A stretch of 64,000 nt of DNA from NCBI GenBank assembly GCA_964428655.1, contig CAYRYE010000001.1, positions 73,328-137,327 on the forward strand. The letters run 5' to 3'. The translations under genes and the position numbers were made by a program. Shown piece by piece: positions 1 through 64,000 of the stretch (within the stretch, counting starts at the first letter, position 1; the number at the start of each line of letters is the position of its first letter). The notes beneath the pieces are model-generated. The model was given only the letters and a program-made list of their open reading frames with translations. It ran no database searches and was not told the DNA's origin. The DNA is from an uncultured Gammaproteobacteria bacterium. Lineage in GTDB: Bacteria > Patescibacteriota > Microgenomatia > UBA12405 > JAHJSD01.

Positions 1-1
1 A

Positions 2-700
2 GACAAGGTTGTTGCCGATAAAGATGAGTGTCAAGTAGTAGGCGGTAAAGGCAGTAAACCAGCCATTAAAGGTCGAATCAGCTTGATTGAGAATGAGATT
101 AGGAAAACTACTTCAGATTACGACAAAGAAAAATTAGAAGAGAGACTGGCAAAATTGGCCGGCGGAGTGGCTGTCATTAATGTTGGCGCCGCTACAGAAG
201 TGGAGTTAAAAGAGAAGCAGGAAAGAGTAAAAGATGCTGTTGGAGCTACTAAGGCAGCTGCCGAAGAAGGTATTTTACCGGGAGGGGGCATTGCTCTTCT
301 CCGGGCTCGAGATGCTCTAGATAATGTTAGTGTGGAGAATAAAGAAGAAGAAATTGGAGTCGCTATTGTTCGATACGCTCTAGAGCAGCCAATTCGTTGG
401 TTGGCCCGCAATGCCGGCAAAGACGAAGGTTATGTTGTCAGTAAGGTATTAGAGACAATTGAGAAAGGCAAAATTGACTATGGATTTAACGCCTTGACCG
501 GTGAGTTTGAATCAATGATTAAAGCAGGAATCCTTGACCCGCTTAAAGTGACTCGAACGGCGGTTGAGAATGCGGTTAGTGTTGGCTCCATGGTCCTTAC
601 TACCGAAGTAATGATCACTGATTTACCAGAGAAAGAAGAAGAAAAAATAGCCCCTGGCGCTCGAGCCGGTATGCCGGGTATGCCTGGTGGAGGCTATTAA
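2..700 (+). CDS. groL: Chaperonin GroEL, C-terminal part (5' end lies outside the window)
   Basis: Open frame from the window edge. The translation ...LAGGVAVINVGAATEVELKEKQERVKDA...GGGIALL... matches the GroEL equatorial/C-terminal region and ends in a Gly/Met-rich tail (GMPGMPGGGY). Confidence 0.9.
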   Translation, partial: DKVVADKDECQVVGGKGSKPAIKGRISLIENEIRKTTSDYDKEKLEERLAKLAGGVAVINVGAATEVELKEKQERVKDAVGATKAAAEEGILPGGGIALLRARDALDNVSVENKEEEIGVAIVRYALEQPIRWLARNAGKDEGYVVSKVLETIEKGKIDYGFNALTGEFESMIKAGILDPLKVTRTAVENAVSVGSMVLTTEVMITDLPEKEEEKIAPGARAGMPGMPGGGY

Positions 701-725
701 AAAGAAACTCCAAAATTTGTTATAA

Positions 726-1253
726 TTGGTTGTGAATCAATTCAAAAAAGTCTTGCTCATTATTGCTCCGGAGAATTTTCGCGATGAAGAATTGTTTGAA
801 ACAAAGAAAGTTTTGGACGCAGCTGGAATTAAGACAGAGGTAGCATCTACTAAGATAGGAATAATCAAGGGAATGTTGGGTGGAAGTCAAGAAGTCAAAA
901 AGACGATTTTAGATATTAGTATTGTTGATTACAGTGCGATTGTTTTTGTTGGCGGCGCAGGCGCTTCTGTTTATTTTGATGATCCAATTGCTTTAGCTAT
1001 TGCCGAGGAAGCGGTCAGACAAAACAAGTTAATTGCCGCTATATGTATTGCTCCATCAATTTTGGCCAACGCTGGCATTTTACGAGATAAAAAAGCAACC
1101 TCATTCCTTTCTGAGAAGGATAATTTAACAAAAAAAGGAGCCGAATTCACCGGTGATTCAGTTACTATTGACAATAGGATTATTACCGCTTCCGGACCTG
1201 AAGCGGCTCGTGACTTTGGTTGGAAAATTGTTGAATTCTTGCAGGAAAAATGA
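726..1253 (+). CDS. DJ-1/PfpI (ThiJ) family protein
   Basis: 175 aa with a class I glutamine amidotransferase-like fold signature: LLIIAPENFRDEE...AICIAPSILANAG has the conserved Cys in a nucleophile-elbow context. Confidence 0.7.
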   Translation: MVVNQFKKVLLIIAPENFRDEELFETKKVLDAAGIKTEVASTKIGIIKGMLGGSQEVKKTILDISIVDYSAIVFVGGAGASVYFDDPIALAIAEEAVRQNKLIAAICIAPSILANAGILRDKKATSFLSEKDNLTKKGAEFTGDSVTIDNRIITASGPEAARDFGWKIVEFLQEK

Positions 1254-2800
1254 TTGATTTCCTCGAATACAGTACATCTTCCAAGTGTCCTAGTTGATAT
1301 CTGTTGAACCTGGATGTCTCCCAAAGGAAAAATTGGGGGCAAATTTGACAAGCTATAGGCTTTGAATTACACTAATTCATCTGGGAAGGCAAGATATGCA
1401 GACTATAAAGATAGAAAGAATAACCGAGACTTTGGAGATGGCTGAAACATTTCCACTAAGGAAGTCTTCTTCTTTTGAGAGGTGTTTACTTCTAGCAAGA
1501 GGTAAGTGTCATAGTCCAAAAGCGAGTCTTCTTCCCTGTAACTCTTGTAAAGCTGCGAGAGAAGATCATATAAGGATTGTAACTCGGTTGCGAGAGGGAA
1601 TAGGCAATGCAGATACGTCTACTGTTAAGCCCGAAAGATGTCGTTGGACAAGAGCGAATGGAAAGAAGGGACGCGTAATTGTAAGGAATTTTAAGGGAGA
1701 AACAGAAGTGTTTTACCAGCCGTACAAGAGAACTCTCTAAGTGGCCTAGATACCACGGGTAGTTTGTTCCGCATCACTTCAAACTTTTAATAATAAAAAC
1801 CAAAATAAAATTTGTTATGCTCATCAAAATGAATGGGGCGCGAGACACTATTATGATAGAACTTATTAAAAGATACTGATTGTTTGGGTGAAAAATACAA
1901 AATTTTTTGCTATACTAACAAATAATAAAATGAAAGCAATGATAAGGGAAGTACAAAGGCCGTTTAGTATGCAAATTGTGGGGCATAATGGCTATGGCGA
2001 CCAAATAATTCATGCCTCCAGTGGTAGACATTTACTCTCAGTTGTTGTAGAACGACGAAAAGTAGGGGCAAGAGAAAGGGGTTTTCATTGCCAAACAACT
2101 TTGGAAGTTATGAAATTAAAGGGAAGAGAAAATGGAAGTGGTAGACCAACTTTAACTCTGGATCACGAGAGTCTTCGTCGGCTTAATGTCTCCGGAACGC
2201 CTGAACAAATAGGATGTCGCTTTAGGCAAATTGTAGGTGAGTTATCTGCGTAAATTTTGGTTAGACATCACTAGACACCTTACAAATTCCCATCACTCTT
2301 CTAGATGTTTTTCTACCGCTGGTTCATATTTTTTAACTATTAACTAAAAACAGAAATTGAGACAAAGTGGGATTTATAGGGGGTTAACATGATAAAATAC
2401 ATAGAAATGTTAGGAGAAAGAGATAATTGTTTCCGCTCAATTATTTATATTGGTGATCCAGAAGCCAGATGCTCCGCTTCCACTTTTGAAAGAACAAGAA
2501 AAAGGAGTGTAGTTGTAAGAATAACAAGAGTTGATGAGGTGGGTTGCCGTACTCAGAGAACTTCAGGCTCTTGCCCTAGATTAAAAAGACAAATGTCTAG
2601 AGTGCCTTCGTCAGGATAACAAAACGACAAAACCAGTTGAAACAGGACCGATACTTGGGACTTTCAAAAGACCCAGAAAAAAATGGCACAGCTTTTTGAT
2701 GAGTAGAACATGTCTTATAACAAGACCAAGATATGATTCGGCTACAAATTACTTATATTACTAGAGAAGGTGTATTATAAAATATAAGAAGGTAAAGATT

Positions 2801-3076
2801 ATGAGTATTAAAAAACACTTTAGTCTTGATGATGCCGAAAGAATTGGGAAAGAACTAGGAATCAATTGGGAAAAGTTTGATGTAGAACAGTTTAGAAGGG
2901 GAATGGATGTCGAGCTGGAACATGGGTTGGTTGACCCACATACTAACGTCAGTAATGATGATCCTTTAATAACAGGAAAGATTACTCTGGCCCACCTTAA
3001 AGAATTTCCTGATTATTATATTCGGCTGGAGAAAATGGAAAAAGAAGCCGAAAAATACTGGGAAAGTAGAAAATGA
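2801..3076 (+). CDS. small conserved hypothetical protein (91 aa)
   Basis: Clean ORF with coding-like composition and a GMDVELEHG motif; function unknown. Confidence 0.5.
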   Translation: MSIKKHFSLDDAERIGKELGINWEKFDVEQFRRGMDVELEHGLVDPHTNVSNDDPLITGKITLAHLKEFPDYYIRLEKMEKEAEKYWESRK

Positions 3077-3136
3077 GAGATTTTTCTATTGGCAATATCC
3101 GCTTCTGGACCGGTTAAGAGTTTTTTAAGGTGTTGA

Positions 3137-3526
3137 CTCAAGGTGGATAAATTGTGTTAAAATGCGTTTGTATCTAGAAGTACTGGTAAAAAATTGGCAA
3201 GAAGATTACGAAGTGGAGAAGGGGTTGGTAATGGCGAAGTCAAAGCCTACATGGGGCGCGTGAAGCCAGTTGTTGAAGGCAGAGCTCCAAGAGTCACAGT
3301 TACTTTGCGTCCCGAAATAGGAACAATCAGGAATGCCAGAGATATTAATTTGCTTACCGGGCAAAGGAGCGAAGCTAATCGCTTACACAAGAGGCTTCAT
3401 GTTTCATTGGAGAGAATCGTAGTAGATTAGAGAGACAAAGAGCTGGTCTTTAGGTAACTTCCGAATGCGAGTAATACTTAACGAAAATTATAATAACTAG
3501 GGCACTTTTGCTAGTGCTTTTTTATA
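3137..3526 (+). ncRNA. candidate small RNA unit bounded by a promoter-like element and an intrinsic terminator
   Basis: TTGACT-N19-TGTTAAAAT (3137-3172). Terminator GCACT-TTTGCT-AGTGC+T6 (about 3498-3526). The interior has only a compositionally odd 78-aa ORF. Confidence 0.25.
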
Positions 3527-3539
3527 GTAAAATTGGGTT

Positions 3540-3833
3540 ATGAAGAAAGCCTTGTTCTTATTGTTGGTTTTGTTGAGTATTTGGTTGTTTATTAGATTTG
3601 TCATTGGCGGAAATGAGGATTCATGGATATGTGTTGACAATCAATGGGTAAAGGATGGTAATCCCAGCTCACCAATGCCTGAAGAAGGTTGTGGACAAGA
3701 GAAATCTGAAAAATTAATAGGTGGCGACAAAGATGAACATGGCTGTTTGCTTATGGCTGGGTATACCTGGTGTGAGCCGAAGCAGAAATGTTTGCGGGAA
3801 TGGGAGGAAAACTGTGATGGAATCAGGGACTAG
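3540..3833 (+). CDS. small secreted/membrane-anchored Cys-rich protein
   Basis: N-terminal hydrophobic signal/TM (LFLLLVLLSIWLFIRFVIG) followed by 6 Cys in about 70 aa. Confidence 0.45.
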   Translation: MKKALFLLLVLLSIWLFIRFVIGGNEDSWICVDNQWVKDGNPSSPMPEEGCGQEKSEKLIGGDKDEHGCLLMAGYTWCEPKQKCLREWEENCDGIRD

Positions 3834-4295
3834 AAAATTTACCGAGGAGATCTTTTGGGTGCTACATATATACCAACAACATTTGAGTTAAGTTCAATTG
3901 GCCCTTGTTCTCTTCTACTTCTGACGATGTGCCCCCTTACTCCTGGAGCCACTCTTACGTCCATTTTACCCCTTCCTTGCTCTTGTCTTGTTTGAATGGC
4001 TTCTTGAATCATCCGTCGATTATCTCTAGAAACATGGCCAACTAAAGCTCAGTTTCTTGGATCTCCCTCTAGGTTTACGCAAACCCTTTGGAAACCATGT
4101 TTATGTTCCATCTGTTTTCCACTTGCGTTTACATATGTTCTTGACGTAAAAACTCTTTTTATTAAATTTTCCTGCATGTTTTTTTGTGTTTAATAATCTT
4201 TATCTTTGTCCTTAATTAGGGGAATTTTACTATAAGTTTTTCTATTTTGCAATTGCTGCCAAGCGCCTTGTTGTTATAATGAGTAAATTGACTTA

Positions 4296-5123
4296 ATGGA
4301 TAGCAGAAGAATAGACTATTCGAAAATTTATTCTCCGAGCAGGTTGAGTATGTTTGCTCAGTGTCCCAAGCAATACTATTTTTACTATCTTGACCCTACT
4401 TATAGCCGAATGAAAAATGAGCTTAAAAAGCTGCCGGAGAATATTTGGAGCTTTCACACTTTGGGAAAAGCTGTTCATAATGCCATTACCCTTTTTTATC
4501 ATTCTCCTCCAGAACAAAGAACACTAGCGCAACTCAAAGAATATCTTAAGCAGGCTTGGCGCAGCGAAGTGATGTGGAATAAGAAGCCGCCCTTGGGGGA
4601 ATGGGGCGGATTTGAAAGCCTTGAACAAGAAAGAAAAATTTATGGAGAGGCGCTTCTAATGCTGGAAAACTTCTTTAAAATGGCAGAAATTGATTCTGAA
4701 TTGGAATACTTACCCACCCGAGATTTTAGACAGTCAATTGAAGATTACCAAAAATTAATCATTCCCCTTTCAGAAAATTTTGATATCAGTGGCAAGTTCG
4801 ACTTAATAGTTGGGGATAATAATTGCCTTCACATAATTGACTTTAAAACCAGCAAAAGAGAGGGTGATGATCATTTTCAATTAAGATTTTATAAACTCCT
4901 GGCTGAAAAGAATTTTAAAAAAGCGGTCAAAAAAGCCAGCTTTTACTTTTTGAGAGCTGGTAAGAAAAAAGAATTCGATTTGGAAAAAGAGGCAGAAAGA
5001 ATCAAAGAAGAAATATTAAATAAAATTAACCAGATAAAATTAACCAAAGATTTTGAGCAAAGACCAGGAAAACTTTGTAAGTTTTGCTTATTTAGAACTT
5101 TTTGTTCTGAGCAAGAAGGGTAA
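4296..5123 (+). CDS. PD-(D/E)XK nuclease, RecB/Cas4-like with Fe-S cysteines
   Basis: Has the Cas4/AddB-type arrangement: N-terminal Cys (FAQCPKQYY), a C-terminal CxxC...C (CKFCLFRTFC), a nuclease core GKFDLIV...HIIDFKTSK (D...D-x-K) and a QxxxY motif (FQLRFY). Confidence 0.7.
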   Translation: MDSRRIDYSKIYSPSRLSMFAQCPKQYYFYYLDPTYSRMKNELKKLPENIWSFHTLGKAVHNAITLFYHSPPEQRTLAQLKEYLKQAWRSEVMWNKKPPLGEWGGFESLEQERKIYGEALLMLENFFKMAEIDSELEYLPTRDFRQSIEDYQKLIIPLSENFDISGKFDLIVGDNNCLHIIDFKTSKREGDDHFQLRFYKLLAEKNFKKAVKKASFYFLRAGKKKEFDLEKEAERIKEEILNKINQIKLTKDFEQRPGKLCKFCLFRTFCSEQEG

Positions 5124-5136
5124 AAATAAATTAGTT

Positions 5137-5397
5137 TTATTTGTCTCGTTTGCTAAAGAGGGCTTGGATAAGAGAAAGTTGGTAGGGTTGATTTCTTATC
5201 ATTCCCCTGGCTTCTTGGATAGCTCGAGGCAAGGAAACTCGGTGAGGATTCCCTAATCGTATTCTTGAAACTTGGGGGCTAAGAGGAAATCCGCGAAGTG
5301 CCCCATCTCCTCTGCTTTCTATCCATTCACCTGTTCTCTTATCAACATGGCTGGTGTTGGTTGTTGTTAATCGCCATGCTCGATGCTCTCTAGACAT
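5137..5397 (-). CDS. hypothetical small basic protein (alternative start at MSREH)
   Basis: ORF sits in a 360-bp gap between co-directional genes. It is basic and Thr/Arg-rich with no recognisable family, so it may be spurious. Confidence 0.2.
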   Translation of the reverse strand: MSREHRAWRLTTTNTSHVDKRTGEWIESRGDGALRGFPLSPQVSRIRLGNPHRVSLPRAIQEARGMIRNQPYQLSLIQALFSKRDK

Positions 5398-5482
5398 TTT
5401 TAGTAAAAAAACAAAATAATTTTCTTTGATAATTTGTTGCAAACTTCGGTGATAGACTATTTTCTATGTTATCATTATTTTA

Positions 5483-6238
5483 ATGCGGTTGAGAGAGGTT
5501 TTAAAAAAACAAACTGTTTTTGCTTTTAATTGTGATGATTTTGTTATTTATCGGGGAGTGGTGGAGGCGGTTAGGGAGACTAATACTCCGGCCATTGTTC
5601 AGGTTTCGCCAGGAGAGCTTAATTTTTGGGGGCTAGAAAGATTTGTTGTTTTGGCCAAAAATGAGGGCATCCCTATTTTTCTTAATTTTGATCATAGCAG
5701 GGATTTATCTTTGGTGAAGAAGATTGTTAATTTAGGGGTGGATATGATTCATTTTGACGGTTCAAGCTTGTCTTGGCAGGAGAATATTGATTTAACGAGA
5801 CAAGTAGTTAAATTGTGCCACGAAAATAATGTATTGGTTGAGGGAGAGCCGCAGCAAGACCAAACCGATCCGAAAAAGGCCGCCGAGTTTTCAGCAAAAA
5901 CAGGAGTTGATTTAATTGCCGTTTTTGTTGGCAATCGACATGGTATGGATTTAAAAAAACCAGAGAGAATAGATTTTGATTGCCTGCTGGCAATTAAAAA
6001 AGCGGTGAAAGAAAAGGGCTTGACTCTTCATGGCGGCTCGGGAGTTCATCAGAGTGATATCGATCAAGTTATTAAACGAAAATTAGTTTCAAAAATTAAT
6101 ATTAATTCTCGTTTGCGTTTTGTTTATCTGAAAAAATTAAAAGAGGAACTGGAAACTTATCGGGGGAACAAAATTTATCACATAATGGAGTCTATAGTTT
6201 TAGCAATTAAAGAAGAGGTTAAGAAATGTTTGACGTGA
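5483..6238 (+). CDS. fba: class II fructose/tagatose-bisphosphate aldolase family protein
   Basis: Motifs NFDHSRDLSL...GVDMIHFDGSSLSWQENI...VEGE...HGGSG are typical of class II (metal-dependent) ketose-bisphosphate aldolases. Confidence 0.75.
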   Translation: MRLREVLKKQTVFAFNCDDFVIYRGVVEAVRETNTPAIVQVSPGELNFWGLERFVVLAKNEGIPIFLNFDHSRDLSLVKKIVNLGVDMIHFDGSSLSWQENIDLTRQVVKLCHENNVLVEGEPQQDQTDPKKAAEFSAKTGVDLIAVFVGNRHGMDLKKPERIDFDCLLAIKKAVKEKGLTLHGGSGVHQSDIDQVIKRKLVSKININSRLRFVYLKKLKEELETYRGNKIYHIMESIVLAIKEEVKKCLT

Positions 6239-7110
6239 TTACTTTTGGTTCAGCCATTGTTGATGTTTTTTTGAAATCTTCTCATATTTTCAAGCGGGAC
6301 AAAGAAAAAATAAACATTGATGAAAGAGTAATTTGCGCCGGCGGCGGCGGCACCAATACGGCAGTAAGTTTTGTCAGATTGGGATTGAATTGCGCTGCAG
6401 TCGTTCGGTTGGGAGATGATTTATTCGGCCAATTAATAGTTGAAGAACTAGAACAAGAAAAAGTAAATATTAATTTTTTAGTTCAAAAAAATGAAGAGAC
6501 TGATAGTTCAGTGATTCTAATTGGACCAAATGGCAAACGGATAATTTTGATTTATCGAGGGCCGACTCGACTGGAAGATAAGAATATTAATTGGGATAAA
6601 CTCAATGCTAAGTGGTTTTATTTGGCTTCTTTAGAAGGCAATTTGGATTTGGCCGAAAAATTAATTAGTTTTGCCAATAAAAAAAATATTAAAGTCGCTT
6701 GGAATCCGGGGAAAAAAGAACTAACCCGGAGCAGCCGTGTTTTTCAGTTGGCCAACAATGTCGAGCTATTCAATCTTAATCGTGAGGAAATGGAAGAACT
6801 GATTGGTGAAAAATTTAGAGACAAACAATTTTGGGAAAAGGTAAAAAAAGTAGGCGCAAAACTAACAATAGTAACTGATGGTCGTAGTGGAGCCTATCTT
6901 TTAAATGAAAAGAAACTTTTATTCAAATCAACTCCAAAGACAATCCCAATTGATGAAACCGGGGCCGGAGATGCTTTTGGAAGCGGCTTTGTTGCCGGAT
7001 TAATTAAGGGTATGAGTTTAGAGAGTGCTTTTGATTTGGCAATGAAGAATGGTGCTTCAGTTGTGCAGAAGATTGGCGCGAAAGCGGGATTATTAAAAAT
7101 TAGTAATTAG
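6226..7110 (+). CDS. PfkB-family carbohydrate kinase (ribokinase-like)
   Basis: N-terminal Gly-rich motif GGGGTNTAVSF and the C-terminal anion-hole motif ETGAGDAFGSGFVAG (DTxGAGD). Overlaps the fba stop. Confidence 0.8.
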   Translation: MFDVITFGSAIVDVFLKSSHIFKRDKEKINIDERVICAGGGGTNTAVSFVRLGLNCAAVVRLGDDLFGQLIVEELEQEKVNINFLVQKNEETDSSVILIGPNGKRIILIYRGPTRLEDKNINWDKLNAKWFYLASLEGNLDLAEKLISFANKKNIKVAWNPGKKELTRSSRVFQLANNVELFNLNREEMEELIGEKFRDKQFWEKVKKVGAKLTIVTDGRSGAYLLNEKKLLFKSTPKTIPIDETGAGDAFGSGFVAGLIKGMSLESAFDLAMKNGASVVQKIGAKAGLLKISN

Positions 7111-7120
7111 GTTAATTTGT

Positions 7121-8083
7121 ATGCGTGCTTCTCAGCTTGAAATATTGCCCAAAATTGAGAAAGAAAAAAATCAGAAAGAAACTAGATTGTGGACAGCGAT
7201 TTTTCTGGTTATTACTTTCCTGCCTAGTTTCCTTTTTTGGTTAATTGCTGGTTTTAAAGAAAACAAAATTAAACTTGGCAGTTTTCCAGTTAAAGTCAGC
7301 GTTCCCAGAATAGATCTTTCCTACCAAGCCAGTGAGGATATATCAGTGAAGCTTGGCCAGTGGGCAGCAAAAAACTTGTCTGATTTGCCAGGCGAGTGGG
7401 CGATTGAAGTGAGATTTTTAAATAGTGATTTTAGTTGGGGGCTTAATGAAAATGATCAATTTACAGCCGCTTCGTTAATAAAATTGCCGGTAGTGGCCGC
7501 TTTTTATTATCAAGTTGGATTGGGTGAATTAGATCTTGATGATGTTTATGTTCTTAAGGAGGCAGACAAGAGTCCTGGGGCCGGCAGTTTGCAAAATAAA
7601 CCAGTTGGTTTTAAATCAACTTTGGCCCAGTTGGCAAGCTTGGCCTTTTCTCAGTCGGATAACACTGCTCTTAATATCTTAAGAACACTAGTTAGCGATG
7701 AGATAATTAACGGATTGATAATCCAATGGGGGATGGTAAAAACCGATTTGGAGGAAAATTTAACTACTGCCGAAGATGTGGCCCGCTTTTTCCATTTACT
7801 TTATCAAGGTCAGATTGTTAACGAGGAATTTAAAGAGAAAATGTTAACTGATTTGACAGGCACTATATTTGAAGATCAAATTCCAGCCGGAGTTCCCGAG
7901 GGGATTAAAGTAGCTCACAAGGTGGGGATTGAAGTTGGTGTTATTTCTGATGCCGGTATTATTTTTATTCCAGGGAAACCGTTTGTTTTAGCAATTTTGA
8001 GCCAAAACACGAATGTTTCAGTTGCCAAGGAAAGATTTCCTCAATTAGTTAATGATCTCTACTGGTTAATTTCAAATCCATGA
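7121..8083 (+). CDS. class A beta-lactamase-fold serine hydrolase (membrane-anchored)
   Basis: N-terminal TM, then SxxK (AASLIKL), SDN (SQSDNTA) and a K[T/V]G-like motif (HKVG). Confidence 0.65.
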   Translation: MRASQLEILPKIEKEKNQKETRLWTAIFLVITFLPSFLFWLIAGFKENKIKLGSFPVKVSVPRIDLSYQASEDISVKLGQWAAKNLSDLPGEWAIEVRFLNSDFSWGLNENDQFTAASLIKLPVVAAFYYQVGLGELDLDDVYVLKEADKSPGAGSLQNKPVGFKSTLAQLASLAFSQSDNTALNILRTLVSDEIINGLIIQWGMVKTDLEENLTTAEDVARFFHLLYQGQIVNEEFKEKMLTDLTGTIFEDQIPAGVPEGIKVAHKVGIEVGVISDAGIIFIPGKPFVLAILSQNTNVSVAKERFPQLVNDLYWLISNP

Positions 8084-8122
8084 CTTTCAACAAGGTAGAA
8101 ATAATCTGGAGGTTATTGCGGC

Positions 8123-10411
8123 TTATGGGATGAGAGTTGGAGCTGGAGTGGGCATGAGCTGACAATGTTTAGTTGGCTGAGTTCCGGCAATAAAATATTC
8201 CTCAATAATTTTGGGACAATTAAAACAGGGCAAGGTACCAGTTGTTTGGCAAATAGCGGTTTTAACAACATTATCTGGCACTAGCCAATCTTCTTGGGGA
8301 TAGCTGTTAAGAAGTTGTTTCATAATTTGATGCCAAATCGGAGTAGCGCCGGTAACGCCGGAAGCAACATGACTCATGGGTGAGTTGTCATTGTTGCCTA
8401 CCCAAACAGCAGTCAGAAGAGATGGAGTATAACCGATACACCAATTATCCCGTAAGTTATTAGTAGTTCCTGTTTTAACAGCCACTTTATAATTTGGGAT
8501 TTGCAAAAATGAGTTATTGCCGAAGGCTAAAGCTCTAGCCTGATTATCAGTTAGAATATCAGTGAGAGTAAAAGCGATTCCTGGATCTATAACCTGTTGG
8601 TTGGGACAGGAATTGTTTGTTAGGCAAGGGTTTTGAAAGATAGTTTTGCCCCGATGATTTTTAATTTCTAAAATGGGGTTGATATCTACCTTTTTTCCTA
8701 GATTGGCAAGGATGGAGTAAACCTGGGCTAGGTCAATCATTTTTACCTCTCCTCCACCTAAAGTCAAAGAAAGACCAAATCTTGAAGGATCATCCCAAGT
8801 GGTGATTCCTAAAGTTTGACCCATTTTGATCATCCTATCAACCCCGTAAGAAGAAAGCACTTTTACGGCTGGAACATTAAATGAAGAAGCTAGAGCTGTT
8901 CTAAGGGGTAAATTGCCATGAAATTGGTTGTCATAGTTTCGAGGTGAATATGGCGGCTGTCCTGGTATTCGATAGGTAATTGGTGTGTCGGGAATAATTG
9001 TTGCCGTTGTGTAGCCCATTCCCAGGGCAACAGCATAATTGATCACCTTGATTGCTGACCCAGGTTGGCGGGGTCTGAGAACAACATTAACATTGCCATC
9101 ATTTTCAAAATTAAAGTAATCTCTAGAGCCAGCCATAGCTAATACCCCGCCCGTTTTAGGATTAATTATCAGAGCCGCGCCATTTTTAATGTTAAGGTGG
9201 GTTAGCTTATTCAGTTCGTCCCTCACTGTTTTTTCAACCAGTTGTTGAACTGTCCAGTCTAGGCTAGTGGTTACTTCCAATCCTCCTTGTTCAACTGCTT
9301 GCTGACCATAGTAATCAACTAATAAATCTTTGATATAGAAAACAAAGTGGGGGGCCTTTATTGAGTCTCGTTTTGGAATGAACCGAAGAGGGGTGGTAAT
9401 AATTTCAGCCGCTTCTGAGGGATTAATATAATTTGTTTTAACCATTTCTCTGATAACTTGCTCTTGCCGCTTTTTTGCAAATTCAGGATAAGCGCCAAAT
9501 GGTGAATATTTGGTTGGGGCTCGAGTGAGACCAGCCAAAAGAGCCGCTTCAGCAGGATTAATTTCCCAAACATGTTTGCCAAAATATTTTTGGGCTGCCT
9601 CTTCCGACCCGTAAGCAGTGCCTCCATATGGTACTTCGTTAAAATACATTTGGAGAATTTCGTTTTTAGAAAATTTCATCTCTACTAATAGAGCCAGAAT
9701 AGCTTCTCTTATCTTTCTTTTCCAAGTTTTTTCTGAGTTTAATAAAGCATTTTTAACTAATTGTTGGGTTAAAGTTGATCCACCCATTTGAGGTTTATCG
9801 GGGTTTAAAAAGTTATGCTTAAGCGCCCGCAAAATTCCTCGCCAAGAGAGGCCGCTATGAGAGTAAAATTCTTTATCTTCAATGGCTATTGTAGCAGCTA
9901 TCAGATGTTGAGAAATGTTTTCCAAAGGAACCAGAGTTCGGTTTTGATCTCGATAAATTTTATAGAGAAGAATCCCTGACCGATCGTAGATTTTAGTAGT
10001 TAAAGAGGGCCTTCTTTGAATCAGATGATCTGGCGATGGAAGATCGCGAAAGAGACTAATAATGATTCCAGCCAAGATTAAGATAATCCCTATAATAATT
10101 AAAATCAGGGCGAGCTTTTTGTTTCTTAAAATTATTTTTTCTTTTTTTCTCGGCCGACCTCTTTTTCTCTTTTTTAATTTTTTAAATATTTTTTGAATTT
10201 TAAGTTTTATTTGTTTTCTGAAATTTCTTGGCCGACCCGGACCTCTTTTTTTGCCTAGCTTAATTTTGGGCCAAAGATCAGTAAGAAGATAACTTCTTAC
10301 TGAATTAAGAAGATTTTTCAAGAATTTAATCAGTTTTCCAAAAATAGTCAGGGAAAAGATTATTAATTGATATCCGGGCTTACCTAAGAAAATAAGAATT
10401 TCTCGAACCAT
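8123..10411 (-). CDS. class A penicillin-binding protein (PBP1A-type transglycosylase/transpeptidase)
   Basis: GT51 motifs EDKEFYSHSG and GGSTLTQQLVKN. Transpeptidase motifs SxxK (GSAIK), SFN and KTGTT. N-terminal Lys/Arg-rich cytoplasmic tail with RGRP repeats, then a TM. Confidence 0.9.
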   Translation of the reverse strand: MVREILIFLGKPGYQLIIFSLTIFGKLIKFLKNLLNSVRSYLLTDLWPKIKLGKKRGPGRPRNFRKQIKLKIQKIFKKLKKRKRGRPRKKEKIILRNKKLALILIIIGIILILAGIIISLFRDLPSPDHLIQRRPSLTTKIYDRSGILLYKIYRDQNRTLVPLENISQHLIAATIAIEDKEFYSHSGLSWRGILRALKHNFLNPDKPQMGGSTLTQQLVKNALLNSEKTWKRKIREAILALLVEMKFSKNEILQMYFNEVPYGGTAYGSEEAAQKYFGKHVWEINPAEAALLAGLTRAPTKYSPFGAYPEFAKKRQEQVIREMVKTNYINPSEAAEIITTPLRFIPKRDSIKAPHFVFYIKDLLVDYYGQQAVEQGGLEVTTSLDWTVQQLVEKTVRDELNKLTHLNIKNGAALIINPKTGGVLAMAGSRDYFNFENDGNVNVVLRPRQPGSAIKVINYAVALGMGYTTATIIPDTPITYRIPGQPPYSPRNYDNQFHGNLPLRTALASSFNVPAVKVLSSYGVDRMIKMGQTLGITTWDDPSRFGLSLTLGGGEVKMIDLAQVYSILANLGKKVDINPILEIKNHRGKTIFQNPCLTNNSCPNQQVIDPGIAFTLTDILTDNQARALAFGNNSFLQIPNYKVAVKTGTTNNLRDNWCIGYTPSLLTAVWVGNNDNSPMSHVASGVTGATPIWHQIMKQLLNSYPQEDWLVPDNVVKTAICQTTGTLPCFNCPKIIEEYFIAGTQPTKHCQLMPTPAPTLIP

Positions 10412-10492
10412 AATAAGTTAATTATATCTCATTATATAGGTTTTAGAAAGAAGATGATTACGTCGATTTCACGCTTGGTGTGAAACGGGTGA

Positions 10493-10972
10493 CTATTTTT
10501 TATTTAGAGCGATTTTAATAATTTCTTGTAGATAACCTCCGTCTTTGCCAAAATCCAGTTGATCTATTTCGTTCTCTTTTATCCATCGGTAAGTTTGGTG
10601 TTCGCTTAAAGTAATTTGAGGTAGAGCCGGATCGGGCCATTGCAATTTCCAGCCGAGCAAGACGGTATATTTTAATTTGCCAGGATCAAAACCGCTTAAT
10701 ACTGTATTTACCAAAAGTTGTGAAGGATTTGTTTCAAGCCCAGTCTCTTCCTTAATTTCCTTGACAATATCTAACAAATGAGGATTTTCCAGCAAGTTAT
10801 CTGTTTCAGGCCAATTTGAGTTTCCACCCGGCAAATCCCAAGCATTTGGTCTGGAATATTCATCTGACTTTCTTTGTAAAACTAATACTTTATCTCCACA
10901 AACAATTGCCACCTTGTGAAGAAATTTAACATGGTTTGTAAGCATAAATTCTTTTTTATCTGGATCTATCAC
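10493..10972 (-). CDS. Nudix hydrolase
   Basis: Nudix box GGNSNWPE...VKEIKEETGL (GGx5E...[RK]ExxEExGu). Confidence 0.7.
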   Translation of the reverse strand: MIDPDKKEFMLTNHVKFLHKVAIVCGDKVLVLQRKSDEYSRPNAWDLPGGNSNWPETDNLLENPHLLDIVKEIKEETGLETNPSQLLVNTVLSGFDPGKLKYTVLLGWKLQWPDPALPQITLSEHQTYRWIKENEIDQLDFGKDGGYLQEIIKIALNKK

Positions 10973-11070
10973 TCTTTTTTTTTGGCCTTTATTTTGATTT
11001 ATATTTTACACCAAGATATCCTAGGAGTATACAAAATTTTCTCTATTGGGGATTTTTCCCGGTGTTGAAC

Positions 11071-13278
11071 TTATTGGGCGTTTACTCTTACTGTTTCTTC
11101 GCGGGGAGGACAGTCAAAGCAGATGATTGTGCCTAGGGGATCAGTGACAATCTGATGCTCTTGCCATTCAAGGTTTCCTGCCTCGCCGGCCGGCAGGTCT
11201 TTTTGTTCTCCAGGTTGAACTGGCCAGCCAGTATCTTTATCAATTAAAACCGCTTGACGAATTGGTTTTGATTTAGGAACTGTGCCTTGAATGAAAAATT
11301 CATAGCGCGATTCGCAACCTTCTTCCGGCGGAAGAGTCCCAGTTAGATTGCAAACGCTGGCGCCGGTGATATTATTCGGCTTAGTAGCCCATTCTTGCTT
11401 TTCGTCTTTTAAGATATATGTCATCACTTTATTCCATATTGGTGAAGCGCCGGTAATTCCGGAAGCAACCCAACCCATAGGAGTATTGTCATTGTTTCCT
11501 ACCCAAACAGCAGCCACATAGCTTGGAGTGTAACCAATAGTCCAATTATCTCTTTTGTCATTAGTCGTTCCTGTTTTAACTGCTACTTCAGGGTGATTTT
11601 TAACAACTAATAGTGAACTGGATCCAAAAGCCGCTGATCTGGCATTATTATCAAGAAGAATATGGCCGACTAAGTAGGCGGCTTCCATTGGCAAAACTCG
11701 CTTACCGGTTGACTCTTGGCGTTCTTCAAGAATTTTACCTTGACGATTTTCAATCTTAAGAATAGAAACTAAGTTTTTTCTCACTCCTAGGTTGGCTAAG
11801 GTACCAAAAGCCGTGGCCATCTCAGTCATTTTTACTTCTCCGCCGCCCAGTGTTAAAGAAAGGCCAAATTCTGAGGATTCTCTAGCGCTTAAATTATCTA
11901 ATCCCATCGCCGAAGCAGAGGTGATAAAAGTTTTGATCCCATTCAAAGCGAGGACTCTGACTGCTGGAATGTTGAAAGAATTGCCTAAGGCAAAACGAGC
12001 CTGGGCTGGACCATGGAAAAGGCCGTCGTAATTTCTAGGACAATATAGCTTTGGCCCGCCAGTGAAACAGGTTGGAACATCAGCTAAAACGGTTGAGGGA
12101 GTGATTTTTTTCAAAGCAAAACCAGTGGCATAATTTAAAGGTTTAATAGCTGATCCGGGTTGACGCAGGGCCGTGGTGACATTAAATTTCCCATCAATAT
12201 CATCGGCAAAATAATCTTTTGAACCTACCATGGCCAGAATCTCGCCGCTTTTAGGATTAGTGACCAGGACGGCGCCGTTGGAAACCTTGGCTGTTTTTAA
12301 TTTAGCCATTTCGGAAGCCACAGTGGCTTGGGCAAATTCTTGAGTATCAAGGTCTAAAGTAGTAGTGACTTTAAATCCGCCCTGAGTAGCCATTTGCTGG
12401 CCGTATTTTTCAGTTAATTGTTCCTTGACATAAAAAACAAAATGGGGTGCTTTTATCTTGGTTCCCGGACTGGCAAAGTTTATTTTTTTTTCTTTAGCTT
12501 TTTGATAAGTTTCTTGGTCAATTTTCTCTAAGTCTTTCATTAGTGATAAAACTACTGTCTGTCGATTTTTGGCTCGATCAGGGTGAATAAACGGAGAGTA
12601 GGTGGTTGGGGCGGCTGGTAGCCCGGCTAAAAGAGCTGCTTCAGCCAAAGTTAATTCTTTGGCGCTTTTACCAAAAAAGGTGCGGCTGGCGGTTTCGATT
12701 CCGTATGAAGTTCCTCCGTAAGGAATTTGATTAAAGTACATTTCTAAGATTTGATCTTTAGAATAAAGGGCTTCAGTTAGGGCCGTTAAAATAGCCTCTT
12801 TGATTTTTCTAGTTAGAGTTCTTTTAGGAGTCAGAAGGACATTTTTAACTAACTGTTGGGTGATAGTTGACCCACCTTGAAGTTTACGGCGAAAAACGAT
12901 ATTGATGAAAGCTCGACTGATTCCTCTTAGGTCAAAGCCAGAATGCTGATAGAAATTCTTATCCTCAATTGCTAAAGTGGCATCAATTAGATGTTGGGGC
13001 AGTTCATCTAATTTGATTAGAATTCGATTTCGCTCACTGTAGATTTCATAAAGCAGTTCTTCGTTACGATCATAAATCTCTGTTGAAGCCGGATAGGGGA
13101 AATCGCTCAGTCGTCGTGGTGAGGGCAAGGAATTAAGGATAAAAATAAAAAAACCTGTTCCCAACAAGAAAAGACCAACCAGTATTGGTTTTTTAAAATA
13201 GCCAATTAATTTAACAATTTTAATTAAAATTGACCTTTTGATAATTCTCCTTTTTTTCTTAGATTTCTTTTTGGCCAT
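11071..13278 (-). CDS. class A penicillin-binding protein (second PBP1A paralog)
   Basis: EDKNFYQHSG, GGSTITQQLVKN, RQPGSAIKP, GNSFN and KTGTT motifs, plus a C-terminal extension of about 100 aa. Confidence 0.9.
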   Translation of the reverse strand: MAKKKSKKKRRIIKRSILIKIVKLIGYFKKPILVGLFLLGTGFFIFILNSLPSPRRLSDFPYPASTEIYDRNEELLYEIYSERNRILIKLDELPQHLIDATLAIEDKNFYQHSGFDLRGISRAFINIVFRRKLQGGSTITQQLVKNVLLTPKRTLTRKIKEAILTALTEALYSKDQILEMYFNQIPYGGTSYGIETASRTFFGKSAKELTLAEAALLAGLPAAPTTYSPFIHPDRAKNRQTVVLSLMKDLEKIDQETYQKAKEKKINFASPGTKIKAPHFVFYVKEQLTEKYGQQMATQGGFKVTTTLDLDTQEFAQATVASEMAKLKTAKVSNGAVLVTNPKSGEILAMVGSKDYFADDIDGKFNVTTALRQPGSAIKPLNYATGFALKKITPSTVLADVPTCFTGGPKLYCPRNYDGLFHGPAQARFALGNSFNIPAVRVLALNGIKTFITSASAMGLDNLSARESSEFGLSLTLGGGEVKMTEMATAFGTLANLGVRKNLVSILKIENRQGKILEERQESTGKRVLPMEAAYLVGHILLDNNARSAAFGSSSLLVVKNHPEVAVKTGTTNDKRDNWTIGYTPSYVAAVWVGNNDNTPMGWVASGITGASPIWNKVMTYILKDEKQEWATKPNNITGASVCNLTGTLPPEEGCESRYEFFIQGTVPKSKPIRQAVLIDKDTGWPVQPGEQKDLPAGEAGNLEWQEHQIVTDPLGTIICFDCPPREETVRVNAQ

Positions 13279-13304
13279 TTATTTCTTTCGCAGTGTAGCG
13301 AAGG

Positions 13305-13390
13305 CGGAGGAGGCGGGATTCGAACCCGCGTAGCCCAATTAGGGCTCAGGATTAGCAATCCTGCGCAATTGACCTCTATGCGACTCCTCC
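13305..13390 (-). tRNA. tRNA-Ser (anticodon GCU), type II with long variable arm
   Basis: Reverse complement folds as acceptor GGAGGAG/CTCCTCC, anticodon stem CAGGA/TCCTG with loop TTGCTAA, variable arm GCCC/GGGC, and T-arm GCGGG-TTCGAAT-CCCGC. No encoded CCA. Confidence 0.85.
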
Positions 13391-13429
13391 CGTTTGACTT
13401 AGGATTAGCGTTATTCTATCATTTTCTCA

Positions 13430-13984
13430 GTGTCTAAATCAAAAACTCCCAGGCCAGAAACTGTTGATCGCCAACCGCTAGAGGTACTCCCAGTAAAAGA
13501 GGAAAGGGTTCTTTTTGAGTGGAAGGCCTTAGAAAGGCCATATCAGCGGAAAGATAAGGAATTTTGGACTACAGTTTTGTCTGTTCTTGGTCTAGTTTCT
13601 TTGATTTTATTTTTTGTTAAAGAATGGTTCCTAATTGCTGCCTTGGTAGCTCTGGTTTTTCTTTATTATGTTTTAACAACAGTTCCTCCTCAGAAGGCGA
13701 AATACAAACTAACTACTCGGGGGATATATTTTTCTCCTAGTCAGAGAATTGATTGGGAAGTGCTTCGCCGGTTTTGGATTGACGAAAAATGGGGACATTC
13801 TCTTTTGCACCTTGAAACTTGGCTCAAATTTCCCCGAGTGATTAGTTTGGTATTTTCCAAAGCAGAAGGGAAGAAAATTCTTGAGATTTTAAGAAAATAT
13901 ATTCCTCAAGAAAAGACTTCACCCAATTTCCTTGATAAATTCTCCTCTTGGCTTTCTAAAAAATTTCCTCTAGAAACCAAATAA
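13430..13984 (+). CDS. hypothetical membrane protein
   Basis: 184 aa with two central hydrophobic helices and no recognisable family. Confidence 0.5.
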   Translation: MSKSKTPRPETVDRQPLEVLPVKEERVLFEWKALERPYQRKDKEFWTTVLSVLGLVSLILFFVKEWFLIAALVALVFLYYVLTTVPPQKAKYKLTTRGIYFSPSQRIDWEVLRRFWIDEKWGHSLLHLETWLKFPRVISLVFSKAEGKKILEILRKYIPQEKTSPNFLDKFSSWLSKKFPLETK

Positions 13985-14001
13985 ATGATAAAATAGGCTA
14001 T

Positions 14002-14073
14002 GTCCCTGTAGTTCAATGGATAGAACATCGGTTTCCGGAACCGAAAATGGGGGTTCGATTCCCTTCAGGGATA
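14002..14073 (+). tRNA. tRNA-Arg (anticodon CCG)
   Basis: Acceptor GTCCCTG/CAGGGAT, D-arm GTTC...GAAC, anticodon stem TCGGT/ACCGA with loop TTCCGGA, and T-loop TTCGATT. Confidence 0.85.
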
Positions 14074-14130
14074 CTATTTCTCCTTTCATTTAGGAGCTCT
14101 GCTAGAGAGGTTGATAGATAGGGGTAATTA

Positions 14131-15186
14131 ATGTATAGTGACTTTATGAAAAGGGTTTTTCTTAAAAAACATGTTCGTGAAGTGTACTTTAAGAAAATAA
14201 AGGATGTTTCTAGGATAAGTTGGAGTATTTTAGCCAGAAAGTTGGGTTATTCAGAAAGGAATTTATTTGATTGGCGCATTGGAAAATATAGCATGCCAAA
14301 AAAGGTCATCACCGAGATAGAAAATTTATTTAGTGTTTTCCCCAAAGAATTAAGCGAGAAGTCAGAGTATTGGCACACAAAGATGGCTGGGAGATTGGGA
14401 GCGGTTACTAGAAATAAAAAGTATGGTAACCCGGGAACCAAAAAGGGTAGAAAAAAAGGTGGAGAGAGATCAATGATCACTCATAAACGTGATAATACTG
14501 GTTTTGTTATAGAAAAAAATATTGTTATCCCTAGAAGATCAACAATTCTTTCTGAATTCATTGGTATTGTGCTAGGTGATGGAAGTATTTCTAATTACCA
14601 GGTTACAATTTATCTAAATCTGTCTGATGATTATAACTATGCACTTAGTCTAATTTCTCTGGTCAAAGATTTATTTGGCATTGACGTTTCTGTCTTAAAA
14701 AGAAAAGAAATGTCTGTGATTGCTTTAATTATCTCTTCGAAGCAGTTAGTGAAATTTTTAGTTGGAAAAAACGATTTAACTATAGGTAATAAAGTTAAAA
14801 ACCAGATAAGGATTCCATCATGGATAATGACCAAGAAGTGCTGGCAAGCAGCTTGTTTACGGGGGCTTTTTGACACTGACGGTTGTGTCTATCTTGATAA
14901 TCATGTAATAAATAAAAAAGTCTATAAAAATTTAGGTTTGGTTTTTAGTTCTTCATCTCGGCCGCTACTTGAAGATATTAATGCTAGTTTGATTGTAAAT
15001 TGCTTTTCTCCTACCGACTCGCATGGTGGGAACAAAATAATGTTAAGGAGGGAAAATGAAATAACCAGATTTTTTGCTAAAATAAAACCTAGAAATCCCA
15101 AGCATACAAAAAGGTTTAGAAAGTTTATGAGGGAGAGGTACCGAAGTGGACACAACGGGACTGCCTCGAAAGCAGTTAGAGATTAA
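14131..15186 (+). CDS. LAGLIDADG homing endonuclease (double-motif) with N-terminal HTH-like region
   Basis: Two LAGLIDADG-type motifs about 100 aa apart, IGIVLGDGSI and LRGLFDTDGCVYLD. The last 55 nt of the ORF overlap tRNA-Ser(CGA). Confidence 0.75.
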   Translation: MYSDFMKRVFLKKHVREVYFKKIKDVSRISWSILARKLGYSERNLFDWRIGKYSMPKKVITEIENLFSVFPKELSEKSEYWHTKMAGRLGAVTRNKKYGNPGTKKGRKKGGERSMITHKRDNTGFVIEKNIVIPRRSTILSEFIGIVLGDGSISNYQVTIYLNLSDDYNYALSLISLVKDLFGIDVSVLKRKEMSVIALIISSKQLVKFLVGKNDLTIGNKVKNQIRIPSWIMTKKCWQAACLRGLFDTDGCVYLDNHVINKKVYKNLGLVFSSSSRPLLEDINASLIVNCFSPTDSHGGNKIMLRRENEITRFFAKIKPRNPKHTKRFRKFMRERYRSGHNGTASKAVRD

Positions 15187-15222
15187 TTCTCTACGTGGGT
15201 TCGAATCCCACCCTCTCCGCCA
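15132..15222 (+). tRNA. tRNA-Ser (anticodon CGA), type II, CCA encoded
   Basis: Acceptor GGAGAGG/CCTCTCC, anticodon stem ACTGC/GCAGT with loop CTCGAAA, long variable arm TAGAGA/TCTCTA, T-arm GTGGG-TTCGAAT-CCCAC, then G-CCA. Confidence 0.85.
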
Positions 15223-15271
15223 ATCAATGTTAGGCTCGCGCTTTGTGAAAGATTGGTATAATTGATGTCAT

Positions 15272-16345
15272 ATGACTCTTTTTTTTAATGCCGTTTTCCT
15301 TTTGGCCGGTGCTATTATTGGTGCCGGAGTTTTTGCTCTTCCTTATGTTTTTTCCCGTTCAGGTTTTTTACCAAGTTTAGTGGGAGTTTTGTTTTTAGGG
15401 GCGCTGATGACGGTTTTAAATCTTTTTTATTGTCAAATTATTCTTAAAACTAAAGGCGATCATCAGCTGCCTGGTTATGTTAAAAAATATCTGGGAGAAA
15501 AGACAGCTAAACTGGCTGTTTTGGCAATGTTGATTTCTATCAATGGGGCCTTACTGGCCTATGTTATTTTAGGTGGTGATTTTTTAGCTTTATCATTTGG
15601 GCAGTTAGCAGCCAGCTTTTATAATCTTTGTTTTTATGTTTTAGGAATTTGGTTTTTTTGGCGAGGATTTAAATTTTTGACAAAAATAGAATTTTGGCTA
15701 ACAGTTGGCCTGATTGTTTTAATGATTGCAATTCCAATTTCCTTGACTGGATTTATTCATGCAGAAAACTATGTTTTAATTACCAGCAAACCTTTGTTTT
15801 TTTGGGGAACAGCTTTGTTTGCCTTGACTGGTTTTTCTGTTATTCCTGAAGTTGAAGAAATTTTGTGCAAAAAGCGCCATTTATTAATACCAACAGTGAT
15901 TGTTGGCAGTTTGATTCCAATTATTCTTTACTTTGCTTTTGGCTTTAGTGTTTGGGGTGTTAGCGGCGCGATGACCACCGCTGATGCTCTTTCCGGCCTA
16001 GTTACTTTTTTTCCGTCTTTAATTCGTTTCGGAGCAGTTGTTGGTTTATTAGCCTTAATGACTTCGTTTTTAGCTTTGACTAATGTTGCTAAAGAGGTTT
16101 ATTTTCGTGATTTAAAATTTAAGGAGAAAAAGGCTAAATTTTTAGCTGTTCTTCCATCGTTTTTTGGTGTCTTTTTGTCAATCGAGGGTTTTATTAAAAT
16201 AATTTCTTTCACTGGCGCAGTTGGTCTGGTAATTTCAGGCAGTTTAATCTGTTTGATGTTTGCCAAACTACAGCCAAGATTTAAATGGCTGGCCTGGCTG
16301 GTTAGTTTATTTTTTATTTTAGGTGCGATAGCGAGTTCGCAATAG
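15272..16345 (+). CDS. amino-acid permease-like membrane transporter (HAAAP/aromatic amino acid permease-like)
   Basis: About 10-11 TM segments. The N-terminal motif AGAIIGAGVFALPY is typical of Trp/Tyr/Ser-type HAAAP permeases. Confidence 0.55.
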   Translation: MTLFFNAVFLLAGAIIGAGVFALPYVFSRSGFLPSLVGVLFLGALMTVLNLFYCQIILKTKGDHQLPGYVKKYLGEKTAKLAVLAMLISINGALLAYVILGGDFLALSFGQLAASFYNLCFYVLGIWFFWRGFKFLTKIEFWLTVGLIVLMIAIPISLTGFIHAENYVLITSKPLFFWGTALFALTGFSVIPEVEEILCKKRHLLIPTVIVGSLIPIILYFAFGFSVWGVSGAMTTADALSGLVTFFPSLIRFGAVVGLLALMTSFLALTNVAKEVYFRDLKFKEKKAKFLAVLPSFFGVFLSIEGFIKIISFTGAVGLVISGSLICLMFAKLQPRFKWLAWLVSLFFILGAIASSQ

Positions 16346-16347
16346 AA

Positions 16348-17064
16348 ATGAATCAAAAGATTCCTGAATTATCAATTATTATTCCTGCCTACAATGAAGA
16401 GAAGTTTATTTCAAAATGTTTGGATTGTGTTTTGAAACAGAAAACAAATATTCCTTATGAAGTGATTGTTGTTAACAATAATTCTAGTGACAGAACCGGG
16501 GAAATAGCGATTGGTAAAGGAGTGAAAGTTGTTGATGAAAAAAAACAGGGAGTGACGGTGGCAAAAAATACTGGGGCAAAAGTGGCCCGCGGAAAAGTTT
16601 TAGTTTTTGTGGATGCTGATTGCTTGGCCCCTTCAAGCTATATAGGGAGAATAATAAAAAATTTTTCCACTCATCCTGAGGCAGACGTTGTTGGCGGCCC
16701 TTATATTTATTATGACGGAGGGGTGTTTATTAGGTGGATAACAGAAAGACTCAATTATTATTATTGGTACTTTAGGCTAATTAAATTGTTTTTTGGTGTT
16801 GAAGCATGTTCGGGTGGAAATATGGCGATAAAAAAGAATGTATTTGATAAAATTGGTGGCTTTAATGAAAAACTCGAAGAACTTACTGACATTGTTCCTC
16901 CCGATGATCTGGAGATTTGCATAAGGCTTAAAAAATCAGATTTTAAACTTTATTATGACAAAAACAATAAAGTTTTAAGCTCTTTTAGAAGGGCTAAAAG
17001 ATCGCCAATAAAAGATTCTTTGAAAAGAGCCTGTTTATCATTAAGACTTCTAATATCGGGTTGA
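16348..17064 (+). CDS. family 2 glycosyltransferase
   Basis: LSIIIPAYNEE...VIVVNNNSSDRT...VFVDADC (GT-A fold with DxD). Confidence 0.8.
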   Translation: MNQKIPELSIIIPAYNEEKFISKCLDCVLKQKTNIPYEVIVVNNNSSDRTGEIAIGKGVKVVDEKKQGVTVAKNTGAKVARGKVLVFVDADCLAPSSYIGRIIKNFSTHPEADVVGGPYIYYDGGVFIRWITERLNYYYWYFRLIKLFFGVEACSGGNMAIKKNVFDKIGGFNEKLEELTDIVPPDDLEICIRLKKSDFKLYYDKNNKVLSSFRRAKRSPIKDSLKRACLSLRLLISG

Positions 17065-17085
17065 TGAAAGTGATAAAATATCTTA

Positions 17086-18867
17086 ATGGATCAAGTTGAA
17101 GAGATTAAGACAAGGATAGACATTGTTGCTTTGATTTCTGAATATTTGCCTTTAAAAAAAGCTGGCCGAAATTTTAATACCCTATGTCCCTTTCATAGTG
17201 AGAAAACGCCTTCTTTCATCATTTCTCCAGAGCTGCAGATTTTTAAATGTTTTGGTTGTGGCGAATCAGGCGATGCTATTAAATTCTTACAGCTTTATGA
17301 AAAAATGGATTTTTGGGAAGCGCTTGAATTTTTAGCTCGGAGAACAGGGATAAAATTGATCCGCCGCCGACTTTCAGGGGACGAAAAGTTTAAAAAACGA
17401 CTCTATGAAATTAATCATTTAGCCACGGAGTTTTATCACTTTCTTTTAGTTGAGCATGAAATTGGCAAGAAAGCCTTAGATTATGTTCTGAAAAGAGGTT
17501 TTAAAAAAGAAACGATCGAAAAGTTTCAGCTAGGTTTTTCACCGGCCAAACCGGACGCAGTGACTGATTTTTTAACAAAGAAAGGCTATTCCACTCCCGA
17601 GATTTCCCAAGCGGGTTTGATTTTTCCAGCCAGGAATGGGGGTTATTGGGATAGGTTTCGCCAACGGTTGATATTTCCTCTTCACGACCATCGAGGTAAT
17701 ATTATTGGTTTTTCCGGTCGAGTGATTCCCGGAATTTCCCCTTCTAAAATAGCAAAATATATTAATACTCCGGAAACCAAACTCTATCATAAAGGAAGAA
17801 GCCTTTATGGGTTTTGGTTAAATAGAGATCAGATTCGTGAAAAAAAAGAAATAGTAGTGGTCGAAGGAGAAACTGATGTAATTTCTTCCTACCAGGCTGG
17901 GGTAAAAAATGTGGTGGCTATCAAGGGAACTGCTTTTACCAATGATCAAGCAAAATTAATCCGTCGTTTTGCTGAGACAGCAATCTTAGCCTTGGATGCG
18001 GATGCGGCTGGCGGCGAGGCAATTAAGAGAAGCGCCCAAGTTGCTGAAACAGTTGGCTTGGATGTTAAGATTGGTGTTTTGCCAAAAGGGTTTCACGATT
18101 TAGACGAGTTAGCCCAAAGGGCCCCTAAGACTTTAAAAAAACTAATTGCGAAGCCAGTAGCGGTTTGGGATTTTGTTGTTGATCTTGCTTTTGTTAAAAA
18201 AGATTTAAGAGATCCTGGAGCTAAAAAGAGAGTTCTTATTGAAGCACTGCCGTTTTTAGTTGAGATTGAAAATGAAGTAGTCAAGAATCATTATTTCCAA
18301 AAGCTGGCTCGAAGATTGGGAGTTGATCTTGAGGCGATTCTAATTGAGGTAGAAAAGATTAAAAGCAAAAGCGATTCAACTAGAGGGCAAGAATATCTGG
18401 ATATTACCAAAACTTCACAAACAAGGAGGTATTTATTAGAGAGGTATTTGTTGACACTCATCTTTTCTCAACAGAAATGGAAATGGTTTAAAGACAAATC
18501 ATGGTTTGACCTGATTGCTAATCCTTTATTTAAGCGGATTATTAGTTTGGCTCATAAATCTCTTGGTAAAAAAAGAAAATTAGCTGTTAGGGACTTTTTT
18601 ACTGGTCTCCCTGGGGAGTTAAGGGCTGGTTTTGAAAGAATTTATCTCGATTCTCAGCAAGAGAGAAAAGAGGAAGAGGATATTGATAAGGTTATCCTTT
18701 CCTTGAAAGAAGAGAATTTGCGTCAAAGATTATCAGAGCTTGCTTTAGAAATCTCTTGTTCCGAGAAGGAAGGTAAACCTAAAAGGCTTAATAAACTAGA
18801 AAGGGAATTTGTCAACATTGGCCGCCAGATAGTGAATTTGCAGAAAAATGCAAAAGTGGTGATATAA
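17086..18867 (+). CDS. dnaG: DNA primase DnaG
   Basis: CHC2 zinc finger CPFHSEKTPSF...CFGCGESGD and the Toprim motif VVVEGETDVIS...ALDADAAG. Confidence 0.9.
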   Translation: MDQVEEIKTRIDIVALISEYLPLKKAGRNFNTLCPFHSEKTPSFIISPELQIFKCFGCGESGDAIKFLQLYEKMDFWEALEFLARRTGIKLIRRRLSGDEKFKKRLYEINHLATEFYHFLLVEHEIGKKALDYVLKRGFKKETIEKFQLGFSPAKPDAVTDFLTKKGYSTPEISQAGLIFPARNGGYWDRFRQRLIFPLHDHRGNIIGFSGRVIPGISPSKIAKYINTPETKLYHKGRSLYGFWLNRDQIREKKEIVVVEGETDVISSYQAGVKNVVAIKGTAFTNDQAKLIRRFAETAILALDADAAGGEAIKRSAQVAETVGLDVKIGVLPKGFHDLDELAQRAPKTLKKLIAKPVAVWDFVVDLAFVKKDLRDPGAKKRVLIEALPFLVEIENEVVKNHYFQKLARRLGVDLEAILIEVEKIKSKSDSTRGQEYLDITKTSQTRRYLLERYLLTLIFSQQKWKWFKDKSWFDLIANPLFKRIISLAHKSLGKKRKLAVRDFFTGLPGELRAGFERIYLDSQQERKEEEDIDKVILSLKEENLRQRLSELALEISCSEKEGKPKRLNKLEREFVNIGRQIVNLQKNAKVVI

Positions 18868-18876
18868 TTAGTCACT

Positions 18877-19965
18877 ATGCCAGCTAAGATTGATTTCAAA
18901 AGTATTGTTCGTAAACTGGTTGCTCGGGGAAGGAGAAAAGGCTATTTAACTCAGGATGAAATTCTTAGTTTAATTCCTAGGCCTGAGCTTTATATTAACG
19001 AATTAGATAGTATTTATGACAACATTTTTACCAAAGGCATTGATGTTTTTGATGGTATTAGCGCGAGCGAAGTTCGCGAAGTTGAGGCAAGCAGCAGAAA
19101 GTCAACCATCTCCGCCTTAGCTTTTTTATCAGGGACAAAATCAGCAGACCCAGTGAGAATGTATCTTCGAGAGATTGGTAAGGTTTCTCTTTTGGTTGCT
19201 GAGGATGAAGTAAGGTTAGCGCAGCAGATAGAAAAAGGTTCTGACAGAGCGAGGAAGGAATTGACTCAAGCTAATTTGAGGCTAGTTGTTTCTATTGCCA
19301 AGAAATACATTGGTCGTGGTTTGTCCTTTTTAGATTTAATTCAGGAAGGCAACCAAGGGTTAATGAGAGCGGTAGAAAAATTTGATTGGCGAAGAGGCTT
19401 TAAATTCTCTACCTATGCCACCTGGTGGATCAGACAAGCGATCACTCGAGCTATTGCCGATCAGGCTAGGACAATTCGAATCCCGGTTCATATGGTGGAA
19501 ACAATTAACCGGGTGTATAAAGCCTCCAGAAGGTTAACTCAAGAACTTGGCAGAGAACCTGAAATTGAGGAAATTGCCAAGAGGGCTGAATTACCAATTG
19601 AAAAAATCAGAGATATTTATCGAATTTCTCAAAACACTACTTCTTTGGCAACACCAGTTGGGGATGATGAGGACTCGTTTTTAGGTGATTTTATTGAGGA
19701 TGTTACCCAGCCTTCTCCATACGAGGAAACTTCAAAAGAGTTACTCAAGGAGTCAATTGAGGATGTTTTGAATAGTCTTGATTCTCGAGAGGCAGAGGTT
19801 TTAATTTTACGATTTGGTCTTAGAAACGAGTCGCCAAAAACACTTGAAGAAGTGGGAAGAGTTTTTGGTGTTACTAGAGAAAGGATTCGCCAGATTGAGG
19901 CAAAGGCGATTCGTAAACTTCGTCATCCCTCAAGGCGTAAGGGTCTCAGAGATTTTTTGGATTGA
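18877..19965 (+). CDS. rpoD: RNA polymerase primary sigma factor (sigma-70 family)
   Basis: Region 2 [18 protein letters not shown]...[17 protein letters not shown] and region 4 [19 protein letters not shown]. Classic dnaG-rpoD synteny. Confidence 0.9.
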
Positions 19966-19975
19966 TCATAAAAAA

Positions 19976-20554
19976 ATGATAATAAGAAGTTTTATCGCCG
20001 TACCCTTGCCGGTTAAGACCAGAAATTTTTTAGCTAAGATTCAGGAACAGCTAAAACAGAAAGTATCCAAAAAAAGATTTAAGTGGGTGGAAAAGAAGAA
20101 TTTCCATCAGACATTGATCTTTCTTGGAAATGTTGATGAGAAGAGAATTCCCGAAATTAAGAATTTTATGAAGCAGTTGAGTAAAAATCGCCCCTTAGAG
20201 CTATCATTAGCACGGGTGAGTTTTTTCCCCGATCAGCGAAGGATAAAAATTGCCTGGGTTAGTTTGAGTGGTCAGACAGCCAGGCTTTCTCGGTTATGTC
20301 ATAAATTAAGAATGTCTCTTCAATTGGCGGGTTTCAGTTTTGACACTCGATTTTCACCTCATATTACTTTAGGCAGAACGCGTTCATTAAGTGCGAAATT
20401 GATTTTCTCTAAAAAATGTTTATCTGGAATTTATGATTTTCTTCATGAGAATGACACTTCTTTTATAGCCAACAAGGTGGTTTTTTATAAGAGTGAATTA
20501 ACACCCAGAGGTCCAGTCTATACTCCGATTTTTCAGGTGAAATTGACAAGTTAA
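19976..20554 (+). CDS. thpR: RNA 2',3'-cyclic phosphodiesterase / 2'-5' RNA ligase (ThpR/LigT, 2H family)
   Basis: Two H-x-T motifs (FHQTLIFLG and PHITLGR). The tracked ORF is extended upstream by read-through into the rpoD 3' end. The in-frame ATG at 19976 (MIIRSF...) is the likely start. Confidence 0.7.
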   Translation: MIIRSFIAVPLPVKTRNFLAKIQEQLKQKVSKKRFKWVEKKNFHQTLIFLGNVDEKRIPEIKNFMKQLSKNRPLELSLARVSFFPDQRRIKIAWVSLSGQTARLSRLCHKLRMSLQLAGFSFDTRFSPHITLGRTRSLSAKLIFSKKCLSGIYDFLHENDTSFIANKVVFYKSELTPRGPVYTPIFQVKLTS

Positions 20555-20584
20555 AACAATGTGATAGAATATATCCAAAAGCGC

Positions 20585-20864
20585 TGAGTTGGGAGAATGG
20601 GCCCAGCAAGTAAGGATTTTTCTTACGCGCTGCTTGGTGAATCGGTCCCGATAAGTGAATAGTATCGGGGAAAGTAGTCAAGCCGGCAGGAATCCGTGAT
20701 CATATTTCAGACCGATGTCAGTCCTGATGTTAGATCGGGAAATTAACGGAGTCGGTTACAGAGTCTGATACTGCAAAGTATTAGGAGAAGCAAGGTGGTA
20801 CCGTCTTCAAAAAAAGAAGGCCCTTGTCAGTCCCGATAAAATCGGGATTAGCAAGGGCTTTTTT
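20585..20864 (+). promoter_or_regulatory. candidate T-box riboswitch leader (Trp-specific)
   Basis: UUAGG...GGUGGUACCG (20794-20803) resembles the T-box/antiterminator core, with a UGGU bulge matching the A discriminator of the adjacent tRNA-Trp. The upstream stem holds an AAUGGG loop, a possible UGG specifier. It ends in an intrinsic terminator. Downstream lie tRNA-Trp and trpS. Confidence 0.45.
20820..20864 (+). terminator. intrinsic terminator (imperfect long hairpin + T6)
   Basis: GCCCTTG...TCCCGAT-AAAA-ATCGGGA...CAAGGGC followed by TTTTTT. The sequence CAAGG also occurs just upstream, giving an alternative antiterminator pairing. Confidence 0.7.
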
Positions 20865-20868
20865 ATTT

Positions 20869-20939
20869 GGGAACGTAGCTCAAGGGTAGAGTGCTCGTCT
20901 CCAAAACGAGTGGTGAGGGTTCAAGTCCCTCCGTTCCTA
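20869..20939 (+). tRNA. tRNA-Trp (anticodon CCA)
   Basis: Acceptor GGGAACG/CGTTCCT, anticodon stem CTCGT/ACGAG with loop CTCCAAA, T-arm GAGGG-TTCAAGT-CCCTC, discriminator A. No encoded CCA. Confidence 0.85.
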
Positions 20940-21033
20940 CTTATGAGAGAAAGATATATTTCATTACCAGAGCTAGTTACCGGTTCAAACAAAAATCCGG
21001 TTAGAGATACTCCAAGAAGGGAGGAGGTTTGGC

Positions 21034-22428
21034 ATGGCTTTATTGGTTTTCGGTCAAGCAATTGAAGCATCTAGAGTAACAGATAGTGATTTAATGAGAA
21101 CTATGCTTGCTCAGGTTGCTAAGCGGACAGATGAAAGAAGAATTCTGCAAGATTTTCTATTAACGGAGTCTACTAGAGGCACTAAGAGATTTTCTGAGAT
21201 TGAAACTGATTCTAGAGCTGTTGCTTTGCAAAGGGGAGACAATAGTTTTTCCTTTGATAAAGACCCTGTCTTTGATTTTTATATTGCCGAGATGAAACGG
21301 CAAAAAACAACAACTGGACTCTCTCTTTATCATGATTTGGTTTGTCAATTAATGCCGGCTGGGAACAAAAAACAGCGAAATCTTTTTCGCAAATTTTGTT
21401 TGGACAAAATTGAGCCTACTGATTTGCCAAGCACTTTTCCCAGCCAATTTAGAGCAGCTGAAATTTTAATTGCCGGTAAACTTCGAAGTGAAATTGGCAT
21501 TAGAGAGTACCGCGAACATGAATTGAGAAAAGAGGTTTTAAAGCAATTAAGGCAGGTTGCTCGAGATATGTTTTTTGCGATTAACAATGGTTTGCAAAGA
21601 GAACAAGCCCTTAACTTTATTTCTTTGATGTATGAATTAAGGAAAACACAAACAGCTTTACCAACAAATGAAGCAATGCTTAAAAAGAACATAATTAAGT
21701 GTTTACAACAGGATTCTCGATTGGATTTAATTCATATTAAATGTTTAAGGTATACTTATCCGCATGGTAGTCAAGTGGTTATTCTTGACCATTTTGAAGA
21801 TATTGAGGTGCCGGATAAGTTTGGCGGCAGTTATAAACCTCGAAGCGAAAAAAATATCTTTTCTCGTTTGCAAAAGCTTGTTTCTCTGTTCGAGAGATAT
21901 GGAGTATCAACAAACTTGTTAATATTAATAGCAGATCAGGATCTATATGATTATTTCCCTGATGGCGGCGGAGTTTTTTCAGGCAATGAAATAGAAGAGA
22001 TGTATAGAGCTATGGCCAGATACAGAAACGCGATTGTTGAAAAAGTAGGACCCAGTCATGTTGATTATTTACGTAGTTATCTGGAAAAAATTGATAGATT
22101 AGTACAATTTGATAAAACGAGATCAAAGGTAATTTTGGAGCTAGAATCTGGAGAAGGCAGGTTACCTGAAAGGTTTGTTGAAGAGAAAGTTGATTATCGC
22201 CATCGGTCCAACGCCGATATTTTAATAAAGAATTTAAAAAGGCGAGACATTAGAAAAAGGGTTTACGCTCAACTGGCGAGTATGCAGGCATTGAGGATAC
22301 TGGGGAATGAAAATGACCCTATCATAGTAATTGAGGATGATCGCGGAAATGATAACCAGTTTATTGGCGGCCATCGCAATTCCGCTTTGCCAGTTTATTT
22401 CACGAAATTACGAGACAAATTTGATTAG
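21034..22428 (+). CDS. large hypothetical protein (464 aa), no recognisable domain
   Basis: Long clean ORF with a good RBS (GGAGGAGG) 8 nt upstream. Located between tRNA-Trp and trpS. Confidence 0.6.
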   Translation: MALLVFGQAIEASRVTDSDLMRTMLAQVAKRTDERRILQDFLLTESTRGTKRFSEIETDSRAVALQRGDNSFSFDKDPVFDFYIAEMKRQKTTTGLSLYHDLVCQLMPAGNKKQRNLFRKFCLDKIEPTDLPSTFPSQFRAAEILIAGKLRSEIGIREYREHELRKEVLKQLRQVARDMFFAINNGLQREQALNFISLMYELRKTQTALPTNEAMLKKNIIKCLQQDSRLDLIHIKCLRYTYPHGSQVVILDHFEDIEVPDKFGGSYKPRSEKNIFSRLQKLVSLFERYGVSTNLLILIADQDLYDYFPDGGGVFSGNEIEEMYRAMARYRNAIVEKVGPSHVDYLRSYLEKIDRLVQFDKTRSKVILELESGEGRLPERFVEEKVDYRHRSNADILIKNLKRRDIRKRVYAQLASMQALRILGNENDPIIVIEDDRGNDNQFIGGHRNSALPVYFTKLRDKFD

Positions 22429-22495
22429 ATTTATATAAGTATTTAATTTTTAAACAGAGAAAAATGATGTTAAAATTTATTGCCGAGATGTAATT

Positions 22496-23518
22496 ATGAA
22501 TAAAGAAAGAATTTTTTCCGGAATTAAGCCGAGTGGTAGTTTGCAGGTTGATAGTAAAAACAAAACAATTGGCACTTTACATCTAGGTAATTACATCGGG
22601 GCAATTAAACAGTGGATAACTTTACAAAATGCTTATGATTGTGTTTATTGTGTTGTTGATCTTCATGCAATTACTGTTCCTCAGGATCCAAAAACCCTGA
22701 AAGAACGGATAAAACAAATTGCCGCTCTATTTATTGCTTCTGGAGTTGATCCCAAAAAGGCGGCCTTGTTAGTTCAGTCTCATAATCCTGATCACTGTGT
22801 TCTTGCTTGGATTTTAGATTGCGTTGCTTCGGTGGGTCAATTATCAAGGATGACCCAATACAAGTCAAAATCAAAAGAATTAAAGGGAAAAACTAGCGTT
22901 GGCCTTTTTAATTATCCAGTTTTGATGGCTGCAGACATTCTTTTATACCAAACTGACCTTGTTCCTGTTGGTGAAGACCAGGTCCAGCATGTTGAATTAA
23001 CCCGGGATCTAGCCCAAAAGTTTAATTCCCGGTTTGGCAAAGTCTTTAAATTGCCCAAAGTTAAAACTTTAAAAGTTGGGGCAAGGATTATGTCGTTGCA
23101 GAATCCAATGAGCAAAATGGATAAGTCTGACGAAGATCCTAATGGTACTGTTGATCTTTTAGATTCTGTCGATGAGATAAGAAGAAAGATTAAAATTGCT
23201 GTGACTGATTCGGGTAGAGAAGTACTTTTTCAAGAAGACAAGCTGGCGATTGCCAATTTGCTAACTATTTATTCTCACTGTTCTGGTTTATCAATTAAAG
23301 AAATTGAAAAAAAATATGCTAGCAAGGGATATAAAGAATTTAAAGAAGATTTGGCTGAAGTGGTAGTTGAAGCCTTAAGGCCGATTCAAAAAAAATATCA
23401 TCGGATTCGCAAGGATGAGAAGTATTTGAATCAAATTTTGGCAGAAGGGTTGCGAAAAGCAAAATCTATTTCTGAGAAAACTTTAAAGCAAGTTTATCAA
23501 GCAGTGGGATTGGGTTAA
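22496..23518 (+). CDS. trpS: tryptophan--tRNA ligase
   Basis: Class I HIGH-type motif TLHLGNYIG, the KMSKS-type motif MSKMDKS, and overall TrpRS length (340 aa). Confidence 0.85.
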   Translation: MNKERIFSGIKPSGSLQVDSKNKTIGTLHLGNYIGAIKQWITLQNAYDCVYCVVDLHAITVPQDPKTLKERIKQIAALFIASGVDPKKAALLVQSHNPDHCVLAWILDCVASVGQLSRMTQYKSKSKELKGKTSVGLFNYPVLMAADILLYQTDLVPVGEDQVQHVELTRDLAQKFNSRFGKVFKLPKVKTLKVGARIMSLQNPMSKMDKSDEDPNGTVDLLDSVDEIRRKIKIAVTDSGREVLFQEDKLAIANLLTIYSHCSGLSIKEIEKKYASKGYKEFKEDLAEVVVEALRPIQKKYHRIRKDEKYLNQILAEGLRKAKSISEKTLKQVYQAVGLG

Positions 23519-23742
23519 TTTGACTTGTTGCCTTCGGACTGTAATTTTTGTTTTAATTCAGAAACTTTAATTTTGGTGGAAGTAATTAAACTTTCTAAAA
23601 CTCTCATTTGATTGTCAAAATGCTCATCATGCCACCAGCGGCCGGGGGATTGTTGACGGAGTTCATCATAACGTTTTTGATGTTTTTTTAGTTTTTTCCG
23701 CCAAAATTTAAGCTTTTCTTTTAACGAAATTGGGATTTTCAT
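23515..23742 (-). CDS. small hypothetical coiled-coil protein (75 aa)
   Basis: Fills the trpS-tpiA gap on the opposite strand. Charged, helical composition. Low confidence. Confidence 0.3.
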   Translation of the reverse strand: MKIPISLKEKLKFWRKKLKKHQKRYDELRQQSPGRWWHDEHFDNQMRVLESLITSTKIKVSELKQKLQSEGNKSN

Positions 23743-23780
23743 GAGAGAATTTTATCTAAAAGTTATGCTATTATCAAATT

Positions 23781-24497
23781 ATGATTTGGGTGAATTTTAA
23801 GATTTACAAACAGAGTTTTGGCAGCGGCGCTTTGGATTTGGCGAAAATTTGTCGTGAAGTTTCTGAAAAAACTAAAGTCAAAATAATTCCTGTTGTTTCT
23901 GCTTTAGATCTACGTGAGGTTAAAGAAAAAATTGGTGGTGAAGTTTGGCTTCAACACTTGGATTTGTTTTTTGAGGGCAAGCATACTGGTTGGGTTTCAC
24001 CACTGGCCGCGCTTTGCGCGGGCGCTGATGGGGCTCTTCTAAATCATTCTGAACATGAAATTCCTCCCGGTAAAATTCGCCAAATCTTGGCTTATTTGAA
24101 AAAAGATAAATGGCAGAAACACTGGCAGAAAGAATTAAAAAATGATAAATTGCAAATTTTAAATGATAAATTTAGGCTGATGCTTTGTTTTAAAACCAAA
24201 GGTCAAATTCAATGGTTAAAGAAATTAAAGCCAAAGCCGGATTTTGTTGCTTACGAGTCGCCGGAATTAATTGGCGGTGAGATTTCTGTGGCTGAAGCAA
24301 AACCTGAAGTGGTTCGCCGAGCAGTAGAGTTATTACCTAATTATCAAGTTATTGTTGGAGCCGGAGTTAAGGATGGCCATGATGTAAAAAAGTCTTTGGA
24401 GCTTGGGGCAAAAGGCATTCTGGTTAGTTCGGACATAGTTAAAGCTAAAGAGCCTAAAAAAGAATTGATAGAATTGGCAGAAGCATTTAAAAAATAA
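23781..24497 (+). CDS. tpiA: triose-phosphate isomerase, archaeal-type
   Basis: NFKIYKQS N-terminus, LNHSEHE catalytic region, GAGVK...ILVSSDI C-terminal barrel motifs. Length (238 aa) and motifs resemble archaeal TIM rather than bacterial TIM. Directly upstream of pgk. Confidence 0.65.
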   Translation: MIWVNFKIYKQSFGSGALDLAKICREVSEKTKVKIIPVVSALDLREVKEKIGGEVWLQHLDLFFEGKHTGWVSPLAALCAGADGALLNHSEHEIPPGKIRQILAYLKKDKWQKHWQKELKNDKLQILNDKFRLMLCFKTKGQIQWLKKLKPKPDFVAYESPELIGGEISVAEAKPEVVRRAVELLPNYQVIVGAGVKDGHDVKKSLELGAKGILVSSDIVKAKEPKKELIELAEAFKK

Positions 24498-24507
24498 ACA
24501 ATTCTTA

Positions 24508-25599
24508 TTGACCTTTATCGTGAACGAAGCGAACACTTATCTATATTTATCTAATTCTAAGTTTGATTTTAAGAGCAAAATTGTCCTTCTCCGTATTGAC
24601 TGTGATGTTGATCTACGCAGTGAGGATGGTAAATTAATTGCTGATGAAGATTTTCGCTTAAAATCTGTTGTTCCGACAATTAACTTTTTGCAAGATAAAG
24701 GAGCAAAAAGAATTATTCTTTTAGGTCATCTTGGCCGCCCCGGAGGGAAGGTAGTTTCAGAACTTAGTTTACAACCCGTTGCCGATTGGTTTACTAAAAA
24801 CGTTTCTTTTTGCAAATTGATAGGGCTCTCTCGGAGTGGCCGAATGCCCGCCTGCCGGATGGGCAGGGACTCTCCAGGAGTGACCGAAGGGACAAGTGAG
24901 CTTTTCCTCCTTGAAAACCTCCGTTTTAATCCCGGTGAAAAACTCAACGATCAAAAATTTGCCAAAAACCTGACTCAACTCGGCGATGTTTATGTTAATG
25001 ACGCTTTCGGCGCTTCTCACAGAAATAATGTTTCCATAGTGAGCTTGCCGGATCTATTGCCTTCATTTCTTGGTTTGCGCTTTGAGGCGGAAATAAAAAC
25101 TCTTTCTTGGATTAAGAAGAAAGCCAAAAGGCCATTAGTTTTTATTTTGGGTGGAAGTAAAAAAGGAAAGCTTGATAATATTTCATTTTTGGCCAATTGG
25201 GCTGATTATTTATTGATTGGAGGAAAATTGCCTCTGTTGATTAAAAACAAAATGACCAGTTCTAAAGTTAAAATTGCTCAGTTAGAAAAAAGCGGGAAAG
25301 ATCTGGACGGGGAAAGTGTTAAGAAATTTAAAGAGATCATTAAGGGGGCGAAAAGCATTGTTTGGGTAGGACCTTTAGGTGTTTATGAAGAGGAAAAATA
25401 CAAAACTGGCACTTGGGAAGTTGTTAAGGCAATTGCCAATACTAAAGTTTTCAAAATTGCTGCTGGTGGTGATACTCACCGCGTTTTATCTTGGCTGAAT
25501 TCTTGGCAAAAATTTGATTTTGTCAGTGTTGGCGGCGGTGCCATGCTTCAATTTTTAAAAGATGAAACTCTACCCGGAATTGAAGCAGTAAAAAAGTGA
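24508..25599 (+). CDS. pgk: phosphoglycerate kinase
   Basis: KSKIVLLRIDCDVDL (compare KGKRVLVRVDFNVP), LLENLRFNPGE, VNDAFGASHR and a C-terminal GGGA motif. The true start may be slightly downstream of 24508. Confidence 0.85.
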   Translation: MTFIVNEANTYLYLSNSKFDFKSKIVLLRIDCDVDLRSEDGKLIADEDFRLKSVVPTINFLQDKGAKRIILLGHLGRPGGKVVSELSLQPVADWFTKNVSFCKLIGLSRSGRMPACRMGRDSPGVTEGTSELFLLENLRFNPGEKLNDQKFAKNLTQLGDVYVNDAFGASHRNNVSIVSLPDLLPSFLGLRFEAEIKTLSWIKKKAKRPLVFILGGSKKGKLDNISFLANWADYLLIGGKLPLLIKNKMTSSKVKIAQLEKSGKDLDGESVKKFKEIIKGAKSIVWVGPLGVYEEEKYKTGTWEVVKAIANTKVFKIAAGGDTHRVLSWLNSWQKFDFVSVGGGAMLQFLKDETLPGIEAVKK

Positions 25600-25608
25600 T
25601 TTGCTAAA

Positions 25609-27033
25609 ATGGAAAAGATGGCTAAAAAAACTAAAACTCGCTTATTGCCAAAAATACCAAGGATTTTAACCATGCTTGGTCCGGCTTTTGTTTGGGCGGC
25701 GATTGCCCAGGGCAGTGGCGAGCTAATCTGGTGGCCTTATTTTGCCGCCAAATACGGAACTGCCTTTTTAGGACTTTTACTGCCTGCCTCTTTAATTCAA
25801 TTTTTTGTTAATCGAGAAGTCAGTCGCTACACTGCCTTAACCGGACAGGGAATTTGGCATGGATTTTTGAGTTTGGGTAAATATTTTGCCTTGCCTTTAT
25901 TTTCCCTTTGTTTTCTGAGTTTTCTTTGGCTTGGTGGTTATGCCTCAGCTGGCGGTACTGCCTTATTTGAATTAACCCATTTTCCTTCAGGGGTTTCAGC
26001 GAGAATAGGTACTCTTTTTTGGGCTTATCTTTTAATTGCTGCCTTCTCTCTAGTTTTTATTTTTTCTAAAGTGGTTTACCAGACAATTGAAAAATTCATG
26101 AAATTAGTTTCAGTGGTAACCGTTTTGGGTCTTTTGTTTTCTGTCACTAATCCGGTAGTAGTTAAAGTAATTCCCGAATTTCTTGAGTCATTTTTAAATC
26201 CTTTAACCATTCGTTGGCCTGAGAATTGGGATTTTGCTGACAGTTCTCATTTAACTACAGCCATTGCTTTTGCAGGTATGGGTGGATTTTTAAACCTGCT
26301 TTACTCTTACTGGATGAAGGATAAGGGCGTTGGGATGGCAAAATATACGCCTAAAATTAGCGGTTTGTTGGTGAAGAGTAATTCTTCAGATGAAACTAGT
26401 AAAACCCTAAGATTTAGTGATTCTTCCATTAATGAAAAAAGATGGAAAAAATGGATGGGATATCTTAACTTTGATGCTTTTTTAGCGGTTTTGATTAATG
26501 CTTTTACAGCCGCAATGACTACTCTTTTAGCTTTAGCCATTCTGCGTCCTCAAGGCAAATATCCTACTGGTTGGAAAATTGCTGTGGTTCAGGCAGAGTT
26601 TTTTCGAACCAGTTTTGGCAAAATTGGAGTTCTGGTTTTTTTAGCTATTGCCGCTTTCTTTATGATTGATACTTGGTTGGGCTTGGTTGACGGAGTGGCT
26701 CGCCAATTTGCTGATTTCTTTTATCAAGTTAAGAAGAAAAAAACTTTTCGTTTTTGGTATTACCTTTGGCTTGGCTTTTTGGTTTTGGCCTCGTTGATTA
26801 CCATTGCTTTGGCTCAGCCGGGAATTTTGATTACTATTATTGGCGTTATTTCTATTTTTGCTTTTGTCTTTTATATTCCTGCCTTGTGGTACTTAAATCA
26901 TGTTAAACTCCCCAAAGAATATCCGGCCTTCACTAAACCCAAGAAATGGGAAACTTTCACGCTGGGTTTCACTTGGCTTTTTTATCTTGTAACAGCTGTA
27001 GGCTATCTTCTAGTATCTTCCAATATCTTCTAA
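25609..27033 (+). CDS. NRAMP-related membrane transporter family protein
   Basis: About 11 TM segments. The N-terminal LGPAFVWAAIAQGSGELIW aligns with the Nramp GPGFL...DPGN region, but the DPGN motif is replaced. Assignment is tentative. Confidence 0.45.
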   Translation: MEKMAKKTKTRLLPKIPRILTMLGPAFVWAAIAQGSGELIWWPYFAAKYGTAFLGLLLPASLIQFFVNREVSRYTALTGQGIWHGFLSLGKYFALPLFSLCFLSFLWLGGYASAGGTALFELTHFPSGVSARIGTLFWAYLLIAAFSLVFIFSKVVYQTIEKFMKLVSVVTVLGLLFSVTNPVVVKVIPEFLESFLNPLTIRWPENWDFADSSHLTTAIAFAGMGGFLNLLYSYWMKDKGVGMAKYTPKISGLLVKSNSSDETSKTLRFSDSSINEKRWKKWMGYLNFDAFLAVLINAFTAAMTTLLALAILRPQGKYPTGWKIAVVQAEFFRTSFGKIGVLVFLAIAAFFMIDTWLGLVDGVARQFADFFYQVKKKKTFRFWYYLWLGFLVLASLITIALAQPGILITIIGVISIFAFVFYIPALWYLNHVKLPKEYPAFTKPKKWETFTLGFTWLFYLVTAVGYLLVSSNIF

Positions 27034-27097
27034 TTTTGTTGTGCCAACCAGAGGCGTTCGCTACACGCCTGTGTTATAATTCTTACGTACTTTAAAA

Positions 27098-27172
27098 TCC
27101 CCGGTAGCTCAATGGTAGAGCGTCCGGCTGTTAACCGGCAGGTTGCTGGTTCGAGTCCAGCCCGGGGAGCCA
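27098..27172 (+). tRNA. tRNA-Asn (anticodon GUU), CCA encoded
   Basis: Acceptor TCCCCGG/CCGGGGA, D-arm GCTC-AATGGTA-GAGC, anticodon loop CTGTTAA, T-arm GCTGG-TTCGAGT-CCAGC, then G-CCA. Confidence 0.85.
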
Positions 27173-28642
27173 ATCCCTACTTACTCTAACTTTTCTCGAG
27201 TTAAGTAGTTTTTGAAAGAGTGGCGTATAGGTAACTTTCGCCACTTTTTTGTTTTTAATATCAAACCTCTCAAAGAATATAGCTAAGTAGTGTCTTTTAG
27301 CTTCAAAGCCAGCATTACAGTAGACTTCGTAAATGTTGTTGGTGAGCTTTAAGACTTCCTCTATAACGTCTACGTCAAAGCCTCTTTGGTTTTCGATAGT
27401 GGCTATCTCATTCTCCAGGTTTTGAATTTGAAAGTTAAGGTCTTGGTGTTTACGTTTGAAGGACTCTTTATCAATAGTTTTATCTAAGAGATTATCCTCC
27501 AAGATATTACGTTTATCCTCAAACTTTTTAATAGCATTGCGTACACCTTGAATTTCACTGTCTCTTGATTGTCGAGACTGTTTAACCAAGCTCTTTGCTT
27601 TGTCTAATACTGCTTGGGTAAACTCTTCTGATAACTCTATCTTCTTAAACTCTTTAGCTACTGCGTCTTCAAGCTCATCTAGAGGTATATAGTGGCTACA
27701 GCCATTTCTAGCACTACCATGATAATAAGCTTTGTTTTTAGCGTGAACACCATCACCATATAGGCGGGCGTCACATTCTTGGCAGTAGGCGAAGCCATTT
27801 AAGAGCCATTTATACTTTCTTCTTCTACAAGCATTATGGTTATGACGAGCCATTATCTTTTGACAGGTTTCAAATATTTCTGGTGTCGTTAAGGGGTCGT
27901 GTTTGCCTTTGTAAAGTTGGTCTTTATACTTCATCCACTTAATGTAGAAGGGGTTTTTAAGCATTTCATAAACTATACTTCGGTACATTTTTTTACCAGT
28001 TTTGCTTCTTAAGCCTTTGTCATTAATATGGTCAACTAACTCATCAACAGAGTAGTTGCCTGTAGAGTAAAGGCGAAATAACTCACTAACGAGGGAACTT
28101 TTTTCTTTATCCATCTTTATGACACGTTGAGGTTTGTCTTCGGAGCCGAGATTGACGTTTTTATAGCCAAGTGGAGCCCAGCCAGGCCAATCACCATTTT
28201 GGAGCTTCTTTTCTAAGCTTTTTTTCACCTTTCTACCCAACAATCGACTATAAAAAGCATTGGTCCCAGCAAGGATTGTTTCAAAAAACATCCCCTCTGG
28301 AGAATCATTTATCATTGGTTGATTAACTGCAATATATTTGGTCCCTGCTTTTTTAAGAGAATCTATGATATTAAAATGGTCTAGCTCGTTTCTAGCAATT
28401 CTATCCGTGTCAATTGTTAGAGCAACATCTATTTTTTCTTCTTGGCAATTAATAATCATATCGTCTAAAGCTTCTCGCCCAACTGTTTTTGTGCCTGATT
28501 TTCCACCGTCTTCAAATATACCCACTACTTGATAGCCATTCTTTTTGGCCCACTCGGCACATCTTTCCTTCTGAACGTCAAGAGAAAATCCGCCCACTTG
28601 TCCTGGGTCTGATACTCTAGAATAAATAACTGCTTTCTTCAT
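27131..28642 (-). CDS. large serine recombinase (phage-type integrase)
   Basis: N-terminal resolvase catalytic domain (AVIYSRVSDPGQ...DRIARN), central recombinase domain, and a Cys-rich zinc-ribbon region. The last 14 codons (LPGLDSNQQPAG) are encoded by the antisense of tRNA-Asn. Confidence 0.85.
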   Translation of the reverse strand: MKKAVIYSRVSDPGQVGGFSLDVQKERCAEWAKKNGYQVVGIFEDGGKSGTKTVGREALDDMIINCQEEKIDVALTIDTDRIARNELDHFNIIDSLKKAGTKYIAVNQPMINDSPEGMFFETILAGTNAFYSRLLGRKVKKSLEKKLQNGDWPGWAPLGYKNVNLGSEDKPQRVIKMDKEKSSLVSELFRLYSTGNYSVDELVDHINDKGLRSKTGKKMYRSIVYEMLKNPFYIKWMKYKDQLYKGKHDPLTTPEIFETCQKIMARHNHNACRRRKYKWLLNGFAYCQECDARLYGDGVHAKNKAYYHGSARNGCSHYIPLDELEDAVAKEFKKIELSEEFTQAVLDKAKSLVKQSRQSRDSEIQGVRNAIKKFEDKRNILEDNLLDKTIDKESFKRKHQDLNFQIQNLENEIATIENQRGFDVDVIEEVLKLTNNIYEVYCNAGFEAKRHYLAIFFERFDIKNKKVAKVTYTPLFQKLLNSRKVRVSRDWLPGLDSNQQPAG

Positions 28643-28896
28643 ACTTTATGACTCCTTTCTTCAAATTCACGAACACCGTTTATGATGCTATTACACATTT
28701 TGCTTTCTGGGGTTGAGTCCTCTATGGTTTGGGAGTTTGCCTTAACAATCCTTCCCCTTGATTCAATAATCTGCTTAACATGTTTCCAGGCAGGATAGAC
28801 GCCATGAACAAAACGAAAGCCAACTTCAGACAGTCTAACCTCAGCTAGTTTTTGAGCCATTAATTCTAACCAGTTGTTTGATGTTTGTTTAGTCAT
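28639..28896 (-). CDS. hypothetical protein (85 aa), translationally coupled to the integrase
   Basis: Its start overlaps the upstream gene's stop and its stop overlaps the integrase start. Confidence 0.45.
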   Translation of the reverse strand: MTKQTSNNWLELMAQKLAEVRLSEVGFRFVHGVYPAWKHVKQIIESRGRIVKANSQTIEDSTPESKMCNSIINGVREFEERSHKV

Positions 28897-29720
28897 AGGT
28901 GTGCAAGTAGTCCTTCAATTTGTTTAATATCTTTTTGCTCTTTTTTCACCTGGTGTGTGTATTTATCTATATTAATGTTGGCTTTAATAGCCGTCTCAAT
29001 CTTGTTTACTAACACGTCTGGGGGGAGAGCATCTAATTCGGTGGCAATATCGCCATACTTTTTTACAATTTTTTTTGCTCTTTTATCTGTTGATTTAGTT
29101 GGGTCTGTTGGTAGTTTGTGATTGACAATATCATCGTAAGTTAAAGCAATAACTTCTATATCAGGGTGCAAGTTAAAATGTTTTTCAAACCTATCTTGAA
29201 TATCTCTGGGTATATCTACTCCAGTGGGGTCAAAGTCTCCGAGGTATAAAATCTTGGTATTATCGTCAATTCGACTTGAAGCTTCGTAGATAGCGGATAA
29301 ACTTGGATAACCTCTGCTGATTTGTAAGTAAACATCATATCTTGCAGTTATCGGTTCCAATACGCTGGCTAAAGCATCTTTTTCGCACCACACTTCTAGA
29401 TGGAAGCCTTGGTCAATCAAAAGCCTTCTTTTGTAGGCTTTTTTAACTGTTTTGAAAAAGTCTTTGGGATTGGTCCAAGAAGAGGGTTTAATAGGGTTTC
29501 TGGTTCTATCGACTATGCGGTCGTAGGAAATGAGTCCTGACTCTCTTGCCCTAGAAATTAGCCTACCTAAGTTTTTGTATGACCTGTTGGTATTGGGGAG
29601 TAGTTGTTTGACTACAAAGCGATAATATAACTGTCTAAGTGTTAGCGGCATTGAATATTCAGCAATTATCTTATTGGCTTCGCTGATTTTTTGCAGTGAA
29701 CTTGGTATAAAATTATGCAT
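28893..29720 (-). CDS. minimal topoisomerase VI subunit A / Spo11-like protein (Mini-A-like)
   Basis: Winged-helix region with adjacent tyrosines (TLRQLYYRFV, resembling the 5Y-CAP catalytic-Tyr region) plus a Toprim domain with EKDA...GYP...LGDFDPTGVDI (the E...DxDxxG acidic triad). Only 275 aa and no B subunit nearby. Confidence 0.6.
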   Translation of the reverse strand: MHNFIPSSLQKISEANKIIAEYSMPLTLRQLYYRFVVKQLLPNTNRSYKNLGRLISRARESGLISYDRIVDRTRNPIKPSSWTNPKDFFKTVKKAYKRRLLIDQGFHLEVWCEKDALASVLEPITARYDVYLQISRGYPSLSAIYEASSRIDDNTKILYLGDFDPTGVDIPRDIQDRFEKHFNLHPDIEVIALTYDDIVNHKLPTDPTKSTDKRAKKIVKKYGDIATELDALPPDVLVNKIETAIKANINIDKYTHQVKKEQKDIKQIEGLLAHL

Positions 29721-29789
29721 TTTAGATATACTCAGATATTACTAGATGTTACCATTATACACCAGGACGTACACTCAGTCAAGACTGGG

Positions 29790-29818
29790 TTGACTTAGAA
29801 CGCACCAGATACTATAAT
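29790..29818 (+). promoter_or_regulatory. near-consensus sigma-70 promoter (TTGACT-N17-TATAAT) with an overlapping inverted repeat
   Basis: TTGACT at 29790-29795, TATAAT at 29813-29818. The palindrome AGTCAAGACTGGGTTGACT (29777-29795) overlaps the -35 box. The ATG of the downstream gene is 9 nt after the -10 box. Confidence 0.55.
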
Positions 29819-29827
29819 AACTAACTA

Positions 29828-30076
29828 ATGAGTGAAATAGCATATGTTCATACCATAGAAGACGTAGCGAAAATGTTTGGAGTTAATCCAGAAACAGTTA
29901 GGCGCTGGTGTCGTAGTGGGAAGCTTAAGTTTTTCAAGCTTCCAGGGAAAAAAGGTGAATATCGTATTTCTATGGAAGACATAAAAGATTTTATAGCAAG
30001 ACAGAACACTGAAGGTTTTAGTGATGATGGGGTGGCCCAGGGTTTAGGAACTCACATTTCAAAGAAGGATAGCTAA
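29828..30076 (+). CDS. helix-turn-helix DNA-binding protein, excisionase/AlpA-like
   Basis: VEDVAKMFGVNPETVRRWCRSGKLKFFKL is an MerR/Xis-type HTH. Divergent from the integrase module. Confidence 0.65.
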   Translation: MSEIAYVHTIEDVAKMFGVNPETVRRWCRSGKLKFFKLPGKKGEYRISMEDIKDFIARQNTEGFSDDGVAQGLGTHISKKDS

Positions 30077-30839
30077 CTATCAACTATTTACTCTTATTCT
30101 CTTATAACCCCACTTATGATTTTACTTGTTTGCTAAATATGGCTTTCATATAAGTGGAGTTGTATATTTAAGCGGCTCCTGACTTGAAGAAAATCCTTAA
30201 CTCTTCTTTTTAGCCTTGTTTTCATTGAATAGACTCTTTTTTGCATAGAGTCGTTGCTAACTTTTGAGTGGCATATATTGCCGTATCTTTGGATTCTTTT
30301 TATGTATTATTCCTATTGATACCATCCTGAATGATTCATCAGGAAATTAAGCCCCTCCCACAAAAAGTAGGTTCTTTTAATCTTTAGTCGGAATAGAGGT
30401 GATGTGCGGGTAAAAAAATACCATCCCGAACGACAACTCTTCCTCGCCGAGTTGCAGGCGACAGGTTTCTTACTACTACTCAAACTTGCCCAGGCCCGAT
30501 TACCAAGTGCTTTGCTCTAGCGTTGTAGTAGCCCCCAATACGGTGCTGTTTCTCTTGCGGCTTCTTATAAATGAGCAAAGAAGCCACAAAGATGAGCCAT
30601 GACTGGCTGACCCTCTGGGTTTGCACATCCAGGAAGTCTCGTTTGAGCTTCCTTACACCAATTTAGGTGTCAAAATGCCTCTATTCTATTTTTAACGTCC
30701 AACATATCGCTTTTAGGACGAGGTCTAAAGACCACAATTAGATATGTGGCAAGTAGCTTTACCTAAGCTAGTCTTGCTTTGTGACTAAAACTTGGTCTTT
30801 TACGACCTCTCGACTTAAAGTCGGACTTTGACTAATGAA

Positions 30840-31472
30840 TTAGTTATTTGCTAAGCAATTTTGATATTTCTCAACAAACAACTGGTTATACTTTTCCTCT
30901 TCCTTTGAACTAAACTTTTTATCTTTTATTAGTGATAGCTTGTGTCGATGAAATTTTGAATTTTTACCCAAGCCTGGACTTACGCCTCCATAACCACATT
31001 TTTTAGCTGGTATGACCCAAACCTCAGTTGGAATTAAAGGGCTGATGTTGTCTATATAAAACAAACAAACATAATAAGCGACTTTGTGTCTTAAATCTTT
31101 GTTTTTTATCCTAAAAACAGGCTTTTTGAAGTGGGATGTTTTGACATTAACTTTGTCTCCACGCCAGATTAAATCAACGGCATGCTTATCATCAATAAGC
31201 TCAATATCTACAACATTTTCTCTAAAGTATGGGTGTCCGAGAATATAAAGCTCTCCAAGTCTACCCTTACCAGAATTGTTGTTATAAAGATGAAGTTTGG
31301 GGATTCTAGGAAGCCCGTATTTGCGCATCCAGTAAATGATTGTTCCATTGAATACGCCGAAGTAGTTGCCAACTCTTCTAGTTGAGCCTAACTCGTCGTA
31401 TTTAGTTTTAAGAACATCTTTGTTTTTGTATTCCATTGAATCTCCTGGACATGACAGAATTAAACCTGACAC
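30840..31472 (-). CDS. hypothetical protein with N-terminal HTH-like segment (possible nuclease)
   Basis: 210-aa ORF. The likely real start is at MEYKNKD (around 31436). No confident family assignment. Confidence 0.45.
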   Translation of the reverse strand: MSGLILSCPGDSMEYKNKDVLKTKYDELGSTRRVGNYFGVFNGTIIYWMRKYGLPRIPKLHLYNNNSGKGRLGELYILGHPYFRENVVDIELIDDKHAVDLIWRGDKVNVKTSHFKKPVFRIKNKDLRHKVAYYVCLFYIDNISPLIPTEVWVIPAKKCGYGGVSPGLGKNSKFHRHKLSLIKDKKFSSKEEEKYNQLFVEKYQNCLANN

Positions 31473-31692
31473 TCAGGAGATTCTTTTCTCCATTACCTAA
31501 AAACTAGACGGAAATATGGAGGGGCACAAAAAAAGGAGCCCTTTTACCCATATTCTTGGGTCTATGACTCCTACAAAGAGGTACTTAAACTAAAACTTTT
31601 ACTATATCTAGTATATCGACTCCCTTCCTTTTGTCAATAAGGAGCTGTATAATTAAGTATAGTTCCTCATTTATGAGTAAAGTAGAGGTAGT

Positions 31693-31875
31693 ATGAAAAA
31701 ACTGTTGACCATACGCCAAGCGGCGGAGTTATTAAGCGTAAACATTGAAACCCTTAGACGGTGGGATAGAAAAGGTAAATTAAAGGCTGTTAGGGTTGGC
31801 AGTCGTCACGGTGTTGGTGACCGTCGTTATAAACAAGAAGACATTGAAAAATATATAAAGAAAAACAGTAAATAA
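31693..31875 (+). CDS. helix-turn-helix excisionase-family DNA-binding protein
   Basis: LTIRQAAELLSVNIETLRRWDRKGKLKAVRVG is a classic MerR-like/Xis HTH. Confidence 0.6.
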   Translation: MKKLLTIRQAAELLSVNIETLRRWDRKGKLKAVRVGSRHGVGDRRYKQEDIEKYIKKNSK

Positions 31876-31898
31876 GTTAAAAGAAAATTAAGAGAATT

Positions 31899-33437
31899 AT
31901 GACAAAAAAATCTACAGCTAATCTTGGTTTTGAAAAGAAATTGTGGGCCGCCGCAGATAAACTTCGTGGCAATATGGACTCGAGCGAGTATAAACATGTT
32001 GTTTTGGGTCTGATTTTTCTTAAATACATATCCGATTCTTTTGAAGATACTTACCAATCAATTAAATCTGATAAAGACGCTTTTGATGGCGAGTGGGAAG
32101 ATAAAGACGCTTACAAGGCTAGAAACGTCTTCTGGGTGCCAGAAAAGGCACGTTGGGATTATCTCAAGCAAAACGCCAAGAAACCTGAAATAGGAAAAAT
32201 CGTAGACGATGCCATGATAGCCATTGAGAAGGATAACCCTACTCTCAAAGGTGTATTACCTAAAAGATTTGCCCGTCCAGACTTAAATAAACAGCGTTTG
32301 GGCGAGATTGTTGATATTTTTAGCTCTCTTGGTCTAGGAGACAAAGAATCCAAGGCTCAAGATATTCTAGGTAGGGTTTATGAATACTTTATTGGTAGAT
32401 TTGCCAGTGCTGAGGGCAAAGGTGGCGGTGAGTTTTACACTCCAGCTTCGGTGGTCAAACTTTTAGTGCAGATGATAGAGCCCTACAAGGGCAGAGTTTA
32501 TGACCCCTGCTGTGGTAGTGGGGGTATGTTTGTGCAAAGCGAAAAGTTTGTCGAAGAACATGGGGGCAAGACTAACGATATTGCAGTCTATGGACAGGAA
32601 AGTAACCCCACAACTTGGCGTCTCTGTAAGATGAATCTAGCCATACGAGGTATTGAGGGGAACCTTGGTTCATCTGATGCTGATAGCTTCCACAATGACC
32701 AACATAAAGACTTAAAAGCTGACTTTATTCTAGCCAATCCTCCTTTTAACGACAGCGATTGGGGTGGAGAAAGATTAAGAGATGATGTGCGCTGGAAATA
32801 TGGCACGCCTCCAACTGGTAGTGCTAACTATGCTTGGATTCAGCATTTTATCCATCATTTATCCCCTTCGGGTATTGCTGGCTTTGTAATGGCCAATGGG
32901 GCTTTGTCTTCAAACACTTCTAATGAAGGAAAGATAAGAGAAAGCTTGATAAAAGCTGGTTTAGTGGATTGCATTGTGGCTTTACCAGATAAGCTTTTTT
33001 ATACCACGGGTATCCCAGCCTCTTTATGGTTTGTATCTAGAGATAGACATAATCATAAATTCCGTGACCGCCACAATGAAATTCTTTTTATCGATGCCCG
33101 CAAGCTAGGTAAAATGATAGACCGTAGGCATAGAGAATTGACAGAAGCTCAACTCAAACAAATTTATGACACATATCACAACTGGAGAAATAAAAACGGC
33201 AAATATGAGGACGTCAAAGGATTCAATAAAGCCGCCAAGATTGAAGAAGTAGAAAAGAATGGCTTTGTATTGACTCCTGGTCGCTATGTGGGTACAGATT
33301 TTGAAATGGAGGATGACGAATTTTTCGAAGAGAAAATGAAAAGACTCACCAATGAGTTAAGTCAACAGTTCAAAGAGTCAAAGGAATTAGAAAAGAAAAT
33401 TAAAGAAAATTTAACAAAAGTTGGATTTAAGCTATGA
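31899..33437 (+). CDS. hsdM: type I restriction-modification system methyltransferase subunit HsdM
   Basis: N6-adenine MTase motif I ([12 protein letters not shown]) and motif IV (ILANPPFN). HsdM N-terminal domain is present. Confidence 0.9.
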
Positions 33438-34003
33438 AACAAAAATTAATACTTTTCCATAAGAGAATTGAAAGATTAAAGCTGAATAAGGACTTCTTTG
33501 TTAGTAGTCGTGTGAATATTAACTATGAGAAAGACAGAGGAACGTACACTTCTTTTAAGGGCCCTGATACTAAGACGGTGAAGGCATTTCTTTTAGATTT
33601 TAGGCCATTTGTATTAAATGATGAGCCGATAAATTTTGACCATATCAGTAACTTGGTTTACAAAACAAGTCCTGACAATAAAGTCAAAGAAAATACTGCC
33701 AAAGCAAAAGATGGTTGGAATAAACTACTGGAGCGTAAGAAATCATCCCCCGTTGGTGGATTAAGGCTTCAGATTGATGGGAAACAACTTTTATCTCAGG
33801 AGAACTTGGATATGTGGTTAAATGCCGACTATTTTCATCTAGATGAAAATAAACGAGATTTAATGACAAGGATTAGCAGTAACCCAATGGGTCAAATTTC
33901 TTATTTTGTTTTTGTTGATTTATTGCAACGTCTGAGTCAAATGTTGTTTTGGTTTGATAACAAAGTAATAAATCCAATTTTAGGTAAACACAAATCTAAA
34001 TAA
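33434..34003 (+). CDS. hypothetical protein nested between hsdM and hsdS
   Basis: Its start overlaps the hsdM stop (ATGA). 189 aa, no recognisable domain. Confidence 0.5.
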
Positions 34004-34007
34004 AACT

Positions 34008-34514
34008 ATGGACAATTTTTTTATAAAAATTTATACAGAGCAGATAAAAGACCAGCTTAGTGAGGCTGAACTTTGTTTTGAGAAAATTAAAAACAACTTA
34101 AAAAATAGCCCTGTTGTGTTTGGTGCAATCCATCACTTTTTGGTGCACGTCTCTAATGTAGCTAAATTGATACAACCGAAAACTAAGGAAGATAATGATT
34201 TTCGAAAATACAGAGCCATCTCACTTAAGAGAGCATACCCCAATTTGCCAACCCTTAATCCAAATGAAATCCATGTTCGAAATGATTATGAACATTACGA
34301 TGAAAGAATTGACCATTGGGTTATTAACTCTAAAAAACACAATTATGCAGATAAAAACATTGGTCCAATCACGGCAATTAAAGGTTTAGAACCAAAAGAT
34401 AATTTTAGGTGGTTTGACGATACAAAAATGACACTTTATTTCTGTGGCAGAGAATATCATCTGGACGATTTGTTTTCATACATTCAAAAAGTTAAAAAAG
34501 CAATAAATGAATAA
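34008..34514 (+). CDS. hypothetical protein, possible HEPN-like (Rx4H motif) accessory protein
   Basis: 168 aa. Contains RNDYEH (an Rx4-6H motif) in a predicted helical context. Its stop overlaps the hsdS start. Confidence 0.4.
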   Translation: MDNFFIKIYTEQIKDQLSEAELCFEKIKNNLKNSPVVFGAIHHFLVHVSNVAKLIQPKTKEDNDFRKYRAISLKRAYPNLPTLNPNEIHVRNDYEHYDERIDHWVINSKKHNYADKNIGPITAIKGLEPKDNFRWFDDTKMTLYFCGREYHLDDLFSYIQKVKKAINE

Positions 34515-35790
34515 TAAACAAGTTAATTACAAGCAGACAGAAATTGGTGAGGTTCCTAAAGACTGGCAAGTGGAACCAGTTTCCAGAGCTTCAGAAATAA
34601 TAAGTGGCGGTACTCCCAAAACATCTAAAGCTGAATACTGGGGCGGAAAAATACCCTGGTTGTCAGTTGCAGATTTCAATAATGAGCAAAGATATGTTTA
34701 TGATTCAGAAAAAACTATAACGGAAAAGGGATTAAACGGTAGTAGCACAAATATCCTTAAAAAGGAAATGTTGATTATCTCGGCGAGAGGTACAGTAGGT
34801 GTGTTGGCTCAAGTTGGCAGAGACATGGCCTTTAACCAATCCTGTTACGGCTTGAATTCAAAACAAGGTTATATTAACGATTTTCTTTACTACTCTCTTA
34901 AAAGTCGCATGGGCGCTATAAGACAAAAAACTCATGGTTCCGTTTTTTCAACTATCACGAAAAGAACTTTTGATGATATTTTTTTACCCAAACCAAAAGT
35001 TGAAGAACAACAACAAATAGCCTCAGTTCTTTCTTCTCTCGATGACAAAATTGAGCTGAATCGCAAAATGAACCAGACCCTTGAAGAAATGGGTAAAGCT
35101 CTTTTTAAGAATTGGTTTGTAGACTTTGAATTCCCTAATAATGAGGGAAAACCATATAAATCAAGCGGTGGCAAAATGGTGGAGAGTGAGCTCGGAGAGA
35201 TACCAAAAGGATGGGATGTTGCACAATTAAAAGAATTTGGAGAAATAGTTTGTGGTAAAACACCTCCAAAAAAGAAAAGTGAGTATTTTGGCGGAAATGT
35301 TCCGTTTATCAAAATACCAGATATGCACAGTCAAATGTTTATAGTTAAGACGGAAGACTCTCTAACTAAGGAAGGTATGGATTTTCAAAAACAGAAAAAT
35401 TTGCTAAAAGATTCTATCTGTGTAAGTTGTATTGCCACAGTAGGGTTAGTTTGCATCACAAGCCAGGTGTCTCAAACCAATCAACAAATTAATTCAATTG
35501 TTCCAAGTGAGAGATTTTATAGGGAATATTTGTATTTCACACTGAGTTCAATGGACAGGACTTTAAGAGATTATGCAAGCGGAGGCTCGGCAACGCTAAA
35601 TCTAAATACAGGTAGTTTTTCGAAAATATATATCCTAAAACCAAGCAAGGAGACTTTACAACTGTTTAATGAGCACAACTCAAATTTATTTGAAAAAGTT
35701 TTAATGAATGAAAAGGAAAACATAAACCTTGCTCAAGCTCGAGACTCTCTTCTACCAAGATTAATGAGTGGGAGGTTGAGAGTAAATTAA
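34507..35790 (+). CDS. hsdS: type I restriction-modification system specificity subunit HsdS
   Basis: Two target-recognition-domain halves separated by a central conserved region (LDDKIELNRKMNQTLEEMGKALFKNWFVDFEFP) and a C-terminal conserved repeat (LLPRLMSG). Confidence 0.85.
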   Translation: MNNKQVNYKQTEIGEVPKDWQVEPVSRASEIISGGTPKTSKAEYWGGKIPWLSVADFNNEQRYVYDSEKTITEKGLNGSSTNILKKEMLIISARGTVGVLAQVGRDMAFNQSCYGLNSKQGYINDFLYYSLKSRMGAIRQKTHGSVFSTITKRTFDDIFLPKPKVEEQQQIASVLSSLDDKIELNRKMNQTLEEMGKALFKNWFVDFEFPNNEGKPYKSSGGKMVESELGEIPKGWDVAQLKEFGEIVCGKTPPKKKSEYFGGNVPFIKIPDMHSQMFIVKTEDSLTKEGMDFQKQKNLLKDSICVSCIATVGLVCITSQVSQTNQQINSIVPSERFYREYLYFTLSSMDRTLRDYASGGSATLNLNTGSFSKIYILKPSKETLQLFNEHNSNLFEKVLMNEKENINLAQARDSLLPRLMSGRLRVN

Positions 35791-35792
35791 GT

Positions 35793-36932
35793 ATGAAAAA
35801 ATATCAATTAACCAGAGTATCAAGTAACGTAGCCAGAACAGATGACATTGTTATTGAGGAAAGCGGTACTTTTAGAAAAGTGTTTCGTGGAATTGTTATT
35901 AAAGACAATCCAAAAGACCCCAAGGCGACACTGAAAGGCTACATTATTGTTCAAAGAAAGGGGCCTAGGGACGAATGGAAAGACTTGTCTTCAATAAAGT
36001 TGAATGAGTTGAAAAAAGATGAAGGTATAAAATTTGAATTAAAAAGTTTAGCATTACAAAATTTATTTGAGGCATTAAATAACTTATATCGTATTTCAAA
36101 ACAAGAATTGCCCTGGTTAGAGGAGAGCTATGTTGTAGCTAAGGAAGAAGAAATTATCAGGGTTAGTGAAAAGAGGAAAAGTTTTGTAAAAAAATTGCTC
36201 AAACAGGATTATGGAAATGAAGTTTGGGAACAATTGATTGAAACTGAACCCCATCTAGCCACAAGATTAGCTCATTCAAGGATACAAACAGAGCGAGAGT
36301 CTGCTCTCGCTGAATTTGAGGCATCATTGAGCGAAGAAAAGGGTGAAGCGTACTGGCAAACATTCTTTCAAGAAAATGAATGGATTTTTGGGCTGGGTCT
36401 AAAATACCAATATCTACATTTAATTACAGCTCAACCAGATTATGGTGGTGGTAATGTTTTTGGTTCTGGTAGTCAAAGAGGCGACTATCTTATGGACACC
36501 ACGTCTGATAGCAAATTTACAGTTTTGGTAGAAATTAAGAAGCCAGAAACGCCGCTTCTCGGTAGTGATGAGTATAGAAATGGAGCATGGGAATTGGGAG
36601 AAGATTTAGTTGGTGGTGTTTCTCAAATTCAAGTGAATGCTAATAAGTGGGAGGTGGCTGGTTCAAGAACCGATGAAAACAGAGAAGCGTTAGAAGACGT
36701 GACGACATGTAGTCCAAAGGGTCTTTTAATAATTGGGCATTGTGACCAGCTTGATAGTGCCTCAAAAAAGAAAACCTTTGAATTGTATAGGCAAAATTTA
36801 GTTAATCCAGAAGTAATTACCTTTGACGAACTGCATGAAAGGGCAAAATTTATAGTTAACAACTCATCAGATGAAACTTCACCTGAGCCTGTAGAAGTTG
36901 ATATTTCAGAGGATGAAAAAATACCTTTTTAA
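35793..36932 (+). CDS. Shedu-like DUF4263 family PD-(D/E)xK nuclease (SduA-like) nested in the type I R-M operon
   Basis: C-terminal region [16 protein letters not shown]...RGDYLMDTT...[15 protein letters not shown]...VSQIQVN...LLIIGH matches the DUF4263 pattern (WQxFF..N.WIFG, D...vEiK, Q). Confidence 0.55.
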
Positions 36933-36934
36933 GT

Positions 36935-39900
36935 ATGACTAAATACACAGAAACAGACCTAGAATTAGCAACATTAGACTGGCTTGAAGAGCTTGGTTAT
37001 ACCATTGTGGGTGGTCCAGAAATTGCACCACCTCCAGATGGGGAAAGACCAGAGCGCAAAAGCTATTCTGATGTTGTTTTGGAAGACAGGCTCCGTTCTG
37101 CTATTGAGCAATTCAACCCTGGTATTCCAGAAGATGCCAAAGAAGAAGCTTTTAAGAAGGTCTTGCAGGCCACTAATACCACACCCAGCCTTGTACTTAA
37201 CAACAAAATATTTCACTCATATTTGAGGGATGGTGTGGATGTTGAGTATATGCGAGATGATGGTTCTGTTGCTGGAGATAAAGTAAAACTAGTTGACTTC
37301 AAAAATATTGATAAGAATGATTTTCTGGCAGTTAACCAGTACACAGTTATTGAAAACAACGTAAACAGACGCCCTGATGTGGTGGTATTTATAAATGGGT
37401 TGCCTGTAGTTGTTATTGAACTTAAAAACCCAGGTGACGAGAAGGCCACAGTTAAAAGTGCCTTTAACCAGATTCAGACCTACAAGCAAGATATTCCCTC
37501 ACTCTTTGTATATAACGAGCTATCAATTATTAGCGATGGCCTAGAGGCTAAAGTAGGCACCATTAGTGCTGATATTGAGTGGTTTACTCGCTGGAGAACA
37601 GTTGATGGTGAAGAATTGGCCCCCAATGCTGTACCTCAGCTAGAAGTTTTACTAAAAGGTATTTTTGATAAAACAAGACTTTTGGATTTAATAAGCAATT
37701 TTATTGTTTATGAAACCGATGGTGAGAAAACAATTAAAAAGGCCGCCGCCTATCATCAATACTTTGCAACTAATAAAGCTATTGAAAGCACCATTAAAGC
37801 AACCATGGAGGAGGGAGATAGAAGGGCTGGTGTAGTTTGGCATACTCAAGGGTCTGGCAAGAGTTTAACCATGACCTTTTATGCAGGCAAGGTGATACAA
37901 GCTCTAAACAACCCCACTCTGGTAGTTTTGACCGATAGAAATGACTTGGACAATCAGCTTTTCGGTACATTCTCCAGGTGTTCAGATTTACTTAGGCAAG
38001 CACCTAAGCAGGCTAATGATAGAGATGAGTTGCAAGAACTTTTAAGTGTTGCTTCTGGTGGTGTGGTATTTACGACAATACAGAAGTTTTTACCTGAAAA
38101 TGGACATAATACTTACCCACAACTTTCTGACAGAAAAAACATTGTTGTTGTAGCCGATGAAGCTCATAGAAGCCAATATGAATTTATCAAAGGCTTTGCT
38201 CGTCACATGCGTGATGCTCTGCCCAATGCTTCGTTTATTGGTTTTACAGGTACTCCAGTTGAATTGATGGATAGGAATACAAGAGCAGTTTTTGGTGAGT
38301 ATGTTGATGTTTATGATGTAACCAGAGCAGTTGAAGATAAGGCCACGGTGCCTATTTATTACGAAGCTAGACTAGCAAGAATAGAACTGAAAAAAGATGA
38401 GCAACCTAAGATTGACCCTGAATTTGAAGAGTTAACCGAAGGTGAAGAGGTAGAACGTAAGGAAAAACTAAAGAGTAAATGGGCCAGGCTTGAGGCTATG
38501 GTTGGCTCAGAAAAAAGAATTAGTTTGGTGGCCCGTGACTTAGTTGAGCATTTTGAGAATCGATTAACTGCAATTGAAGGAAAAGGAATGATAGTTGCCA
38601 TGAGCAGAAGGATTGCGGTGGACCTGTATAACGAGATTATTAAACTTCGACCTAACTGGCATAGTGACGATGATAAAAAGGGTGTATTGAAGGTAGTTAT
38701 GACTGGTTCAGCCTCTGACCCTTTGATTTTCCAACCACATATTAGACCCAAACACGCCTTAAATGAATTAGCTGGTAGGATGAAAGACCCAGATGATGAG
38801 ATGAAGTTAGTGATTGTTAGAGATATGTGGCTAACTGGTTTTGATGTTCCTTGTCTTCACACTATGTATATAGATAAACCAATGAAAGGTCATGGTTTGA
38901 TGCAGGCTATTGCTCGGGTAAACAGAGTTTACAAAGACAAGCAAGGTGGTTTGATAGTTGACTACATTGGCATAGCTCCCCAACTAAAAGAAGCCCTTTC
39001 TTATTACTCGGCAAGTGACAGGCAAGAAACAGCTATACCGCAAGACAAGGCAGTTTCTCTGATGCTTGAAAAATACGAAGTGGTTAAGGGCATGTATCAC
39101 GGCTTTGACTATCAAAAATACTTAACAGGTACTCCAGCAGAGCGAACCCAGACTATTTCAGGCGCTACAGACTATATATTGGGGCTTAAAGATGGCAAGA
39201 AACGCTACTTAAAGGCAGTTTCTGAGCTATCTAAGGCATTTTCTTTGGCTGTTCCTCATGATGAGGCAATTAAGATTAGAGATGAGGTTTCTTTCTTCCA
39301 GATTGTACGAAGCGGGATTGTAAAAATGGAGCCTGTAGGCGGTGGTCCAACTGATGATGACTATGATGTGGCTATCAAACAAATAGTATCTTCTGCGGTT
39401 GCTTCAGACCATGTGATTGATATTTACTCTGCCGCTGGGATAAAAGCCCCAGATATTTCTATATTTTCAGAAGAGTTTTTAGCTGAAGTTAGGAACATGA
39501 AGCACAAGAATGTGGCTTTGGAATTGTTAAAGAAACTTTTGAATGATGAGCTTAGAACCATGACTAAAAAGAACTTGGTTATGTCTCGGTCCTTTTCTGA
39601 CATGCTGGCTGAGACTATCCGTAAATACCAGAATAGAACCCTTGAAGCGGCTCAAGTGATAGCCGAACTTTTAGAACTTGCTAAAAAGATACGAGATGAA
39701 AAAGATAAGGGTAAGGATTTAGGTTTGAGTGAAGACGAAGTGGCTTTTTATGATGCTTTGGCAAATAACGAAAGCGCAGTAAAAGAGCTGGGAGACAAAA
39801 CGCTCAAAGCTATGGCAATAGAGTTGGTTGATATGCTTCGCAAGAATACCACGATTGACTGGACTATAAAGGAAAGTGTCCAGGCTAAGCTGAGAGTTTA

Positions 39901-40015
39901 CATTAAAAGATTGCTGAAGAAATATAAGTATCCGCCAGACAAGCAAGAGGGAGCTACTAAGATAGTATTAGAACAGGCAGAGTTACTAGCTAAAGATTGG
40001 ACAGGAGAAAAATAA
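36935..40015 (+). CDS. hsdR: type I restriction enzyme R subunit HsdR
   Basis: 1026 aa with SF2 helicase motifs TQGSGKS (Walker A), VADEAHRSQ (DEAH), and a C-terminal HsdR domain. Confidence 0.9.
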
Positions 40016-40393
40016 ATGACTCAACTACAAATATATCCCATCAAATGTGAATGCGGTAACTTGATAGATGTTAACCTCTATCAAAGTGTAAATGTCACGG
40101 TAGACCCATCGCTTCTTGGAAAAGTAAAGAAAAGAAAAATAAACAACTATAAGTGTGATAAGTGTGGTGCAGAAAGTGAGCTTGCATATCAATTTTTATT
40201 TGTTGATATGAAAAAAGGAATCTGGGTATGGTGTTATCCAGAAGCGGAAAGAAAAAACAAAGACAAAATTGAGGAAGAACTTCTAAAAACGCAAGCTTTG
40301 GAAAATATGTTACAGAAACTCGGACAGCCCAAGCCCACAATAGTATTTGGCTACGATGAGCTTTTAGATAAATTAGATTCAAACAAAAAATAA
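40016..40393 (+). CDS. zinc-ribbon small protein (two CxxC-type pairs)
   Basis: CECGN...CDKCG. Its start abuts the hsdR stop. Confidence 0.45.
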   Translation: MTQLQIYPIKCECGNLIDVNLYQSVNVTVDPSLLGKVKKRKINNYKCDKCGAESELAYQFLFVDMKKGIWVWCYPEAERKNKDKIEEELLKTQALENMLQKLGQPKPTIVFGYDELLDKLDSNKK

Positions 40394-41151
40394 TGTCTCA
40401 ATACTACAACGCCAAACGTTCAATAAAATATTGCTACCAGCCAGGGTCTAAACAACCTTTTAAGTTTAGTCGTTCAAAGATTGACCTATTTTTACAATGT
40501 CCAAGGTGTTTTTATATGGATAGGCGCCTGGGTGTTGCTAGACCTCCTGGATTCCCTTTTGCCTTGAATAGTGCCGTAGATAAGCTTCTAAAGCTCGAGT
40601 TTGACGCTCACAGGGTCAATGGCACCCAACATCCTCTACTTGAGAAATATGACGTGGATGCTAAACCAGTAGCTCACGAAAAACTAGATGACTGGAGACA
40701 AAACTTTGTAGGGGTTCAGTATTTGCACAAACCCACTAACTTATTAGTCTTTGGAGCAATTGATGACTTATGGATTAACTCTAAGGATGAATATATTGTG
40801 GTTGATTATAAATCTACAAGTAAAGGTGAAGCGATAACTGAACTAGATAAGGATTGGCACGAAGGCTATAAACGCCAGATGGAGATTTACCAGTGGTTGT
40901 TAAGGCAGAATGAGTACAAAGTTTCCGATACTGGTTACTTTGTTTACTGTAATGGCATTACTGACAAGAAAGCCTTTGATGCCAAGCTTGAATTTAATGT
41001 GACCTTAATCGCTTATGAGGGAAATGATAACTGGGTTGAGAAAGCTATTAAGGGCGCACACAAATGCTTAAACGGTGACTCAATCCCTGAAGCTGGTGAA
41101 GATTGTGACTATTGTGCTTATAGGGAAGCGGTAAAGGAGATTGAGTCTTAA
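40393..41151 (+). CDS. PD-(D/E)XK nuclease, Cas4/RecB-like with Fe-S cysteines (second paralog in window)
   Basis: N-terminal LQCPRCFY, nuclease core GAIDDL...EYIVVDYKS, QxxxY-like RQMEIYQ, and C-terminal HKC...EDCDYC. Confidence 0.65.
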   Translation: MSQYYNAKRSIKYCYQPGSKQPFKFSRSKIDLFLQCPRCFYMDRRLGVARPPGFPFALNSAVDKLLKLEFDAHRVNGTQHPLLEKYDVDAKPVAHEKLDDWRQNFVGVQYLHKPTNLLVFGAIDDLWINSKDEYIVVDYKSTSKGEAITELDKDWHEGYKRQMEIYQWLLRQNEYKVSDTGYFVYCNGITDKKAFDAKLEFNVTLIAYEGNDNWVEKAIKGAHKCLNGDSIPEAGEDCDYCAYREAVKEIES

Positions 41152-41230
41152 ATACGGATGCTTGGTTAACTGTTTAGATGCGAACACTTTTTATAAAAAT
41201 CTTTAACTTAAGCAAAAGATGGTAAAAGGT

Positions 41231-41947
41231 TTATATTTCCAACAAAAACTTGATTAAAAACTGCAAATAATAAACTCCCGTCAAGATAAAAATCGAAGCT
41301 ATTACTTTTCTACCTACCTTTTCAATTTTTTGCACAACAGAGAAAGCTTGACCAACCCTTTTCATACTAAAGGCTATTAGAAAAGAGAAAACAATTACTG
41401 GCAGACCAGTGCCTAGACCAAATAAAGGTGGCAATAAAAGGGCTTCGTTGGATTTCAAAACTAAAGGGATAAGGACTCCAAAAAACAAAACTCCGCTATA
41501 AGGACAAAAAGCCAAAGCAAAAAGACAACCTAAAAGAAAAGAGCCGAGATAGCCTTTAGTAGCGAGTTTTTCTTTGAGACGCTCCACTTTGTCATTTTTA
41601 GTTTTGATGTTTAACTTGATAGCATCAAACATGACTAAGCCAATTATTATCAGTATTGGCCCCAATATTTTTTCTCCCCAGCCTTGAAAAATACGTGAGA
41701 CTTCAAAAGAAGAGAAGCCAAGGTAAATTAGAGAGGCCAAAACCGTGTAGCTAAGGCCACGGCCAATGGTATAACAAAGGCCATTTAGAAGTGTATTCTT
41801 AGGGTTTTTAATCTCTTTGGAAATATAAGCAATAGCAGTAATGTTGGTAGCCAATGGGCAAGGACTGATAGAGGTAAGAATTCCAGTTAGAAAAGCGGTT
41901 AAGAGCGGAATGTTGTATTGGTCAATAAGCAGATTAATATAATCCAT
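41231..41947 (-). CDS. CcdA/DsbD-family transmembrane thiol-disulfide electron transfer protein
   Basis: 6 TM segments with Cys in TM1 (SISPCPLATN) and a second conserved Cys (LAFCPYSG). Confidence 0.6.
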   Translation of the reverse strand: MDYINLLIDQYNIPLLTAFLTGILTSISPCPLATNITAIAYISKEIKNPKNTLLNGLCYTIGRGLSYTVLASLIYLGFSSFEVSRIFQGWGEKILGPILIIIGLVMFDAIKLNIKTKNDKVERLKEKLATKGYLGSFLLGCLFALAFCPYSGVLFFGVLIPLVLKSNEALLLPPLFGLGTGLPVIVFSFLIAFSMKRVGQAFSVVQKIEKVGRKVIASIFILTGVYYLQFLIKFLLEI

Positions 41948-41950
41948 GGT

Positions 41951-42466
41951 TTACTTTCCCAATAAGGTATCAAGTTTGTCTTCGAAATAATCAGTAAATT
42001 TTTCTTGATTATTAACCAGTCGCCAAACTGTTGTATCCTCTTCGATATTGTATTTGTCATCGCTAATAGCATTAATAAACAAAGACGAGCCCCTAGCCTG
42101 ATACTTAACAACAATCTCTTTGTTTTCTGGTAATTCAATATTAATATCCTTGAAGACTACTTTTCCTGATTGATATTCTTCTGGAAACTTATCTTTGATG
42201 GTTTGTAAGGCGTATTTACCAACAGTGATACAAGAAAAGCACTGGTGAGTAGCATGGAAATGAACCACTTCGATTTTATCCGCTGGTATTGTCTCTTGAC
42301 TTGCTAATGAGGAATTATTTTCTTTTTGCGGTTCAATTGAAGTTGGTTGAGTTGAACCTAGAATAGAGGAGCTTTTAATCTCTTTATTAGAAAAGCCTTT
42401 TAAGCCAAAAAACAGGGCGATTATTATTAAGATTACACTGATAAAGAAAATTATTTTTTTATTCAT
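41951..42466 (-). CDS. secreted CxxC protein (thioredoxin-like?)
   Basis: Signal/TM, then a HFHATHQCFSC motif. Confidence 0.4.
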   Translation of the reverse strand: MNKKIIFFISVILIIIALFFGLKGFSNKEIKSSSILGSTQPTSIEPQKENNSSLASQETIPADKIEVVHFHATHQCFSCITVGKYALQTIKDKFPEEYQSGKVVFKDINIELPENKEIVVKYQARGSSLFINAISDDKYNIEEDTTVWRLVNNQEKFTDYFEDKLDTLLGK

Positions 42467-42475
42467 TTTTTTGTT

Positions 42476-43633
42476 TTAGCCAGTTAGACCATAGATAAAA
42501 CCAGCTAAAGTGGTTAAGACAACAATTGAACCTGCATAAACCAGCATTTTTTTAGTACCGATTAGCTTTCTGATAACCAAAAGCCCTTGTAGTGACAAAA
42601 CGGGGTCGGCTAGCATGTAAGCCATTAAAGGGCCTTTACTCATACCTAGCTTCATAAAGTTTTCAGCTATTGGTACTTCTACTAAAGCTGGAAAGTAGGC
42701 CAAGGCTCCAAACATAACAGCAATAAAGTTGGTAAGTAAATTGTTTTGACTGGCTATAGCCTGGAATTGTTCTTTGGGAATAAGATGGGTAATAGTAGCC
42801 GCAAAAAACACACCCACTAAAAGTAAGGGTACAATCTGACTGACAAATTTAATTGTTTCATTCCACCAATCACCTCTTTTTTCTTTAGATAGCCAGGAAA
42901 AAGTCATTATCAACTGCAACAATACTAGGGGAAGAATTAAGATATATCTTAAATTACTGCCGATAGGGGCTGTGCCAACTACCAGAATTGCCAGCATTAT
43001 TCCCCAGAACCAGACATTTTTGGGACCTTTAAGGCTACTAGCGTCTTGATTTACCACCTGAAGGTTTCCGTCTTCTTTGCCATTTCCAAAAACAAGTTCC
43101 ATTATCAAGCCAACCGAAATAGCAAATATAACTGAGAGGATAAATCTGACAATACTAAATTCCCAGCCGATTCTCTGGCCAGTAAAAAGGATAGTGACAA
43201 TATTAAAGGCAGGGCCAGCGTAAAGAAGAGTAATAGCAATTCCCAAGCCAGCGCCTTTTTTCCAGATACCAGCAAATAAAGGCAAAATCGTGCAGGAGCA
43301 AACTTCAATTAAAAAACCTGTGGTGACAGCGATTAAATAGGCCAGCCATTTTTTGGTTTTACCGCTTAGATATTTTAGGATTGACTGTGAATCAATGAGG
43401 CTATTGATAGCTCCAGCAATAAAAAAGGCAGGAACTAAACAAAAAAGAACATGAGCAGAGAGATAGTCAACTAAGCCTAGCCAGCCTTGATAAACCGCAC
43501 CACCGATTAGGTTTTGAACTGATTCTTGAGCTAAAAAACCGCCTATTTGTTTCTGCCATAAATAGATGATTAAATAGGCACCTCCCAAAAGGCCCAAGAC
43601 CCAGTTTTTCTTAATGATTTTCATAAGATTCAT
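42476..43633 (-). CDS. DUF318/ArsP-like permease
   Basis: Many TM segments plus the family-typical CxC motif (EVCSCTILP). Usually paired with a small thioredoxin. Confidence 0.65.
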   Translation of the reverse strand: MNLMKIIKKNWVLGLLGGAYLIIYLWQKQIGGFLAQESVQNLIGGAVYQGWLGLVDYLSAHVLFCLVPAFFIAGAINSLIDSQSILKYLSGKTKKWLAYLIAVTTGFLIEVCSCTILPLFAGIWKKGAGLGIAITLLYAGPAFNIVTILFTGQRIGWEFSIVRFILSVIFAISVGLIMELVFGNGKEDGNLQVVNQDASSLKGPKNVWFWGIMLAILVVGTAPIGSNLRYILILPLVLLQLIMTFSWLSKEKRGDWWNETIKFVSQIVPLLLVGVFFAATITHLIPKEQFQAIASQNNLLTNFIAVMFGALAYFPALVEVPIAENFMKLGMSKGPLMAYMLADPVLSLQGLLVIRKLIGTKKMLVYAGSIVVLTTLAGFIYGLTG

Positions 43634-43636
43634 AGT

Positions 43637-43888
43637 TTATTTTTTCTCTTTCTGAATAAGTTTTTTAATTTTCTCTACATCGTCTACAGAACCTGCTATT
43701 GCTGGCTTACCATTTATTGCCAGCACAGGACTGGACATTACTCCCATATCTATCATTTTTTGAACACCTTCTTGACCTGTTAGATATTCAACTTCCTCTT
43801 TTAAGCCAGTTTCTTCAACAGCTTGTTTAGTTAGTTCGTATAGTTTTTTACAGGTTGGACAACCTGAGCCTAAGACTTGAATTTTCAT
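43637..43888 (-). CDS. thioredoxin-family 'redox-active disulfide protein 2'
   Basis: 83 aa with an N-terminal CPTC active site, about 80 aa long. The canonical partner of DUF318 permeases. Confidence 0.7.
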   Translation of the reverse strand: MKIQVLGSGCPTCKKLYELTKQAVEETGLKEEVEYLTGQEGVQKMIDMGVMSSPVLAINGKPAIAGSVDDVEKIKKLIQKEKK

Positions 43889-44226
43889 TTTTTAACACCC
43901 CCTGCTTTAAGAAAGATTTGTAATTTATTAAGACCATCTTTAGTGAGGGAGTAAAAAACCTGACGAGCATCTTTGCCTTGACGTTTCTTAATCCAGCCAG
44001 TTTCAACTAAATCTGATAAATGGTGGGAGATAAGGCTTTGTTCTTTTTCCAGGCAGTTTTGAATTTCGCAAACACAATGTTCTCTGTTTAAGAGAATAAG
44101 AAGAATTTTTAGTTTAGTCTTTGTAGATAAAGTTTTGGCTACCGTTAACAAAGACTCTGTTGTTTTAGGGTCTAGTAAACCACAATTACATGAACAGTTA
44201 TTCATATAATCTATTATATTACTCAA
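43885..44226 (-). CDS. ArsR/SmtB-family metalloregulator
   Basis: HTH with the metal-site motif EHCVCEI (ELCVCDL-like). Confidence 0.75.
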   Translation of the reverse strand: MSNIIDYMNNCSCNCGLLDPKTTESLLTVAKTLSTKTKLKILLILLNREHCVCEIQNCLEKEQSLISHHLSDLVETGWIKKRQGKDARQVFYSLTKDGLNKLQIFLKAGGVKK

Positions 44227-44295
44227 GCTGGATTAGTCAACACACGTTGGTTTTAACAGAGGGAAGTACTGTAGTTTGAGTGTTGTTATTTTGAA

Positions 44296-44448
44296 TTAAA
44301 GTCTTACAAACTCTCCATTACTTACTTTCACCACTGCATACTTTGGTTTAGACACTAAGACCCTGTTAAGAACCTCTAACTGGTTTTTCACTCTTGCCAA
44401 AGACTCACCAGAGAAGATGTCATAGAGAACAAATGGGGAACCTGGGAG
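44296..44448 (-). repeat. copy 1 of a 150-bp duplicated gene-3' module (encodes ...PGSPFVLYDIFSGESLARVKNQLEVLNRVLVSKPKYAVVKVSNGEFVRL)
   Basis: About 80% nt identity to 46026-46178. The tracked ORF 44296..44622 extends it upstream with unrelated sequence antisense to the HIT gene. Confidence 0.6.
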
Positions 44449-44526
44449 CTCTGTATTTTTCCTCAAGTAGTGTGGATGACCCGAATGGGATGCTCGAACC
44501 TTTGGTTGGTGTAGAATTGAGGAAAT

Positions 44527-44961
44527 ATGGTGAAAAGAATTTGGGATAAAGAAAACAAATATCTTGGTGGGTTGGTGAAAGAGTTTGATCATTGGGTGTG
44601 GGAGGTGAGTTATCGTCAGCACACTTTGGGATGCTTTATTTTATTTGCTAAGCGATCAGTTGAGAGGATCAGTGAGTTAAGACCCAAAGAGTTAATTTCT
44701 TTGGGGGGTGTGATGAGAGAAGTAGAGGATGCGCTAAGTAAGATTAAGGTGTTTAGACCCGATAGGTTTAATTACTGGCAGATGGGAAATGGTCTTCCTC
44801 ACCTACATTTTCATGGATTCCCTAGATATGAGAAGCCGAGATACTTTGATGGCAAAAAATGGATAGATAAAACTTGGGGAACTGTGCCTATGTGGTTGAG
44901 AAAAGATGTTAGTCGCTCTTTAGTTGAGAAGATTAAAGAAGAGATTGTGTTTCATTTGTAG
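44527..44961 (+). CDS. HIT-family (histidine triad) protein
   Basis: HLHFHGFPR histidine triad, 144 aa. Confidence 0.65.
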   Translation: MVKRIWDKENKYLGGLVKEFDHWVWEVSYRQHTLGCFILFAKRSVERISELRPKELISLGGVMREVEDALSKIKVFRPDRFNYWQMGNGLPHLHFHGFPRYEKPRYFDGKKWIDKTWGTVPMWLRKDVSRSLVEKIKEEIVFHL

Positions 44962-45054
44962 ATGTGACCGCTGATTTTAAGCAAAGCAGGTTCTTACTTC
45001 CTCTATTGCGGGGAGCAGTAATGACATTTTGGGTAGTCTTTTAACGCCTCAATC

Positions 45055-46020
45055 TTAATAAAAATAATACCCATCCTCTTTTTTTATAACCGCATAAGTA
45101 TTACAGTAAGTTCTATTTCCCAGCCAAGGACCTGTCGGCTGGTCTTGGGTTCGTTCCCAATTTATTCCATCAGTTGAAATAGCTTTTACAGGGTACCTTA
45201 AATTAGAACCTGGCTTATTATCGGCAGGAACATGGCCTCCGTATGCGGAGTAATAATCTCCTTCATCAACTATCGCAAACTGGAAACTAAAAGGTGTTTG
45301 TATTCTAAATCTTTTAGTGAAGTATCTTCCGTCTGCTGATTCCAAAACATCAGCCTCATCAAGATTTTCCGTGCGGGTATAAATATAATACCTTTTGGAA
45401 TTTTTTTCATAAAGAACAGTAAAATCCACAGCTTCCAAATCAATCCCTTGTGCCCCAGTAATTTTTCCTTCAAAAAAATAGGTGTGACCATCTTGTGAAT
45501 ATGCGCTTAATAAGAAAGCGGTACCGTGACAACCATCTTTTCCATCAGTAAAATACATCCTGTAACCACCTTCCGGAAGCTCAACAAGGGTTGGGTCTCC
45601 ACACGCTATTATGTCTTGGTCAAGGTTGTTTATTTCGGGTTTGAACTTTGAGAAGTTCCAACCGTCACGACTTTGCAAGAAGCCAACACCTTTTATACCA
45701 TGGCCAGTTTGTTTGTCTTCAATCCCATTGCGGTCGGAAAAATCAAGTCCAGCCAAAATAATTGTGCCGTCTCTTAAGAGAATCCCGCTTGAGCCACCCC
45801 AAAGGCATCCCACAGCGCCTCGTTTTTCAAAATTAATTCCATTGGAACTATAGCAAGCTCCTATTACTTTAAAATTCCCCGGTAAATATCTTAAAAATAT
45901 CCTGAATATAGAATGATGAGAATTACTAGTTAAAAAAATTTCAACTATAACAAAACAAAAAACAATTACTAAAAAAATAATTATGCTGTATAGATTTTTT
46001 ATTTTTTTAGACATTGGCAA
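45055..46020 (-). CDS. secreted beta-propeller protein, glycoside-hydrolase-like (GH43/GH32-like fold?)
   Basis: N-terminal TM/signal. Repeated Gly/Asp-rich blade-like segments (GDPTLVELPEGGYRMYFTDG, ISTDGINW). Confidence 0.35.
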   Translation of the reverse strand: MPMSKKIKNLYSIIIFLVIVFCFVIVEIFLTSNSHHSIFRIFLRYLPGNFKVIGACYSSNGINFEKRGAVGCLWGGSSGILLRDGTIILAGLDFSDRNGIEDKQTGHGIKGVGFLQSRDGWNFSKFKPEINNLDQDIIACGDPTLVELPEGGYRMYFTDGKDGCHGTAFLLSAYSQDGHTYFFEGKITGAQGIDLEAVDFTVLYEKNSKRYYIYTRTENLDEADVLESADGRYFTKRFRIQTPFSFQFAIVDEGDYYSAYGGHVPADNKPGSNLRYPVKAISTDGINWERTQDQPTGPWLGNRTYCNTYAVIKKEDGYYFY

Positions 46021-46025
46021 ATCAA

Positions 46026-46178
46026 TTATAGTCGAACAAGCTCTCCATTGCTAACTTTTACCACCGCATACTTTGGTTTTGCAATTAAGACTCTATTAAG
46101 AACTTCTAACTGATTCTTTACCCTCGCTAAAGACTCTCCAGAGAAGATGTCATAGAAGACAAATGGGGAACCTGGAAA
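46026..46178 (-). pseudogene. copy 2 of the duplicated 3' module, in frame with the upstream membrane-protein ORF and separated from it by a single TAG
   Basis: Translation FPGSPFVFYDIFSGESLARVKNQLEVLNRVLIAKPKYAVVKVSNGELVRL*. Frame continuity checked codon by codon across the TAG at 46179-46181. Confidence 0.5.
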
Positions 46179-46646
46179 CTAGAGAGAGGTTGTTTTGAAT
46201 TTTTTTTCGTCTACCCAAGACAGAATGGAAAATAGAATAATTAAAATAAAGCCAGGAAGCAGGTGGTTTCTCCACCCAGGACCTAGAAGTTTCTGAACAC
46301 CAAATGTTACAGGAACCATAAAAAGTATTGCTATTACTGCAATATGATTATCTCCTTTAACATTAGATTTTTTATCAAGACTTAGGAGTTTTCCAACAAT
46401 TTTCAGAAACACAAATAGCAAAACTAAATATATTGGGAGGGCAAAAATAAAATATGAACGATAGCTGATTGCGAAAATTTCAGAAAATCTTGTTGCTAAA
46501 AAATGGTCCCACGGTTGTTCTGTGGCGAAGGCACTAAAGTCTTTTTGAAAGAAAATTACTCTAAGCCAGTTAAAAAGAATTAAAGAAACATTTATGACAT
46601 AAAGAAGAAGAAAGGGAATCTTGGCAATTTTGGAATTTATGCCCAT
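46179..46646 (-). CDS. hypothetical membrane protein (155 aa)
   Basis: 4 predicted TM helices. The C-terminus ends at a TAG that is in frame with the downstream 50-codon conserved module. Confidence 0.5.
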   Translation of the reverse strand: MGINSKIAKIPFLLLYVINVSLILFNWLRVIFFQKDFSAFATEQPWDHFLATRFSEIFAISYRSYFIFALPIYLVLLFVFLKIVGKLLSLDKKSNVKGDNHIAVIAILFMVPVTFGVQKLLGPGWRNHLLPGFILIILFSILSWVDEKKFKTTSL

Positions 46647-46789
46647 TAATTAATTTATACAACATTAATGATAATTTTTCTACTTAAATTGTTGCCTTGG
46701 GGGAAATTAGGTACTAAAGAGGTTCGAACATTTTCCATTACCCTGAGCAAAGTGTACGAACTTAGAAGCTATTTTGATATACTTCAGGT

Positions 46790-47524
46790 GTGAACAAAGT
46801 TTATCGCCAAGGACTAATAAACAAGATAGATAAAGCGATCAAAGACGCCTCGCTCGTATCACCAGAGTTGGAACATAAGTATCTAATTGGCAAGTATAAA
46901 GAGATTCTCTTAGGTCAACTGATCAACCCTTTTTTGGCCTCTCAGTATAACACCGGATCGGGAAAGATAGTCGATTTCCAAAATCATATCTCTAGCGAAG
47001 TTGATATTGTGATTTATTCGAAAGGATTAATTCCACCTCAACTATTCTCATCAGGTTTTGGTGTTTATCCTTCAGAAAGTGTTTTGTCTTGCATTGAAGT
47101 AAAGAGTAATCTAGACGGCGCCGAACTAAAAAGCGTTTTTGATAAATATAAAAAAATTAAAAATGAAATAAAATACTCAGCCGGCAAATTTGATAAACAC
47201 GACAAACCTATCAATCATCTTCTTTCAAACTTCTCTAGAGATGTTTTTGCCTTTAAATCAATAGATAATATTTTTAATAAGTACAAGGAAATAGATACTG
47301 CTTGGGATAGCGATGAACCAATAGTAAATAGTTTTTGTGTTGTTGGTCGGGGTTGGTGGGGGTTTTGTGATAAGAAGTGGAAATTTGTACCGGCAGATGA
47401 ACACCACGAAGAAGTTATTAAATTTCTTTCTACATTAATCAATACCCTACCTAAAGTAGCAAAAAGTAGAGGATGTCCTAGGATAGACCAATACTTAAAT
47501 GTTGGTGAGGCAAAGGAACTATAA
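46790..47524 (+). CDS. hypothetical protein, possible PD-(D/E)xK-like nuclease fold
   Basis: 244 aa. SSEVDIVIY...SCIEVKSN resembles a D...E-x-K arrangement. Otherwise unassigned. Confidence 0.4.
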   Translation: MNKVYRQGLINKIDKAIKDASLVSPELEHKYLIGKYKEILLGQLINPFLASQYNTGSGKIVDFQNHISSEVDIVIYSKGLIPPQLFSSGFGVYPSESVLSCIEVKSNLDGAELKSVFDKYKKIKNEIKYSAGKFDKHDKPINHLLSNFSRDVFAFKSIDNIFNKYKEIDTAWDSDEPIVNSFCVVGRGWWGFCDKKWKFVPADEHHEEVIKFLSTLINTLPKVAKSRGCPRIDQYLNVGEAKEL

Positions 47525-47588
47525 ATTGTAAAAGTTGATTATTCTCAATTATCCAGTTTCGAAGACTGTATACTGTCGGGAGCCAGCG
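47522..47588 (+). repeat. intergenic repeat motif, copy A (TAAATTGTAAA...ATCCAGTTTCGAAGACTGTATACTGTCGGGAG)
   Basis: Shares its terminal 11-mer and a roughly 33-nt 3' block (about 85% identity) with 50171-50237. Both copies start at a gene stop codon. Confidence 0.55.
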
Positions 47589-47703
47589 TACTTTTAGCAA
47601 AACTTCAGAAAATAATGAATACCACGGCCAATTAGAACATAAGATTTGAAAAGATGTTTGAAAAAGTTTAGTTTGAGAGATTATTGTTTGGTAAAATTGA
47701 GAC

Positions 47704-49155
47704 ATGAAAAGTTTCCTGAAAAAGCATTCCTTTTTAATTGCGGTATTTGCTATTTTGTTACTTAGTGCTTTTTTCAGATTTCGAAGTTACACAAAAAGAA
47801 TTGCTTTTGATTCCGATCAGGGCAGAGATGCCCTAATTTCGCGTCAAATTGTGGAAGGAAAAAGTTTTCCTCTTGTTGGATCGCCTTCTTCTGGAGGACC
47901 TTTTTCGTATGGCCCTTGGTATTACTGGATTCTATCTTTATCTTTTGTTTTCAACCAAAATTTTCTATTAGCTCCATGGCTTATTACCACAATAATCTCA
48001 ATTTTTTTTGTTCTGGTTATGATCATTGTTGGCCGTTACTTAGATGGGAAAATACTGGCTTTGGTTTCAGGTTTGTTGGCATCATTCTCTATGGCGGAAA
48101 TAAGGGTTTCTGCTCATCTGGCCAATATTTCTATGGTAAGTCTTTTTTCGGCATTATCAGTTTTAAACGTTATTTTGCTAATTAGATTTAAAAACTCTCT
48201 TTATTCTTTTTTTATTGGATTTTTTTGTTCAATGGCAATTAATATGCACTTTTCAGCACTTTTATTCGTGCCTATATTAATAGCTCCAATTTTTGCTGGT
48301 AAAAAAAGGGTTTTTGTCAATACTCTCTTTTCATTTTTCGGCTTTTTAATTCCCTTTGTGCCTTTGATTATTGTGAACGCTAATCATTCCTGGGTAATGT
48401 TAAGGAATATGGTAGATTTTTTTCTTCATGGAAAATCTAATCTTTGGGTTAGTAATCGTTGGTTAACTTATGCTTTACAATTTTGGCCTCAGCAGTGGGC
48501 AGATATTGTTGGGGGAACAAAACTAACTTCTTTTTTAATTATTTTCTTTTTGGGATTTTTTTTGTTGAAAGACATTACAAAAAAGGGGCTAAAGCAAAAA
48601 ATCGTTCCTTTTATAGTAATTTTTTTCCTTCAAGTTGTTCTTCTCAGGTATTGGACTGGTGAAAGGCAGGCAGTTTGGCTATTGTTTTTTAATCCTCTGG
48701 TAATTATTTTTACTAGTTGGGTTATTCTTAAATTAATAAAAGCAAATGTTTTTTTAGGCTTTCTTTTTATTGGCCTTCTTGTATTTAGAAGTTATGAAAA
48801 CAATCTCTATCATTGGAATTATGTCAATCAGCTTGAGAAAATATCTCTTCTAAAAGAGAATATTCTTTCCGATAAACCAGAAGGCAAAATTTCTCTCTAC
48901 GAGTGTCCCGGACATAGTGCTGGTCGGGACACAACATTACCCTTGCTTTATTTACTTGAAATTGAGGATAAAATTGACCAGAGGGGATTTCCAGTAGTTG
49001 TTAGTTCTAATGATTTTGAAGATGAGAGATTTTTAGAAAGCAAAAAGGCTTCATCAAATATTTTCATTTTTCAGGACAAGAAATTTTTACCTCAAGATTG
49101 TTATTTTATAGATCAAGAGCGCATATATAAAGAAACAATAGAAATAAATCTTTGA
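47704..49155 (+). CDS. GT39/GT83-like (ArnT/PMT-family) polytopic membrane glycosyltransferase
   Basis: About 12 TM segments with an acidic motif in the first extracytoplasmic loop (RIAFDSDQGRDAL). Confidence 0.55.
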   Translation: MKSFLKKHSFLIAVFAILLLSAFFRFRSYTKRIAFDSDQGRDALISRQIVEGKSFPLVGSPSSGGPFSYGPWYYWILSLSFVFNQNFLLAPWLITTIISIFFVLVMIIVGRYLDGKILALVSGLLASFSMAEIRVSAHLANISMVSLFSALSVLNVILLIRFKNSLYSFFIGFFCSMAINMHFSALLFVPILIAPIFAGKKRVFVNTLFSFFGFLIPFVPLIIVNANHSWVMLRNMVDFFLHGKSNLWVSNRWLTYALQFWPQQWADIVGGTKLTSFLIIFFLGFFLLKDITKKGLKQKIVPFIVIFFLQVVLLRYWTGERQAVWLLFFNPLVIIFTSWVILKLIKANVFLGFLFIGLLVFRSYENNLYHWNYVNQLEKISLLKENILSDKPEGKISLYECPGHSAGRDTTLPLLYLLEIEDKIDQRGFPVVVSSNDFEDERFLESKKASSNIFIFQDKKFLPQDCYFIDQERIYKETIEINL

Positions 49156-49781
49156 TAACAGTTTTTTATTATTGCTGGATATAGGGATCTCTTTTATGGG
49201 TTATCTAATTCGAAAACCGTCCCCTTCCAGAGGCGAGCAGGGGCTGGTAGACTTTGTTAAAACCCCATATTTGGTATAATAGGACTAAAATGTCACCACT
49301 AGAAATAATAGAGGATGGGCGAGTAGTTAAGAGATATTCTAACGATGAAGGATTGAATCAAAACCGTTGGGCAGGAACGTTTGGATGTTTTTCTGTCCAA
49401 TGTGTCTCCTCAGCAATTTGCCGTGGTGGGGCAGAAAGGCAAAGAGTTGAATCACCCCATCCAAGACAACCAAAGAGGGTCGTTACTCCCGTTGGAAATT
49501 TTCCTAGAATAATAAGGGGATTTCAGGAAACAGAGAAGAGGCCAGATGGTCATCATTTTCACGGGTGGTCCCTGGGTGTAGAAACTACCGATCGAACTTT
49601 TGAAGTAACTCCTCGCGGGAAAAAAAGAACACTCCGGTTTACTAGGGAATAAAGTGCCCAACCTTCCACGCTTTTGCTCGTAAATGCAGGCATCGGGTGA
49701 ACAGAACTTCATTAATCAACCACAAACGAGGTTCTGACTTGGTCTAATGCAGGGAGCATCTAGGTATGCTAAAATGAACTA

Positions 49782-50180
49782 GTGGAGCTTCAAGTAGGGG
49801 TTAAGATTTTACTTAAGAATAATGAGGGAAAATATCTTATTGTTCACAGATTGTTAGAAAAGTATCCTGGTGCGAAAGGGTCTTGGGATATTCCCGGAGG
49901 AAGAATTAATAGGGGAGAAACTCTCTTGGCAAACCTAAAAAGAGAGGTTAGAGAAGAGACAGGACTAGCTCTTATTGAAACACCGGAAATATTTGGTGTT
50001 CAAGACATCCTAAGAGTGAAGAACAAACATATAATAAGATTGACTTATCAGGGCTTAACTAACGGAAAAGTGAATCTTAGCGAAGAGCATGATGATTATC
50101 TCTGGTTGTCTTTAGATAAGTTAAAATTTTTTCCAGACCTTGATGTTTATTTAAAAAATCTTCTAATTAGTAAATTGTAA
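49782..50180 (+). CDS. Nudix hydrolase
   Basis: Canonical Nudix box GGRINRGETLLANLKREVREETGL. Confidence 0.75.
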   Translation: MELQVGVKILLKNNEGKYLIVHRLLEKYPGAKGSWDIPGGRINRGETLLANLKREVREETGLALIETPEIFGVQDILRVKNKHIIRLTYQGLTNGKVNLSEEHDDYLWLSLDKLKFFPDLDVYLKNLLISKL

Positions 50181-50237
50181 AGGCGATATCATTTCTAACA
50201 ATCCAGTTTCGAAGCTTGTATGCCGTGGGGAGTAAAT
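50171..50237 (+). repeat. intergenic repeat motif, copy B
   Basis: TAAATTGTAAA...ATCCAGTTTCGAAGCTTGTATGCCGTGGGGAG. Confidence 0.55.
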
Positions 50238-50263
50238 TTTCAAATTGATCTTTCCAAAGTGCA

Positions 50264-51199
50264 TCAGGTTTCTCTGATGCACTTCCCGACGGTAAATAGC
50301 GTGTCGCCAGTTCGTACTAAATCCCTGTCCTTAAGAACAATTAGCTGCCCCGTAAAGGGTGATTTAACTTTGCTTTTCTCAAAATTCTTAATAGAGACTA
50401 TTTCACCTATAATCTCGTTCTTTTTAACCTTATCCATTAAATTCTTTCTTGGGATGAAAAGCCCGGCGGTGTCTGTTTGTACCTGGTGCCTTTCAAAAAC
50501 TGGAATTTTGTTCTGTGCTAATCTGACTTTCTGATCTGTCATCCCAAGTGATGATAAGACATTGATTAATCCCCTTACGACTTTATCTAGCTGTTCCTCT
50601 CTAATTCGAAAATGTTCAGGCATCTCAAGAGCAAAATTAGTAATGCCTTTCTCTGCTAATTTTGGACCCAGCGACCCGGACAGCTTTATTTCCCTTTTTG
50701 TTTTAGAATCCAAACGCCAAATTATGTCCGGCTTGAAAGTCTTAATGAATCTTAGTGACTCTTTTTTTGTTTTACTACTGCCGTGATTCATGAAAATGGC
50801 TACGATTGGCGAGGGATCCTCAAAAGTGTGAAGATCAATAACCAGATTGCATTTTTGTGCTTCGACAAAAATTTTGGCCGCCAATCGAGACGTGAACTCC
50901 TTCTCTATTTTTCCCGGAAAAGCGCGATTTAGATCTTTGAGGCCAATCGGGTCCATTCTCTTTTTTAAACCCTGAGCTAATGGATTAGCAGCAGCGATGA
51001 TATTCAGCTCTCCAGTTTTTAGATCGAGTTTTTCTAATACCCTTCTAATTACGAATAATCCGCTAATTTCGTTTCCGTGAATTCCACACAGTAAAAGCAC
51101 CTTCGGTTTGCCCGAGCCAATTTTTATCAATGGAATGTTGATATCAATCGTTCCTATCTCACCAATTTTAAGTTTTGAAATTTTCTTTTCCATTTTCAT
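50264..51199 (-). CDS. succinylglutamate desuccinylase/aspartoacylase (AstE/AspA) family zinc hydrolase
   Basis: CGIHGNE zinc-binding motif near the N-terminus. 311 aa. Confidence 0.65.
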   Translation of the reverse strand: MKMEKKISKLKIGEIGTIDINIPLIKIGSGKPKVLLLCGIHGNEISGLFVIRRVLEKLDLKTGELNIIAAANPLAQGLKKRMDPIGLKDLNRAFPGKIEKEFTSRLAAKIFVEAQKCNLVIDLHTFEDPSPIVAIFMNHGSSKTKKESLRFIKTFKPDIIWRLDSKTKREIKLSGSLGPKLAEKGITNFALEMPEHFRIREEQLDKVVRGLINVLSSLGMTDQKVRLAQNKIPVFERHQVQTDTAGLFIPRKNLMDKVKKNEIIGEIVSIKNFEKSKVKSPFTGQLIVLKDRDLVRTGDTLFTVGKCIRET

Positions 51200-51843
51200 G
51201 TTTACGCTTGCTATAATGAAAAACCGCCCTCGTGAAAACGCCTCGTTTGGGTGTTCTCTTCAAGGACGGTTTTACCGTGATACCACCTCGATTTCCTCAA
51301 ATGTCACCACTTGAGGCTCACAGAGTGCTTTGCTTCTAGACCTAAACAACACACTCTTGCTCTATTACGGGAGCCCCCGTTCCAGCTTACTGCAAATGCT
51401 CTTCAGCTGGACAGCTCAAGAGGGGTAATTCGATTAGTTTATTCGTCAAGCTTGCAACAACCGCTTGATCTCTAAATGTCACTAAACCTTTCTACTTAGC
51501 CTTCTGTCAATGCTTTTGATTATTTTCGTATTCATTCTACACTAACTAAGTTCCTTGTCAAGGAACTTGCAACTGGGGCTTTATGATTTGGGCAGGGAGG
51601 ATTGGGTTTATAGGGATGGTTTGGTTTCCCATGATTCAGAAGCAGGTTTGCTAGACTATCTGGCGAGATGGCTCGTTGTCTAAGGCAAGGCAGTGTTCTA
51701 TTGCCTTCCGAGCAAACATCCTATAGTTTGACAATGATGATTAGACGTGTTATTATTCTTTTTGTTAGCTTTAAATATTGATCAGTAGTTAATACTGATT
51801 TGAGTCGGTTTATTTGGTTTAGGTATTCGTATCTTCTCCTTTT

Positions 51844-53094
51844 TTGAATCGTCTCCTTTTAAAAGCCGTTAGTATATTAAAGATGAGAAATTTTAAGCGT
51901 GGTCGTTCTCGTGGTTTTCGCGGGAAAAATAACAGATCATTTGGTCAACATCGATCAAACAGATCAGGTGGTCAAAGTAGATATCAAAACAGAGGTGTTT
52001 TTTTGAACCCACTCATGTTCGTCAAGAAGGCTGTTGATGTTGTCGAAACGCCATATGTGCCAGTAAACAGTTTTTCGGATTTTCCTTTGGGTGAAACTGT
52101 AAAAAAGAATATACTGGCGCATGGCTTTGACAAACCGACCGCAATTCAAGATCAGGCAATACTTCCCGTACTAAAAGGAAGGGACTTGGTTGGCATTGCC
52201 AACACAGGAACTGGAAAAACAGCGGCTTTTTTGCTGCCTTTGATTACAAAAGTGTCAAAAGATCGAAACCAAAAAGTTTTGATCGTGACGCCCACCCGTG
52301 AACTAGCGGTACAGATTCAAGACGAATTCAAACTGTTTAGTTCGGGTTTGGGAGTTTTTTCAGTACTATGTATCGGTGGTGCCTCGTTGAACAATCAAGC
52401 GCGCGGGTTGTCAAGACAACCTAATTTTGTGATTGGAACCCCTGGAAGAATCAAAGATCTAGAAAGACGACGGATTTTGAACCTTAACCACTTTGGAAAT
52501 GTAGTGTTAGATGAGGTTGACCGCATGTTGGACATGGGATTTATCCATGATGTCCGACACATTATTTCGTTTTTACCAAAGAATCGCCAATCTTTATTCT
52601 TCTCGGCAACGGTGCCAAGGGAAACCAAGGTGATAATGCAAAATTTTTTAACTGACCCAGTAACAGTGTCGGTAAAAACCGGCGTGACTCCTCAAAATGT
52701 TGATCAAGACATAATTCGAACACGGGGCAAAAACAAACTTGAGATTCTTCACCAGCTATTGATCAAAGGGGAATTTGAGAAAGTTTTGGTTTTTGGCCGA
52801 ACCAAATGGGGAGTGAACAAACTTGAGACAAGTCTAACCAGGAGAGGTTTTAAGGCCGTGGCAATTCATGGTAACAAAAGCCAGAGACAGAGGCTGCAGG
52901 CCTTGAAGATGTTAAAGAATAATGAGGTTCAGATTTTGCTGGCCACAGATGTGGCCTCTAGGGGGATTGACATAGAGGACATAACCCATGTCATCAACTA
53001 TGATGTGCCAGGAACATACAATGACTATGTGCATCGAATAGGTCGAACAGGAAGAATGGGGAAAAAGGGTGTGGCACTGACTTTTGTTGACTGA
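51844..53094 (+). CDS. DEAD-box ATP-dependent RNA helicase with Arg/Gly-rich N-terminal extension
   Basis: Q-motif (PTAIQDQAILP), motif I ANTGTGKTAAF, DEVD, SAT, HRIGRTGR. The first about 55 aa are RG/RS-rich. The true start could be an internal Met. Confidence 0.85.
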   Translation: MNRLLLKAVSILKMRNFKRGRSRGFRGKNNRSFGQHRSNRSGGQSRYQNRGVFLNPLMFVKKAVDVVETPYVPVNSFSDFPLGETVKKNILAHGFDKPTAIQDQAILPVLKGRDLVGIANTGTGKTAAFLLPLITKVSKDRNQKVLIVTPTRELAVQIQDEFKLFSSGLGVFSVLCIGGASLNNQARGLSRQPNFVIGTPGRIKDLERRRILNLNHFGNVVLDEVDRMLDMGFIHDVRHIISFLPKNRQSLFFSATVPRETKVIMQNFLTDPVTVSVKTGVTPQNVDQDIIRTRGKNKLEILHQLLIKGEFEKVLVFGRTKWGVNKLETSLTRRGFKAVAIHGNKSQRQRLQALKMLKNNEVQILLATDVASRGIDIEDITHVINYDVPGTYNDYVHRIGRTGRMGKKGVALTFVD

Positions 53095-53650
53095 ATATAA
53101 TCTATACACGTGTTTGGAACGAGAGATATTGTATATCGGGGTTGTGGAATGGCAGTACTCCACAAAATAGATCAAAACTACGCAGGAATTTGAGGTAGTT
53201 TAAGGGCTTCAAAAAGATTTCTTAATTCGCTTAAATCATCAATTTTTCTTGTTGCGGAATAAGTCCTTTAAGGGGAGTAAAATCCATAAAAAAGACTGTT
53301 ATATTGCCTTTCTTGTTTACAGAGATTTTTTGTGCCGCTTTGTTTTTTGGCAATTTTTTCGCTATTTACAAATTCATCTTTCTTGAAACCTAGCTTTTTT
53401 AAATTTAGCTCTTTACTTTTGACTGCGCCAGAGCCCGCTTCAGAAACTCCGATTTATTGGGTTTTTTTGGTTGCACAAAATTGATATGTTTTGACATCTT
53501 GACAAAGTGTTTTGAAAAGTTTTATATAAAGCTCAGGTTTAACTTTTATTTAAACCTAAAACGTGCCCAAAAATTTAATAAGTATTAGTTTGCAAATCCA
53601 AGGCCTTCAACAAACTTCTCTAGAGAGTTTTTTTAGTGGATGGAGAGGAG

Positions 53651-53707
53651 GTGATGATTGTGGCCAATAAAAAAAAGAAGAAGAAGGGAGGCAAGAAAAA
53701 AAAGTAA
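53651..53707 (+). CDS. tiny poly-lysine ORF (M)MIVANKKKKKKGGKKKK with strong RBS
   Basis: GGAGAGGAGG immediately upstream of GTG/ATG. 18 codons, 12 of them Lys (A-rich run). Followed by a strong intrinsic terminator. Confidence 0.35.
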   Translation: MMIVANKKKKKKGGKKKK

Positions 53708-53723
53708 ATGCCTCCCAGTGAGA

Positions 53724-53755
53724 AGCGGTGCTTCCAAAGGCACCGCTTTCTTTTT
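53724..53755 (+). terminator. intrinsic terminator
   Basis: AGCGGTGC-TTCCAAAG-GCACCGCT followed by TTTCTTTTT. Confidence 0.7.
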
Positions 53756-53973
53756 AGCAAAAATTAAAGATATTTTCAAGGCAACTAGTCCAAACTTCGC
53801 TCCGGGCAAAGTGTTTGGTTATGTTAAAATTACGCTTCGGAGCTAGTTGGAACTTAATATACCAATTAGTCTTTTTTAAAACTTCAATAGAGATGAGTCT
53901 TAAAATGCTTCTATTCTAATAAATTCCCTTTTTCTCAGCCATTTCTCAGAAAATTGATATAATATACCTCAAG

Positions 53974-54657
53974 ATGAGGATTCTAGTTGTTGAAGATGAG
54001 CATAAAATAGCCAATTCCATAAAAAAGGGGCTGGAACAGGAATCCTATGCCGTTGATGTGGCTTATGATGGCGAGCAAGGTTTTGATTTAGCAGTAACTG
54101 AAGACTACGATGTGATTGTTTTAGATTTAATGCTTCCTAAGGTGGGTGGAATGGATATCTGTAAAAAACTTAGAAAAGAAGAAAATATCCATACTCCTAT
54201 ATTGGTGTTAACTGCCAAAGGGCAACTGGATGATAAGGTTAAGGGCTTAAATGCGGGCGCCGATGATTATTTGGTTAAACCATTTGCATTTGCGGAGCTT
54301 TTGGCTCGAATTAGAGCTTTAACTCGAAGACCCAAAAATAGCTTAAATCCTGTTTTAGAGGCCAAGGATTTAACCCTAAATACTTTGACCTTTGAAGTGA
54401 AACGGGCGGGAAAACAGACAAAGCTATCAAAAAAAGAATATGCCCTTCTTGAGTACCTTTTGAGACATAAAGACAAAATTCTCACCAAAGAGCAAATTAT
54501 TAACCATGTTTGGGACTATGATTCTGATGTTTTATCTAACACAGTCGAGGTTTATATTGGTTATTTAAGAAATAAAATTGACAAACCATTTAAAAATAAA
54601 AAGCCTCTTATTCAAACCATAAGAGGCTTTGGATATAAAATAGGAGGCAAAGAGTAA
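53974..54657 (+). CDS. OmpR/PhoB-family response regulator
   Basis: Receiver domain (VVEDEH, DVIVLDLMLP, K) plus a winged-helix C-terminal domain (IRGFGYKI). Confidence 0.9.
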   Translation: MRILVVEDEHKIANSIKKGLEQESYAVDVAYDGEQGFDLAVTEDYDVIVLDLMLPKVGGMDICKKLRKEENIHTPILVLTAKGQLDDKVKGLNAGADDYLVKPFAFAELLARIRALTRRPKNSLNPVLEAKDLTLNTLTFEVKRAGKQTKLSKKEYALLEYLLRHKDKILTKEQIINHVWDYDSDVLSNTVEVYIGYLRNKIDKPFKNKKPLIQTIRGFGYKIGGKE

Positions 54658-55715
54658 TGTTTCGTTCAGCACGAGTAAAACTGACTGGCTGGTATCTTCT
54701 TATCATTATGCTTATTAGCGTGGTTTTTAGTGCGGTGATTTATACTTCCACCACTAGAGAATTGGAGCGTGGTTTTAGACGAGCGGAAATGCGCTTTAGG
54801 GGAGAAGAATTAGACACTCCATTCCACCGACAGTGGCCTGGGCGCTGGGAAAACATAAACCCAACTCCAAGAGAAACAGACTTGAGTTTTTCTTTTATTG
54901 AGGATATAGAGGCGGCCAAGAAAAGAGTTGCTTTGAATTTGTTAATGATAAACGGGGCGATTTTAGCTATCTCGGCTGCGGCTGGATATTTCTTGGCAGG
55001 TAAGACCCTAACACCAATAGAGGTAGCTCTGGACGAACAGAAGCGATTTGTGGCCGATGCTTCTCATGAACTGCGAACTCCGTTGACTGCTCTCAAGACT
55101 TCAATAGAGGTAGCTTTAAGAAAGAAAAGACTGGTAGATAAAGATGCTAGGGCAATAATGGAAAGCAGCCTTGAAGATATAGACGGCCTGGAATCTTTGG
55201 CAAATAATCTCTTAAGTCTAACTCAGTATCAGCAAGGAAACAGCGCTTTTGTTTTTCAACCAACTGATATTAACGAGGTGGTAGAAAATGCACACAAGAA
55301 AATTTCTCCTTTGGCTAAGAAAAAGAACATAAAAATTAGCTTGAGGACTTCAAGTCAAGTACTAGAAGCCAATAGACAAAGTTTGGCAGAGATGATGCTT
55401 ATTTTTCTTGACAATGCGGTTAAATACACACCTAAAAGCGGCAAGGTTGTGGTAACAACAAAATCAGACAGAAAAAACCTTATTGTTGAAGTTAATGATA
55501 CAGGTATTGGTATTTTAAAAGAAGATATTCCCCATATATTTGATAGATTTTATCGAATTGACCAATCTCGTTCTAAAGACAGTGTGGCTGGTTTTGGATT
55601 AGGCTTGTCATTGGCTAAAAGAATTATTGAATTACACAAGGGGTTTGTTGAAGTAGAAAGCGCTGAGGGTGAGGGCACGACTTTCACCGTTAAGCTTCCC
55701 TTCAAACACTCCTAG
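54657..55715 (+). CDS. sensor histidine kinase
   Basis: Two TM segments, H-box ADASHELRTPLTAL, N/G boxes (LDNAVKYT, DTGIGI, GFGLGLSLAK). Confidence 0.9.
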   Translation: MFRSARVKLTGWYLLIIMLISVVFSAVIYTSTTRELERGFRRAEMRFRGEELDTPFHRQWPGRWENINPTPRETDLSFSFIEDIEAAKKRVALNLLMINGAILAISAAAGYFLAGKTLTPIEVALDEQKRFVADASHELRTPLTALKTSIEVALRKKRLVDKDARAIMESSLEDIDGLESLANNLLSLTQYQQGNSAFVFQPTDINEVVENAHKKISPLAKKKNIKISLRTSSQVLEANRQSLAEMMLIFLDNAVKYTPKSGKVVVTTKSDRKNLIVEVNDTGIGILKEDIPHIFDRFYRIDQSRSKDSVAGFGLGLSLAKRIIELHKGFVEVESAEGEGTTFTVKLPFKHS

Positions 55716-55762
55716 CGATTCTTTCTCAGCGTTTTCTCAGCTTTTATTATTAGAATTGCAGC

Positions 55763-57124
55763 ATGGCGAAGAAAGAGAGTTTGTCTAAATCCAAAAAAGA
55801 GCGGTTTATAAATATCATTGGGGGTTTATTGAACAACCGCAAGAGAGTCGCAGTTTTCCTGGTTTTACTATTAATTGTAGGTTTTGCTGGGTGGAAAGTT
55901 TTGGGCAATAAACAGCAGGAGCCGCAGTACCAAACGGCGCAGGTAGAAAAAGGAACACTTGTTGTTTCAATATCAGCTTCAGGAACAATATCGTCTGCAA
56001 ATAGTATAGACGTAACGACTAAAGCTGGTGGTACTGTGACTCAAGTTTACGTTGAAGATGGAGACACTGTTACAAAGGGTCAAAAATTAGCTGAAATCGA
56101 TTTAGATGATGAAGCAAAAGAAAGGCAAGCAGCAAGTTGGGTAAGTTATCTTAACGCTCTTGAAGGTATTAAGACGGCCGAGGCGGAGAAGATAACCGCC
56201 GACATTGAGATGTGGGAGGAGCGACAGGCCATCTTTAATGCCATAGATGATATTGATTACAAAAACAACAACAGCACAAATCCTGATACTGGGGAAGAGT
56301 ACTCTGACTCAGAGAGAATAATAATCGACAAAACCTTGGAAGAGGCTCAAAAGACTTTTGCGGCCTTGGAGCTTAAATACAAAAATGCGGACGCTGATAT
56401 AGTTTATGCCAAGACAAAAATAGCCTCTTCATTGAGTTCTTATCAGCAACTATCATCCACAATTGCCGCCCCTGCCTCTGGAAAATTAACTAACTTTAGC
56501 CTTTCGCCAGGGGTTTATATACAATCTTCTTCAACTACAAGCAGTGAGACTGGGGCTGTAACAATATCTTCACAAAAAATCGGAGTTATTAAAAGCCCTG
56601 AAGGCAGACTCCAAGCAACCATTAACTTATCAGAAATAGACGTTATCAAAGTTAAGCCTGGCCAAAAATCGACTTTAACGATTGACGCTTATCCTGATAA
56701 AACATTCACAGGCTCGGTACTTTCCGTAGATACCAGTGGCAAAGTTAGCTCAGGTGTCACTACATACACAATTATCATCTTGTTAGACTCAACTACCATA
56801 GACATCTATCCGAATATGGCGGTGAACGCAAATATCATTCTCGATTCAAAAAGCGATATTTTATTAGTTCCTTTAAACGCAATTCAGTCACAAAATGGAC
56901 AAGCAACAGTTCGTGTCATGCAAAATGGACAGGTGGAAAATATTCCAATTAAGACAGGGCTTTCTTCGGATACCCAGACAGAAATTGTCTCTGGAATAGC
57001 TGAAGGAGACGAGATAATTACTAATATTATTACCCCAACTGCCCCAAGTAGTGGCTCTCAAACAACAGGCACTTCACCATTTGGAGGAGCTGGTGCGGGT
57101 GGCATGTTGAGGATGGGTCGTTAG
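55763..57124 (+). CDS. efflux transporter periplasmic adaptor subunit (HlyD/MacA family)
   Basis: N-terminal TM, biotinyl/lipoyl-like domain, a long Ser/Thr-rich coiled region, and a beta-barrel C-terminus. Confidence 0.75.
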   Translation: MAKKESLSKSKKERFINIIGGLLNNRKRVAVFLVLLLIVGFAGWKVLGNKQQEPQYQTAQVEKGTLVVSISASGTISSANSIDVTTKAGGTVTQVYVEDGDTVTKGQKLAEIDLDDEAKERQAASWVSYLNALEGIKTAEAEKITADIEMWEERQAIFNAIDDIDYKNNNSTNPDTGEEYSDSERIIIDKTLEEAQKTFAALELKYKNADADIVYAKTKIASSLSSYQQLSSTIAAPASGKLTNFSLSPGVYIQSSSTTSSETGAVTISSQKIGVIKSPEGRLQATINLSEIDVIKVKPGQKSTLTIDAYPDKTFTGSVLSVDTSGKVSSGVTTYTIIILLDSTTIDIYPNMAVNANIILDSKSDILLVPLNAIQSQNGQATVRVMQNGQVENIPIKTGLSSDTQTEIVSGIAEGDEIITNIITPTAPSSGSQTTGTSPFGGAGAGGMLRMGR

Positions 57125-57135
57125 CTAACCACAAT

Positions 57136-57849
57136 ATGATAATTAAGATTTCTCATATCTCCAAAATATATAAAACAGGAGAGATAGAAGTTAAAGCCTT
57201 GGATGATGTATCTTTTGAGGTTAAAAAGAGTGAGTTTGTGGCCATCATGGGCCCATCAGGTTCGGGCAAATCCACTCTGATGCATCTTTTGGGAGCGCTT
57301 GATAAACCCACGAAAGGTAACTATTTTTTGGATGGGGATAATGTGGGCAAGCTTGATGATGACGAACTGGCTGAGATTAGAAATAAAAAAGTTGGTTTTG
57401 TTTTTCAGGCATACAATTTGTTACCTCGAACCACAGCTTTGAAAAATGTCATGGTGCCGATGATTTATGGAGATACTTCAAGAGAGGGAAGAATAAAAAA
57501 GGCCAAGAAATATCTTCAGATGGTGGGTTTAGGTGACAGACTTTATCACACCTCTAGTCAATTATCAGGAGGAGAGCAACAGAGGGTAGCGATTGCTAGA
57601 GCCCTTTCTATGAACCCGAGTATTTTACTGGCTGATGAGCCAACTGGCAATATTGCTACCAAACAAGCCGTGGAAATTATGGGAATTTTCCAGGACTTAA
57701 ATGAACAAGGACACACAATAGTGATGATTACTCATGAGAAAGAGATTGCTGAATATGCCAAACGAACAATCCATCTAAGAGATGGACAGATAGTAATAGA
57801 TAAGGAGAATGGCAATCAGCGTTTATTAAAAACCCATAAAGGGAAATAG
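57136..57849 (+). CDS. ABC transporter ATP-binding protein (MacB/LolD-like)
   Basis: Walker A GPSGSGKST, signature LSGGEQQRVAIARAL, Walker B LLADEPTGN. Confidence 0.9.
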   Translation: MIIKISHISKIYKTGEIEVKALDDVSFEVKKSEFVAIMGPSGSGKSTLMHLLGALDKPTKGNYFLDGDNVGKLDDDELAEIRNKKVGFVFQAYNLLPRTTALKNVMVPMIYGDTSREGRIKKAKKYLQMVGLGDRLYHTSSQLSGGEQQRVAIARALSMNPSILLADEPTGNIATKQAVEIMGIFQDLNEQGHTIVMITHEKEIAEYAKRTIHLRDGQIVIDKENGNQRLLKTHKGK

Positions 57850-57851
57850 TC

Positions 57852-59075
57852 ATGGATTACAAAGAACTAGTTTTAGAAAGTTTTAGCACTCTTGCCTTGA
57901 ATAAAGTCAGAACTGGTTTGGCCATGTTGGGAGTAGTAATTGGCATTGGCAGTGTGATTACTTTGGTTTCTTTGGGTCAGGCGAGCCAGCGTTCAATCGA
58001 AGAGCAGATAAAAACTTTGGGTTCAAACTTATTGACGGTGTCGCCAGGAGCACAAAGAAGCGGTGGAGTTCGTGGGGCAGCAGGAGGGGGTCAAACTTTG
58101 ACTTATGATGATGCCAAGGCCATTATCACTTCTCTACAGATTACCACTGTTAAAAAAGTTTCTCCCGAATATTCTGGTCGGGAGCAGATAGTGGCTGGGC
58201 GCAACAATACTAATACTCAAGTAGTGGGGGTAACTCCAGAATATACAGAGGTGAGAAACGTAGGCGTGTCGTCAGGTTTTTTTATTAGCCAGCAGAATCT
58301 TGATGGCATGTCTAAAGTGGCTGTATTGGGACCTCAAACTGCGGTAGATTTGTTTGGAGAAGGAGTTGACCCCGTTGGTAAAGATATAAGAATAAAAGGA
58401 TTGACTTTTAGAGTTGTGGGGACAACAGTCAGTAAAGGTGGAAGCGGTTTTATGAATCAAGATGATAGAGTATATGTACCTTTGACGACAGCTCAAAAAC
58501 AATTGTTTGGCGTTGGTTATCTAAGTTCAATTTCTATTGAAGTTGTGAATCAAGATGTTATGGTTGAGGCTCAAAACCAAGTAGGATACTTATTACTTGA
58601 CAGACATAAATTGAATGACCCAGCACAAGCAGATTTTTCGATTATGTCTCAAGCAGATATTATAGGGACTGCCACTGAGGTGACTGGTACATTTACCACT
58701 CTTTTATCAGGAATAGCTGCTATATCATTGATAGTTGGTGGCATTGGCATTATGAATATTATGTTGGTAACTGTGACGGAAAGGACTAGGGAAATTGGTT
58801 TGAGAAAAGCTCTGGGAGCCAAGAAAAGGGTTGTTAACGCCCAGTTTTTACTGGAAGCGGTGATGGTAACCTTTGTTGGCGGATTGATTGGAATAGTTTT
58901 AGGGGTGAGTGTGGCTTATGTGCTTTCCCACTCTATGGGGTTGCCGTTTGCGCTTTCAGCCCCATCTATCCTTTTGGCTTTTGGGGTATCAGCGGCTATA
59001 GGAGTTTTATTCGGCTGGTACCCAGCTCAAAAAGCGGCGAATCTACAACCAATTGAAGCGTTAAGATATGAATAA
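57852..59075 (+). CDS. ABC transporter permease (FtsX/MacB-type)
   Basis: N-terminal TM, large periplasmic domain, and a C-terminal 3-TM FtsX-like region. Confidence 0.8.
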   Translation: MDYKELVLESFSTLALNKVRTGLAMLGVVIGIGSVITLVSLGQASQRSIEEQIKTLGSNLLTVSPGAQRSGGVRGAAGGGQTLTYDDAKAIITSLQITTVKKVSPEYSGREQIVAGRNNTNTQVVGVTPEYTEVRNVGVSSGFFISQQNLDGMSKVAVLGPQTAVDLFGEGVDPVGKDIRIKGLTFRVVGTTVSKGGSGFMNQDDRVYVPLTTAQKQLFGVGYLSSISIEVVNQDVMVEAQNQVGYLLLDRHKLNDPAQADFSIMSQADIIGTATEVTGTFTTLLSGIAAISLIVGGIGIMNIMLVTVTERTREIGLRKALGAKKRVVNAQFLLEAVMVTFVGGLIGIVLGVSVAYVLSHSMGLPFALSAPSILLAFGVSAAIGVLFGWYPAQKAANLQPIEALRYE

Positions 59076-59101
59076 ACAAAAACAAAGGAGGTGAATAGGT
59101 T

Positions 59102-59530
59102 ATGAAACAATCAAACTATATTATTATCGTTGTATTATTGATTCTTATTGGCGCAGGCTTTTTTTATGGTGGAATGAAATATCAACAAGGTAAGCAACCC
59201 TCAAGAGCTGATTTTCAACCTAGAGCAGAAATGAGACAACAAAATTTACCAGCTGGGGCTCAGCAACGAATGGGAGCAGGAACAGTTAGGGGAGAAATAA
59301 TCAGCCGAGATGAAACAAGCATTACTGTTAAACTACCTGATGGTAGCAGTAAAATTGTGTTGATTTCAGAAAGTGCGAAGATAAATAAGGCAATTGAAGC
59401 TACGGTTGATGATTTGGAAACTGGTGAACAAGTGATGGTTATTGGACAGGTAAATTCTGATGGAAGTATAACGGCACAAAATATTCAATTAAGCCCTGAG
59501 CCTAGAGGAATACCCAATAGGGAATCTTAG
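59102..59530 (+). CDS. hypothetical secreted/anchored protein
   Basis: Signal anchor followed by a small beta-rich domain. Its RBS (AGGAGG) is placed correctly. Confidence 0.5.
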   Translation: MKQSNYIIIVVLLILIGAGFFYGGMKYQQGKQPSRADFQPRAEMRQQNLPAGAQQRMGAGTVRGEIISRDETSITVKLPDGSSKIVLISESAKINKAIEATVDDLETGEQVMVIGQVNSDGSITAQNIQLSPEPRGIPNRES

Positions 59531-59881
59531 AAGCGCAGAAAGCAGCATTTCACTTTATGATAAGTAAACTAAGTAGTCAAAACTAGGCGAGGCTTCACTT
59601 TTGCGATTTCTTTTCTCAAATCCTGCACCAGCTTAAAGTCCTGAAAGACTTGAATTATCTGATTAAATTGCTTGTTTATATTAAGGTTACGCCCCTCGAA
59701 CAAGAAAGGACAGAGCCAAACCAATTTTTTCTGACGAAAAGGAGCTAGGCAGTGGAAGCATAAAGGTTTTCTCTAACTATGATTCTGCCGAGAAAAAGAG
59801 CAGCTAAATGATAGAGGAATTCTTGAGGGGCCAATTTTTCTTGGCTTCTTTAGTTTGGTAAAATAGAAGAAAAATCTAACA

Positions 59882-60313
59882 ATGATAGTTGTAGTATTTT
59901 GGGCTTTAGTAGGAACTTTTGTTTTAGTAGTGAGTCAACTTTTCATTCCGGCAATTGGAGAGTTGTTCAAAGGCTCGCTTCTTTTTTTGTTGCCATTTGC
60001 TATATTCTCTTTACTAGGTGCAGTGTTAACATTTTTGACACTGAGGAAGAAAGTAAAAGGCAAGCTTAGAAAATTTCTAATTTTAACAGGAGTTTCGGCA
60101 ACAGGATTCTTTATTAGTGTTTTGCTGCATAATTTCTTTTATGCTTTAGGAGTAATAGCTAGCCGTATTATTATATTAAAATATTTGATGGAATTTTTTC
60201 ATGGAGCATTTTTCATTATTGCAATCTTCGTTTGCCCAATTGGGTTTTTGATTGGTGCTGTGAGAAGCGGGATACTGTTTATCAAGGAAACCCAGGGGAA
60301 CTGGAGAAAATAA
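59882..60313 (+). CDS. hypothetical membrane protein (4 TM)
   Basis: 143 aa, strongly hydrophobic. Confidence 0.45.
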   Translation: MIVVVFWALVGTFVLVVSQLFIPAIGELFKGSLLFLLPFAIFSLLGAVLTFLTLRKKVKGKLRKFLILTGVSATGFFISVLLHNFFYALGVIASRIIILKYLMEFFHGAFFIIAIFVCPIGFLIGAVRSGILFIKETQGNWRK

Positions 60314-60431
60314 CTGCCTATTTCCTTTTTTTAAAATTTTTGTTAATATCTGTCTTGTTAATGTTTATAAGTGGTTTTTCTTTTGGTCTCCTGTTGGTCT
60401 CCAAAGAAATTTCTACAATCCAAAAAAGGGG

Positions 60432-60695
60432 GTGAATAAATTGAATACTAAACTTTACGTTGGTAATTTAGACTATACTGTTACTGGGGATCAGCTAGGC
60501 GAATTGTTTGCTCAAGCTGGCAAGGTATTAAGCGCTGTTGTTATTAGTGATAAATACTCTGGTCGGTCAAAAGGATTTGGTTTTGTTGAAATGGGTGATG
60601 AAAAAGAAGGAGCAAAGGCAATTGAGATGTTTAACGAAAAAGATTTTCAAGGACGAAAGATGATCGTTAATGAGGCTCGACCACAGAAGACATAA
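60432..60695 (+). CDS. RRM-type RNA-binding protein
   Basis: RNP-2 LYVGNL and RNP-1 KGFGFVEM. 87 aa. Confidence 0.8.
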   Translation: MNKLNTKLYVGNLDYTVTGDQLGELFAQAGKVLSAVVISDKYSGRSKGFGFVEMGDEKEGAKAIEMFNEKDFQGRKMIVNEARPQKT

Positions 60696-60871
60696 AATCG
60701 ATTATTCCGAACTTTTGTAGTATAAGTATAAGAGAGCTTAAAAATTCCTAAGTTTAATAGGGGCTTTTGTGCCAGAGTTGGTTTGTTTATTTACTGGCCC
60801 AGGAGAGAGGCAGCCGTTATTCATTTTATTGGTTTTTTAATTAGTGTAGTAGATGAGGAGGTGAAGGAGAA

Positions 60872-60973
60872 ATGGCAAAAAAGAAAAAGGGGTGGCTTTG
60901 GGGTTTAGTAGGAGTGGTGGCAGCTGTTCTAGCGGCAATTGGTTTAATAAAGAAAAAGAAATCAGAGGAATAG
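60872..60973 (+). CDS. small membrane protein (33 aa) MAKKKKGWLWGLVGVVAAVLAAIGLIKKKKSEE
   Basis: GAGGAGG RBS 8 nt upstream. Single TM helix flanked by Lys runs. Not in the ORF track (under 60 aa). Confidence 0.35.
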   Translation: MAKKKKGWLWGLVGVVAAVLAAIGLIKKKKSEE

Positions 60974-60994
60974 AGGAAAATTAGATTTAATTTT

Positions 60995-61789
60995 ATGCTA
61001 AATCAATTAATTTTGGGCTCCATCCAAGGTATGTTTGAGTGGCTGCCGGTAAGCTCAGAAGGGTTATTGGTTTTAACCAGTATTCACTTTTTTAATCAGG
61101 GTCAGGCATTAAAAGATATTGCCCGGGAAGCGTTGTTTCTTCATTTTGGTACATTTTTAGCGGCCTTAGTTTACTTTCGTAAAGACATAGTCAAGCTTTT
61201 TAAATGTTTGTTTCACTATAAGACTGATAAGACCGAGACTAAGAATATTCTTCAGTTTCTTATCTTGACCAGTTTCATTACTGGTGCAATTGGACTCCTA
61301 AGCCTTAGGTTTATAGACAGTATTGAAAAACAGATTAATGTTACCGGTAAGGTTGTTACTGTTAGTATTGGTCTATTGCTTTTGGGAACAGGCTGGATAC
61401 AAATTAAAACTAAGCGGAATGGGCGCAGAACAATGAAAGATTTAAAAATTACTGATGGTATTTTTTTGGGACTTGTTCAAGGTTTGGCAACTCTGCCTGG
61501 CTTTTCAAGATCAGGCCTAACTATTTCCGTTTTACTTTTAAGAAAATTTAATGATCACTTGGCTCTAAAACTTAGTTTTCTAATGAGCTTGCCGGTTGTT
61601 TTTATTGGCAACATTGTTTTGAATCTAGGTTACTTTTCGCCCAATTCCGGACTTTTATTGGGTTTGCTAACTTCTTTTGTTTTTGGCCTGGCCACGATTC
61701 ATTTTTTGCTTTCCCTGGCCCGAAAAATTAATTTCGGCTATTTTGTTTTGTTATTTGGTTTACTGACAATTATTTCGACTTTGATTTGA
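60995..61789 (+). CDS. uppP: undecaprenyl-diphosphate phosphatase
   Basis: BacA family motifs: the N-terminal SEGLL region and SRSGLTISVLLL. Confidence 0.85.
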   Translation: MLNQLILGSIQGMFEWLPVSSEGLLVLTSIHFFNQGQALKDIAREALFLHFGTFLAALVYFRKDIVKLFKCLFHYKTDKTETKNILQFLILTSFITGAIGLLSLRFIDSIEKQINVTGKVVTVSIGLLLLGTGWIQIKTKRNGRRTMKDLKITDGIFLGLVQGLATLPGFSRSGLTISVLLLRKFNDHLALKLSFLMSLPVVFIGNIVLNLGYFSPNSGLLLGLLTSFVFGLATIHFLLSLARKINFGYFVLLFGLLTIISTLI

Positions 61790-62364
61790 ATTCTAAAATG
61801 ACTGATTTTTATGAGCTTGAAATTTGTGGATTAAAAAGGAAATTGCCAATTAAAGCGATTGGTAAAAGGACTAAACTGGCAAATTTTAATATTTTGGGTG
61901 ATGTGGAGTTGGTAAAAAAATTAGCTGATGCTTTAGTAGAAAGATTAAAAAAATACCAATTTGATTATTTAGTTGGGCCAGAGGTTAAAGTTGTTCCTCT
62001 GCTTTATGAATTGGCTAAGAAGTTGGACCATCAACAATACGTAGTTTGTCGGAAAACTATTAAACCATACATGGTCTCACCAGTAGTTTTAAAACCTCTT
62101 TCTTATTTTCCTAAGCATATTAAATCACTAGTGATTGATGGGCGTGATCGACAATTACTTAGTGATAAAAAAGTGGCTATTGTTGATGATGTGGTTTCAA
62201 CTGGAGTAACCATGCGGATGATGAAAAAATTAATGGAAAGAATTGGTGCAAAAGTTGTGGTTTGCGCGGCAGTGATTCGTCAGGGAGAAAAACAGTTTGA
62301 TGAAATAAAAAACTTTATTTATTTAGCTACATTGCCAATTTTCAAGGATCTTTCTGAAAGATAA
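61786..62364 (+). CDS. phosphoribosyltransferase-family protein
   Basis: Type I PRTase PRPP-binding motif VAIVDDVVSTGVTM. Its start overlaps the uppP stop. Confidence 0.65.
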   Translation: MNSKMTDFYELEICGLKRKLPIKAIGKRTKLANFNILGDVELVKKLADALVERLKKYQFDYLVGPEVKVVPLLYELAKKLDHQQYVVCRKTIKPYMVSPVVLKPLSYFPKHIKSLVIDGRDRQLLSDKKVAIVDDVVSTGVTMRMMKKLMERIGAKVVVCAAVIRQGEKQFDEIKNFIYLATLPIFKDLSER

Positions 62365-62520
62365 AAGAGTGAAATTAACCCTTGACAGTAGACTAAAAGG
62401 GCCTTATAGTGAAAGTAGTTAGACAGCGTAGTACCTCAAAAGAGCTGGAGGTAAAATATATGAATCAGAGCTCTAAAAAAAGATTAATTAAGGATATTTT
62501 TGTTTTTGCAAATAATGATG

Positions 62521-62546
62521 CCCGAGGTTCGGCCTCGGGTTTTTTA
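62521..62546 (+). terminator. intrinsic terminator
   Basis: GCCCGAGG-TTCGG-CCTCGGG followed by TTTTTT. Confidence 0.75.
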
Positions 62547-62869
62547 ATGGAGTTTTTTAGACCATCTCAAACTACTTTTGCGTATTTTGGAGATGGATAA
62601 TTAAAAAAAGGGAGAGACCCAACGCGAAGAAACTAGAATCAAGGGCGATTCAATATTTCTTATGGCGTTTTTACATCTCTCCCAGGGTTTATTTTACCAC
62701 ATTCGTGGTAAGGCACCTTGAAATATCGATAGTTCCAAAATTGCAAACAGAATGTTGAGGAAGTAAATTACTGCTGGGCAGTTTTTTAGGGCCAAGTTTT
62801 GGCTTTAGAAAGCTGCCTAGCAGGGACAGCATTTCTGAACAGACAACCTAAACCAAGGAGGAAAATCAA

Positions 62870-63895
62870 ATGTTACGCTTTAACGTGCGGTACCTAATCG
62901 GCATCCTGGTCGTTGCGGTCTTGCTGGCTGGCTGCGGGCTAGCGTCTGGGCCTTACGCAGTTTCGATCGTGCTCCAGTGGCTCCCGAATGTCGAATTCTC
63001 CGGGCTTTGGTGGGGTATTGAGCATGGAGATTTCGAGCAGAACGGCGTTGTGATTGATGACTACCTTCCCTGGGCGCCTGGAGTGGATCCGATGATTTTG
63101 GTCGCCTCTGGTGAGTATGAGTTTGGCGTTAACGACGGCGCGGCTGTGGTGATCGCCCGAAGTCGTGGATTGCCACTCAAGTGCGTCTATGCATCGTTCC
63201 AAATGACGCCTTTCGGCTTTGCTACACTTCAGGATCGACCCGATGGTAGACAGCTCACCCGTATGGAGGACTTGGGTGGTCTCATCGTCGGCTACCAAAG
63301 TCACGAGCTGTATCTTCTCGAGCATATGCTGGCCGAAGCAGGTATGACCTTGGAGGATGTCACCCCGGTCGAGGTCGGCTTTGATCCGACGCTGCTCGTG
63401 GTCGGCGAAGTGGACGCGTTTCTGGTCTACAAGAGCAACGAACCCATCTCGTTGCACCTTCATGGCGTTGAGACCTACATCATCGACGCTGCCGACTACG
63501 GCTTTGACTTCTACGGCGGATGCTTGTTCACCACCGACAAAATGATCGAAGAGCATCCTGAGGTGGTTCGCGGCTTTGTCCAGGCCTTCCGCGATGGCTG
63601 GGTTTACGCCAACGAGCATCCTTTCGAGACGGTCGACATGGTCATCGGGAAATACTTTACAGCCGAAAGCGCTGACCCAGTTGCTCGGTTGAATCATGCT
63701 GTTCACCAGCAGGGGGAAATGCTAGTTTTCCAGCAACAGTCGCAAGGGGATCTAGCGTCGCTGGACGAGTTGGGTAGCATGACCGCTGAGCGGTGGCAAC
63801 GCGGCATTGACATTCTCTACGAACAAGGCCAGATTGATTCCCGGCCGGATGTCAGTGTTCTATTCACCAACGAATTTCTGGAACTGGAACAATAG
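62870..63895 (+). CDS. ABC transporter substrate-binding lipoprotein, NMT1/SsuA/THI5-like. Compositionally foreign (about 58% GC)
   Basis: Lipobox LLAGC. NMT1-like periplasmic binding fold. GC content far above the window average. RBS AAGGAGG upstream. Confidence 0.75.
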   Translation: MLRFNVRYLIGILVVAVLLAGCGLASGPYAVSIVLQWLPNVEFSGLWWGIEHGDFEQNGVVIDDYLPWAPGVDPMILVASGEYEFGVNDGAAVVIARSRGLPLKCVYASFQMTPFGFATLQDRPDGRQLTRMEDLGGLIVGYQSHELYLLEHMLAEAGMTLEDVTPVEVGFDPTLLVVGEVDAFLVYKSNEPISLHLHGVETYIIDAADYGFDFYGGCLFTTDKMIEEHPEVVRGFVQAFRDGWVYANEHPFETVDMVIGKYFTAESADPVARLNHAVHQQGEMLVFQQQSQGDLASLDELGSMTAERWQRGIDILYEQGQIDSRPDVSVLFTNEFLELEQ

Positions 63896-63969
63896 AGTCA
63901 ACGTCTGTTTCTGTTGAGGATAGCATGTTCCTGCTAGGCGGCTATCCTAAAACCTGATAGGAGGAAACG

Positions 63970-64000
63970 ATGAGTAAAAAGAAAAAAAATAATGGTGTTC
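63970..64000 (+). CDS. start of an unidentified gene (MSKKKKNNGV..., truncated by window end)
   Basis: GGAGG RBS 6 nt upstream of the ATG. Only 10 codons are visible. Confidence 0.3.
   Translation, partial: MSKKKKNNGV

Follow-up and report, generated by a model that had tools for sequence, protein, structure and literature searches.

Homing endonucleases (HEs) of the monomeric LAGLIDADG class make site-specific double-strand cuts in targets of 18-22 bp. The free-standing HEs of T-even phages (seg, mob) are of the GIY-YIG or HNH type, SegB being encoded in the tRNA gene cluster of T4. Genes for tRNA are also the targets of integrative elements with a tyrosine integrase, which restore the tRNA 3′ end from attP. 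Fungal mitochondria harbor mobile ORFs (mORFs) with a duplicated gene terminus, found in atp6 of Allomyces macrogynus and in atp6, atp9, cox2 and nad3 of Glomus. Here an intron-less ORF of the LAGLIDADG or GIY-YIG type is inserted in the host gene and brings in a replacement gene end; the native end that it displaces survives nearby, diverged and unused, and the ORF may be in frame with sequence of the host gene (PMC3630166). The element described below, a LAGLIDADG gene at a bacterial tRNA-Ser, would share all of these traits. It also shares host group and nuclease superfamily with the LAGLIDADG genes of CPR bacteria, which lie inside 16S and 23S rRNA genes, often in group I or group II introns. 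Variable N-terminal non-domain regions were noted in the LAGLIDADG_3 proteins of that study, the main text of which does not contain the word "tRNA" (PMC11270868). A search of the literature found no published description of the bacterial HE-tRNA-Ser link reported here.

The locus lies in a 64,000-nucleotide stretch of DNA (the window); all of its features are on the + strand. A tRNA-Arg(CCG) gene at 14002-14074 (ARAGORN; 67.1 bits in Rfam against a tRNA gathering score of 29), whose 3′ end reads ..CAGGGATAC, is preceded by a -10-like box read from the sequence, TAAAAT (13989-13994), 7 nt upstream from its +1. This is the probable promoter of a transcription unit comprising tRNA-Arg, the HE gene and tRNA-Ser; in L089, a relative lacking the HE, TGGTATAAT is found 8 nt upstream of its own tRNA-Arg. 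An 18-nt spacer (14075-14092; also 18 nt in L003 and about 80 nt in L094) separates tRNA-Arg from a decayed tRNA-Ser 5′ fragment, GGAGCTCTGCTAGAGAGGTTGAT (14093-14115). The fragment covers tRNA positions 1 to about 23, that is, the 5′ strand of the acceptor stem plus the D-arm, and ends in the D-loop; it corresponds to positions 1-23 of the functional tRNA-Ser, at 15132-15154. A blind scan placed a sigma-70-like promoter, predicted with 10 of 12 matches, at 14111-14139 (TTGATA at 14111-14116, 17 nt, TATAGT at 14134-14139). The HE gene follows at 14146-15186 and runs into an intact tRNA-Ser(CGA) gene with an encoded CCA (15132-15222; ARAGORN; 56.1 bits in Rfam against a gathering score of 29), which has the D-arm variant TACCGAAGTGGACACAACGG. 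The last 18 codons of the ORF and its TAA make up tRNA-Ser positions 1-55 (15132-15186), in agreement with the 55-nt overlap of the original prediction. The nuclease ORF, flanked by the functional tRNA-Ser terminus and by a displaced, diverged copy of it as in an mORF, is the sole + strand ORF of at least 40 aa in the 1057-nt insertion (14075-15131).

The ORF had been described as encoding a two-motif LAGLIDADG protein, and this assignment held. The longest frame, 14131-15186 (351 aa), is in the mechanical ORF list and matches Pfam LAGLIDADG_3 with E=1e-9 (38.9 bits, cut-off 22.5). Only LAGLIDADG families match, so that the protein is of neither the GIY-YIG nor the HNH type of the T4 seg and mob enzymes. 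Its two-domain core (14542-15129, residues about 138-333, supported by LAGLIDADG_3 and Foldseek) contains both motifs, FIGIVLGDGSI at 14554-14589 and LRGLFDTDGC at 14857-14886, each with its catalytic acid (D150 in GIVLGDG, D250 in GLFDTDG). D150, G151, K221 and W231 are present in each of 80/80 homologues; since motif 2 served as the search pattern, its own invariance is in part circular. The AF2 model (pLDDT 89.7) predicts the pseudo-dimeric alpha-beta-beta-alpha-beta-beta-alpha fold. Searching the PDB with Foldseek gave 123 matches at E<=0.001; the matches listed consist of LAGLIDADG enzymes, maturases and intein endonuclease domains. I-Tsp061I (2dch; E=1e-11, TM 0.75 normalised on target) ranks first, followed by the TliVMA intein endonuclease domain and I-DmoI. 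The I-DmoI/I-Tsp061I enzymes, which belong to LAGLIDADG_3 and come from archaeal introns and inteins, thus have the same monomeric two-motif fold and are the closest structures; unlike them, the window HE lies outside any intron or intein, in a bacterial host, carries an added 130-residue N-terminal region, and is only 15-21% identical in sequence. Judged from sequence and model, the ORF is a genuine double-motif LAGLIDADG nuclease gene, and its product is predicted to cleave DNA. The fold search was needed because the PDB sequence search gave marginal matches only, to an intein domain (E=0.006). NCBIfam has no family-level model for this protein; sub-threshold intein-containing models were the only ones to appear.

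The N-terminal region (14146-14505, residues 6-125 in the 351-aa numbering) comprises an HTH domain and a conserved basic helical hairpin, YGNPGTxEGRxKGG. The HTH-like extension noted originally finds weak support in sequence (YdaS HTH, E=0.078; HTH Pfam families are precomputed for some homologues) and better support in the confident three-helix AF2 model. Helices are predicted at residues 13-27, 31-38, 42-50, 57-67, 81-98 and 104-120, with pLDDT mostly >80, and conserved residues include W48, G99, G102, T103, R107, G110 and G111. This region is presumed to be an extra DNA-binding module. Translation probably begins at ATG 14146 (346 aa) and not at 14131, because homologues all begin with M-x-R-V/I at this position (M6), an identical database protein (P0001) has 346 aa, and ATG 14131 falls inside the promoter-like spacer.

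Comparison of tRNA-Arg/tRNA-Ser spacing in related genomes revealed a presence/absence insertion at an otherwise conserved site. In loci lacking the HE (L087, L088, L089/L090, L092), tRNA-Arg(CCG) is 0-3 nt from tRNA-Ser(CGA), and the gene neighbourhood, where visible, is that of the window; in L093, Arg(GCG) adjoins Ser(TGA). Four of the HE-less loci are related ones, and two more (L092, L093) were contributed by a metagenome pattern scan of Arg/Ser junctions. The scan gave these two only and no empty site from the same species, since the tRNA-Ser of L092 matches that of the window at 66/91 positions and L093 is an Arg(GCG)/Ser(TGA) junction; no polymorphism for the HE was found within one species. 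Five Logan contigs with an identical permease, starting at window positions 15195/15197, were considered as evidence of such a polymorphism. This reading was dropped because the contig carrying the HE (L091) ends at 15222, so that the shared segment is just T-arm, acceptor and CCA; the pattern looks like a repeat-induced break.

An ORF encoded in an intron of a tRNA gene, be it of group I, group II or another kind, and removed by splicing would fit the usual setting of LAGLIDADG genes in these bacteria, which are reported mostly from rRNA insertions and introns (PMC11270868). The chance that this applies here is practically nil. No group I or group II family of Rfam matches the interval 12500-16500 at E<=10, the two flanking tRNA genes are complete, with good scores for uninterrupted genes, and decay of the upstream fragment has gone too far for it to act as an exon. 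The original prediction was therefore right in that the HE is not intron-encoded.

At least 300 clusters (50% identity) match the HE at E<=1e-30, with hosts in Patescibacteria, Omnitrophota and other phyla. In 79 of 81 family loci, the ORF lies directly 5′ of a co-oriented tRNA-Ser gene, whereas the neighbours upstream of the HE vary among loci. As to the two exceptions, the contig of L059 ends 3 nt past the ORF, and the HE of L045 groups directly with that of L051, which has tRNA-Ser. Four isoacceptors are represented in the 79 loci (CGA 38, GCT 21, GGA 13, TGA 7). Relative to tRNA-Ser, the ORF end ranges from +63 nt to a 148-nt overlap, and the two genes overlap in 49 loci, in all three frames. 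HE proteins cluster by tRNA-Ser isoacceptor with few switches; copies from Omnitrophota cluster by phylum across three isoacceptors. A phage origin of the HE was rejected: viral contigs yielded only core-only relatives, 26-32% identical, and no tRNA lies within 1.5 kb of any of the 24 distant phage relatives.

The upstream tRNA-Ser fragment proved to be a recurrent feature. Searching for exact words duplicated from the tRNA 5′ end gave GAGAGGT in the window, which is not significant (p about 0.25); this approach was too insensitive and was superseded by profile and position weight matrix (PWM) tests. With a PWM made from 10 other remnants, the window fragment scores 15.9 bits, a value reached by 0/20000 shuffles, and is the single best + strand site in 64 kb. 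With a PWM made from unlinked tRNA-Ser genes it scores 11.7 bits, the 99% control quantile being 8.3, and the same matrix detects fragments in 34/80 loci against 0.8 expected. The window fragment can be aligned to the clearer one of L094. Fragments begin at either of two positions relative to the ATG, -53 or -6; the window shares its register (-53..-30) with L002, L025, L009, L019, L006, L004 and L007. Upstream of the ORFs, nhmmer found 27 unannotated matches, against 4 weak ones in controls, and of those that begin at profile position 1, most extend only to about position 22. Two nested fragments each are present in L027 and L067, and in 17 loci tRNA positions 7-22 double as the ATG and first codons of the ORF. 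In 46/80 loci no fragment was detected, in particular in the short Parcubacteria forms next to tRNA-Glu.

These data bear on the idea that a plain free-standing HE, similar to T4 seg, dropped into the Arg/Ser junction and cuts nearby, its reading frame entering tRNA-Ser through loss of a stop codon and the tRNA-like string upstream being meaningless. Since Arg and Ser are 0-3 nt apart in HE-less relatives, a 1057-nt insertion exactly at the junction does describe the difference; moreover, 30 of the 79 family members show no tRNA overlap at all, and the exact-word test gave no significant signal. However, the link follows tRNA-Ser, with many different upstream neighbours, rather than one junction, the fragment is real by the profile tests, fragments end at the same D-loop position in fixed registers, and start codons are made from tRNA sequence in the 17 loci above. 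We regard this explanation as unlikely, although it retains some weight. On this point the original prediction, if read as a spacer-dwelling seg-like HE with an incidental overlap, was not borne out, given the tRNA-Ser link, the fragments and an often distinctive D-arm (see below).

Alternatively, an old tandem duplication of tRNA-Ser might have left a decaying upstream copy, with an unrelated endonuclease landing between the two genes later. In these genomes, tRNA-Ser genes often occur in tandem (L035, L042, L050, L055, L069, L070), and a complete second tRNA-Ser lies upstream of the HE in L015, L040, L079 and L077. Yet the fragments that are not full-length stop near profile position 22 or earlier and never reach into the anticodon arm, and their distance from the ATG is fixed. 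The arrangement also recurs in four isoacceptors and several phyla, which independent duplications and insertions would not yield. A history of this sort is very improbable.

The D-arm offers a further distinction. Fragments carry a D-arm of the form TGCnnGAGyGGTTGA, the naive type, whereas TACCGAAGyGGTyrTAACGG is found in 25/39 HE-linked tRNA-Ser(CGA) genes versus 1/8 unlinked ones; the D-arm of the window tRNA-Ser is of the type typical of linked genes. Naive tRNA-Ser genes, such as those of L087 and L092, have the consensus GGAGAGGTGCCnGAGyGGTTGAAnGG. Two observations count against this distinction: HE-less L089 also has TACCGAAG, in part like the linked type, and the "linked" D-arm occurs in some tRNA-Ser(TGA) genes that are unlinked (L070, L015). 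The difference could thus be lineage variation. Between the window and L094, tRNA-Ser is identical at 89/91 positions, tRNA-Arg at 50/70 and HE DNA at 70%; in the comparison with HE-less L089, the values are 59/72 for Arg and 71/91 for Ser. This indicates that tRNA-Ser tracks the HE and not its neighbour. In L044, an HE of the CGA clade lies beside a tRNA-Ser(TGA) with a CGA-type D-arm. The case was dropped as proof of module transfer: the sister locus L055 has Ser(CGA) and Ser(TGA) in tandem, and unequal recombination between two such genes would give the same chimera.

Taken together, the tRNA-Ser-specific link, the upstream 5′ fragment and the distinctive D-arm suggest that a cassette entered a tRNA-Ser gene and rebuilt its 5′ end. 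Our preferred reading, to which we assign a probability of about 0.7 from the sequence comparisons, is that window positions 14075-15131 plus the 5′ part of tRNA-Ser constitute an HE cassette specialised on tRNA-Ser genes, inserted in the D-loop and bringing a replacement 5′ part. The ORF-tRNA overlap would then be a built-in feature of the element. We infer that the nuclease recognises some 20 bp around the D-arm in a naive tRNA-Ser gene and cuts that gene, and that the rebuilt tRNA, which would stay functional, probably escapes cleavage because its D-arm differs from the naive one. The break would be repaired from an occupied allele, with homology provided by the tRNA sequences that flank it, to which tRNA-Arg adds on the left in this case; repair would copy in the ORF and the replacement tRNA 5′ part, the displaced native 5′ part remaining upstream as a dead fragment. 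Several findings count against the cassette. The window fragment does not abut tRNA-Arg, despite the 0-3 nt separating Arg and Ser in HE-less relatives, and the 18-nt spacer has to be explained by the history of the donor allele. In type-B loci, a conserved TATAAT is present upstream of the fragment; the inherited unit therefore exceeds the fragment, and simple homing through a 22-nt left arm is insufficient. The 46/80 loci with no fragment detected, the failure to find a within-species HE polymorphism and the D-arms of L089 and of the unlinked genes above weigh in the same direction. Finally, HE lineages are all separated by deep divergence, at 35-45% identity, and among the family loci near-identical copies did not turn up in different hosts, so that recent mobility is hypothetical.

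Deep divergence would also suit a domesticated HTH-LAGLIDADG protein with a host role tied to tRNA-Ser, as a transcription factor or a binder or processor of the precursor, kept beside its client gene. WhiA is such a domesticated protein, with two degenerate LAGLIDADG domains devoid of catalytic residues and a C-terminal HTH. In favour of domestication, 80/81 HE copies are intact despite 35-45% identity, promoter geometry is conserved, an extra HTH domain is present, and lineages are all ancient with no recent transfers seen. On the other hand, distribution is sporadic, every examined related genome with the same neighbourhood lacking the HE while its tRNA-Ser is intact, and a regulator needs no siting before different isoacceptor genes in different genomes. 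Some copies are truncated or interrupted (L001, L035). Unlike WhiA, which is universal in its clade, the HE has an N-terminal HTH and retains an invariant motif 1 Asp and Lys, and with 18.5 and 13.4 bits the WhiA Pfam models stay below their cut-offs (23.2 and 23.4). A host role of this kind appears distinctly improbable.

If the cassette reading is correct, the element departs from mORFs in several respects. Its host is a bacterial tRNA gene, not an organellar protein-coding gene; it replaces the 5′ end, not the 3′ end; its ORF takes its stop codon and -35 box (in type-B relatives also the start codon) from tRNA sequence; and its nuclease has an N-terminal HTH domain. The seg and mob genes resemble the window HE as intron-less nuclease genes beside conserved genes, presumed to spread by break repair with co-conversion of flanks, but they are placed between genes in phage genomes and their neighbour is not rebuilt. 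Integrative elements likewise use a tRNA gene as a conserved landing site and carry a copy of the displaced part that keeps the gene functional; in contrast, the window insertion has no integrase, consists of 1.06 kb with a single nuclease gene, replaces the 5′ rather than the 3′ end, and its duplicated parts are no identical att repeats.

An HE could in this way persist in an essential and very short RNA gene, outside any intron or intein, since it brings along a substitute for the part that it displaces, and the mitochondrial principle of a mobile ORF with duplicated terminus would extend to bacterial tRNA genes. More tentatively, at odds slightly short of even, we envisage a large, ancient, gene-drive-like family of tRNA-Ser cassettes that cut the D-arm and replace the 5′ part or nearly the whole tRNA with a resistant version. 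They would reuse tRNA sequence as -35 box, start or stop codon, ride on tRNA transcription and be braked by RNase P through removal of the stop codon. Such a family would be the first demonstrated case of homing that rebuilds a bacterial tRNA gene, and would supply natural meganucleases against tRNA genes; it suggests that the evolution of tRNA-Ser sequences in these small genomes is partly driven by selfish elements. The model predicts that the target is a naive tRNA-Ser D-arm, that a resistant allele exists, that the transcript is leaderless and that tRNA maturation conflicts with termination of translation. It would also explain an oddity of annotation, namely hundreds of "LAGLIDADG family" ORFs entering tRNA-Ser, with tails such as GEVPKWS that are translated tRNA.

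As originally noted, the last 18 codons run through the acceptor stem, D-arm and anticodon stem of tRNA-Ser; they do not stop there but cross the anticodon loop, the TAA (15184-15186) lying in the variable-arm loop. Homologues were compared over this 18-codon tail, which shows no conservation as protein, and residues 342-351 are predicted to be disordered (pLDDT <50). The ORF and tRNA-Ser are likely co-transcribed, from the tRNA-Arg promoter and from that of the cassette, because no terminator lies between them and no promoter directly before the tRNA: the + strand between 14075 and 15131 yielded no terminator, and promoters directly upstream of tRNA-Ser, in the ORF 3′ end, show no enrichment over controls, for which reason a dedicated tRNA-Ser promoter at this site was rejected. 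We infer that RNase P cleavage at 15132 frees tRNA-Ser and leaves the HE mRNA without a stop codon; full-length HE would then be made from unprocessed transcripts only, and nuclease levels would be low. The TTGATA/TATAGT pair is predicted, from its geometry, to act as the cassette promoter. Its -35 box comes from GGTTGA in the D-loop of the tRNA-Ser fragment, and its -10 box (14134-14139) ends 6 nt before ATG 14146, hence the predicted leaderless HE mRNA. The same promoter geometry is enriched at HE starts, with a score >=9 in 27/75 cases versus 48/2417 random ATGs.

The homing endonuclease (HE) gene of the window (14131-15186 (+), 351 codons in the ORF listing) lies between tRNA-Arg(CCG) (14002-14074 (+); Rfam score, 67.1 bits) and tRNA-Ser(CGA) (15132-15222 (+); 56.1 bits), both called by ARAGORN. 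The original prediction of an ORF set between two tRNAs, reaching into the second and carrying two LAGLIDADG motifs, was borne out by ARAGORN, Rfam, the ORF listing and Pfam; the ORF matches the LAGLIDADG_3 profile above the family cut-off (E=1e-9). The 55-nt overlap with tRNA-Ser stands as well, but the stop codon (TAA, 15184-15186 (+)) falls slightly further 3' than had been claimed, inside the variable-arm loop of the tRNA. A search of positions 12500-16500 for group I and group II introns and other structured RNAs returned nothing at E<=10 except tRNAs, in agreement with the view that the HE is not intron-encoded. A second tRNA-Ser gene (GCT; 13303-13390 (-)), 0.7 kb upstream, has no adjoining nuclease gene; its place is kept in HE-less relatives.

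A survey of 5.8 billion proteins identified 260 relatives, mostly 330-350 amino acids long and mainly unnamed or labelled "LAGLIDADG family homing endonuclease". Representatives of 50%-identity clusters were also searched exhaustively: 302 clusters matched at E<=1e-30 and, with the limit relaxed to E<=1e-10, 1028. The best 80 of at least 456 confirmed relative-encoding loci were fetched and all scanned for tRNAs, making 81 with the window. Their hosts span many Patescibacteria classes, Omnitrophota, Elusimicrobia, Peregrinibacteria and a few otherwise-labelled bins. A co-oriented tRNA-Ser lies directly 3' of the ORF in 79 of the 81 loci, with anticodon CGA (38), GCT (21), GGA (13) or TGA (7). 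Between ORF end and tRNA start lie at most 63 nt (+63); at the other extreme, the two overlap by 148 nt. Overlap is seen in 49 of the 79, in all three frames. As for the exceptions, one contig (L059) ends 3 nt past the ORF, and the HE of the other (L045) groups directly with that of L051, a locus that does carry the tRNA. Upstream neighbours differ (tRNA-Arg, tRNA-Ala, opposite-strand tRNA-Glu, another tRNA-Ser or protein genes). No tRNA was found within 1.5 kb of 24 distant relatives in viral contigs, used as control. The association is thus with tRNA-Ser, not with tRNA clusters as such. The original prediction had seen a free-standing HE in a tRNA cluster. A homing-type nuclease gene without an intron it is; the tie, however, is to tRNA-Ser whatever the upstream neighbour, and since the window HE belongs to a large family whose members are built into genes for tRNA-Ser, the overlap appears to be part of the element's design rather than an accident.

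In a neighbour-joining tree, HE proteins group by tRNA-Ser isoacceptor with a few switches, and the Omnitrophota copies group by phylum across three isoacceptors. This pattern agrees with inheritance tied to the site, broken now and then by a jump to a different tRNA-Ser gene. All lineages are deeply diverged, with no sign of recent transfer in the tree. One Shapirobacteria locus (L001) has two nuclease paralogues, with about 3.4 kb separating the second, downstream copy (query residues 5-182 in tblastn, E=1e-20) from the first; the copies lie at 3928-5080 and 8394-8945, the latter running off the locus. Homology of the first copy starts, at residue 23, exactly where tRNA-Arg(GCG) ends, and its ORF reads through the entire tRNA-Ser; this copy may be 5'-truncated. 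Of the 81 copies, one alone is clearly interrupted, by an early in-frame stop (L035, position 4166, in a bin labelled Planctomycetales).

The AlphaFold model of the window protein, built with 34 homologues as input, is confident (pLDDT 89.7) and predicts an N-terminal helix-turn-helix domain, matching the HTH-like extension proposed originally, followed by a basic helical hairpin (conserved as YGNPGTxEGRxKGG) and a two-domain LAGLIDADG core. Nearest to the core among solved structures are the archaeal intron enzyme I-Tsp061I (E=1e-11), an intein endonuclease domain and I-DmoI; WhiA-type models scored below threshold. The motif-1 aspartate, K221 and W231 are invariant in 80/80 translated homologues; the invariance seen for motif 2 is in part circular, since that motif served as the search pattern. 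The protein looks like an active nuclease rather than a degenerate one. The alignment places the end of the conserved core at N322-x-K324-H325 plus one helix. Beyond it, homologue tails are a few recurrent peptides (ERYRSGHNG.ASKA.., GEVPKWS, GEVA, GGVA), which are the tRNA-Ser 5' end translated in differing frames. The tail is therefore set by the tRNA and unconserved as protein, which answers the question originally raised about conservation of the C-terminal residues. The last ten residues of the model have pLDDT below 50.

Related genomes sharing the neighbourhood of the window (PBP, tRNA-Ser(GCT), a gene coding for about 180 amino acids, tRNAs, permease, DnaG and sigma-70) were retrieved through orthologues of the downstream permease. 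In L089/L090, tRNA-Arg(CCG) is directly followed by tRNA-Ser(CGA) with no gap. The gap is 2 nt in L088 and 1 nt in L087, where the whole pair (2548-2713 (-)) has the opposite orientation to its flanking genes. Two further loci came from a pattern scan of metagenome contigs: L092, with a 3-nt gap, and L093, where Arg(GCG) adjoins Ser(TGA) (2674-2833 (-)). The Arg/Ser spacing in relatives, proposed as a check in the original prediction, thus gives HE-minus loci with gaps of 0-3 nt, and the HE is therefore a presence/absence character among relatives. The arrangement of tRNA-Arg and tRNA-Ser within 0-1 nt recurs with different isoacceptors (Arg GCG with Ser TGA; Arg CCG with Ser CGA). Contigs of the window organism from several independently assembled read sets break within the T-arm/acceptor of tRNA-Ser(CGA): position 1 of the Logan contigs L082-L086 corresponds to window 15195/15197, and the HE contig L091 ends at 15222. 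The probable cause is that this 26-nt stretch recurs in further tRNA-Ser genes of the samples. In public genomes, too, many loci of the family are found at the end of a contig.

Truncated copies of the tRNA-Ser 5' end are found upstream of the ORF. In L094, the contig that encodes the nearest distinct homologue (64% identity), GGAGGGTTGCCGGAGTGGTTGAA occurs about 30 nt before the ATG and equals the acceptor 5' strand and D-arm of tRNA-Ser; the rest of the tRNA is absent after it. A profile of tRNA-Ser 5' ends run against 250 nt upstream of each ORF gave 27 matches outside annotated tRNAs, versus 4 weak ones in equal-length controls; matches beginning at position 1 mostly end near position 22. 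A weight matrix derived from nuclease-unlinked tRNA-Ser genes only, at a threshold reached by 1% of control windows, detected the fragment in 34/80 loci (0.8 expected by chance). The window fragment, GGAGCTCTGCTAGAGAGGTTGAT (14093-14115 (+)), agrees with the consensus of the other fragments at 17/23 positions; its score was reached by 0/20000 shuffles and is the best on the + strand of the whole 64 kb. Fragments occur in two registers. In type A, seen in the window and the larger part of the CGA clade, the fragment begins at -53 and stops some 30 nt short of the ATG. In type B (17 loci, chiefly with GCT or TGA), tRNA positions 7-9 form the ATG (GGAGAyATGGCTGAG..), and the ORF opens with five or six codons of fragment sequence (M-A-E-x-F/Y-K). 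Two loci (L027, L067) have a type-B fragment and a second, fresher one further upstream, nesting that would be the expected residue of repeated insertion events.

The fragments have an ordinary D-arm (TGCnnGAGyGGTTGA), whereas TACCGAAGyGGTyrTAACGG is present in 25/39 tRNA-Ser(CGA) genes with the HE directly in front (linked) versus 1/8 unlinked ones. In the commonest linked class, the D-loop TCA TAA supplies the stop codon of the ORF. Between the window and L094, tRNA-Arg is identical at 50/70 positions, the ORF DNA at 70% and tRNA-Ser at 89/91; between the window and HE-less L089, the figures are 59/72 for tRNA-Arg and 71/91 for tRNA-Ser. Judged by these identities, tRNA-Ser tracks the nuclease gene, not the neighbouring tRNA. 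The comparisons suggest that a cassette carries its own 5' tRNA part and possibly more. Against this, L089 has part of the linked D-arm despite lacking the HE, and a few unlinked tRNA-Ser(TGA) genes carry this D-arm as well. Nuclease-free tRNA-Ser genes with all or part of this D-arm (TACCGAAG..TAACGG) lie at 3415-3499 in L089, 5043-5133 in locus L070 and 3821-3909 in locus L015; they may be what lost cassettes, or gene conversion between tRNA-Ser genes, left behind. In a Microgenomates genome (L052), ARAGORN reports a tRNA-Ser with anticodon ACT (3751-3836 (-)), adjoining tRNA-Ser(TGA) and tRNA-Ser(CGA) genes with an unusual D-arm (GGGCAGGACGGTAATGCG).

Taking as established how the locus is built, where the ORF sits throughout the family, that empty sites and truncated fragments exist, that D-arms fall into two types and that the catalytic residues are intact, we put at about 70% the probability that the window HE and the 5' part of tRNA-Ser form such a cassette. 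The nuclease would cut naive tRNA-Ser genes, those with the ordinary D-arm, in or near that arm. Repair off the occupied allele would copy the ORF along with a replacement 5' tRNA part, flanking tRNA sequences (in the window probably also tRNA-Arg) acting as homology. The native 5' part would stay behind as the fragment, and the rebuilt D-arm would shield the occupied allele from cleavage. The model does not explain why no fragment is detectable by weight matrix in the remaining 46/80 loci, nor the 18-nt spacer between tRNA-Arg and fragment in the window versus 0-3 nt at empty sites. Also unexplained are the deep divergence of all lineages, lacking signs of recent transfer, and a TATAAT conserved upstream of type-B fragments; given this box, the inherited unit reaches to the left of the fragment.

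Integrase-borne islands restore tRNA 3' ends; the window element differs in having no recombinase. T4 seg genes, the parallel drawn originally, belong to another nuclease family, and unlike them the window HE would rebuild its neighbour. The closest concept is that of fungal mitochondrial mobile endonuclease ORFs, which insert into atp6, atp9, cox2 or nad3 and supply the gene with a foreign copy of its C-terminus, the native one persisting as a diverged fragment (PMC3630166). The window case would be their mirror image, with a bacterial tRNA gene as host and its 5' end as the part replaced. We found no description of the tRNA-Ser link in the full-text literature, whose incomplete coverage makes an earlier description possible; in a 2024 survey of LAGLIDADG genes in CPR rRNA insertions, the word tRNA is absent from the main text (PMC11270868).

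A blind promoter scan predicted TTGATA (14111-14116) and TATAGT (14134-14139) on the + strand, 17 nt apart, the -35 region being GGTTGA from the D-loop of the fragment. The -10 box ends 6 nt before ATG 14146, the start common to all homologues, and ATG 14131 falls within the spacer; a leaderless HE mRNA is predicted. Such promoter geometry is strongly enriched at family starts: scores of at least 9 of 12 occur at 27/75, compared to 48/2417 random ATGs from the same loci, and scores of at least 10 at 15/75 versus 10/2417. No terminator-like site was found on the + strand between 14075 and 15131, and no promoter enrichment was seen directly before family tRNA-Ser genes, so that nuclease and tRNA-Ser most likely form one transcription unit. 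RNase P cleavage at 15132 would then part the tRNA from an mRNA left with no stop codon, which would limit nuclease output. The tRNA-Arg gene has its own -10-like box, TAAAAT, 7 nt upstream of +1 (13989-14002). In the permease gene, TGGTATAAT (15250-15274) ends 9 nt before the ATG. Promoters of the window organism seem set so that transcription begins at, or right beside, the start codon or the mature end of the tRNA.

Follow-up and report, generated by a model that had tools for sequence, protein, structure and literature searches.

Several described systems share individual properties with the leader reported here. A Trp T-box is found on a non-synthetase gene in the anti-TRAP operon rtpA-ycbK of B. 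subtilis, and tRNA genes are co-transcribed with a protein gene in the E. coli operon thrU-tyrU-glyT-thrT-tufB. The usual motif of a T-box specifier loop is GAA followed by the codon and a purine. Reviews define T-boxes by the S-turn, a pseudoknot with the F-box, the RAG-Stem III-AA element and a 7-nt bulge, the Stem II S-turn together with the IIA/B pseudoknot being a feature of non-glycine T-boxes, and describe transcriptional T-boxes as generally dependent on the contact of a long Stem I with the tRNA elbow for fast tRNA capture. Specifiers located in an apical loop are considered a trait of short Stem I elements (PMC7583486), namely of the ultrashort-Stem-I translational ileS T-boxes (Sherwood et al. 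2015, as cited in PMC7583486). TBDB employs RF00230 for transcriptional T-boxes and an Actinobacteria-only ileS model for translational ones.

The 64,000-nucleotide stretch of DNA analysed here (the window) carries at about 20577-20868 a leader which is very likely a T-box and likely a non-canonical one that responds to tRNA-Trp and attenuates transcription by the mechanism proposed below. Unless indicated otherwise, all features are located on the plus strand. With the canonical transcriptional T-boxes (RF00230; e.g. the Bacillus tyrS and trpS leaders, or the element at 51259-51519 of the same window) the leader has in common the GAA-codon-purine specifier motif, the Stem II GAA/AGUA S-turn, the IIA/B pseudoknot with an F-box-like CCGUNA, the RAG-Stem III-AA arrangement, the 7-nt UGGNACC bulge between A1 and A2, a competing intrinsic terminator and the presumed regulation of trpS. 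In contrast to them it has, in place of a long Stem I, a 6-bp hairpin whose apical loop carries the codon, contains the extra hairpins Px (present in all members of the family described below) and hp2 (window clade), and has a tRNA as the first gene downstream.

The apical-loop specifier and the absence of an elbow-binding platform are likewise found in the ultrashort-Stem-I ileS T-boxes of Actinobacteria such as M. tuberculosis and N. farcinica, and most members of the new family have a GA/GA K-turn-like motif at the base of Stem I. However, the actinobacterial T-boxes act translationally by sequestration of the Shine-Dalgarno sequence and have an Ile (AUC) specifier, whereas the window leader ends in an intrinsic terminator with a U-run, which points to transcriptional control, and has a UGG specifier with tRNA-Trp and trpS downstream. 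Furthermore, it is found in a Patescibacteria-like genome and in front of a tRNA, which has no ribosome-binding site. With respect to the downstream unit, the thrU-tyrU-glyT-thrT-tufB operon resembles the locus in that the tRNA lies 5′ of the mRNA on one transcript, from which it is freed by RNase P and 3′ processing, as would be the case here, but operons of this type lack a riboswitch sensing the same tRNA. In rtpA-ycbK, a UGG specifier in front of Trp-related genes other than trpS senses uncharged tRNA-Trp, as is proposed for the leader family, while its leader possesses a canonical long Stem I and its regulated unit contains no tRNA gene, unlike in the window.

In a full-text search that covered few subscription journals, such that an earlier description is possible, no paper was found that links a T-box with Patescibacteria/CPR. 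Within the same coverage, neither T-boxes preceding a tRNA gene, that of their own ligand included, nor earlier examples of a transcriptional T-box with a short Stem I were found. The initial annotation had already called it unusual for a T-box to precede the gene of its cognate tRNA, and no precedent was found in the searchable literature; the Stem I design, which it had missed, is the more unusual feature of the two.

The thpR gene upstream of the leader, which encodes a LigT-type phosphoesterase, terminates at 20554, and the 314 nt from there to tRNA-Trp(CCA) contain no convincing ORF. Since a strong sigma-70-type promoter-like site TTGACA-16-TGnTAGAAT with 11/12 matches and an extended -10 element is present at 20543-20570, this stretch is regarded as a leader with its own promoter, and the segment 20577-20868 has the 3′ half of a canonical T-box. 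Promoters matching that of the window also precede the leaders of three relatives (L085 and L096 with 11/12, L086 with 10/12 matches), and in the remaining family members a leader promoter was recognised by eye. The tRNA-Trp gene at 20869-20940 (identified by ARAGORN; 69.7 bits with the Rfam tRNA model) has the anticodon CCA, a G1.U72 pair and A73, the CCA end being absent from the gene, and is the presumed ligand as well as the presumed first gene under control. It is followed by ORF464 (21034-22428) and by trpS (22496-23518; tryptophanyl-tRNA synthetase, Pfam tRNA-synt_1b, 1.5e-67), presumably the final gene of the regulated unit. No terminator is found between tRNA-Trp and ORF464, and the gap between ORF464 and trpS amounts to 67 nt in the window and to about 2–36 nt in relatives. 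The closest relatives of the TrpRS stem mostly from Patescibacteria MAGs (≤60% identity), on which the assignment as Patescibacteria-like is based. ORF464 has no match in Pfam or NCBIfam; its AF2 model (pLDDT 82.6) gives TyrRS and cyclodipeptide synthases as best Foldseek matches at marginal E-values, and the predicted fold may resemble that of aminoacyl-tRNA-using enzymes.

The 3′ half of the leader shows the T-box motif, antiterminator and terminator which the initial annotation had described, all within 20777-20868. The motif GUAUUAGG...GCAAGGUGGUACCG is found at 20777-20803, and the antiterminator at 20790-20827 reads GCAAGG-UGGUACC-GUCUUC-A7-GAAGGC-CCUUGU, where helices A1 (GCAAGG/CCUUGU) and A2 (GUCUUC/GAAGGC) are separated by the bulge UGGUACC (20796-20802). 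This is the canonical T-box shape, with a folding energy of −10.8 kcal/mol, and positions 180-219 of RF00230 align to it. The intrinsic terminator extends from 20812 to 20868; its hairpin (20812-20864) has −33.6 to −34.6 kcal/mol and a z-score of −8.8 relative to shuffled sequences, its 5′ arm overlaps the 3′ strands of A2 and A1, and its 3′ arm contains CAAGGGC. As the 5′ arm reuses GAAGGCCCUUG, terminator (−34.6 kcal/mol) and antiterminator (−10.8 kcal/mol) are mutually exclusive, which agrees with the switch suggested previously, and the same layout is present in all relatives. The terminator is followed by the U-tract UUUUUUAUUU, the next base being the first base of tRNA-Trp; measured from the T6 run the distance is 4 nt (AUUU) and not 2 nt as first stated. 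The proposed match between the UGGU of the bulge and a tRNA with an A discriminator holds as well, U20799 being complementary to A73 of the adjacent tRNA-Trp.

The 5′ half folds into a decoding domain whose base (20580-20631) is formed by helix P0, AGCGC (20580-20584) pairing with GCGCU (20627-20631). P0 encloses the specifier hairpin and hp2 (20610-20626), a clade-specific extra hairpin which occurs only in the window, L084, L085 and L086, where the sequences differ while the pairing is kept in each. The specifier hairpin is an ultrashort Stem I of 6 bp (20588-20607; GUUGGG-AGAAUGGG-CCCAGC). Its apical 8-nt loop (20594-20601, A-GAA-UGG-G) presents UGG at 20598-20600 as the proposed Trp specifier, with GAA on the 5′ side of the codon and a purine on its 3′ side, and 11 distinct leaders share the hairpin without variation. 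The AAUGGG sequence pointed out in the initial annotation as a possible UGG specifier belongs to this invariant GAA-UGG-G loop, which is an apical one on a 6-bp hairpin and not an internal loop. Structure prediction and the RF00230 alignment show no canonical long Stem I in the window, as the span from P0 to Stem II holds just this 20-nt hairpin, and the AG bulge, the distal-loop platform for the tRNA elbow and an internal specifier loop are all absent from the leader. The K-turn expected at the base of a short Stem I could form in most family members, where P0-(3–4 nt)-GA faces GA-P0′, but is not evident in the window, whose junction reads UGA/AA and contains the inserted hp2.

Stem II (20632-20683) consists of a lower helix GCUUGG/UCAAGC, an S-turn formed by UGAA (20638-20641) and AGUAG (20673-20677), and an apical extension specific to the window (20647-20669). 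Its GAA/AGUA is the S-turn of the Rfam T-box consensus and agrees with the Stem II S-turn as described in the review PMC7583486. The subsequent IIA/IIB pseudoknot (20684-20708) has the layout CGG-N7-CCG, with an F-box-like CCGUGA and with the loop GGAAU (20689-20693) pairing to AUUUC (20704-20708) of the linker. It is followed by Px (20710-20757; GACCGAU.../...AGUCGGUU), a hairpin whose loop opens with a conserved AUGUCA and which is found in all family members, L091 included, though it has no named counterpart in canonical T-boxes. Small hairpins of the type YCCYGAU...AUCGGGR were also considered as a dispersed repeat, which was rejected, their number elsewhere in the window not being above chance. 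The 5′ part of the discriminator (20758-20789) comprises the purine string ACAGAG (RAG), Stem III (UCUGAUACU-GCAA-AGUAUUAGG) and an A-rich linker; ACAGAG and Stem III with its GCAA loop span 20758-20785, and the complete pattern ACAGAG-Stem III-AGAAG is common to all members.

An Rfam scan at gathering thresholds does not report a T-box at 20577-20868. Under permissive filters, an RF00230 match of 25.5 bits, compared with a gathering score of 93, is obtained for 20651-20828; in this alignment the antiterminator is matched near-perfectly, while the 66-nt Stem I core is skipped. The low score is hence a consequence of the missing canonical long Stem I and not of a missing T-box, so that the Rfam scan put forward as a check by the initial annotation fails by its score but not for the reason envisaged, and the negative result at the gathering threshold was dropped as a decisive argument. 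By its predicted fold, which lacks the long Stem I platform, and by its score below threshold, the leader is placed outside the canonical RF00230 architecture. The canonical T-box of the same window (51259-51519, minus strand) reaches 111 bits with this model, eight members of the new family reach 29–54 bits, and the L091 leader is not matched by RF00230 at all.

A covariance model, R1, was derived from 8 leaders of metagenomic origin, the window and its close relatives being left out. R1 recovers window positions 20577-20826 full-length at 101.2 bits (E ~1e-31), gives 93–117 bits for L084, L085 and L086, and 54 bits for the canonical T-box of the window. The architecture of the leader as a whole is thus far above chance, while the 9-mer GGTGGNAYC by itself is not (2 found versus 1.6 expected). 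R1 also detected T-box-like leaders in L031 and L002, the former of which had been missed by a structure-based rescan. A preceding regular-expression screen of 80 trpS loci, according to which Patescibacteria trpS genes have no T-box, proved too strict in the light of these two and was discarded. Taken by its sequence conservation, the compact Trp T-box attenuator appears as a real and conserved design that is not represented in Rfam. With family members at 25–54 bits against a threshold of 93, T-boxes in Patescibacteria and similar small genomes are probably under-annotated, and models of the R1 type offer a route to further members.

Eight relatives of ORF464 were found in a word-indexed protein collection, and on their contigs the order dnaG-rpoD-thpR-gap-ORF464-trpS-tpiA-pgk is kept. 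In L084, L085, L086, L091 and L093 the gap contains the T-box core, the terminator and a tRNA-Trp 2–4 nt past the T-run; L110, identified by way of a more distant ORF464 homolog, adds a seventh case in which the T-tract runs straight into tRNA-Trp. The recurrence of the motif in orthologous intergenic regions, on which the initial annotation had made its reading depend, is thereby established for six loci besides the window. Altogether the U-run abuts tRNA-Trp(CCA) at a distance of 0–4 nt in 7 loci (window included), from species whose ORF464 homologs are at most 39–45% identical to that of the window. In each of them the ORF464 homolog is the next gene, usually followed by trpS where the contig reaches that far; in L091 a NYN-domain gene takes the place of trpS.

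Four leaders of this set share the invariant hairpin GUUGGG-AGAAUGGG-CCCARC. A search of metagenome contigs with the corresponding 18-mer gave 15 matches, of which 5 are chance matches in coding DNA and 10 (8 distinct) belong to T-box leaders that are promoter-driven and possess the 5′ hairpin as in the window, the T-box core and the terminator.

Covariation was counted on the R1-derived alignment with the IIB pseudoknot added. In the window clade Stem I and hp2 are out of place in this alignment, for which reason Stem I did not enter the formal count and the helices were in addition parsed by hand. In the formal count 93.5% of the cells are paired, compared with 71.9% in shuffled alignments (0/500 reach the observed value) and 30–45% when the partners are slid against each other, and 29 of the 39 pairs show changes on both sides. 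These are distributed over P0 (3/3), Stem II (6/6), IIB (4/5), Px (3/4), Stem III (9/9) and A2 (4/4), whereas IIA and A1 are invariant. IIB is paired to 98.3%, with replacements such as GAAGU/ACUUC to GCUGU/ACAGC. For the hand-parsed helices, 93–100% of the pairs are canonical with the member's own 3′ strand, but only 40–76% with the 3′ strands of other members. The alignment thus supports, by covariation, every variable helix of the predicted structure, and the specifier architecture anticipated by the initial annotation is present, its loop being invariant and compensatory changes occurring in Stems II and III, in the IIA/B pseudoknot and in the antiterminator.

The GAA-UGG-G loop is invariant across the family, and the conventional trpS T-box of L002 displays the corresponding GAA-UGG-A within a normal Stem I specifier loop. 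Besides the tRNA-Trp loci, leaders of the family are located directly in front of trpS (L105), in front of an AstE/AspA-like ORF followed by trpS (L098/L108), of a TrpD-family protein and then a nucleoside hydrolase (L099/L100), and of a GCS2-like protein with a class-I GATase (L101). From the invariant UGG loop and these Trp-linked downstream genes, the family is predicted to be Trp-specific. L100 contains a second short-hairpin T-box upstream of an unknown ORF and an M20 peptidase, which give no clue to the amino acid. The base of the bulge that would face the discriminator matches in the window, L091 and L096 (U/A73) as well as in L101 (C/G73, UGGC), which are all the leaders outside one subclade for which a tRNA-Trp was available, while L084, L085, L086 and L093 combine a UGGC bulge with an A73 tRNA, resulting in a C.A mismatch, and 3 of these four also have a non-canonical 3′ half of the bulge. 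Judged by these pairings, a covariation rule between bulge and discriminator is not universal in the window clade.

The following mechanism is proposed. Transcription would start at the promoter at 20543-20570, and the nascent leader would fold into the compact decoding domain composed of P0, the 6-bp Stem I, Stem II with its S-turn and the IIA/B pseudoknot. The UGG of this domain is predicted to base-pair with CCA, the anticodon of tRNA-Trp. A tRNA bound in this way could, when uncharged, use its free ACCA at the 3′ end to pair with the UGGU of the T-box bulge; this would stabilise the antiterminator, which is weak (−10.8 kcal/mol), in its competition with the much stronger terminator (−34.6 kcal/mol), such that RNA polymerase would read through into tRNA-Trp and then into ORF464 and trpS. 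In the simplest reading, read-through would yield a leader-tRNA-mRNA precursor, which RNase P, by cutting at the 5′ end of the tRNA and thereby detaching the leader, would process together with other nucleases. The unit would thus be a homeostatic module, in which a low level of charged tRNA-Trp leads to more tRNA, more synthetase and more of the unknown co-regulated protein. We infer tRNA binding, control of read-through and co-transcription from the sequence features above, and consider attenuation of the downstream unit by the leader likely. Because reviews generally require the Stem I elbow contact, the kinetic competence of the short-Stem-I design is only putative.

That the tRNA itself is under T-box control is suggested by the U-run abutting it in 7 loci, by the promoter being located upstream of the leader and by the absence of a terminator before ORF464 together with the short distance from ORF464 to trpS. 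We therefore consider it probable, though with less confidence than attenuation as such, that the supply of tRNA-Trp depends on the switch. A real T-box might instead leave the tRNA without meaningful regulation, given an internal promoter or a second tRNA-Trp gene, so that the switch would tune ORF464 and trpS and the tRNA would mainly serve as a processing site. A −34.6 kcal/mol terminator indeed looks risky where the tRNA behind it is essential and perhaps encoded only once, and in L096 and L101 a tRNA-Trp lies near a Trp T-box yet outside its control, in L096 with TTGCGT-17-TATAAA just 5′ of the gene. Between the terminator and the tRNA, however, the abutting U-run of the 7 loci leaves no space for a promoter. 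Inside the leaders of the window, L085 and L086, a consensus scan, which would miss atypical promoters and also finds none in front of the tRNA-Trp of L088, a locus without T-box, detects no promoter-like site from the leader start to tRNA-Trp, the sole strong site being upstream of the leader; moreover, the aligned leaders have no conserved sequence reminiscent of -35/-10 hexamers. An unregulated tRNA-Trp is accordingly considered unlikely.

The non-canonical bulges of L084, L085 and L086 (UGGCACA, UGGCAAC) with their C.A mismatch to the adjacent A73, and the disruption of the K-turn by hp2 in the window clade, could be taken as signs of a decaying or inactive T-box that resembles its relatives by descent and whose terminator leaks constitutively or only ends thpR. 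Such a relic would hardly be reconciled with compensatory changes that keep every helix across species with merely 39–45% identity in ORF464, with a dedicated strong promoter on the leader, or with the window copy, where the UGGUACC bulge is canonical throughout and fits A73 and the invariant specifier loop is present; we regard it as very improbable. Least probable of all is a leader that binds tRNA-Trp but acts mainly after transcription, by way of RNase P or 3′-end processing of the pre-tRNA or of mRNA stability. By its position the T-box constitutes the 5′ leader of a pre-tRNA, an arrangement for which no precedent was found, and RNase III-dependent processing is known for the S. aureus met T-box leader (PMC7913692); but all members, also those that lie in front of protein genes, retain an intrinsic terminator with U-run whose formation excludes the antiterminator, which argues for termination control.

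With tRNA-Trp-dependent attenuation as the preferred reading, the leader would extend T-box riboswitches to a compact design with both an apical-loop specifier and an intrinsic terminator; reviews tie such specifiers only to the translational ileS elements of Actinobacteria. If the leader is functional, the kinetic argument for the Stem I elbow contact becomes directly testable. A T-box gating the gene of its own ligand would be a new regulatory topology with positive feedback on the tRNA, which the co-expressed synthetase might balance. The predicted Trp regulon moreover marks ORF464 and the AstE/AspA-like, TrpD-like and GCS2-like proteins as Trp-linked and thereby provides leads to function in organisms that lack most biosynthesis. 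More speculative, and in our view somewhat doubtful as a whole, is the idea of a self-referential tRNA homeostasis, in which a short-Stem-I T-box without elbow contact gates its own ligand, possibly the product of the only tRNA-Trp gene, along with TrpRS and ORF464, and in which the window leader is the founding example of an unannotated compact transcriptional class in Patescibacteria that serves several amino acids.

Promoter-driven, conserved leaders are also present in four loci without T-box (L088-L090 and L109), where a long-range pairing competes with a terminator located about 26 nt before tRNA-Trp. The terminator in L088-L090 had been attributed to the upstream gene, an assignment that was revised because L109 shows a promoter of its own for a conserved leader that can adopt alternative folds. 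In view of these competing folds, attenuation before the tRNA-Trp operon seems to be a feature of the clade.

The tRNA-Trp(CCA) gene (20869–20940) at the end of the window's short-Stem-I T-box leader and its counterparts in the related loci L084 to L093 display a G1·U72 pair, an adenine at position 73 and no encoded CCA, except that L091 carries G1-C72 instead of G1·U72. The A73 is noteworthy because the usual discriminator of bacterial tRNA-Trp is G73, which is an identity element for TrpRS. In four of these relatives the T-box bulge begins with UGGC, namely UGGCACA in L084 (~240–246) and L086 (~3528–3534), UGGCAAC in L085 (~3708–3714) and UGGCACC in L093 (~26–32), leading to a C·A mismatch with A73 of the abutting tRNA-Trp at a normally covarying position. 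This could be a tolerated mismatch, could mirror a relaxed function of the element, or could mean that a different tRNA with G73 is encoded elsewhere in those genomes.

In a further relative, L110, the tRNA-Trp (422–598) abutting the T-box terminator appears to be interrupted: behind CUCC in its anticodon loop lies an insert about 125 nt long, which is flanked by the complementary arms CCGCCUGCC and GGCGGGCAGG and harbors a second, complete tRNA-Trp(CCA) at 471–542. Such an arrangement could represent one tRNA nested within another, an element resembling an intron, or an error of assembly.

Directly 3′ of tRNA-Trp, all ten loci examined contain ORF464 (window 21034–22428, forward strand), and trpS is the next gene in these loci wherever the contig reaches, L091 being the exception. 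Searches of Pfam and NCBIfam returned no match for ORF464, and profile searching among 1.84 billion representatives yielded 83 relatives. The nearest Foldseek neighbors of its AF2 model (pLDDT 82.6) are TyrRS catalytic domains and cyclodipeptide synthases, with a best E-value of 4e-3 and a TM-score of about 0.5 on the target; this likeness is unsupported by sequence profiles. Cyclodipeptide synthases are themselves users of aminoacyl-tRNAs.

Upstream of tRNA-Trp-ORF464-trpS in two relatives that lack the T-box (L088, 3721–3854; L109, ~810–978) a different conserved leader, likewise promoter-driven, is found. It comprises a hairpin YUUGG-U-GGC...GCC-UCAAG followed by CGGGAG, for which the 5′ arm of a terminator ending about 26 nt upstream of tRNA-Trp is a possible long-range pairing partner, and is a putative attenuator-like element. 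The T-box leader of the window harbors three similar small hairpins of the form YCCYGAU...AUCGGGR (20647–20669, 20722–20740 and 20829–20847) with the direct repeats GUCAGUCCYGAU and UCRGUCCCGAUAA, which are window-specific apical extensions of Stem II, Px and the terminator, respectively. Since the rest of the 64-kb window shows no scattered copies of this motif above chance, local duplication is suggested as their origin.

The short-Stem-I design appears not to be confined to Trp, since the contig L100, which carries a Trp member, contains a second T-box of the same compact layout (14211–14386, reverse strand), with P0, GUUUGA/GA junction, 4-bp hairpin, Stem II, IIA/B, AUGUCA hairpin and UGGUACC bulge, the apical loop of which, AGUCGCGAU, is unlike that of the Trp members. 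Downstream follow a 434-aa ORF without assigned identity and an M20 peptidase. Two more T-box-like leaders, neither of them detected by a regex screen of trpS loci, occur close to trpS in other genomes. One, in a Patescibacteria MAG (L031, 4410–4628), has the core GGGUGGCAAC and a short hairpin and is located upstream of a 57-aa ORF and then trpS. The other, in L002 (220–352), combines a UGGUACC bulge with a reduced Stem I of the conventional type carrying GAA-UGG-A, and trpS follows 74 nt downstream. In two other members of the Trp T-box family, tRNA-Trp genes adjoin the T-box operons yet lie outside T-box control, one at the operon end with its own TTGCGT-17-TATAAA promoter (L096, 8151–8222), the other just upstream of the T-box promoter with G73 and an encoded CCA (L101, 4838–4913, reverse strand).

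The window also contains a canonical T-box (51259–51519, reverse strand; RF00230, 111 bits) with the specifier region GAAUUACC and the bulge UGGUAUC. The gene behind it (50264–51199, reverse strand; 311 aa) encodes not an aminoacyl-tRNA synthetase but a member of the AstE/AspA family (succinylglutamate desuccinylase/aspartoacylase). The same family is found between a Trp T-box and trpS in the loci L098/L108, and these placements hint at amino-acid salvage under T-box control in these organisms.

Follow-up and report, generated by a model that had tools for sequence, protein, structure and literature searches.

A 32.5-kb genomic island at a Patescibacteria tRNA-Asn gene, probably inserted by a large serine recombinase with attP inside its own reading frame

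The window analysed here, a stretch of 64,000 nucleotides from a Patescibacteria (CPR) genome, contains a tRNA-Asn gene that is the insertion site of a genomic island of about 32.5 kb. The gene, tRNA-Asn(GTT), is called by both ARAGORN and Rfam on the plus strand at 27098-27172 (70.6 bits), and junction analysis assigns its positions 1-72 to the host and G73-CCA (27169-27172) to the P arm of the element. A gene for a large serine recombinase (int; 27131-28642, minus strand) runs into it from the other side, encoding in this integrated form 503 aa with Resolvase, Recombinase and Zn_ribbon_recom domains; it is full length, with an intact catalytic Ser-11 motif (YSRVS). The earlier note had described the 3' end of int as antisense to tRNA-Asn(GUU) with a C-terminus read from the tRNA, and this is what we see: the two overlap by 42 nt, the ORF ends in ...DWLPGLDSNQQPAG, and the last 12 residues plus the stop come from the tRNA antisense strand, with TAA opposite anticodon-loop U35-U36-A37. 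NCBIfam scores of this protein against CcrB and XisF are far below the cut-offs, and the int family is therefore separate from both.

Translationally coupled to int is a small conserved ORF, orf85 (28639-28896, minus), with a homolog directly preceding int at about 40 loci of the family and no match in Pfam, PHROGs or NCBIfam; it is a candidate accessory or directionality factor. Behind it lies the gene that the earlier note had called topo VI-A-like, which proves to be of the Mini-A type (28893-29720, minus): a stand-alone Top6A/Spo11-like protein of 275 aa combining 5Y-CAP and Toprim, matching phrog_6247 'DNA topoisomerase' (E 1.7e-67), with motifs (RQLYY, E113, DFDPTG and ATELDAL) that fit the published definition (PMC7671362). 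Among the family loci Mini-A occurs in L079 only, and it is variable cargo outside the int-family core. The two excisionase-type HTH genes noted previously are both HTH_17 genes on the plus strand: one of the excisionase/MerR type (29828-30076, 82 aa, E 2.4e-15) recurs near int, and the other (31693-31875, 60 aa) is always paired with hsdM in family loci. Between them lies orf210 (30840-31472, minus), a recurrent family gene with 51-67% identity in at least eight loci and only a weak HTH_50 match.

Eight tightly packed plus-strand genes follow at 31899-41151, neighbours overlapping by as much as 8 nt or standing at most 4 nt apart: HsdM (31899-33437), two embedded ORFs of 189 aa and 168 aa with no assigned family (33434-34003 and 34008-34514), HsdS (34507-35790), Shedu SduA (35793-36932), HsdR (36935-40015), CpXC (40016-40393) and a Cas4-like PD-(D/E)XK nuclease (40393-41151). 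The earlier reading of this operon as type I R-M stands, while only two of its 'three extra nuclease-type genes' do, since nuclease-family support is found for SduA and the PD-(D/E)XK protein and for none of the 189-aa ORF, the 168-aa ORF and CpXC. Further cargo is carried by a minus-strand metal/redox operon at 41231-44226 (ArsR, thioredoxin, ArsP-type permease, an unassigned gene and DsbD_2), whose ArsP has a homolog (83%) linked to hsdM and int in L052. The remaining interval, 44296-59530, is host-like in composition and holds genes for HIT, DUF6602 and NUDIX proteins, a T-box-controlled AstE/AspA-like gene, a DEAD-box helicase, a two-component system, a MacAB-like efflux pump, DUF5666 and several unassigned genes. 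L044 and L041 have homologs of u108 and u155 upstream of int, but in L035-37 the efflux cluster sits on the host side.

Relatives of int are numerous in JGI metagenomes (more than 450, mostly Patescibacteria). The 210 homologs fall into three C-terminus classes: read antisense from the tRNA with DSN, stopping just after NWLP(G/R), or ending in a long helical tail. In 30 of 80 metagenome loci int runs antisense into an ARAGORN-called tRNA-Asn, and in at least eight further loci it abuts a group I intron within the target tRNA. Overall, the overlap recurs in the same frame and with the same tRNA in at least 37 independent loci besides the window; it is not a product of chance. The long tail without a tRNA is seen in about 13 loci, which represent the intact attP form, and two of these long-tail loci (L009 and L010) have mobile-element genes on both flanks.

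Throughout the family attP lies within the int ORF, at the N/D-W-L codons, which accounts for the overlap between int and the tRNA; consequently, integration trades the last ~42 residues for 12 that are read from the tRNA. Free-form attP sites carry distal inverted repeats that are nearly perfect and lie 11 and 12 nt from TC, and the centre of attP symmetry coincides with the GA crossover dinucleotide. In the window, the attL GA lies at 27167-27168 (tRNA positions 71-72) and is TC on the int strand, the final two nucleotides of the Leu codon CTC. The P arm of the former attP (27169-27190) consists of GCCAATCCCTA followed by the distal motif CTTACTCTAAC (27180-27190) and also encodes the int codons ...VRVSRDWL; 11 nt separate its inverted-repeat motif from the crossover, matching the free-form sites. 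The predicted attP reads …GTTAGAGTAAGTAGGGATTGGC-TC-GAGGGGCGTAACCTTAATATAAAC…. In keeping with the earlier note, the window has no second copy of the tRNA 3' end, even with up to three mismatches allowed, because a large serine recombinase uses a 2-bp crossover. Classic tRNA islands are made by tyrosine integrases and leave the tRNA 3' end as a direct repeat, and the arrangement here, with a serine recombinase, a 2-bp crossover and attP inside int, is not the 'classic' one that had been proposed.

The far junction is marked by a displaced segment, EGRNLNINKQFNQIIQVFQDFKLVQDLRKEIAKVKPRLVLTT, which is the C-terminal tail of the attP form of the integrase and lies at 59572-59697 on the minus strand, the strand predicted, with its stop codon at 59569-59571. 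This tail ORF is uninterrupted and, read across the junction, continues the int frame; it is matched by the tail HMM (E 5e-6 and 1.6e-7) and is ~65-70% identical to the tail of P0005, a homolog with 67% identity in the Int body. The P' arm of the former attP (59674-59697) comprises the distal motif GTTTATATTAAG (59674-59685) and GTTACGCCCCTC; it is identical at 22 of 30 positions to the natural P' arm of L031, and the rebuilt attP has the 12-nt P' spacing and symmetry peak of the int family. The attR crossover GA at 59698-59699 is the element's end. An alternative GA at 59713-59714 was rejected, with only 6/30 identity and no symmetry. Following the crossover is a 13-bp filler, ACAAGAAAGGACA, and then GAGCCAA (together 59700-59719), the latter probably the displaced native tRNA-Asn end (A72-G73-CCA) with its trailer. 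The layout of attL plus attR with tail is also present in three other elements (L042, L088 and L082), all with TC in their shared cores and each with a rebuilt Int in frame, that of L042 nearly matching the free-form P0014; GA is found in the attL/attR shared cores of all four elements.

As the displaced tail adjoins attR, the island spans approximately 27169-59699, or 32.5 kb rather than 14 kb. We therefore read this interval, with a probability of about 0.82, as an integrative island that a large serine recombinase put into the 3' end of tRNA-Asn(GTT) by way of an attP inside the int ORF; the anatomy of the site, its recurrence across the family, both junctions and, from sequence comparison, purifying selection on the tail are demonstrated. 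The earlier proposal of an element integrated at tRNA-Asn by an overlapping serine recombinase, with defence cargo and Mini-A, is thus supported. We found no published description of an int-internal attP with a C-terminus swap at a tRNA.

In this family the P arm is the int codons ...V-R-V-x-x-(N/D)-W-L, whose antisense reads GA-G-CCA and thereby mimics the A72-G73-CCA end of the tRNA; the crossover dinucleotide GA is the TC of the Leu codon, and the P' arm the first ~8 codons of the conserved helical ~42-aa C-terminal tail. In the proposed mechanism, this attP would recombine with an attB at the end of the tRNA-Asn acceptor stem. Integration would leave the tRNA intact, with discriminator base and CCA supplied by the element, and would fuse the int ORF to the tRNA antisense, adding the 12 residues LPGLDSNQQPAG and a stop opposite U35-U36-A37, with the tail-coding segment stranded at attR. 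Excision would rebuild the 535-aa integrase, possibly helped by the orf85 and/or HTH_17 proteins. The two Int isoforms may differ in activity or stability, and if so, the enzyme would 'know' whether it is integrated.

In the part of the tail that extends past the DNA site, codons show a dN/dS well below 1, and one comparison of an attR tail with a free-form tail gave 14 synonymous and 2 nonsynonymous differences. AF2 places the tail at low confidence (pLDDT 37-69) and so offers no structural hint to its function. Twelve of about 39 attP-form tails end in ...AA, versus none of 30 tRNA-encoded ends; the displaced tail of the window ends in ...LVLTT, for which reason a degron role is only putative for this element.

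The rival that survives best, which we hold possible at odds well short of even, is a fixed composite island: an old insertion in which host DNA or remnants of earlier elements were accreted or trapped and excision was lost, int being kept for another role or not yet decayed. In other elements GA|G(C)... stands directly at attR with no filler, and the 13 extra bp that separate the P' arm from the displaced G73-CCA could impair excision or be the trace of an earlier event. Post-integration rearrangement or accretion is possible given that 41-59.7 kb is host-like in tetranucleotide composition and that L035-37 carry their efflux-cluster homologs outside the element; relatives have the efflux and two-component homologs on the chromosome. 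The syntenic relative L099 retains int-less remnants at the same tRNA, with an intact tail at attR and no int gene, showing that elements of this family decay in place. All sampled contigs are identical, with no empty-site variant among them; neither an empty attB nor a circular attP junction was found for the exact element, every exact-match contig being occupied, and a metagenome pattern scan, which failed to recover the source contig itself, carries no weight here. Against fixation, Int is complete with its catalytic motif, the tail ORF has stayed open and in frame and is about as similar to P0005 as the Int bodies are, both arms keep the family spacing and motifs, and one Logan contig terminates within the junction, at 27170, possibly because the assembly graph branches there.

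An element of only ~14 kb (27098-41151), integrated in the classic tRNA manner with an unmarked far boundary near the end of the defence operon, is unlikely. Composition is slightly atypical in 27-41 kb alone (tetranucleotide distance 19-26; host 13-17), and the conserved family genes orf85, HTH_17, orf210 and hsdM all lie there. However, the region near 41 kb shows neither a tail fragment nor a P' arm nor anything att-like, the sole cognate tail and P' arm being at 59.6-59.7 kb, and the recombinase is of the serine rather than the tyrosine type. The limit at 41151 thus gives way to 59698/59699, marked by the displaced int segment. The ArsR operon and the 44-46 kb module, left as possible members by the earlier note, fall within the attL-attR interval, and at other loci of the family int is linked to homologs of ArsP, u108 and u155 (41-46.6 kb).

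Still less probable is a prophage or phage satellite, a type suggested earlier. Mini-A has been reported only from viral or proviral contexts (PMC7671362), and the PHROGs matches are limited to the Mini-A gene and the DUF6602 protein. Yet Mini-A lies outside the family core, the ORFs tested yielded no genes for virions, packaging or conjugation (Pfam and PHROGs scans detected neither capsid, portal or terminase nor tail or lysis genes), the int family is nearly absent from IMG/VR (one distant match in two scans), and complete family elements can be as small as 7 kb, some with metabolic cargo. That the overlap is an accidental read-through of no mechanistic meaning, involving just the last 12 codons with a sequence dictated by the tRNA, is refuted by its recurrence, the coincidence of the conserved N-W-L codons with CCA and G73, and the existence of matching attP forms, leaving it a negligible chance.

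Like phiC31, Bxb1, A118, SPbeta SprA, CcrB and XisF, the integrase of the preferred 32.5-kb island combines resolvase, recombinase and coiled-coil zinc-ribbon parts, and the element shares with phage and ICE systems of this class a 2-bp crossover, a ~50-bp quasi-palindromic attP and a lack of long direct repeats. The well-studied systems are known to have attP outside or beside int and, usually, attB within a protein-coding gene. In the window, by contrast, the int ORF itself contains attP and the 3' end of tRNA-Asn serves as attB; G73-CCA is both mimicked and replaced by the P arm, and the C-terminus of the enzyme changes on integration. Archaeal SSV-type 'suicidal' tyrosine integrases (SSV1, pTN3 and pT26-2) have att within int and a tRNA target, and share with the window int a gene partitioned on integration and a compact int-plus-att module (PMC8371274). 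They are archaeal tyrosine recombinases in which the split removes part of the enzyme proper, whereas the bacterial serine recombinase of the window exchanges only the ~42-aa tail beyond the zinc-ribbon domain, and hence all recognised Int domains remain on one polypeptide. Mycobacteriophage BPs and its relatives likewise have attP in coding sequence, so that the C-terminus of the protein differs between prophage and virus, and in their integration-dependent immunity the viral form bears an ssrA-like degron (PMC4557955); there, however, the affected gene is the repressor and the integrase is of the tyrosine type, while in the window the affected gene is the serine integrase itself.

Known Mini-A proteins (Takahashi et al. 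2019/2020) resemble that of the window in size (~275-300 aa), in their 5Y-CAP half plus Toprim, in having no B subunit nearby and in the motifs RxxYY, E...DxDxxG and a C-terminal xWELDAL-type box. The window protein differs in its box, ATELDAL (T for W), and in its carrier, a CPR integrative island with no viral genes. Cargo varies among elements at the same site, from Gabija-like (L007) to radical-SAM (L042) and YdjC (L088) genes. Defence genes embedded in type I R-M loci are known, for example prrC in EcoprrI; as in those loci, other defence genes interrupt hsdM-hsdS-hsdR within one operon in the window, where SduA, the two unassigned ORFs, CpXC and the Cas4-like nuclease are embedded, a particular combination rather than a new principle.

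Our comparisons of sequences indicate that, across a large family of CPR elements, the integrase gene int is rewritten by its own integration, which we regard as the main finding. Both ARAGORN and Rfam place tRNA-Asn(GTT) at 27098-27172 on the plus strand, where it overlaps by 42 nt a 503-aa minus-strand ORF (int, 27131-28642) with the C-terminus ...SRDWLPGLDSNQQPAG. The junction codons on the int strand are GAT TGG CTC CCC GGG CTG GAC TCG AAC CAG CAA CCT GCC GGT TAA, in which TGG is the complement of the tRNA CCA, CTC spans G73 and A72-G71, GAC TCG AAC (D-S-N) corresponds to the T-loop, and the stop TAA is the complement of anticodon-loop U35-U36-A37. The domains of Int (Resolvase, the N-terminal catalytic domain, PF00239, E 6.4e-29; Recombinase, PF07508; Zn_ribbon_recom, PF13408) identify it as a large serine recombinase (LSR). 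S11 of the YSRVS motif is invariant in alignments of 43 and 50 sequences, and the AF2 model of the homologous integrase P0005 has long helices (339-435) forming an inserted coiled coil between the zinc-ribbon strands. Int thus combines the resolvase, recombinase and zinc-ribbon/coiled-coil features of the LSR class with a 2-bp crossover, and is predicted to catalyze attP x attB recombination. The earlier note had described the overlap of int with the tRNA, the neighbouring genes and the absence of a repeat, all of which were confirmed here.

When searching for homologs of Int (E <= 1e-20), we found 210 relatives, the named ones mostly from Patescibacteria, with three main classes of C-terminus: ...NWLP(G/R)xDSNxxP..., which is tRNA antisense; a stop right after NWLPG or NWLPR; and a tail of ~42 aa, such as ...NWLP-TPTAIITVLEDFEYMASLREQVRIIKQF...AA. 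Scanning JGI metagenomes with a profile gave 452 relatives, and 80 loci were kept. At 30 of these 80, ARAGORN calls a tRNA-Asn(GTT) into which int reads antisense at its 3' end, and at least eight more have an int stop codon abutting a group I intron in the target tRNA, which ARAGORN missed because the intron interrupts it. Two loci depart from the tRNA-Asn target, one with tRNA-Ser and the other, a distant one, with tRNA-His. About 13 loci have a long tail and no tRNA; the long-tail int genes of metagenome loci L009 and L010 have mobile-element genes on both sides (TraG-like, R-M, RuvC and a second recombinase). Judged from sequence, these C-termini and the loci with and without a tRNA form the pattern that would be expected if attP lay inside the int ORF.

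With attP inside int, the displaced tail-coding segment must sit at the element's far end, on the strand of int. Raw tail peptides gave too much noise in tblastn, and an HMM of the long tails was used instead. It matched a single place in the window, on the minus strand (59772..59572, E 5e-6 and 1.6e-7), where the displaced tail at attR ends ...EGRNLNINKQFNQIIQVFQDFKLVQDLRKEIAKVKPRLVLTT* and closely resembles that of P0005 (EGRNLNITKSFSHIIKVFEDFKFVQELREKIKRLE...), the Int bodies being 67% identical. The same order of tRNA, int, cargo and tail fragment, with both ends present, was found in three other elements: L042 (~7.2 kb, attL/attR core GCTCC on the int strand), L088 (~7.6 kb, GCTCCCC) and L082 (at tRNA-Ser, GCGG); the core initially assigned to the window element, TTGGCTC, was later reassigned. 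Rejoining the attL and attR ends gives an in-frame long-form Int in each both-ended element, and the Int reconstructed from L042 (...TPNLL-RVPSFALTTALSRVLKAFQNPIW...) is nearly identical to the natural free-form protein P0014. In the window element, this reconstructed Int has 535 aa. Two further loci have unusual layouts. L008 carries a complete long-tail int (9983-11605) plus a second tail/P-arm fragment at 543-689, 9.4 kb upstream, and L038 has a tail-like fragment (20995-21123, minus) on the opposite strand, 9.5 kb past its tRNA-Asn. These fragments suggest tandem or inverted arrangements of family elements.

Distal inverted repeats around a short crossover are the typical architecture of an LSR attP. 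The natural attP of ten free-form loci has such repeats flanking the Leu-codon TC at distances of 11 and 12 nt (for example, GTTATAATAAG/CTTATTATAAC in L094 and GTTAGATTAAG/CTTAATCTAAC in L081), a spacing that puts the crossover at TC, equivalent to GA at tRNA positions 71-72. The shared attL/attR cores are 2-7 bp long and all contain TC. It follows from this crossover that the P arm encodes ...V-R-V-x-x-N/D-W-L, and that its antisense gives G73-CCA to the tRNA post-integration.

The GA of the window attL is at 27167-27168, and two candidates exist at attR, 59698-59699 and 59713-59714. With the first, the reconstructed attP keeps the family spacing and symmetry peak, and 22/30 positions equal those of the P' arm of L031. 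The second, or the 7-bp GAGCCAA (27167-27173 and 59713-59719) as core, was rejected, having a 6/30 match to L031, no symmetry and 15 extra bp. Based on this difference in matches, spacing and symmetry, the element end was put at 59698/59699, where it shares GA alone with attL, the 7-bp GAGCCAA being 15 bp away. This GA is followed by 13 bp (ACAAGAAAGGACA, 59700-59712) and then by GAGCCAA-ACCAATT. The 13-bp filler has GA dinucleotides on both sides and, counted with one GA, amounts to 15 bp or five codons, keeping the frame; it was found in no other element examined. Given that other elements have GA/GCCATCC, GA/GCTAGAT or GA/GCATTT directly at attR, the window GAGCCAA looks more likely to be the displaced native A72-G73-CCA end of the tRNA. 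The filler may have been left behind by an earlier event and could impede excision. The predicted attP junction of the window element is GTAAGTAGGGATTGGCTCGAGGGGCGTAACCTTAAT, and the predicted attB junction is CCAGCCCGGGGAACAAGAAAGGACAGAGCC, or CCAGCCCGGGGAGCCAAACCAATTTTTT without the filler; the right flank of tRNA-Asn at the empty site is predicted to be GCCAAACCAATTTTTTCTG, followed by a 143-aa gene.

These att assignments would bracket an island of 32.5 kb (27169-59699), larger than the 14 kb proposed before. The earlier note's view of an integrated element at tRNA-Asn therefore stands, while its extent is replaced by 32.5 kb and its ‘classic’ tRNA integration by an int rewritten on integration: only serine-recombinase domains were found (no Phage_integrase domain), and the tRNA 3' end is not repeated, a search of the window for a partial copy of the tRNA-Asn 3' end giving no match at <= 3 mismatches. 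Serine-recombinase chemistry, with its short crossover, accounts for the absence of a directly repeated tRNA 3' half.

A serious rival, which we consider possible but the less probable reading, is that the window copy is a composite or immobilised island. In its favour, the 41-59.7 kb stretch has host-like composition (by a composition and tetranucleotide comparison of little discriminating power), the host side of tRNA-Asn carries homologs of the MFP-ABC-FtsX-DUF5666 cluster in loci L035-37, and no clean empty site was found for this copy. Other genes of the same stretch are nevertheless tied to int elsewhere: L052 has an ArsP homolog (83%) adjacent to hsdM (86%), both upstream of int, and homologs of the ORFs u155 and u108 are upstream of int in L041 and L044 with orientation kept. 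As for the empty tRNA-Asn site, exact-protein look-ups with both flanks returned occupied sites only, and a PGK-anchored search of species-representative genomes gave one short irrelevant contig. A degenerate attL/attR/attB/attP scan of metagenomes returned nothing and missed the source contig as well, making it uninformative.

Among the relatives found, L099 is the closest in synteny: its left flank has the same eight genes (NRAMP gene 72% identical), and its tRNA-Asn lacks int. In the region L099:12176-19000, an attR with intact P' arm and tail lies 2.7 kb downstream, the interval enclosing only adh_short, CN_hydrolase and one ORF, and a second int 3' fragment with unrecombined attP lies ~6.6 kb downstream (~18.9 kb). 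We rejected this locus as a clean empty site because of its decayed family remnants. Downstream, its genes correspond neither to the window interior nor to the right flank. The remnants indicate that elements land repeatedly at the tRNA-Asn locus and decay there; the remnants could be decayed elements or int-less mini-elements mobilisable by the integrase of another element. Separately, the Logan contig L005 (SRR3095939) ends at 27170 inside the attL junction, after GAGC, where three other runs read through; this break could be a branch in the assembly graph due to a variant, for example a related tRNA-Asn or an empty site.

Returning to an int rewritten by integration, we assessed selection on the displaced tail, leaving out its 8-10 codons that also serve as the P' DNA site. 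Codons beyond this site have saturated pS (0.7-1.0) and a pN of 0.03-0.3, and comparing the L042 attR tail with the free-form tail from L008 gives 14 synonymous and 2 nonsynonymous differences (dN/dS ~0.02). The low pN against saturated pS implies that the tail is a selected protein segment and that lineages now integrated must pass through the attP form. From this we infer that the tail has a function. In the AF2 model of P0005 (mean pLDDT 81) it forms two short helices (pLDDT 37-69) with no confident docking. An ...AA ending (as in P0092, for example) occurs in 12 of ~39 long tails, from several diverged subfamilies, versus 0 of 30 tRNA-encoded tails. Such endings resemble the ssrA-like tags known from integration-dependent immunity, in which the BPs repressor has its C-terminus altered on integration, losing an ssrA-like degron (PMC4557955). 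The window tail ends ...LVLTT. Tentatively, the C-terminal swap might act as an integration-state switch of a serine integrase, the attP form (helical tail, often with an ssrA-like ...AA end) and the integrated form (tRNA-encoded tail) differing in stability or directionality, although we think this rather improbable as yet. If true, the element would steer integration versus excision by its own gene topology and not solely by a separate directionality factor, which would give a parallel, in a serine recombinase of bacteria, to integration-dependent immunity and to the ‘suicidal’ integrases of archaea. Two natural isoforms differing only in a ~42-aa selected tail make this a concrete, testable system for possible sensing of the integration state by a serine integrase.

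An attP inside int is known from the SSV-type ‘suicidal’ integrases, archaeal tyrosine recombinases, and was described as exclusive to archaea in a 2021 review (PMC8371274). Like them, the window int has an att site inside its own gene that is partitioned on integration; unlike them, it is a serine recombinase whose named homologs are mostly from Patescibacteria, not archaea. A targeted, non-exhaustive full-text literature search found no serine integrase, or bacterial integrase of any kind, whose own ORF contains attP, and no tRNA-Asn-specific LSR family of Patescibacteria. Contrary to the review (PMC8371274), the layout is thus not limited to archaea or tyrosine recombinases, and is used by a large, previously uncharacterised serine-integrase family in Patescibacteria. 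The tRNA-Asn T-arm and acceptor stem, conserved across bacteria, are one attB arm, and a compact int-with-attP module that targets the tRNA-Asn 3' end and repairs the tRNA entered could serve as an integration tool, also in CPR bacteria, whose genetic manipulation is hard.

The conserved core of the family consists of orf85 (28639-28896, minus) with int, the HTH_17 genes and orf210 (30840-31472, minus), very often with HTH_17(60)-hsdM. The cargo varies, including Gabija-like genes in L007, radical-SAM and AAA genes in L042 and YdjC in L088. Beside int in the window are a 275-aa Top6A-like gene, two HTH_17 genes (29828-30076 and 31693-31875) and an eight-gene operon (31899-41151) with junctions from an 8-nt overlap to a 4-nt gap, encoding HsdM, two unknowns, HsdS, Shedu SduA, HsdR, CpXC and a Cas4-like PD-(D/E)XK nuclease. 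Type I R-M is complete by Pfam and PADLOC (MTase_I E 1e-231, Specificity_I E 5e-136, REase_I E 0). Shedu SduA has a DUF4263 nuclease C-domain and is supported by PF14082 (E 6e-27), PF21407 (SduA_N, E 2e-19) and PADLOC SduA (E 3e-73). The Top6A-like protein matches phrog_6247 over residues 3-267 (E 1.7e-67), with weak TOP6A Toprim, DUF2399 and JetD matches. Mini-A proteins are defined by ~300 aa, a 5Y-CAP half plus Toprim, RxxY/FY, E, DxDxxG and an xWELDAL T2BI box (PMC7671362); the 275-aa protein conforms, with RQLYY (29-33), E113, DFDPTG (163-168) and ATELDAL (226-232; T for W in xWELDAL). Mini-A is rare among family loci, being found in the window and L079 only. Among the ORFs tested, the island has no virion gene that would give it a virus or provirus context and no transfer gene, and the family is almost absent from IMG/VR in viral contig scans. 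Rather than prophages, the family elements are integrative islands of compact size. The defence operon (type I R-M, Shedu and Cas4-like nuclease) and Mini-A are representatives of already known kinds, and family elements seem to contribute significantly to the movement of type I R-M, Shedu, Gabija-like and accessory genes among small CPR genomes. In NCBIfam, PHROGs and PADLOC, orf85, orf210 and the 189-, 168-, 321- and 483-aa ORFs had no match, and the CpXC protein had nothing beyond its Pfam domain.

At L043:4244-6133, the hsdS-hsdR gap holds ~1.9 kb of different sequence instead of Shedu (HsdM 86% and HsdR 88% identical), so that the S-R junction of the type I R-M operon looks like a potential swap point for embedded defence genes. 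Six loci (L040, L043, L044, L046, L048 and L069) have an extra gene of ~135 aa between orf85 and int (e.g. L043:10001-10414). It encodes a resolvase-type N-terminal domain alone, with RTA replacing the catalytic RVS and the serine lost, and may be an inactive paralog with a regulator role. Intron-bearing target tRNAs occur at many Patescibacteria loci (L007:11520-11806; L023, L043, L052, L058, L060, L062 and L063), the integrase stop abutting the intron or 3' exon in each; from their acceptor and T-arm sequences they are probably tRNA-Asn. A further class of C-terminus after NWL (...W(D/N)(D/E)FRT... or ...IRTYF..., in P0016, P0019, P0030, P0056, L029, L033, L047 and L050) matches neither the tRNA-antisense nor the helical-tail class and may represent a second tail type or a different target. 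A LOOT RNA (Rfam RF03000, 79.8 bits) is present at L060:122-233, a family locus. Within the island, a T-box leader (51259-51519, minus; 111 bits) lies upstream of a gene of the succinylglutamate desuccinylase/aspartoacylase family (AstE/AspA-like, 50264-51199), an unusual T-box target. The ‘duplicated module’ of the earlier note is a 157-nt direct repeat of 83% identity (44294-44450 and 46024-46180), located upstream of two minus-strand genes without an assigned function and adjacent to u108 and u155.
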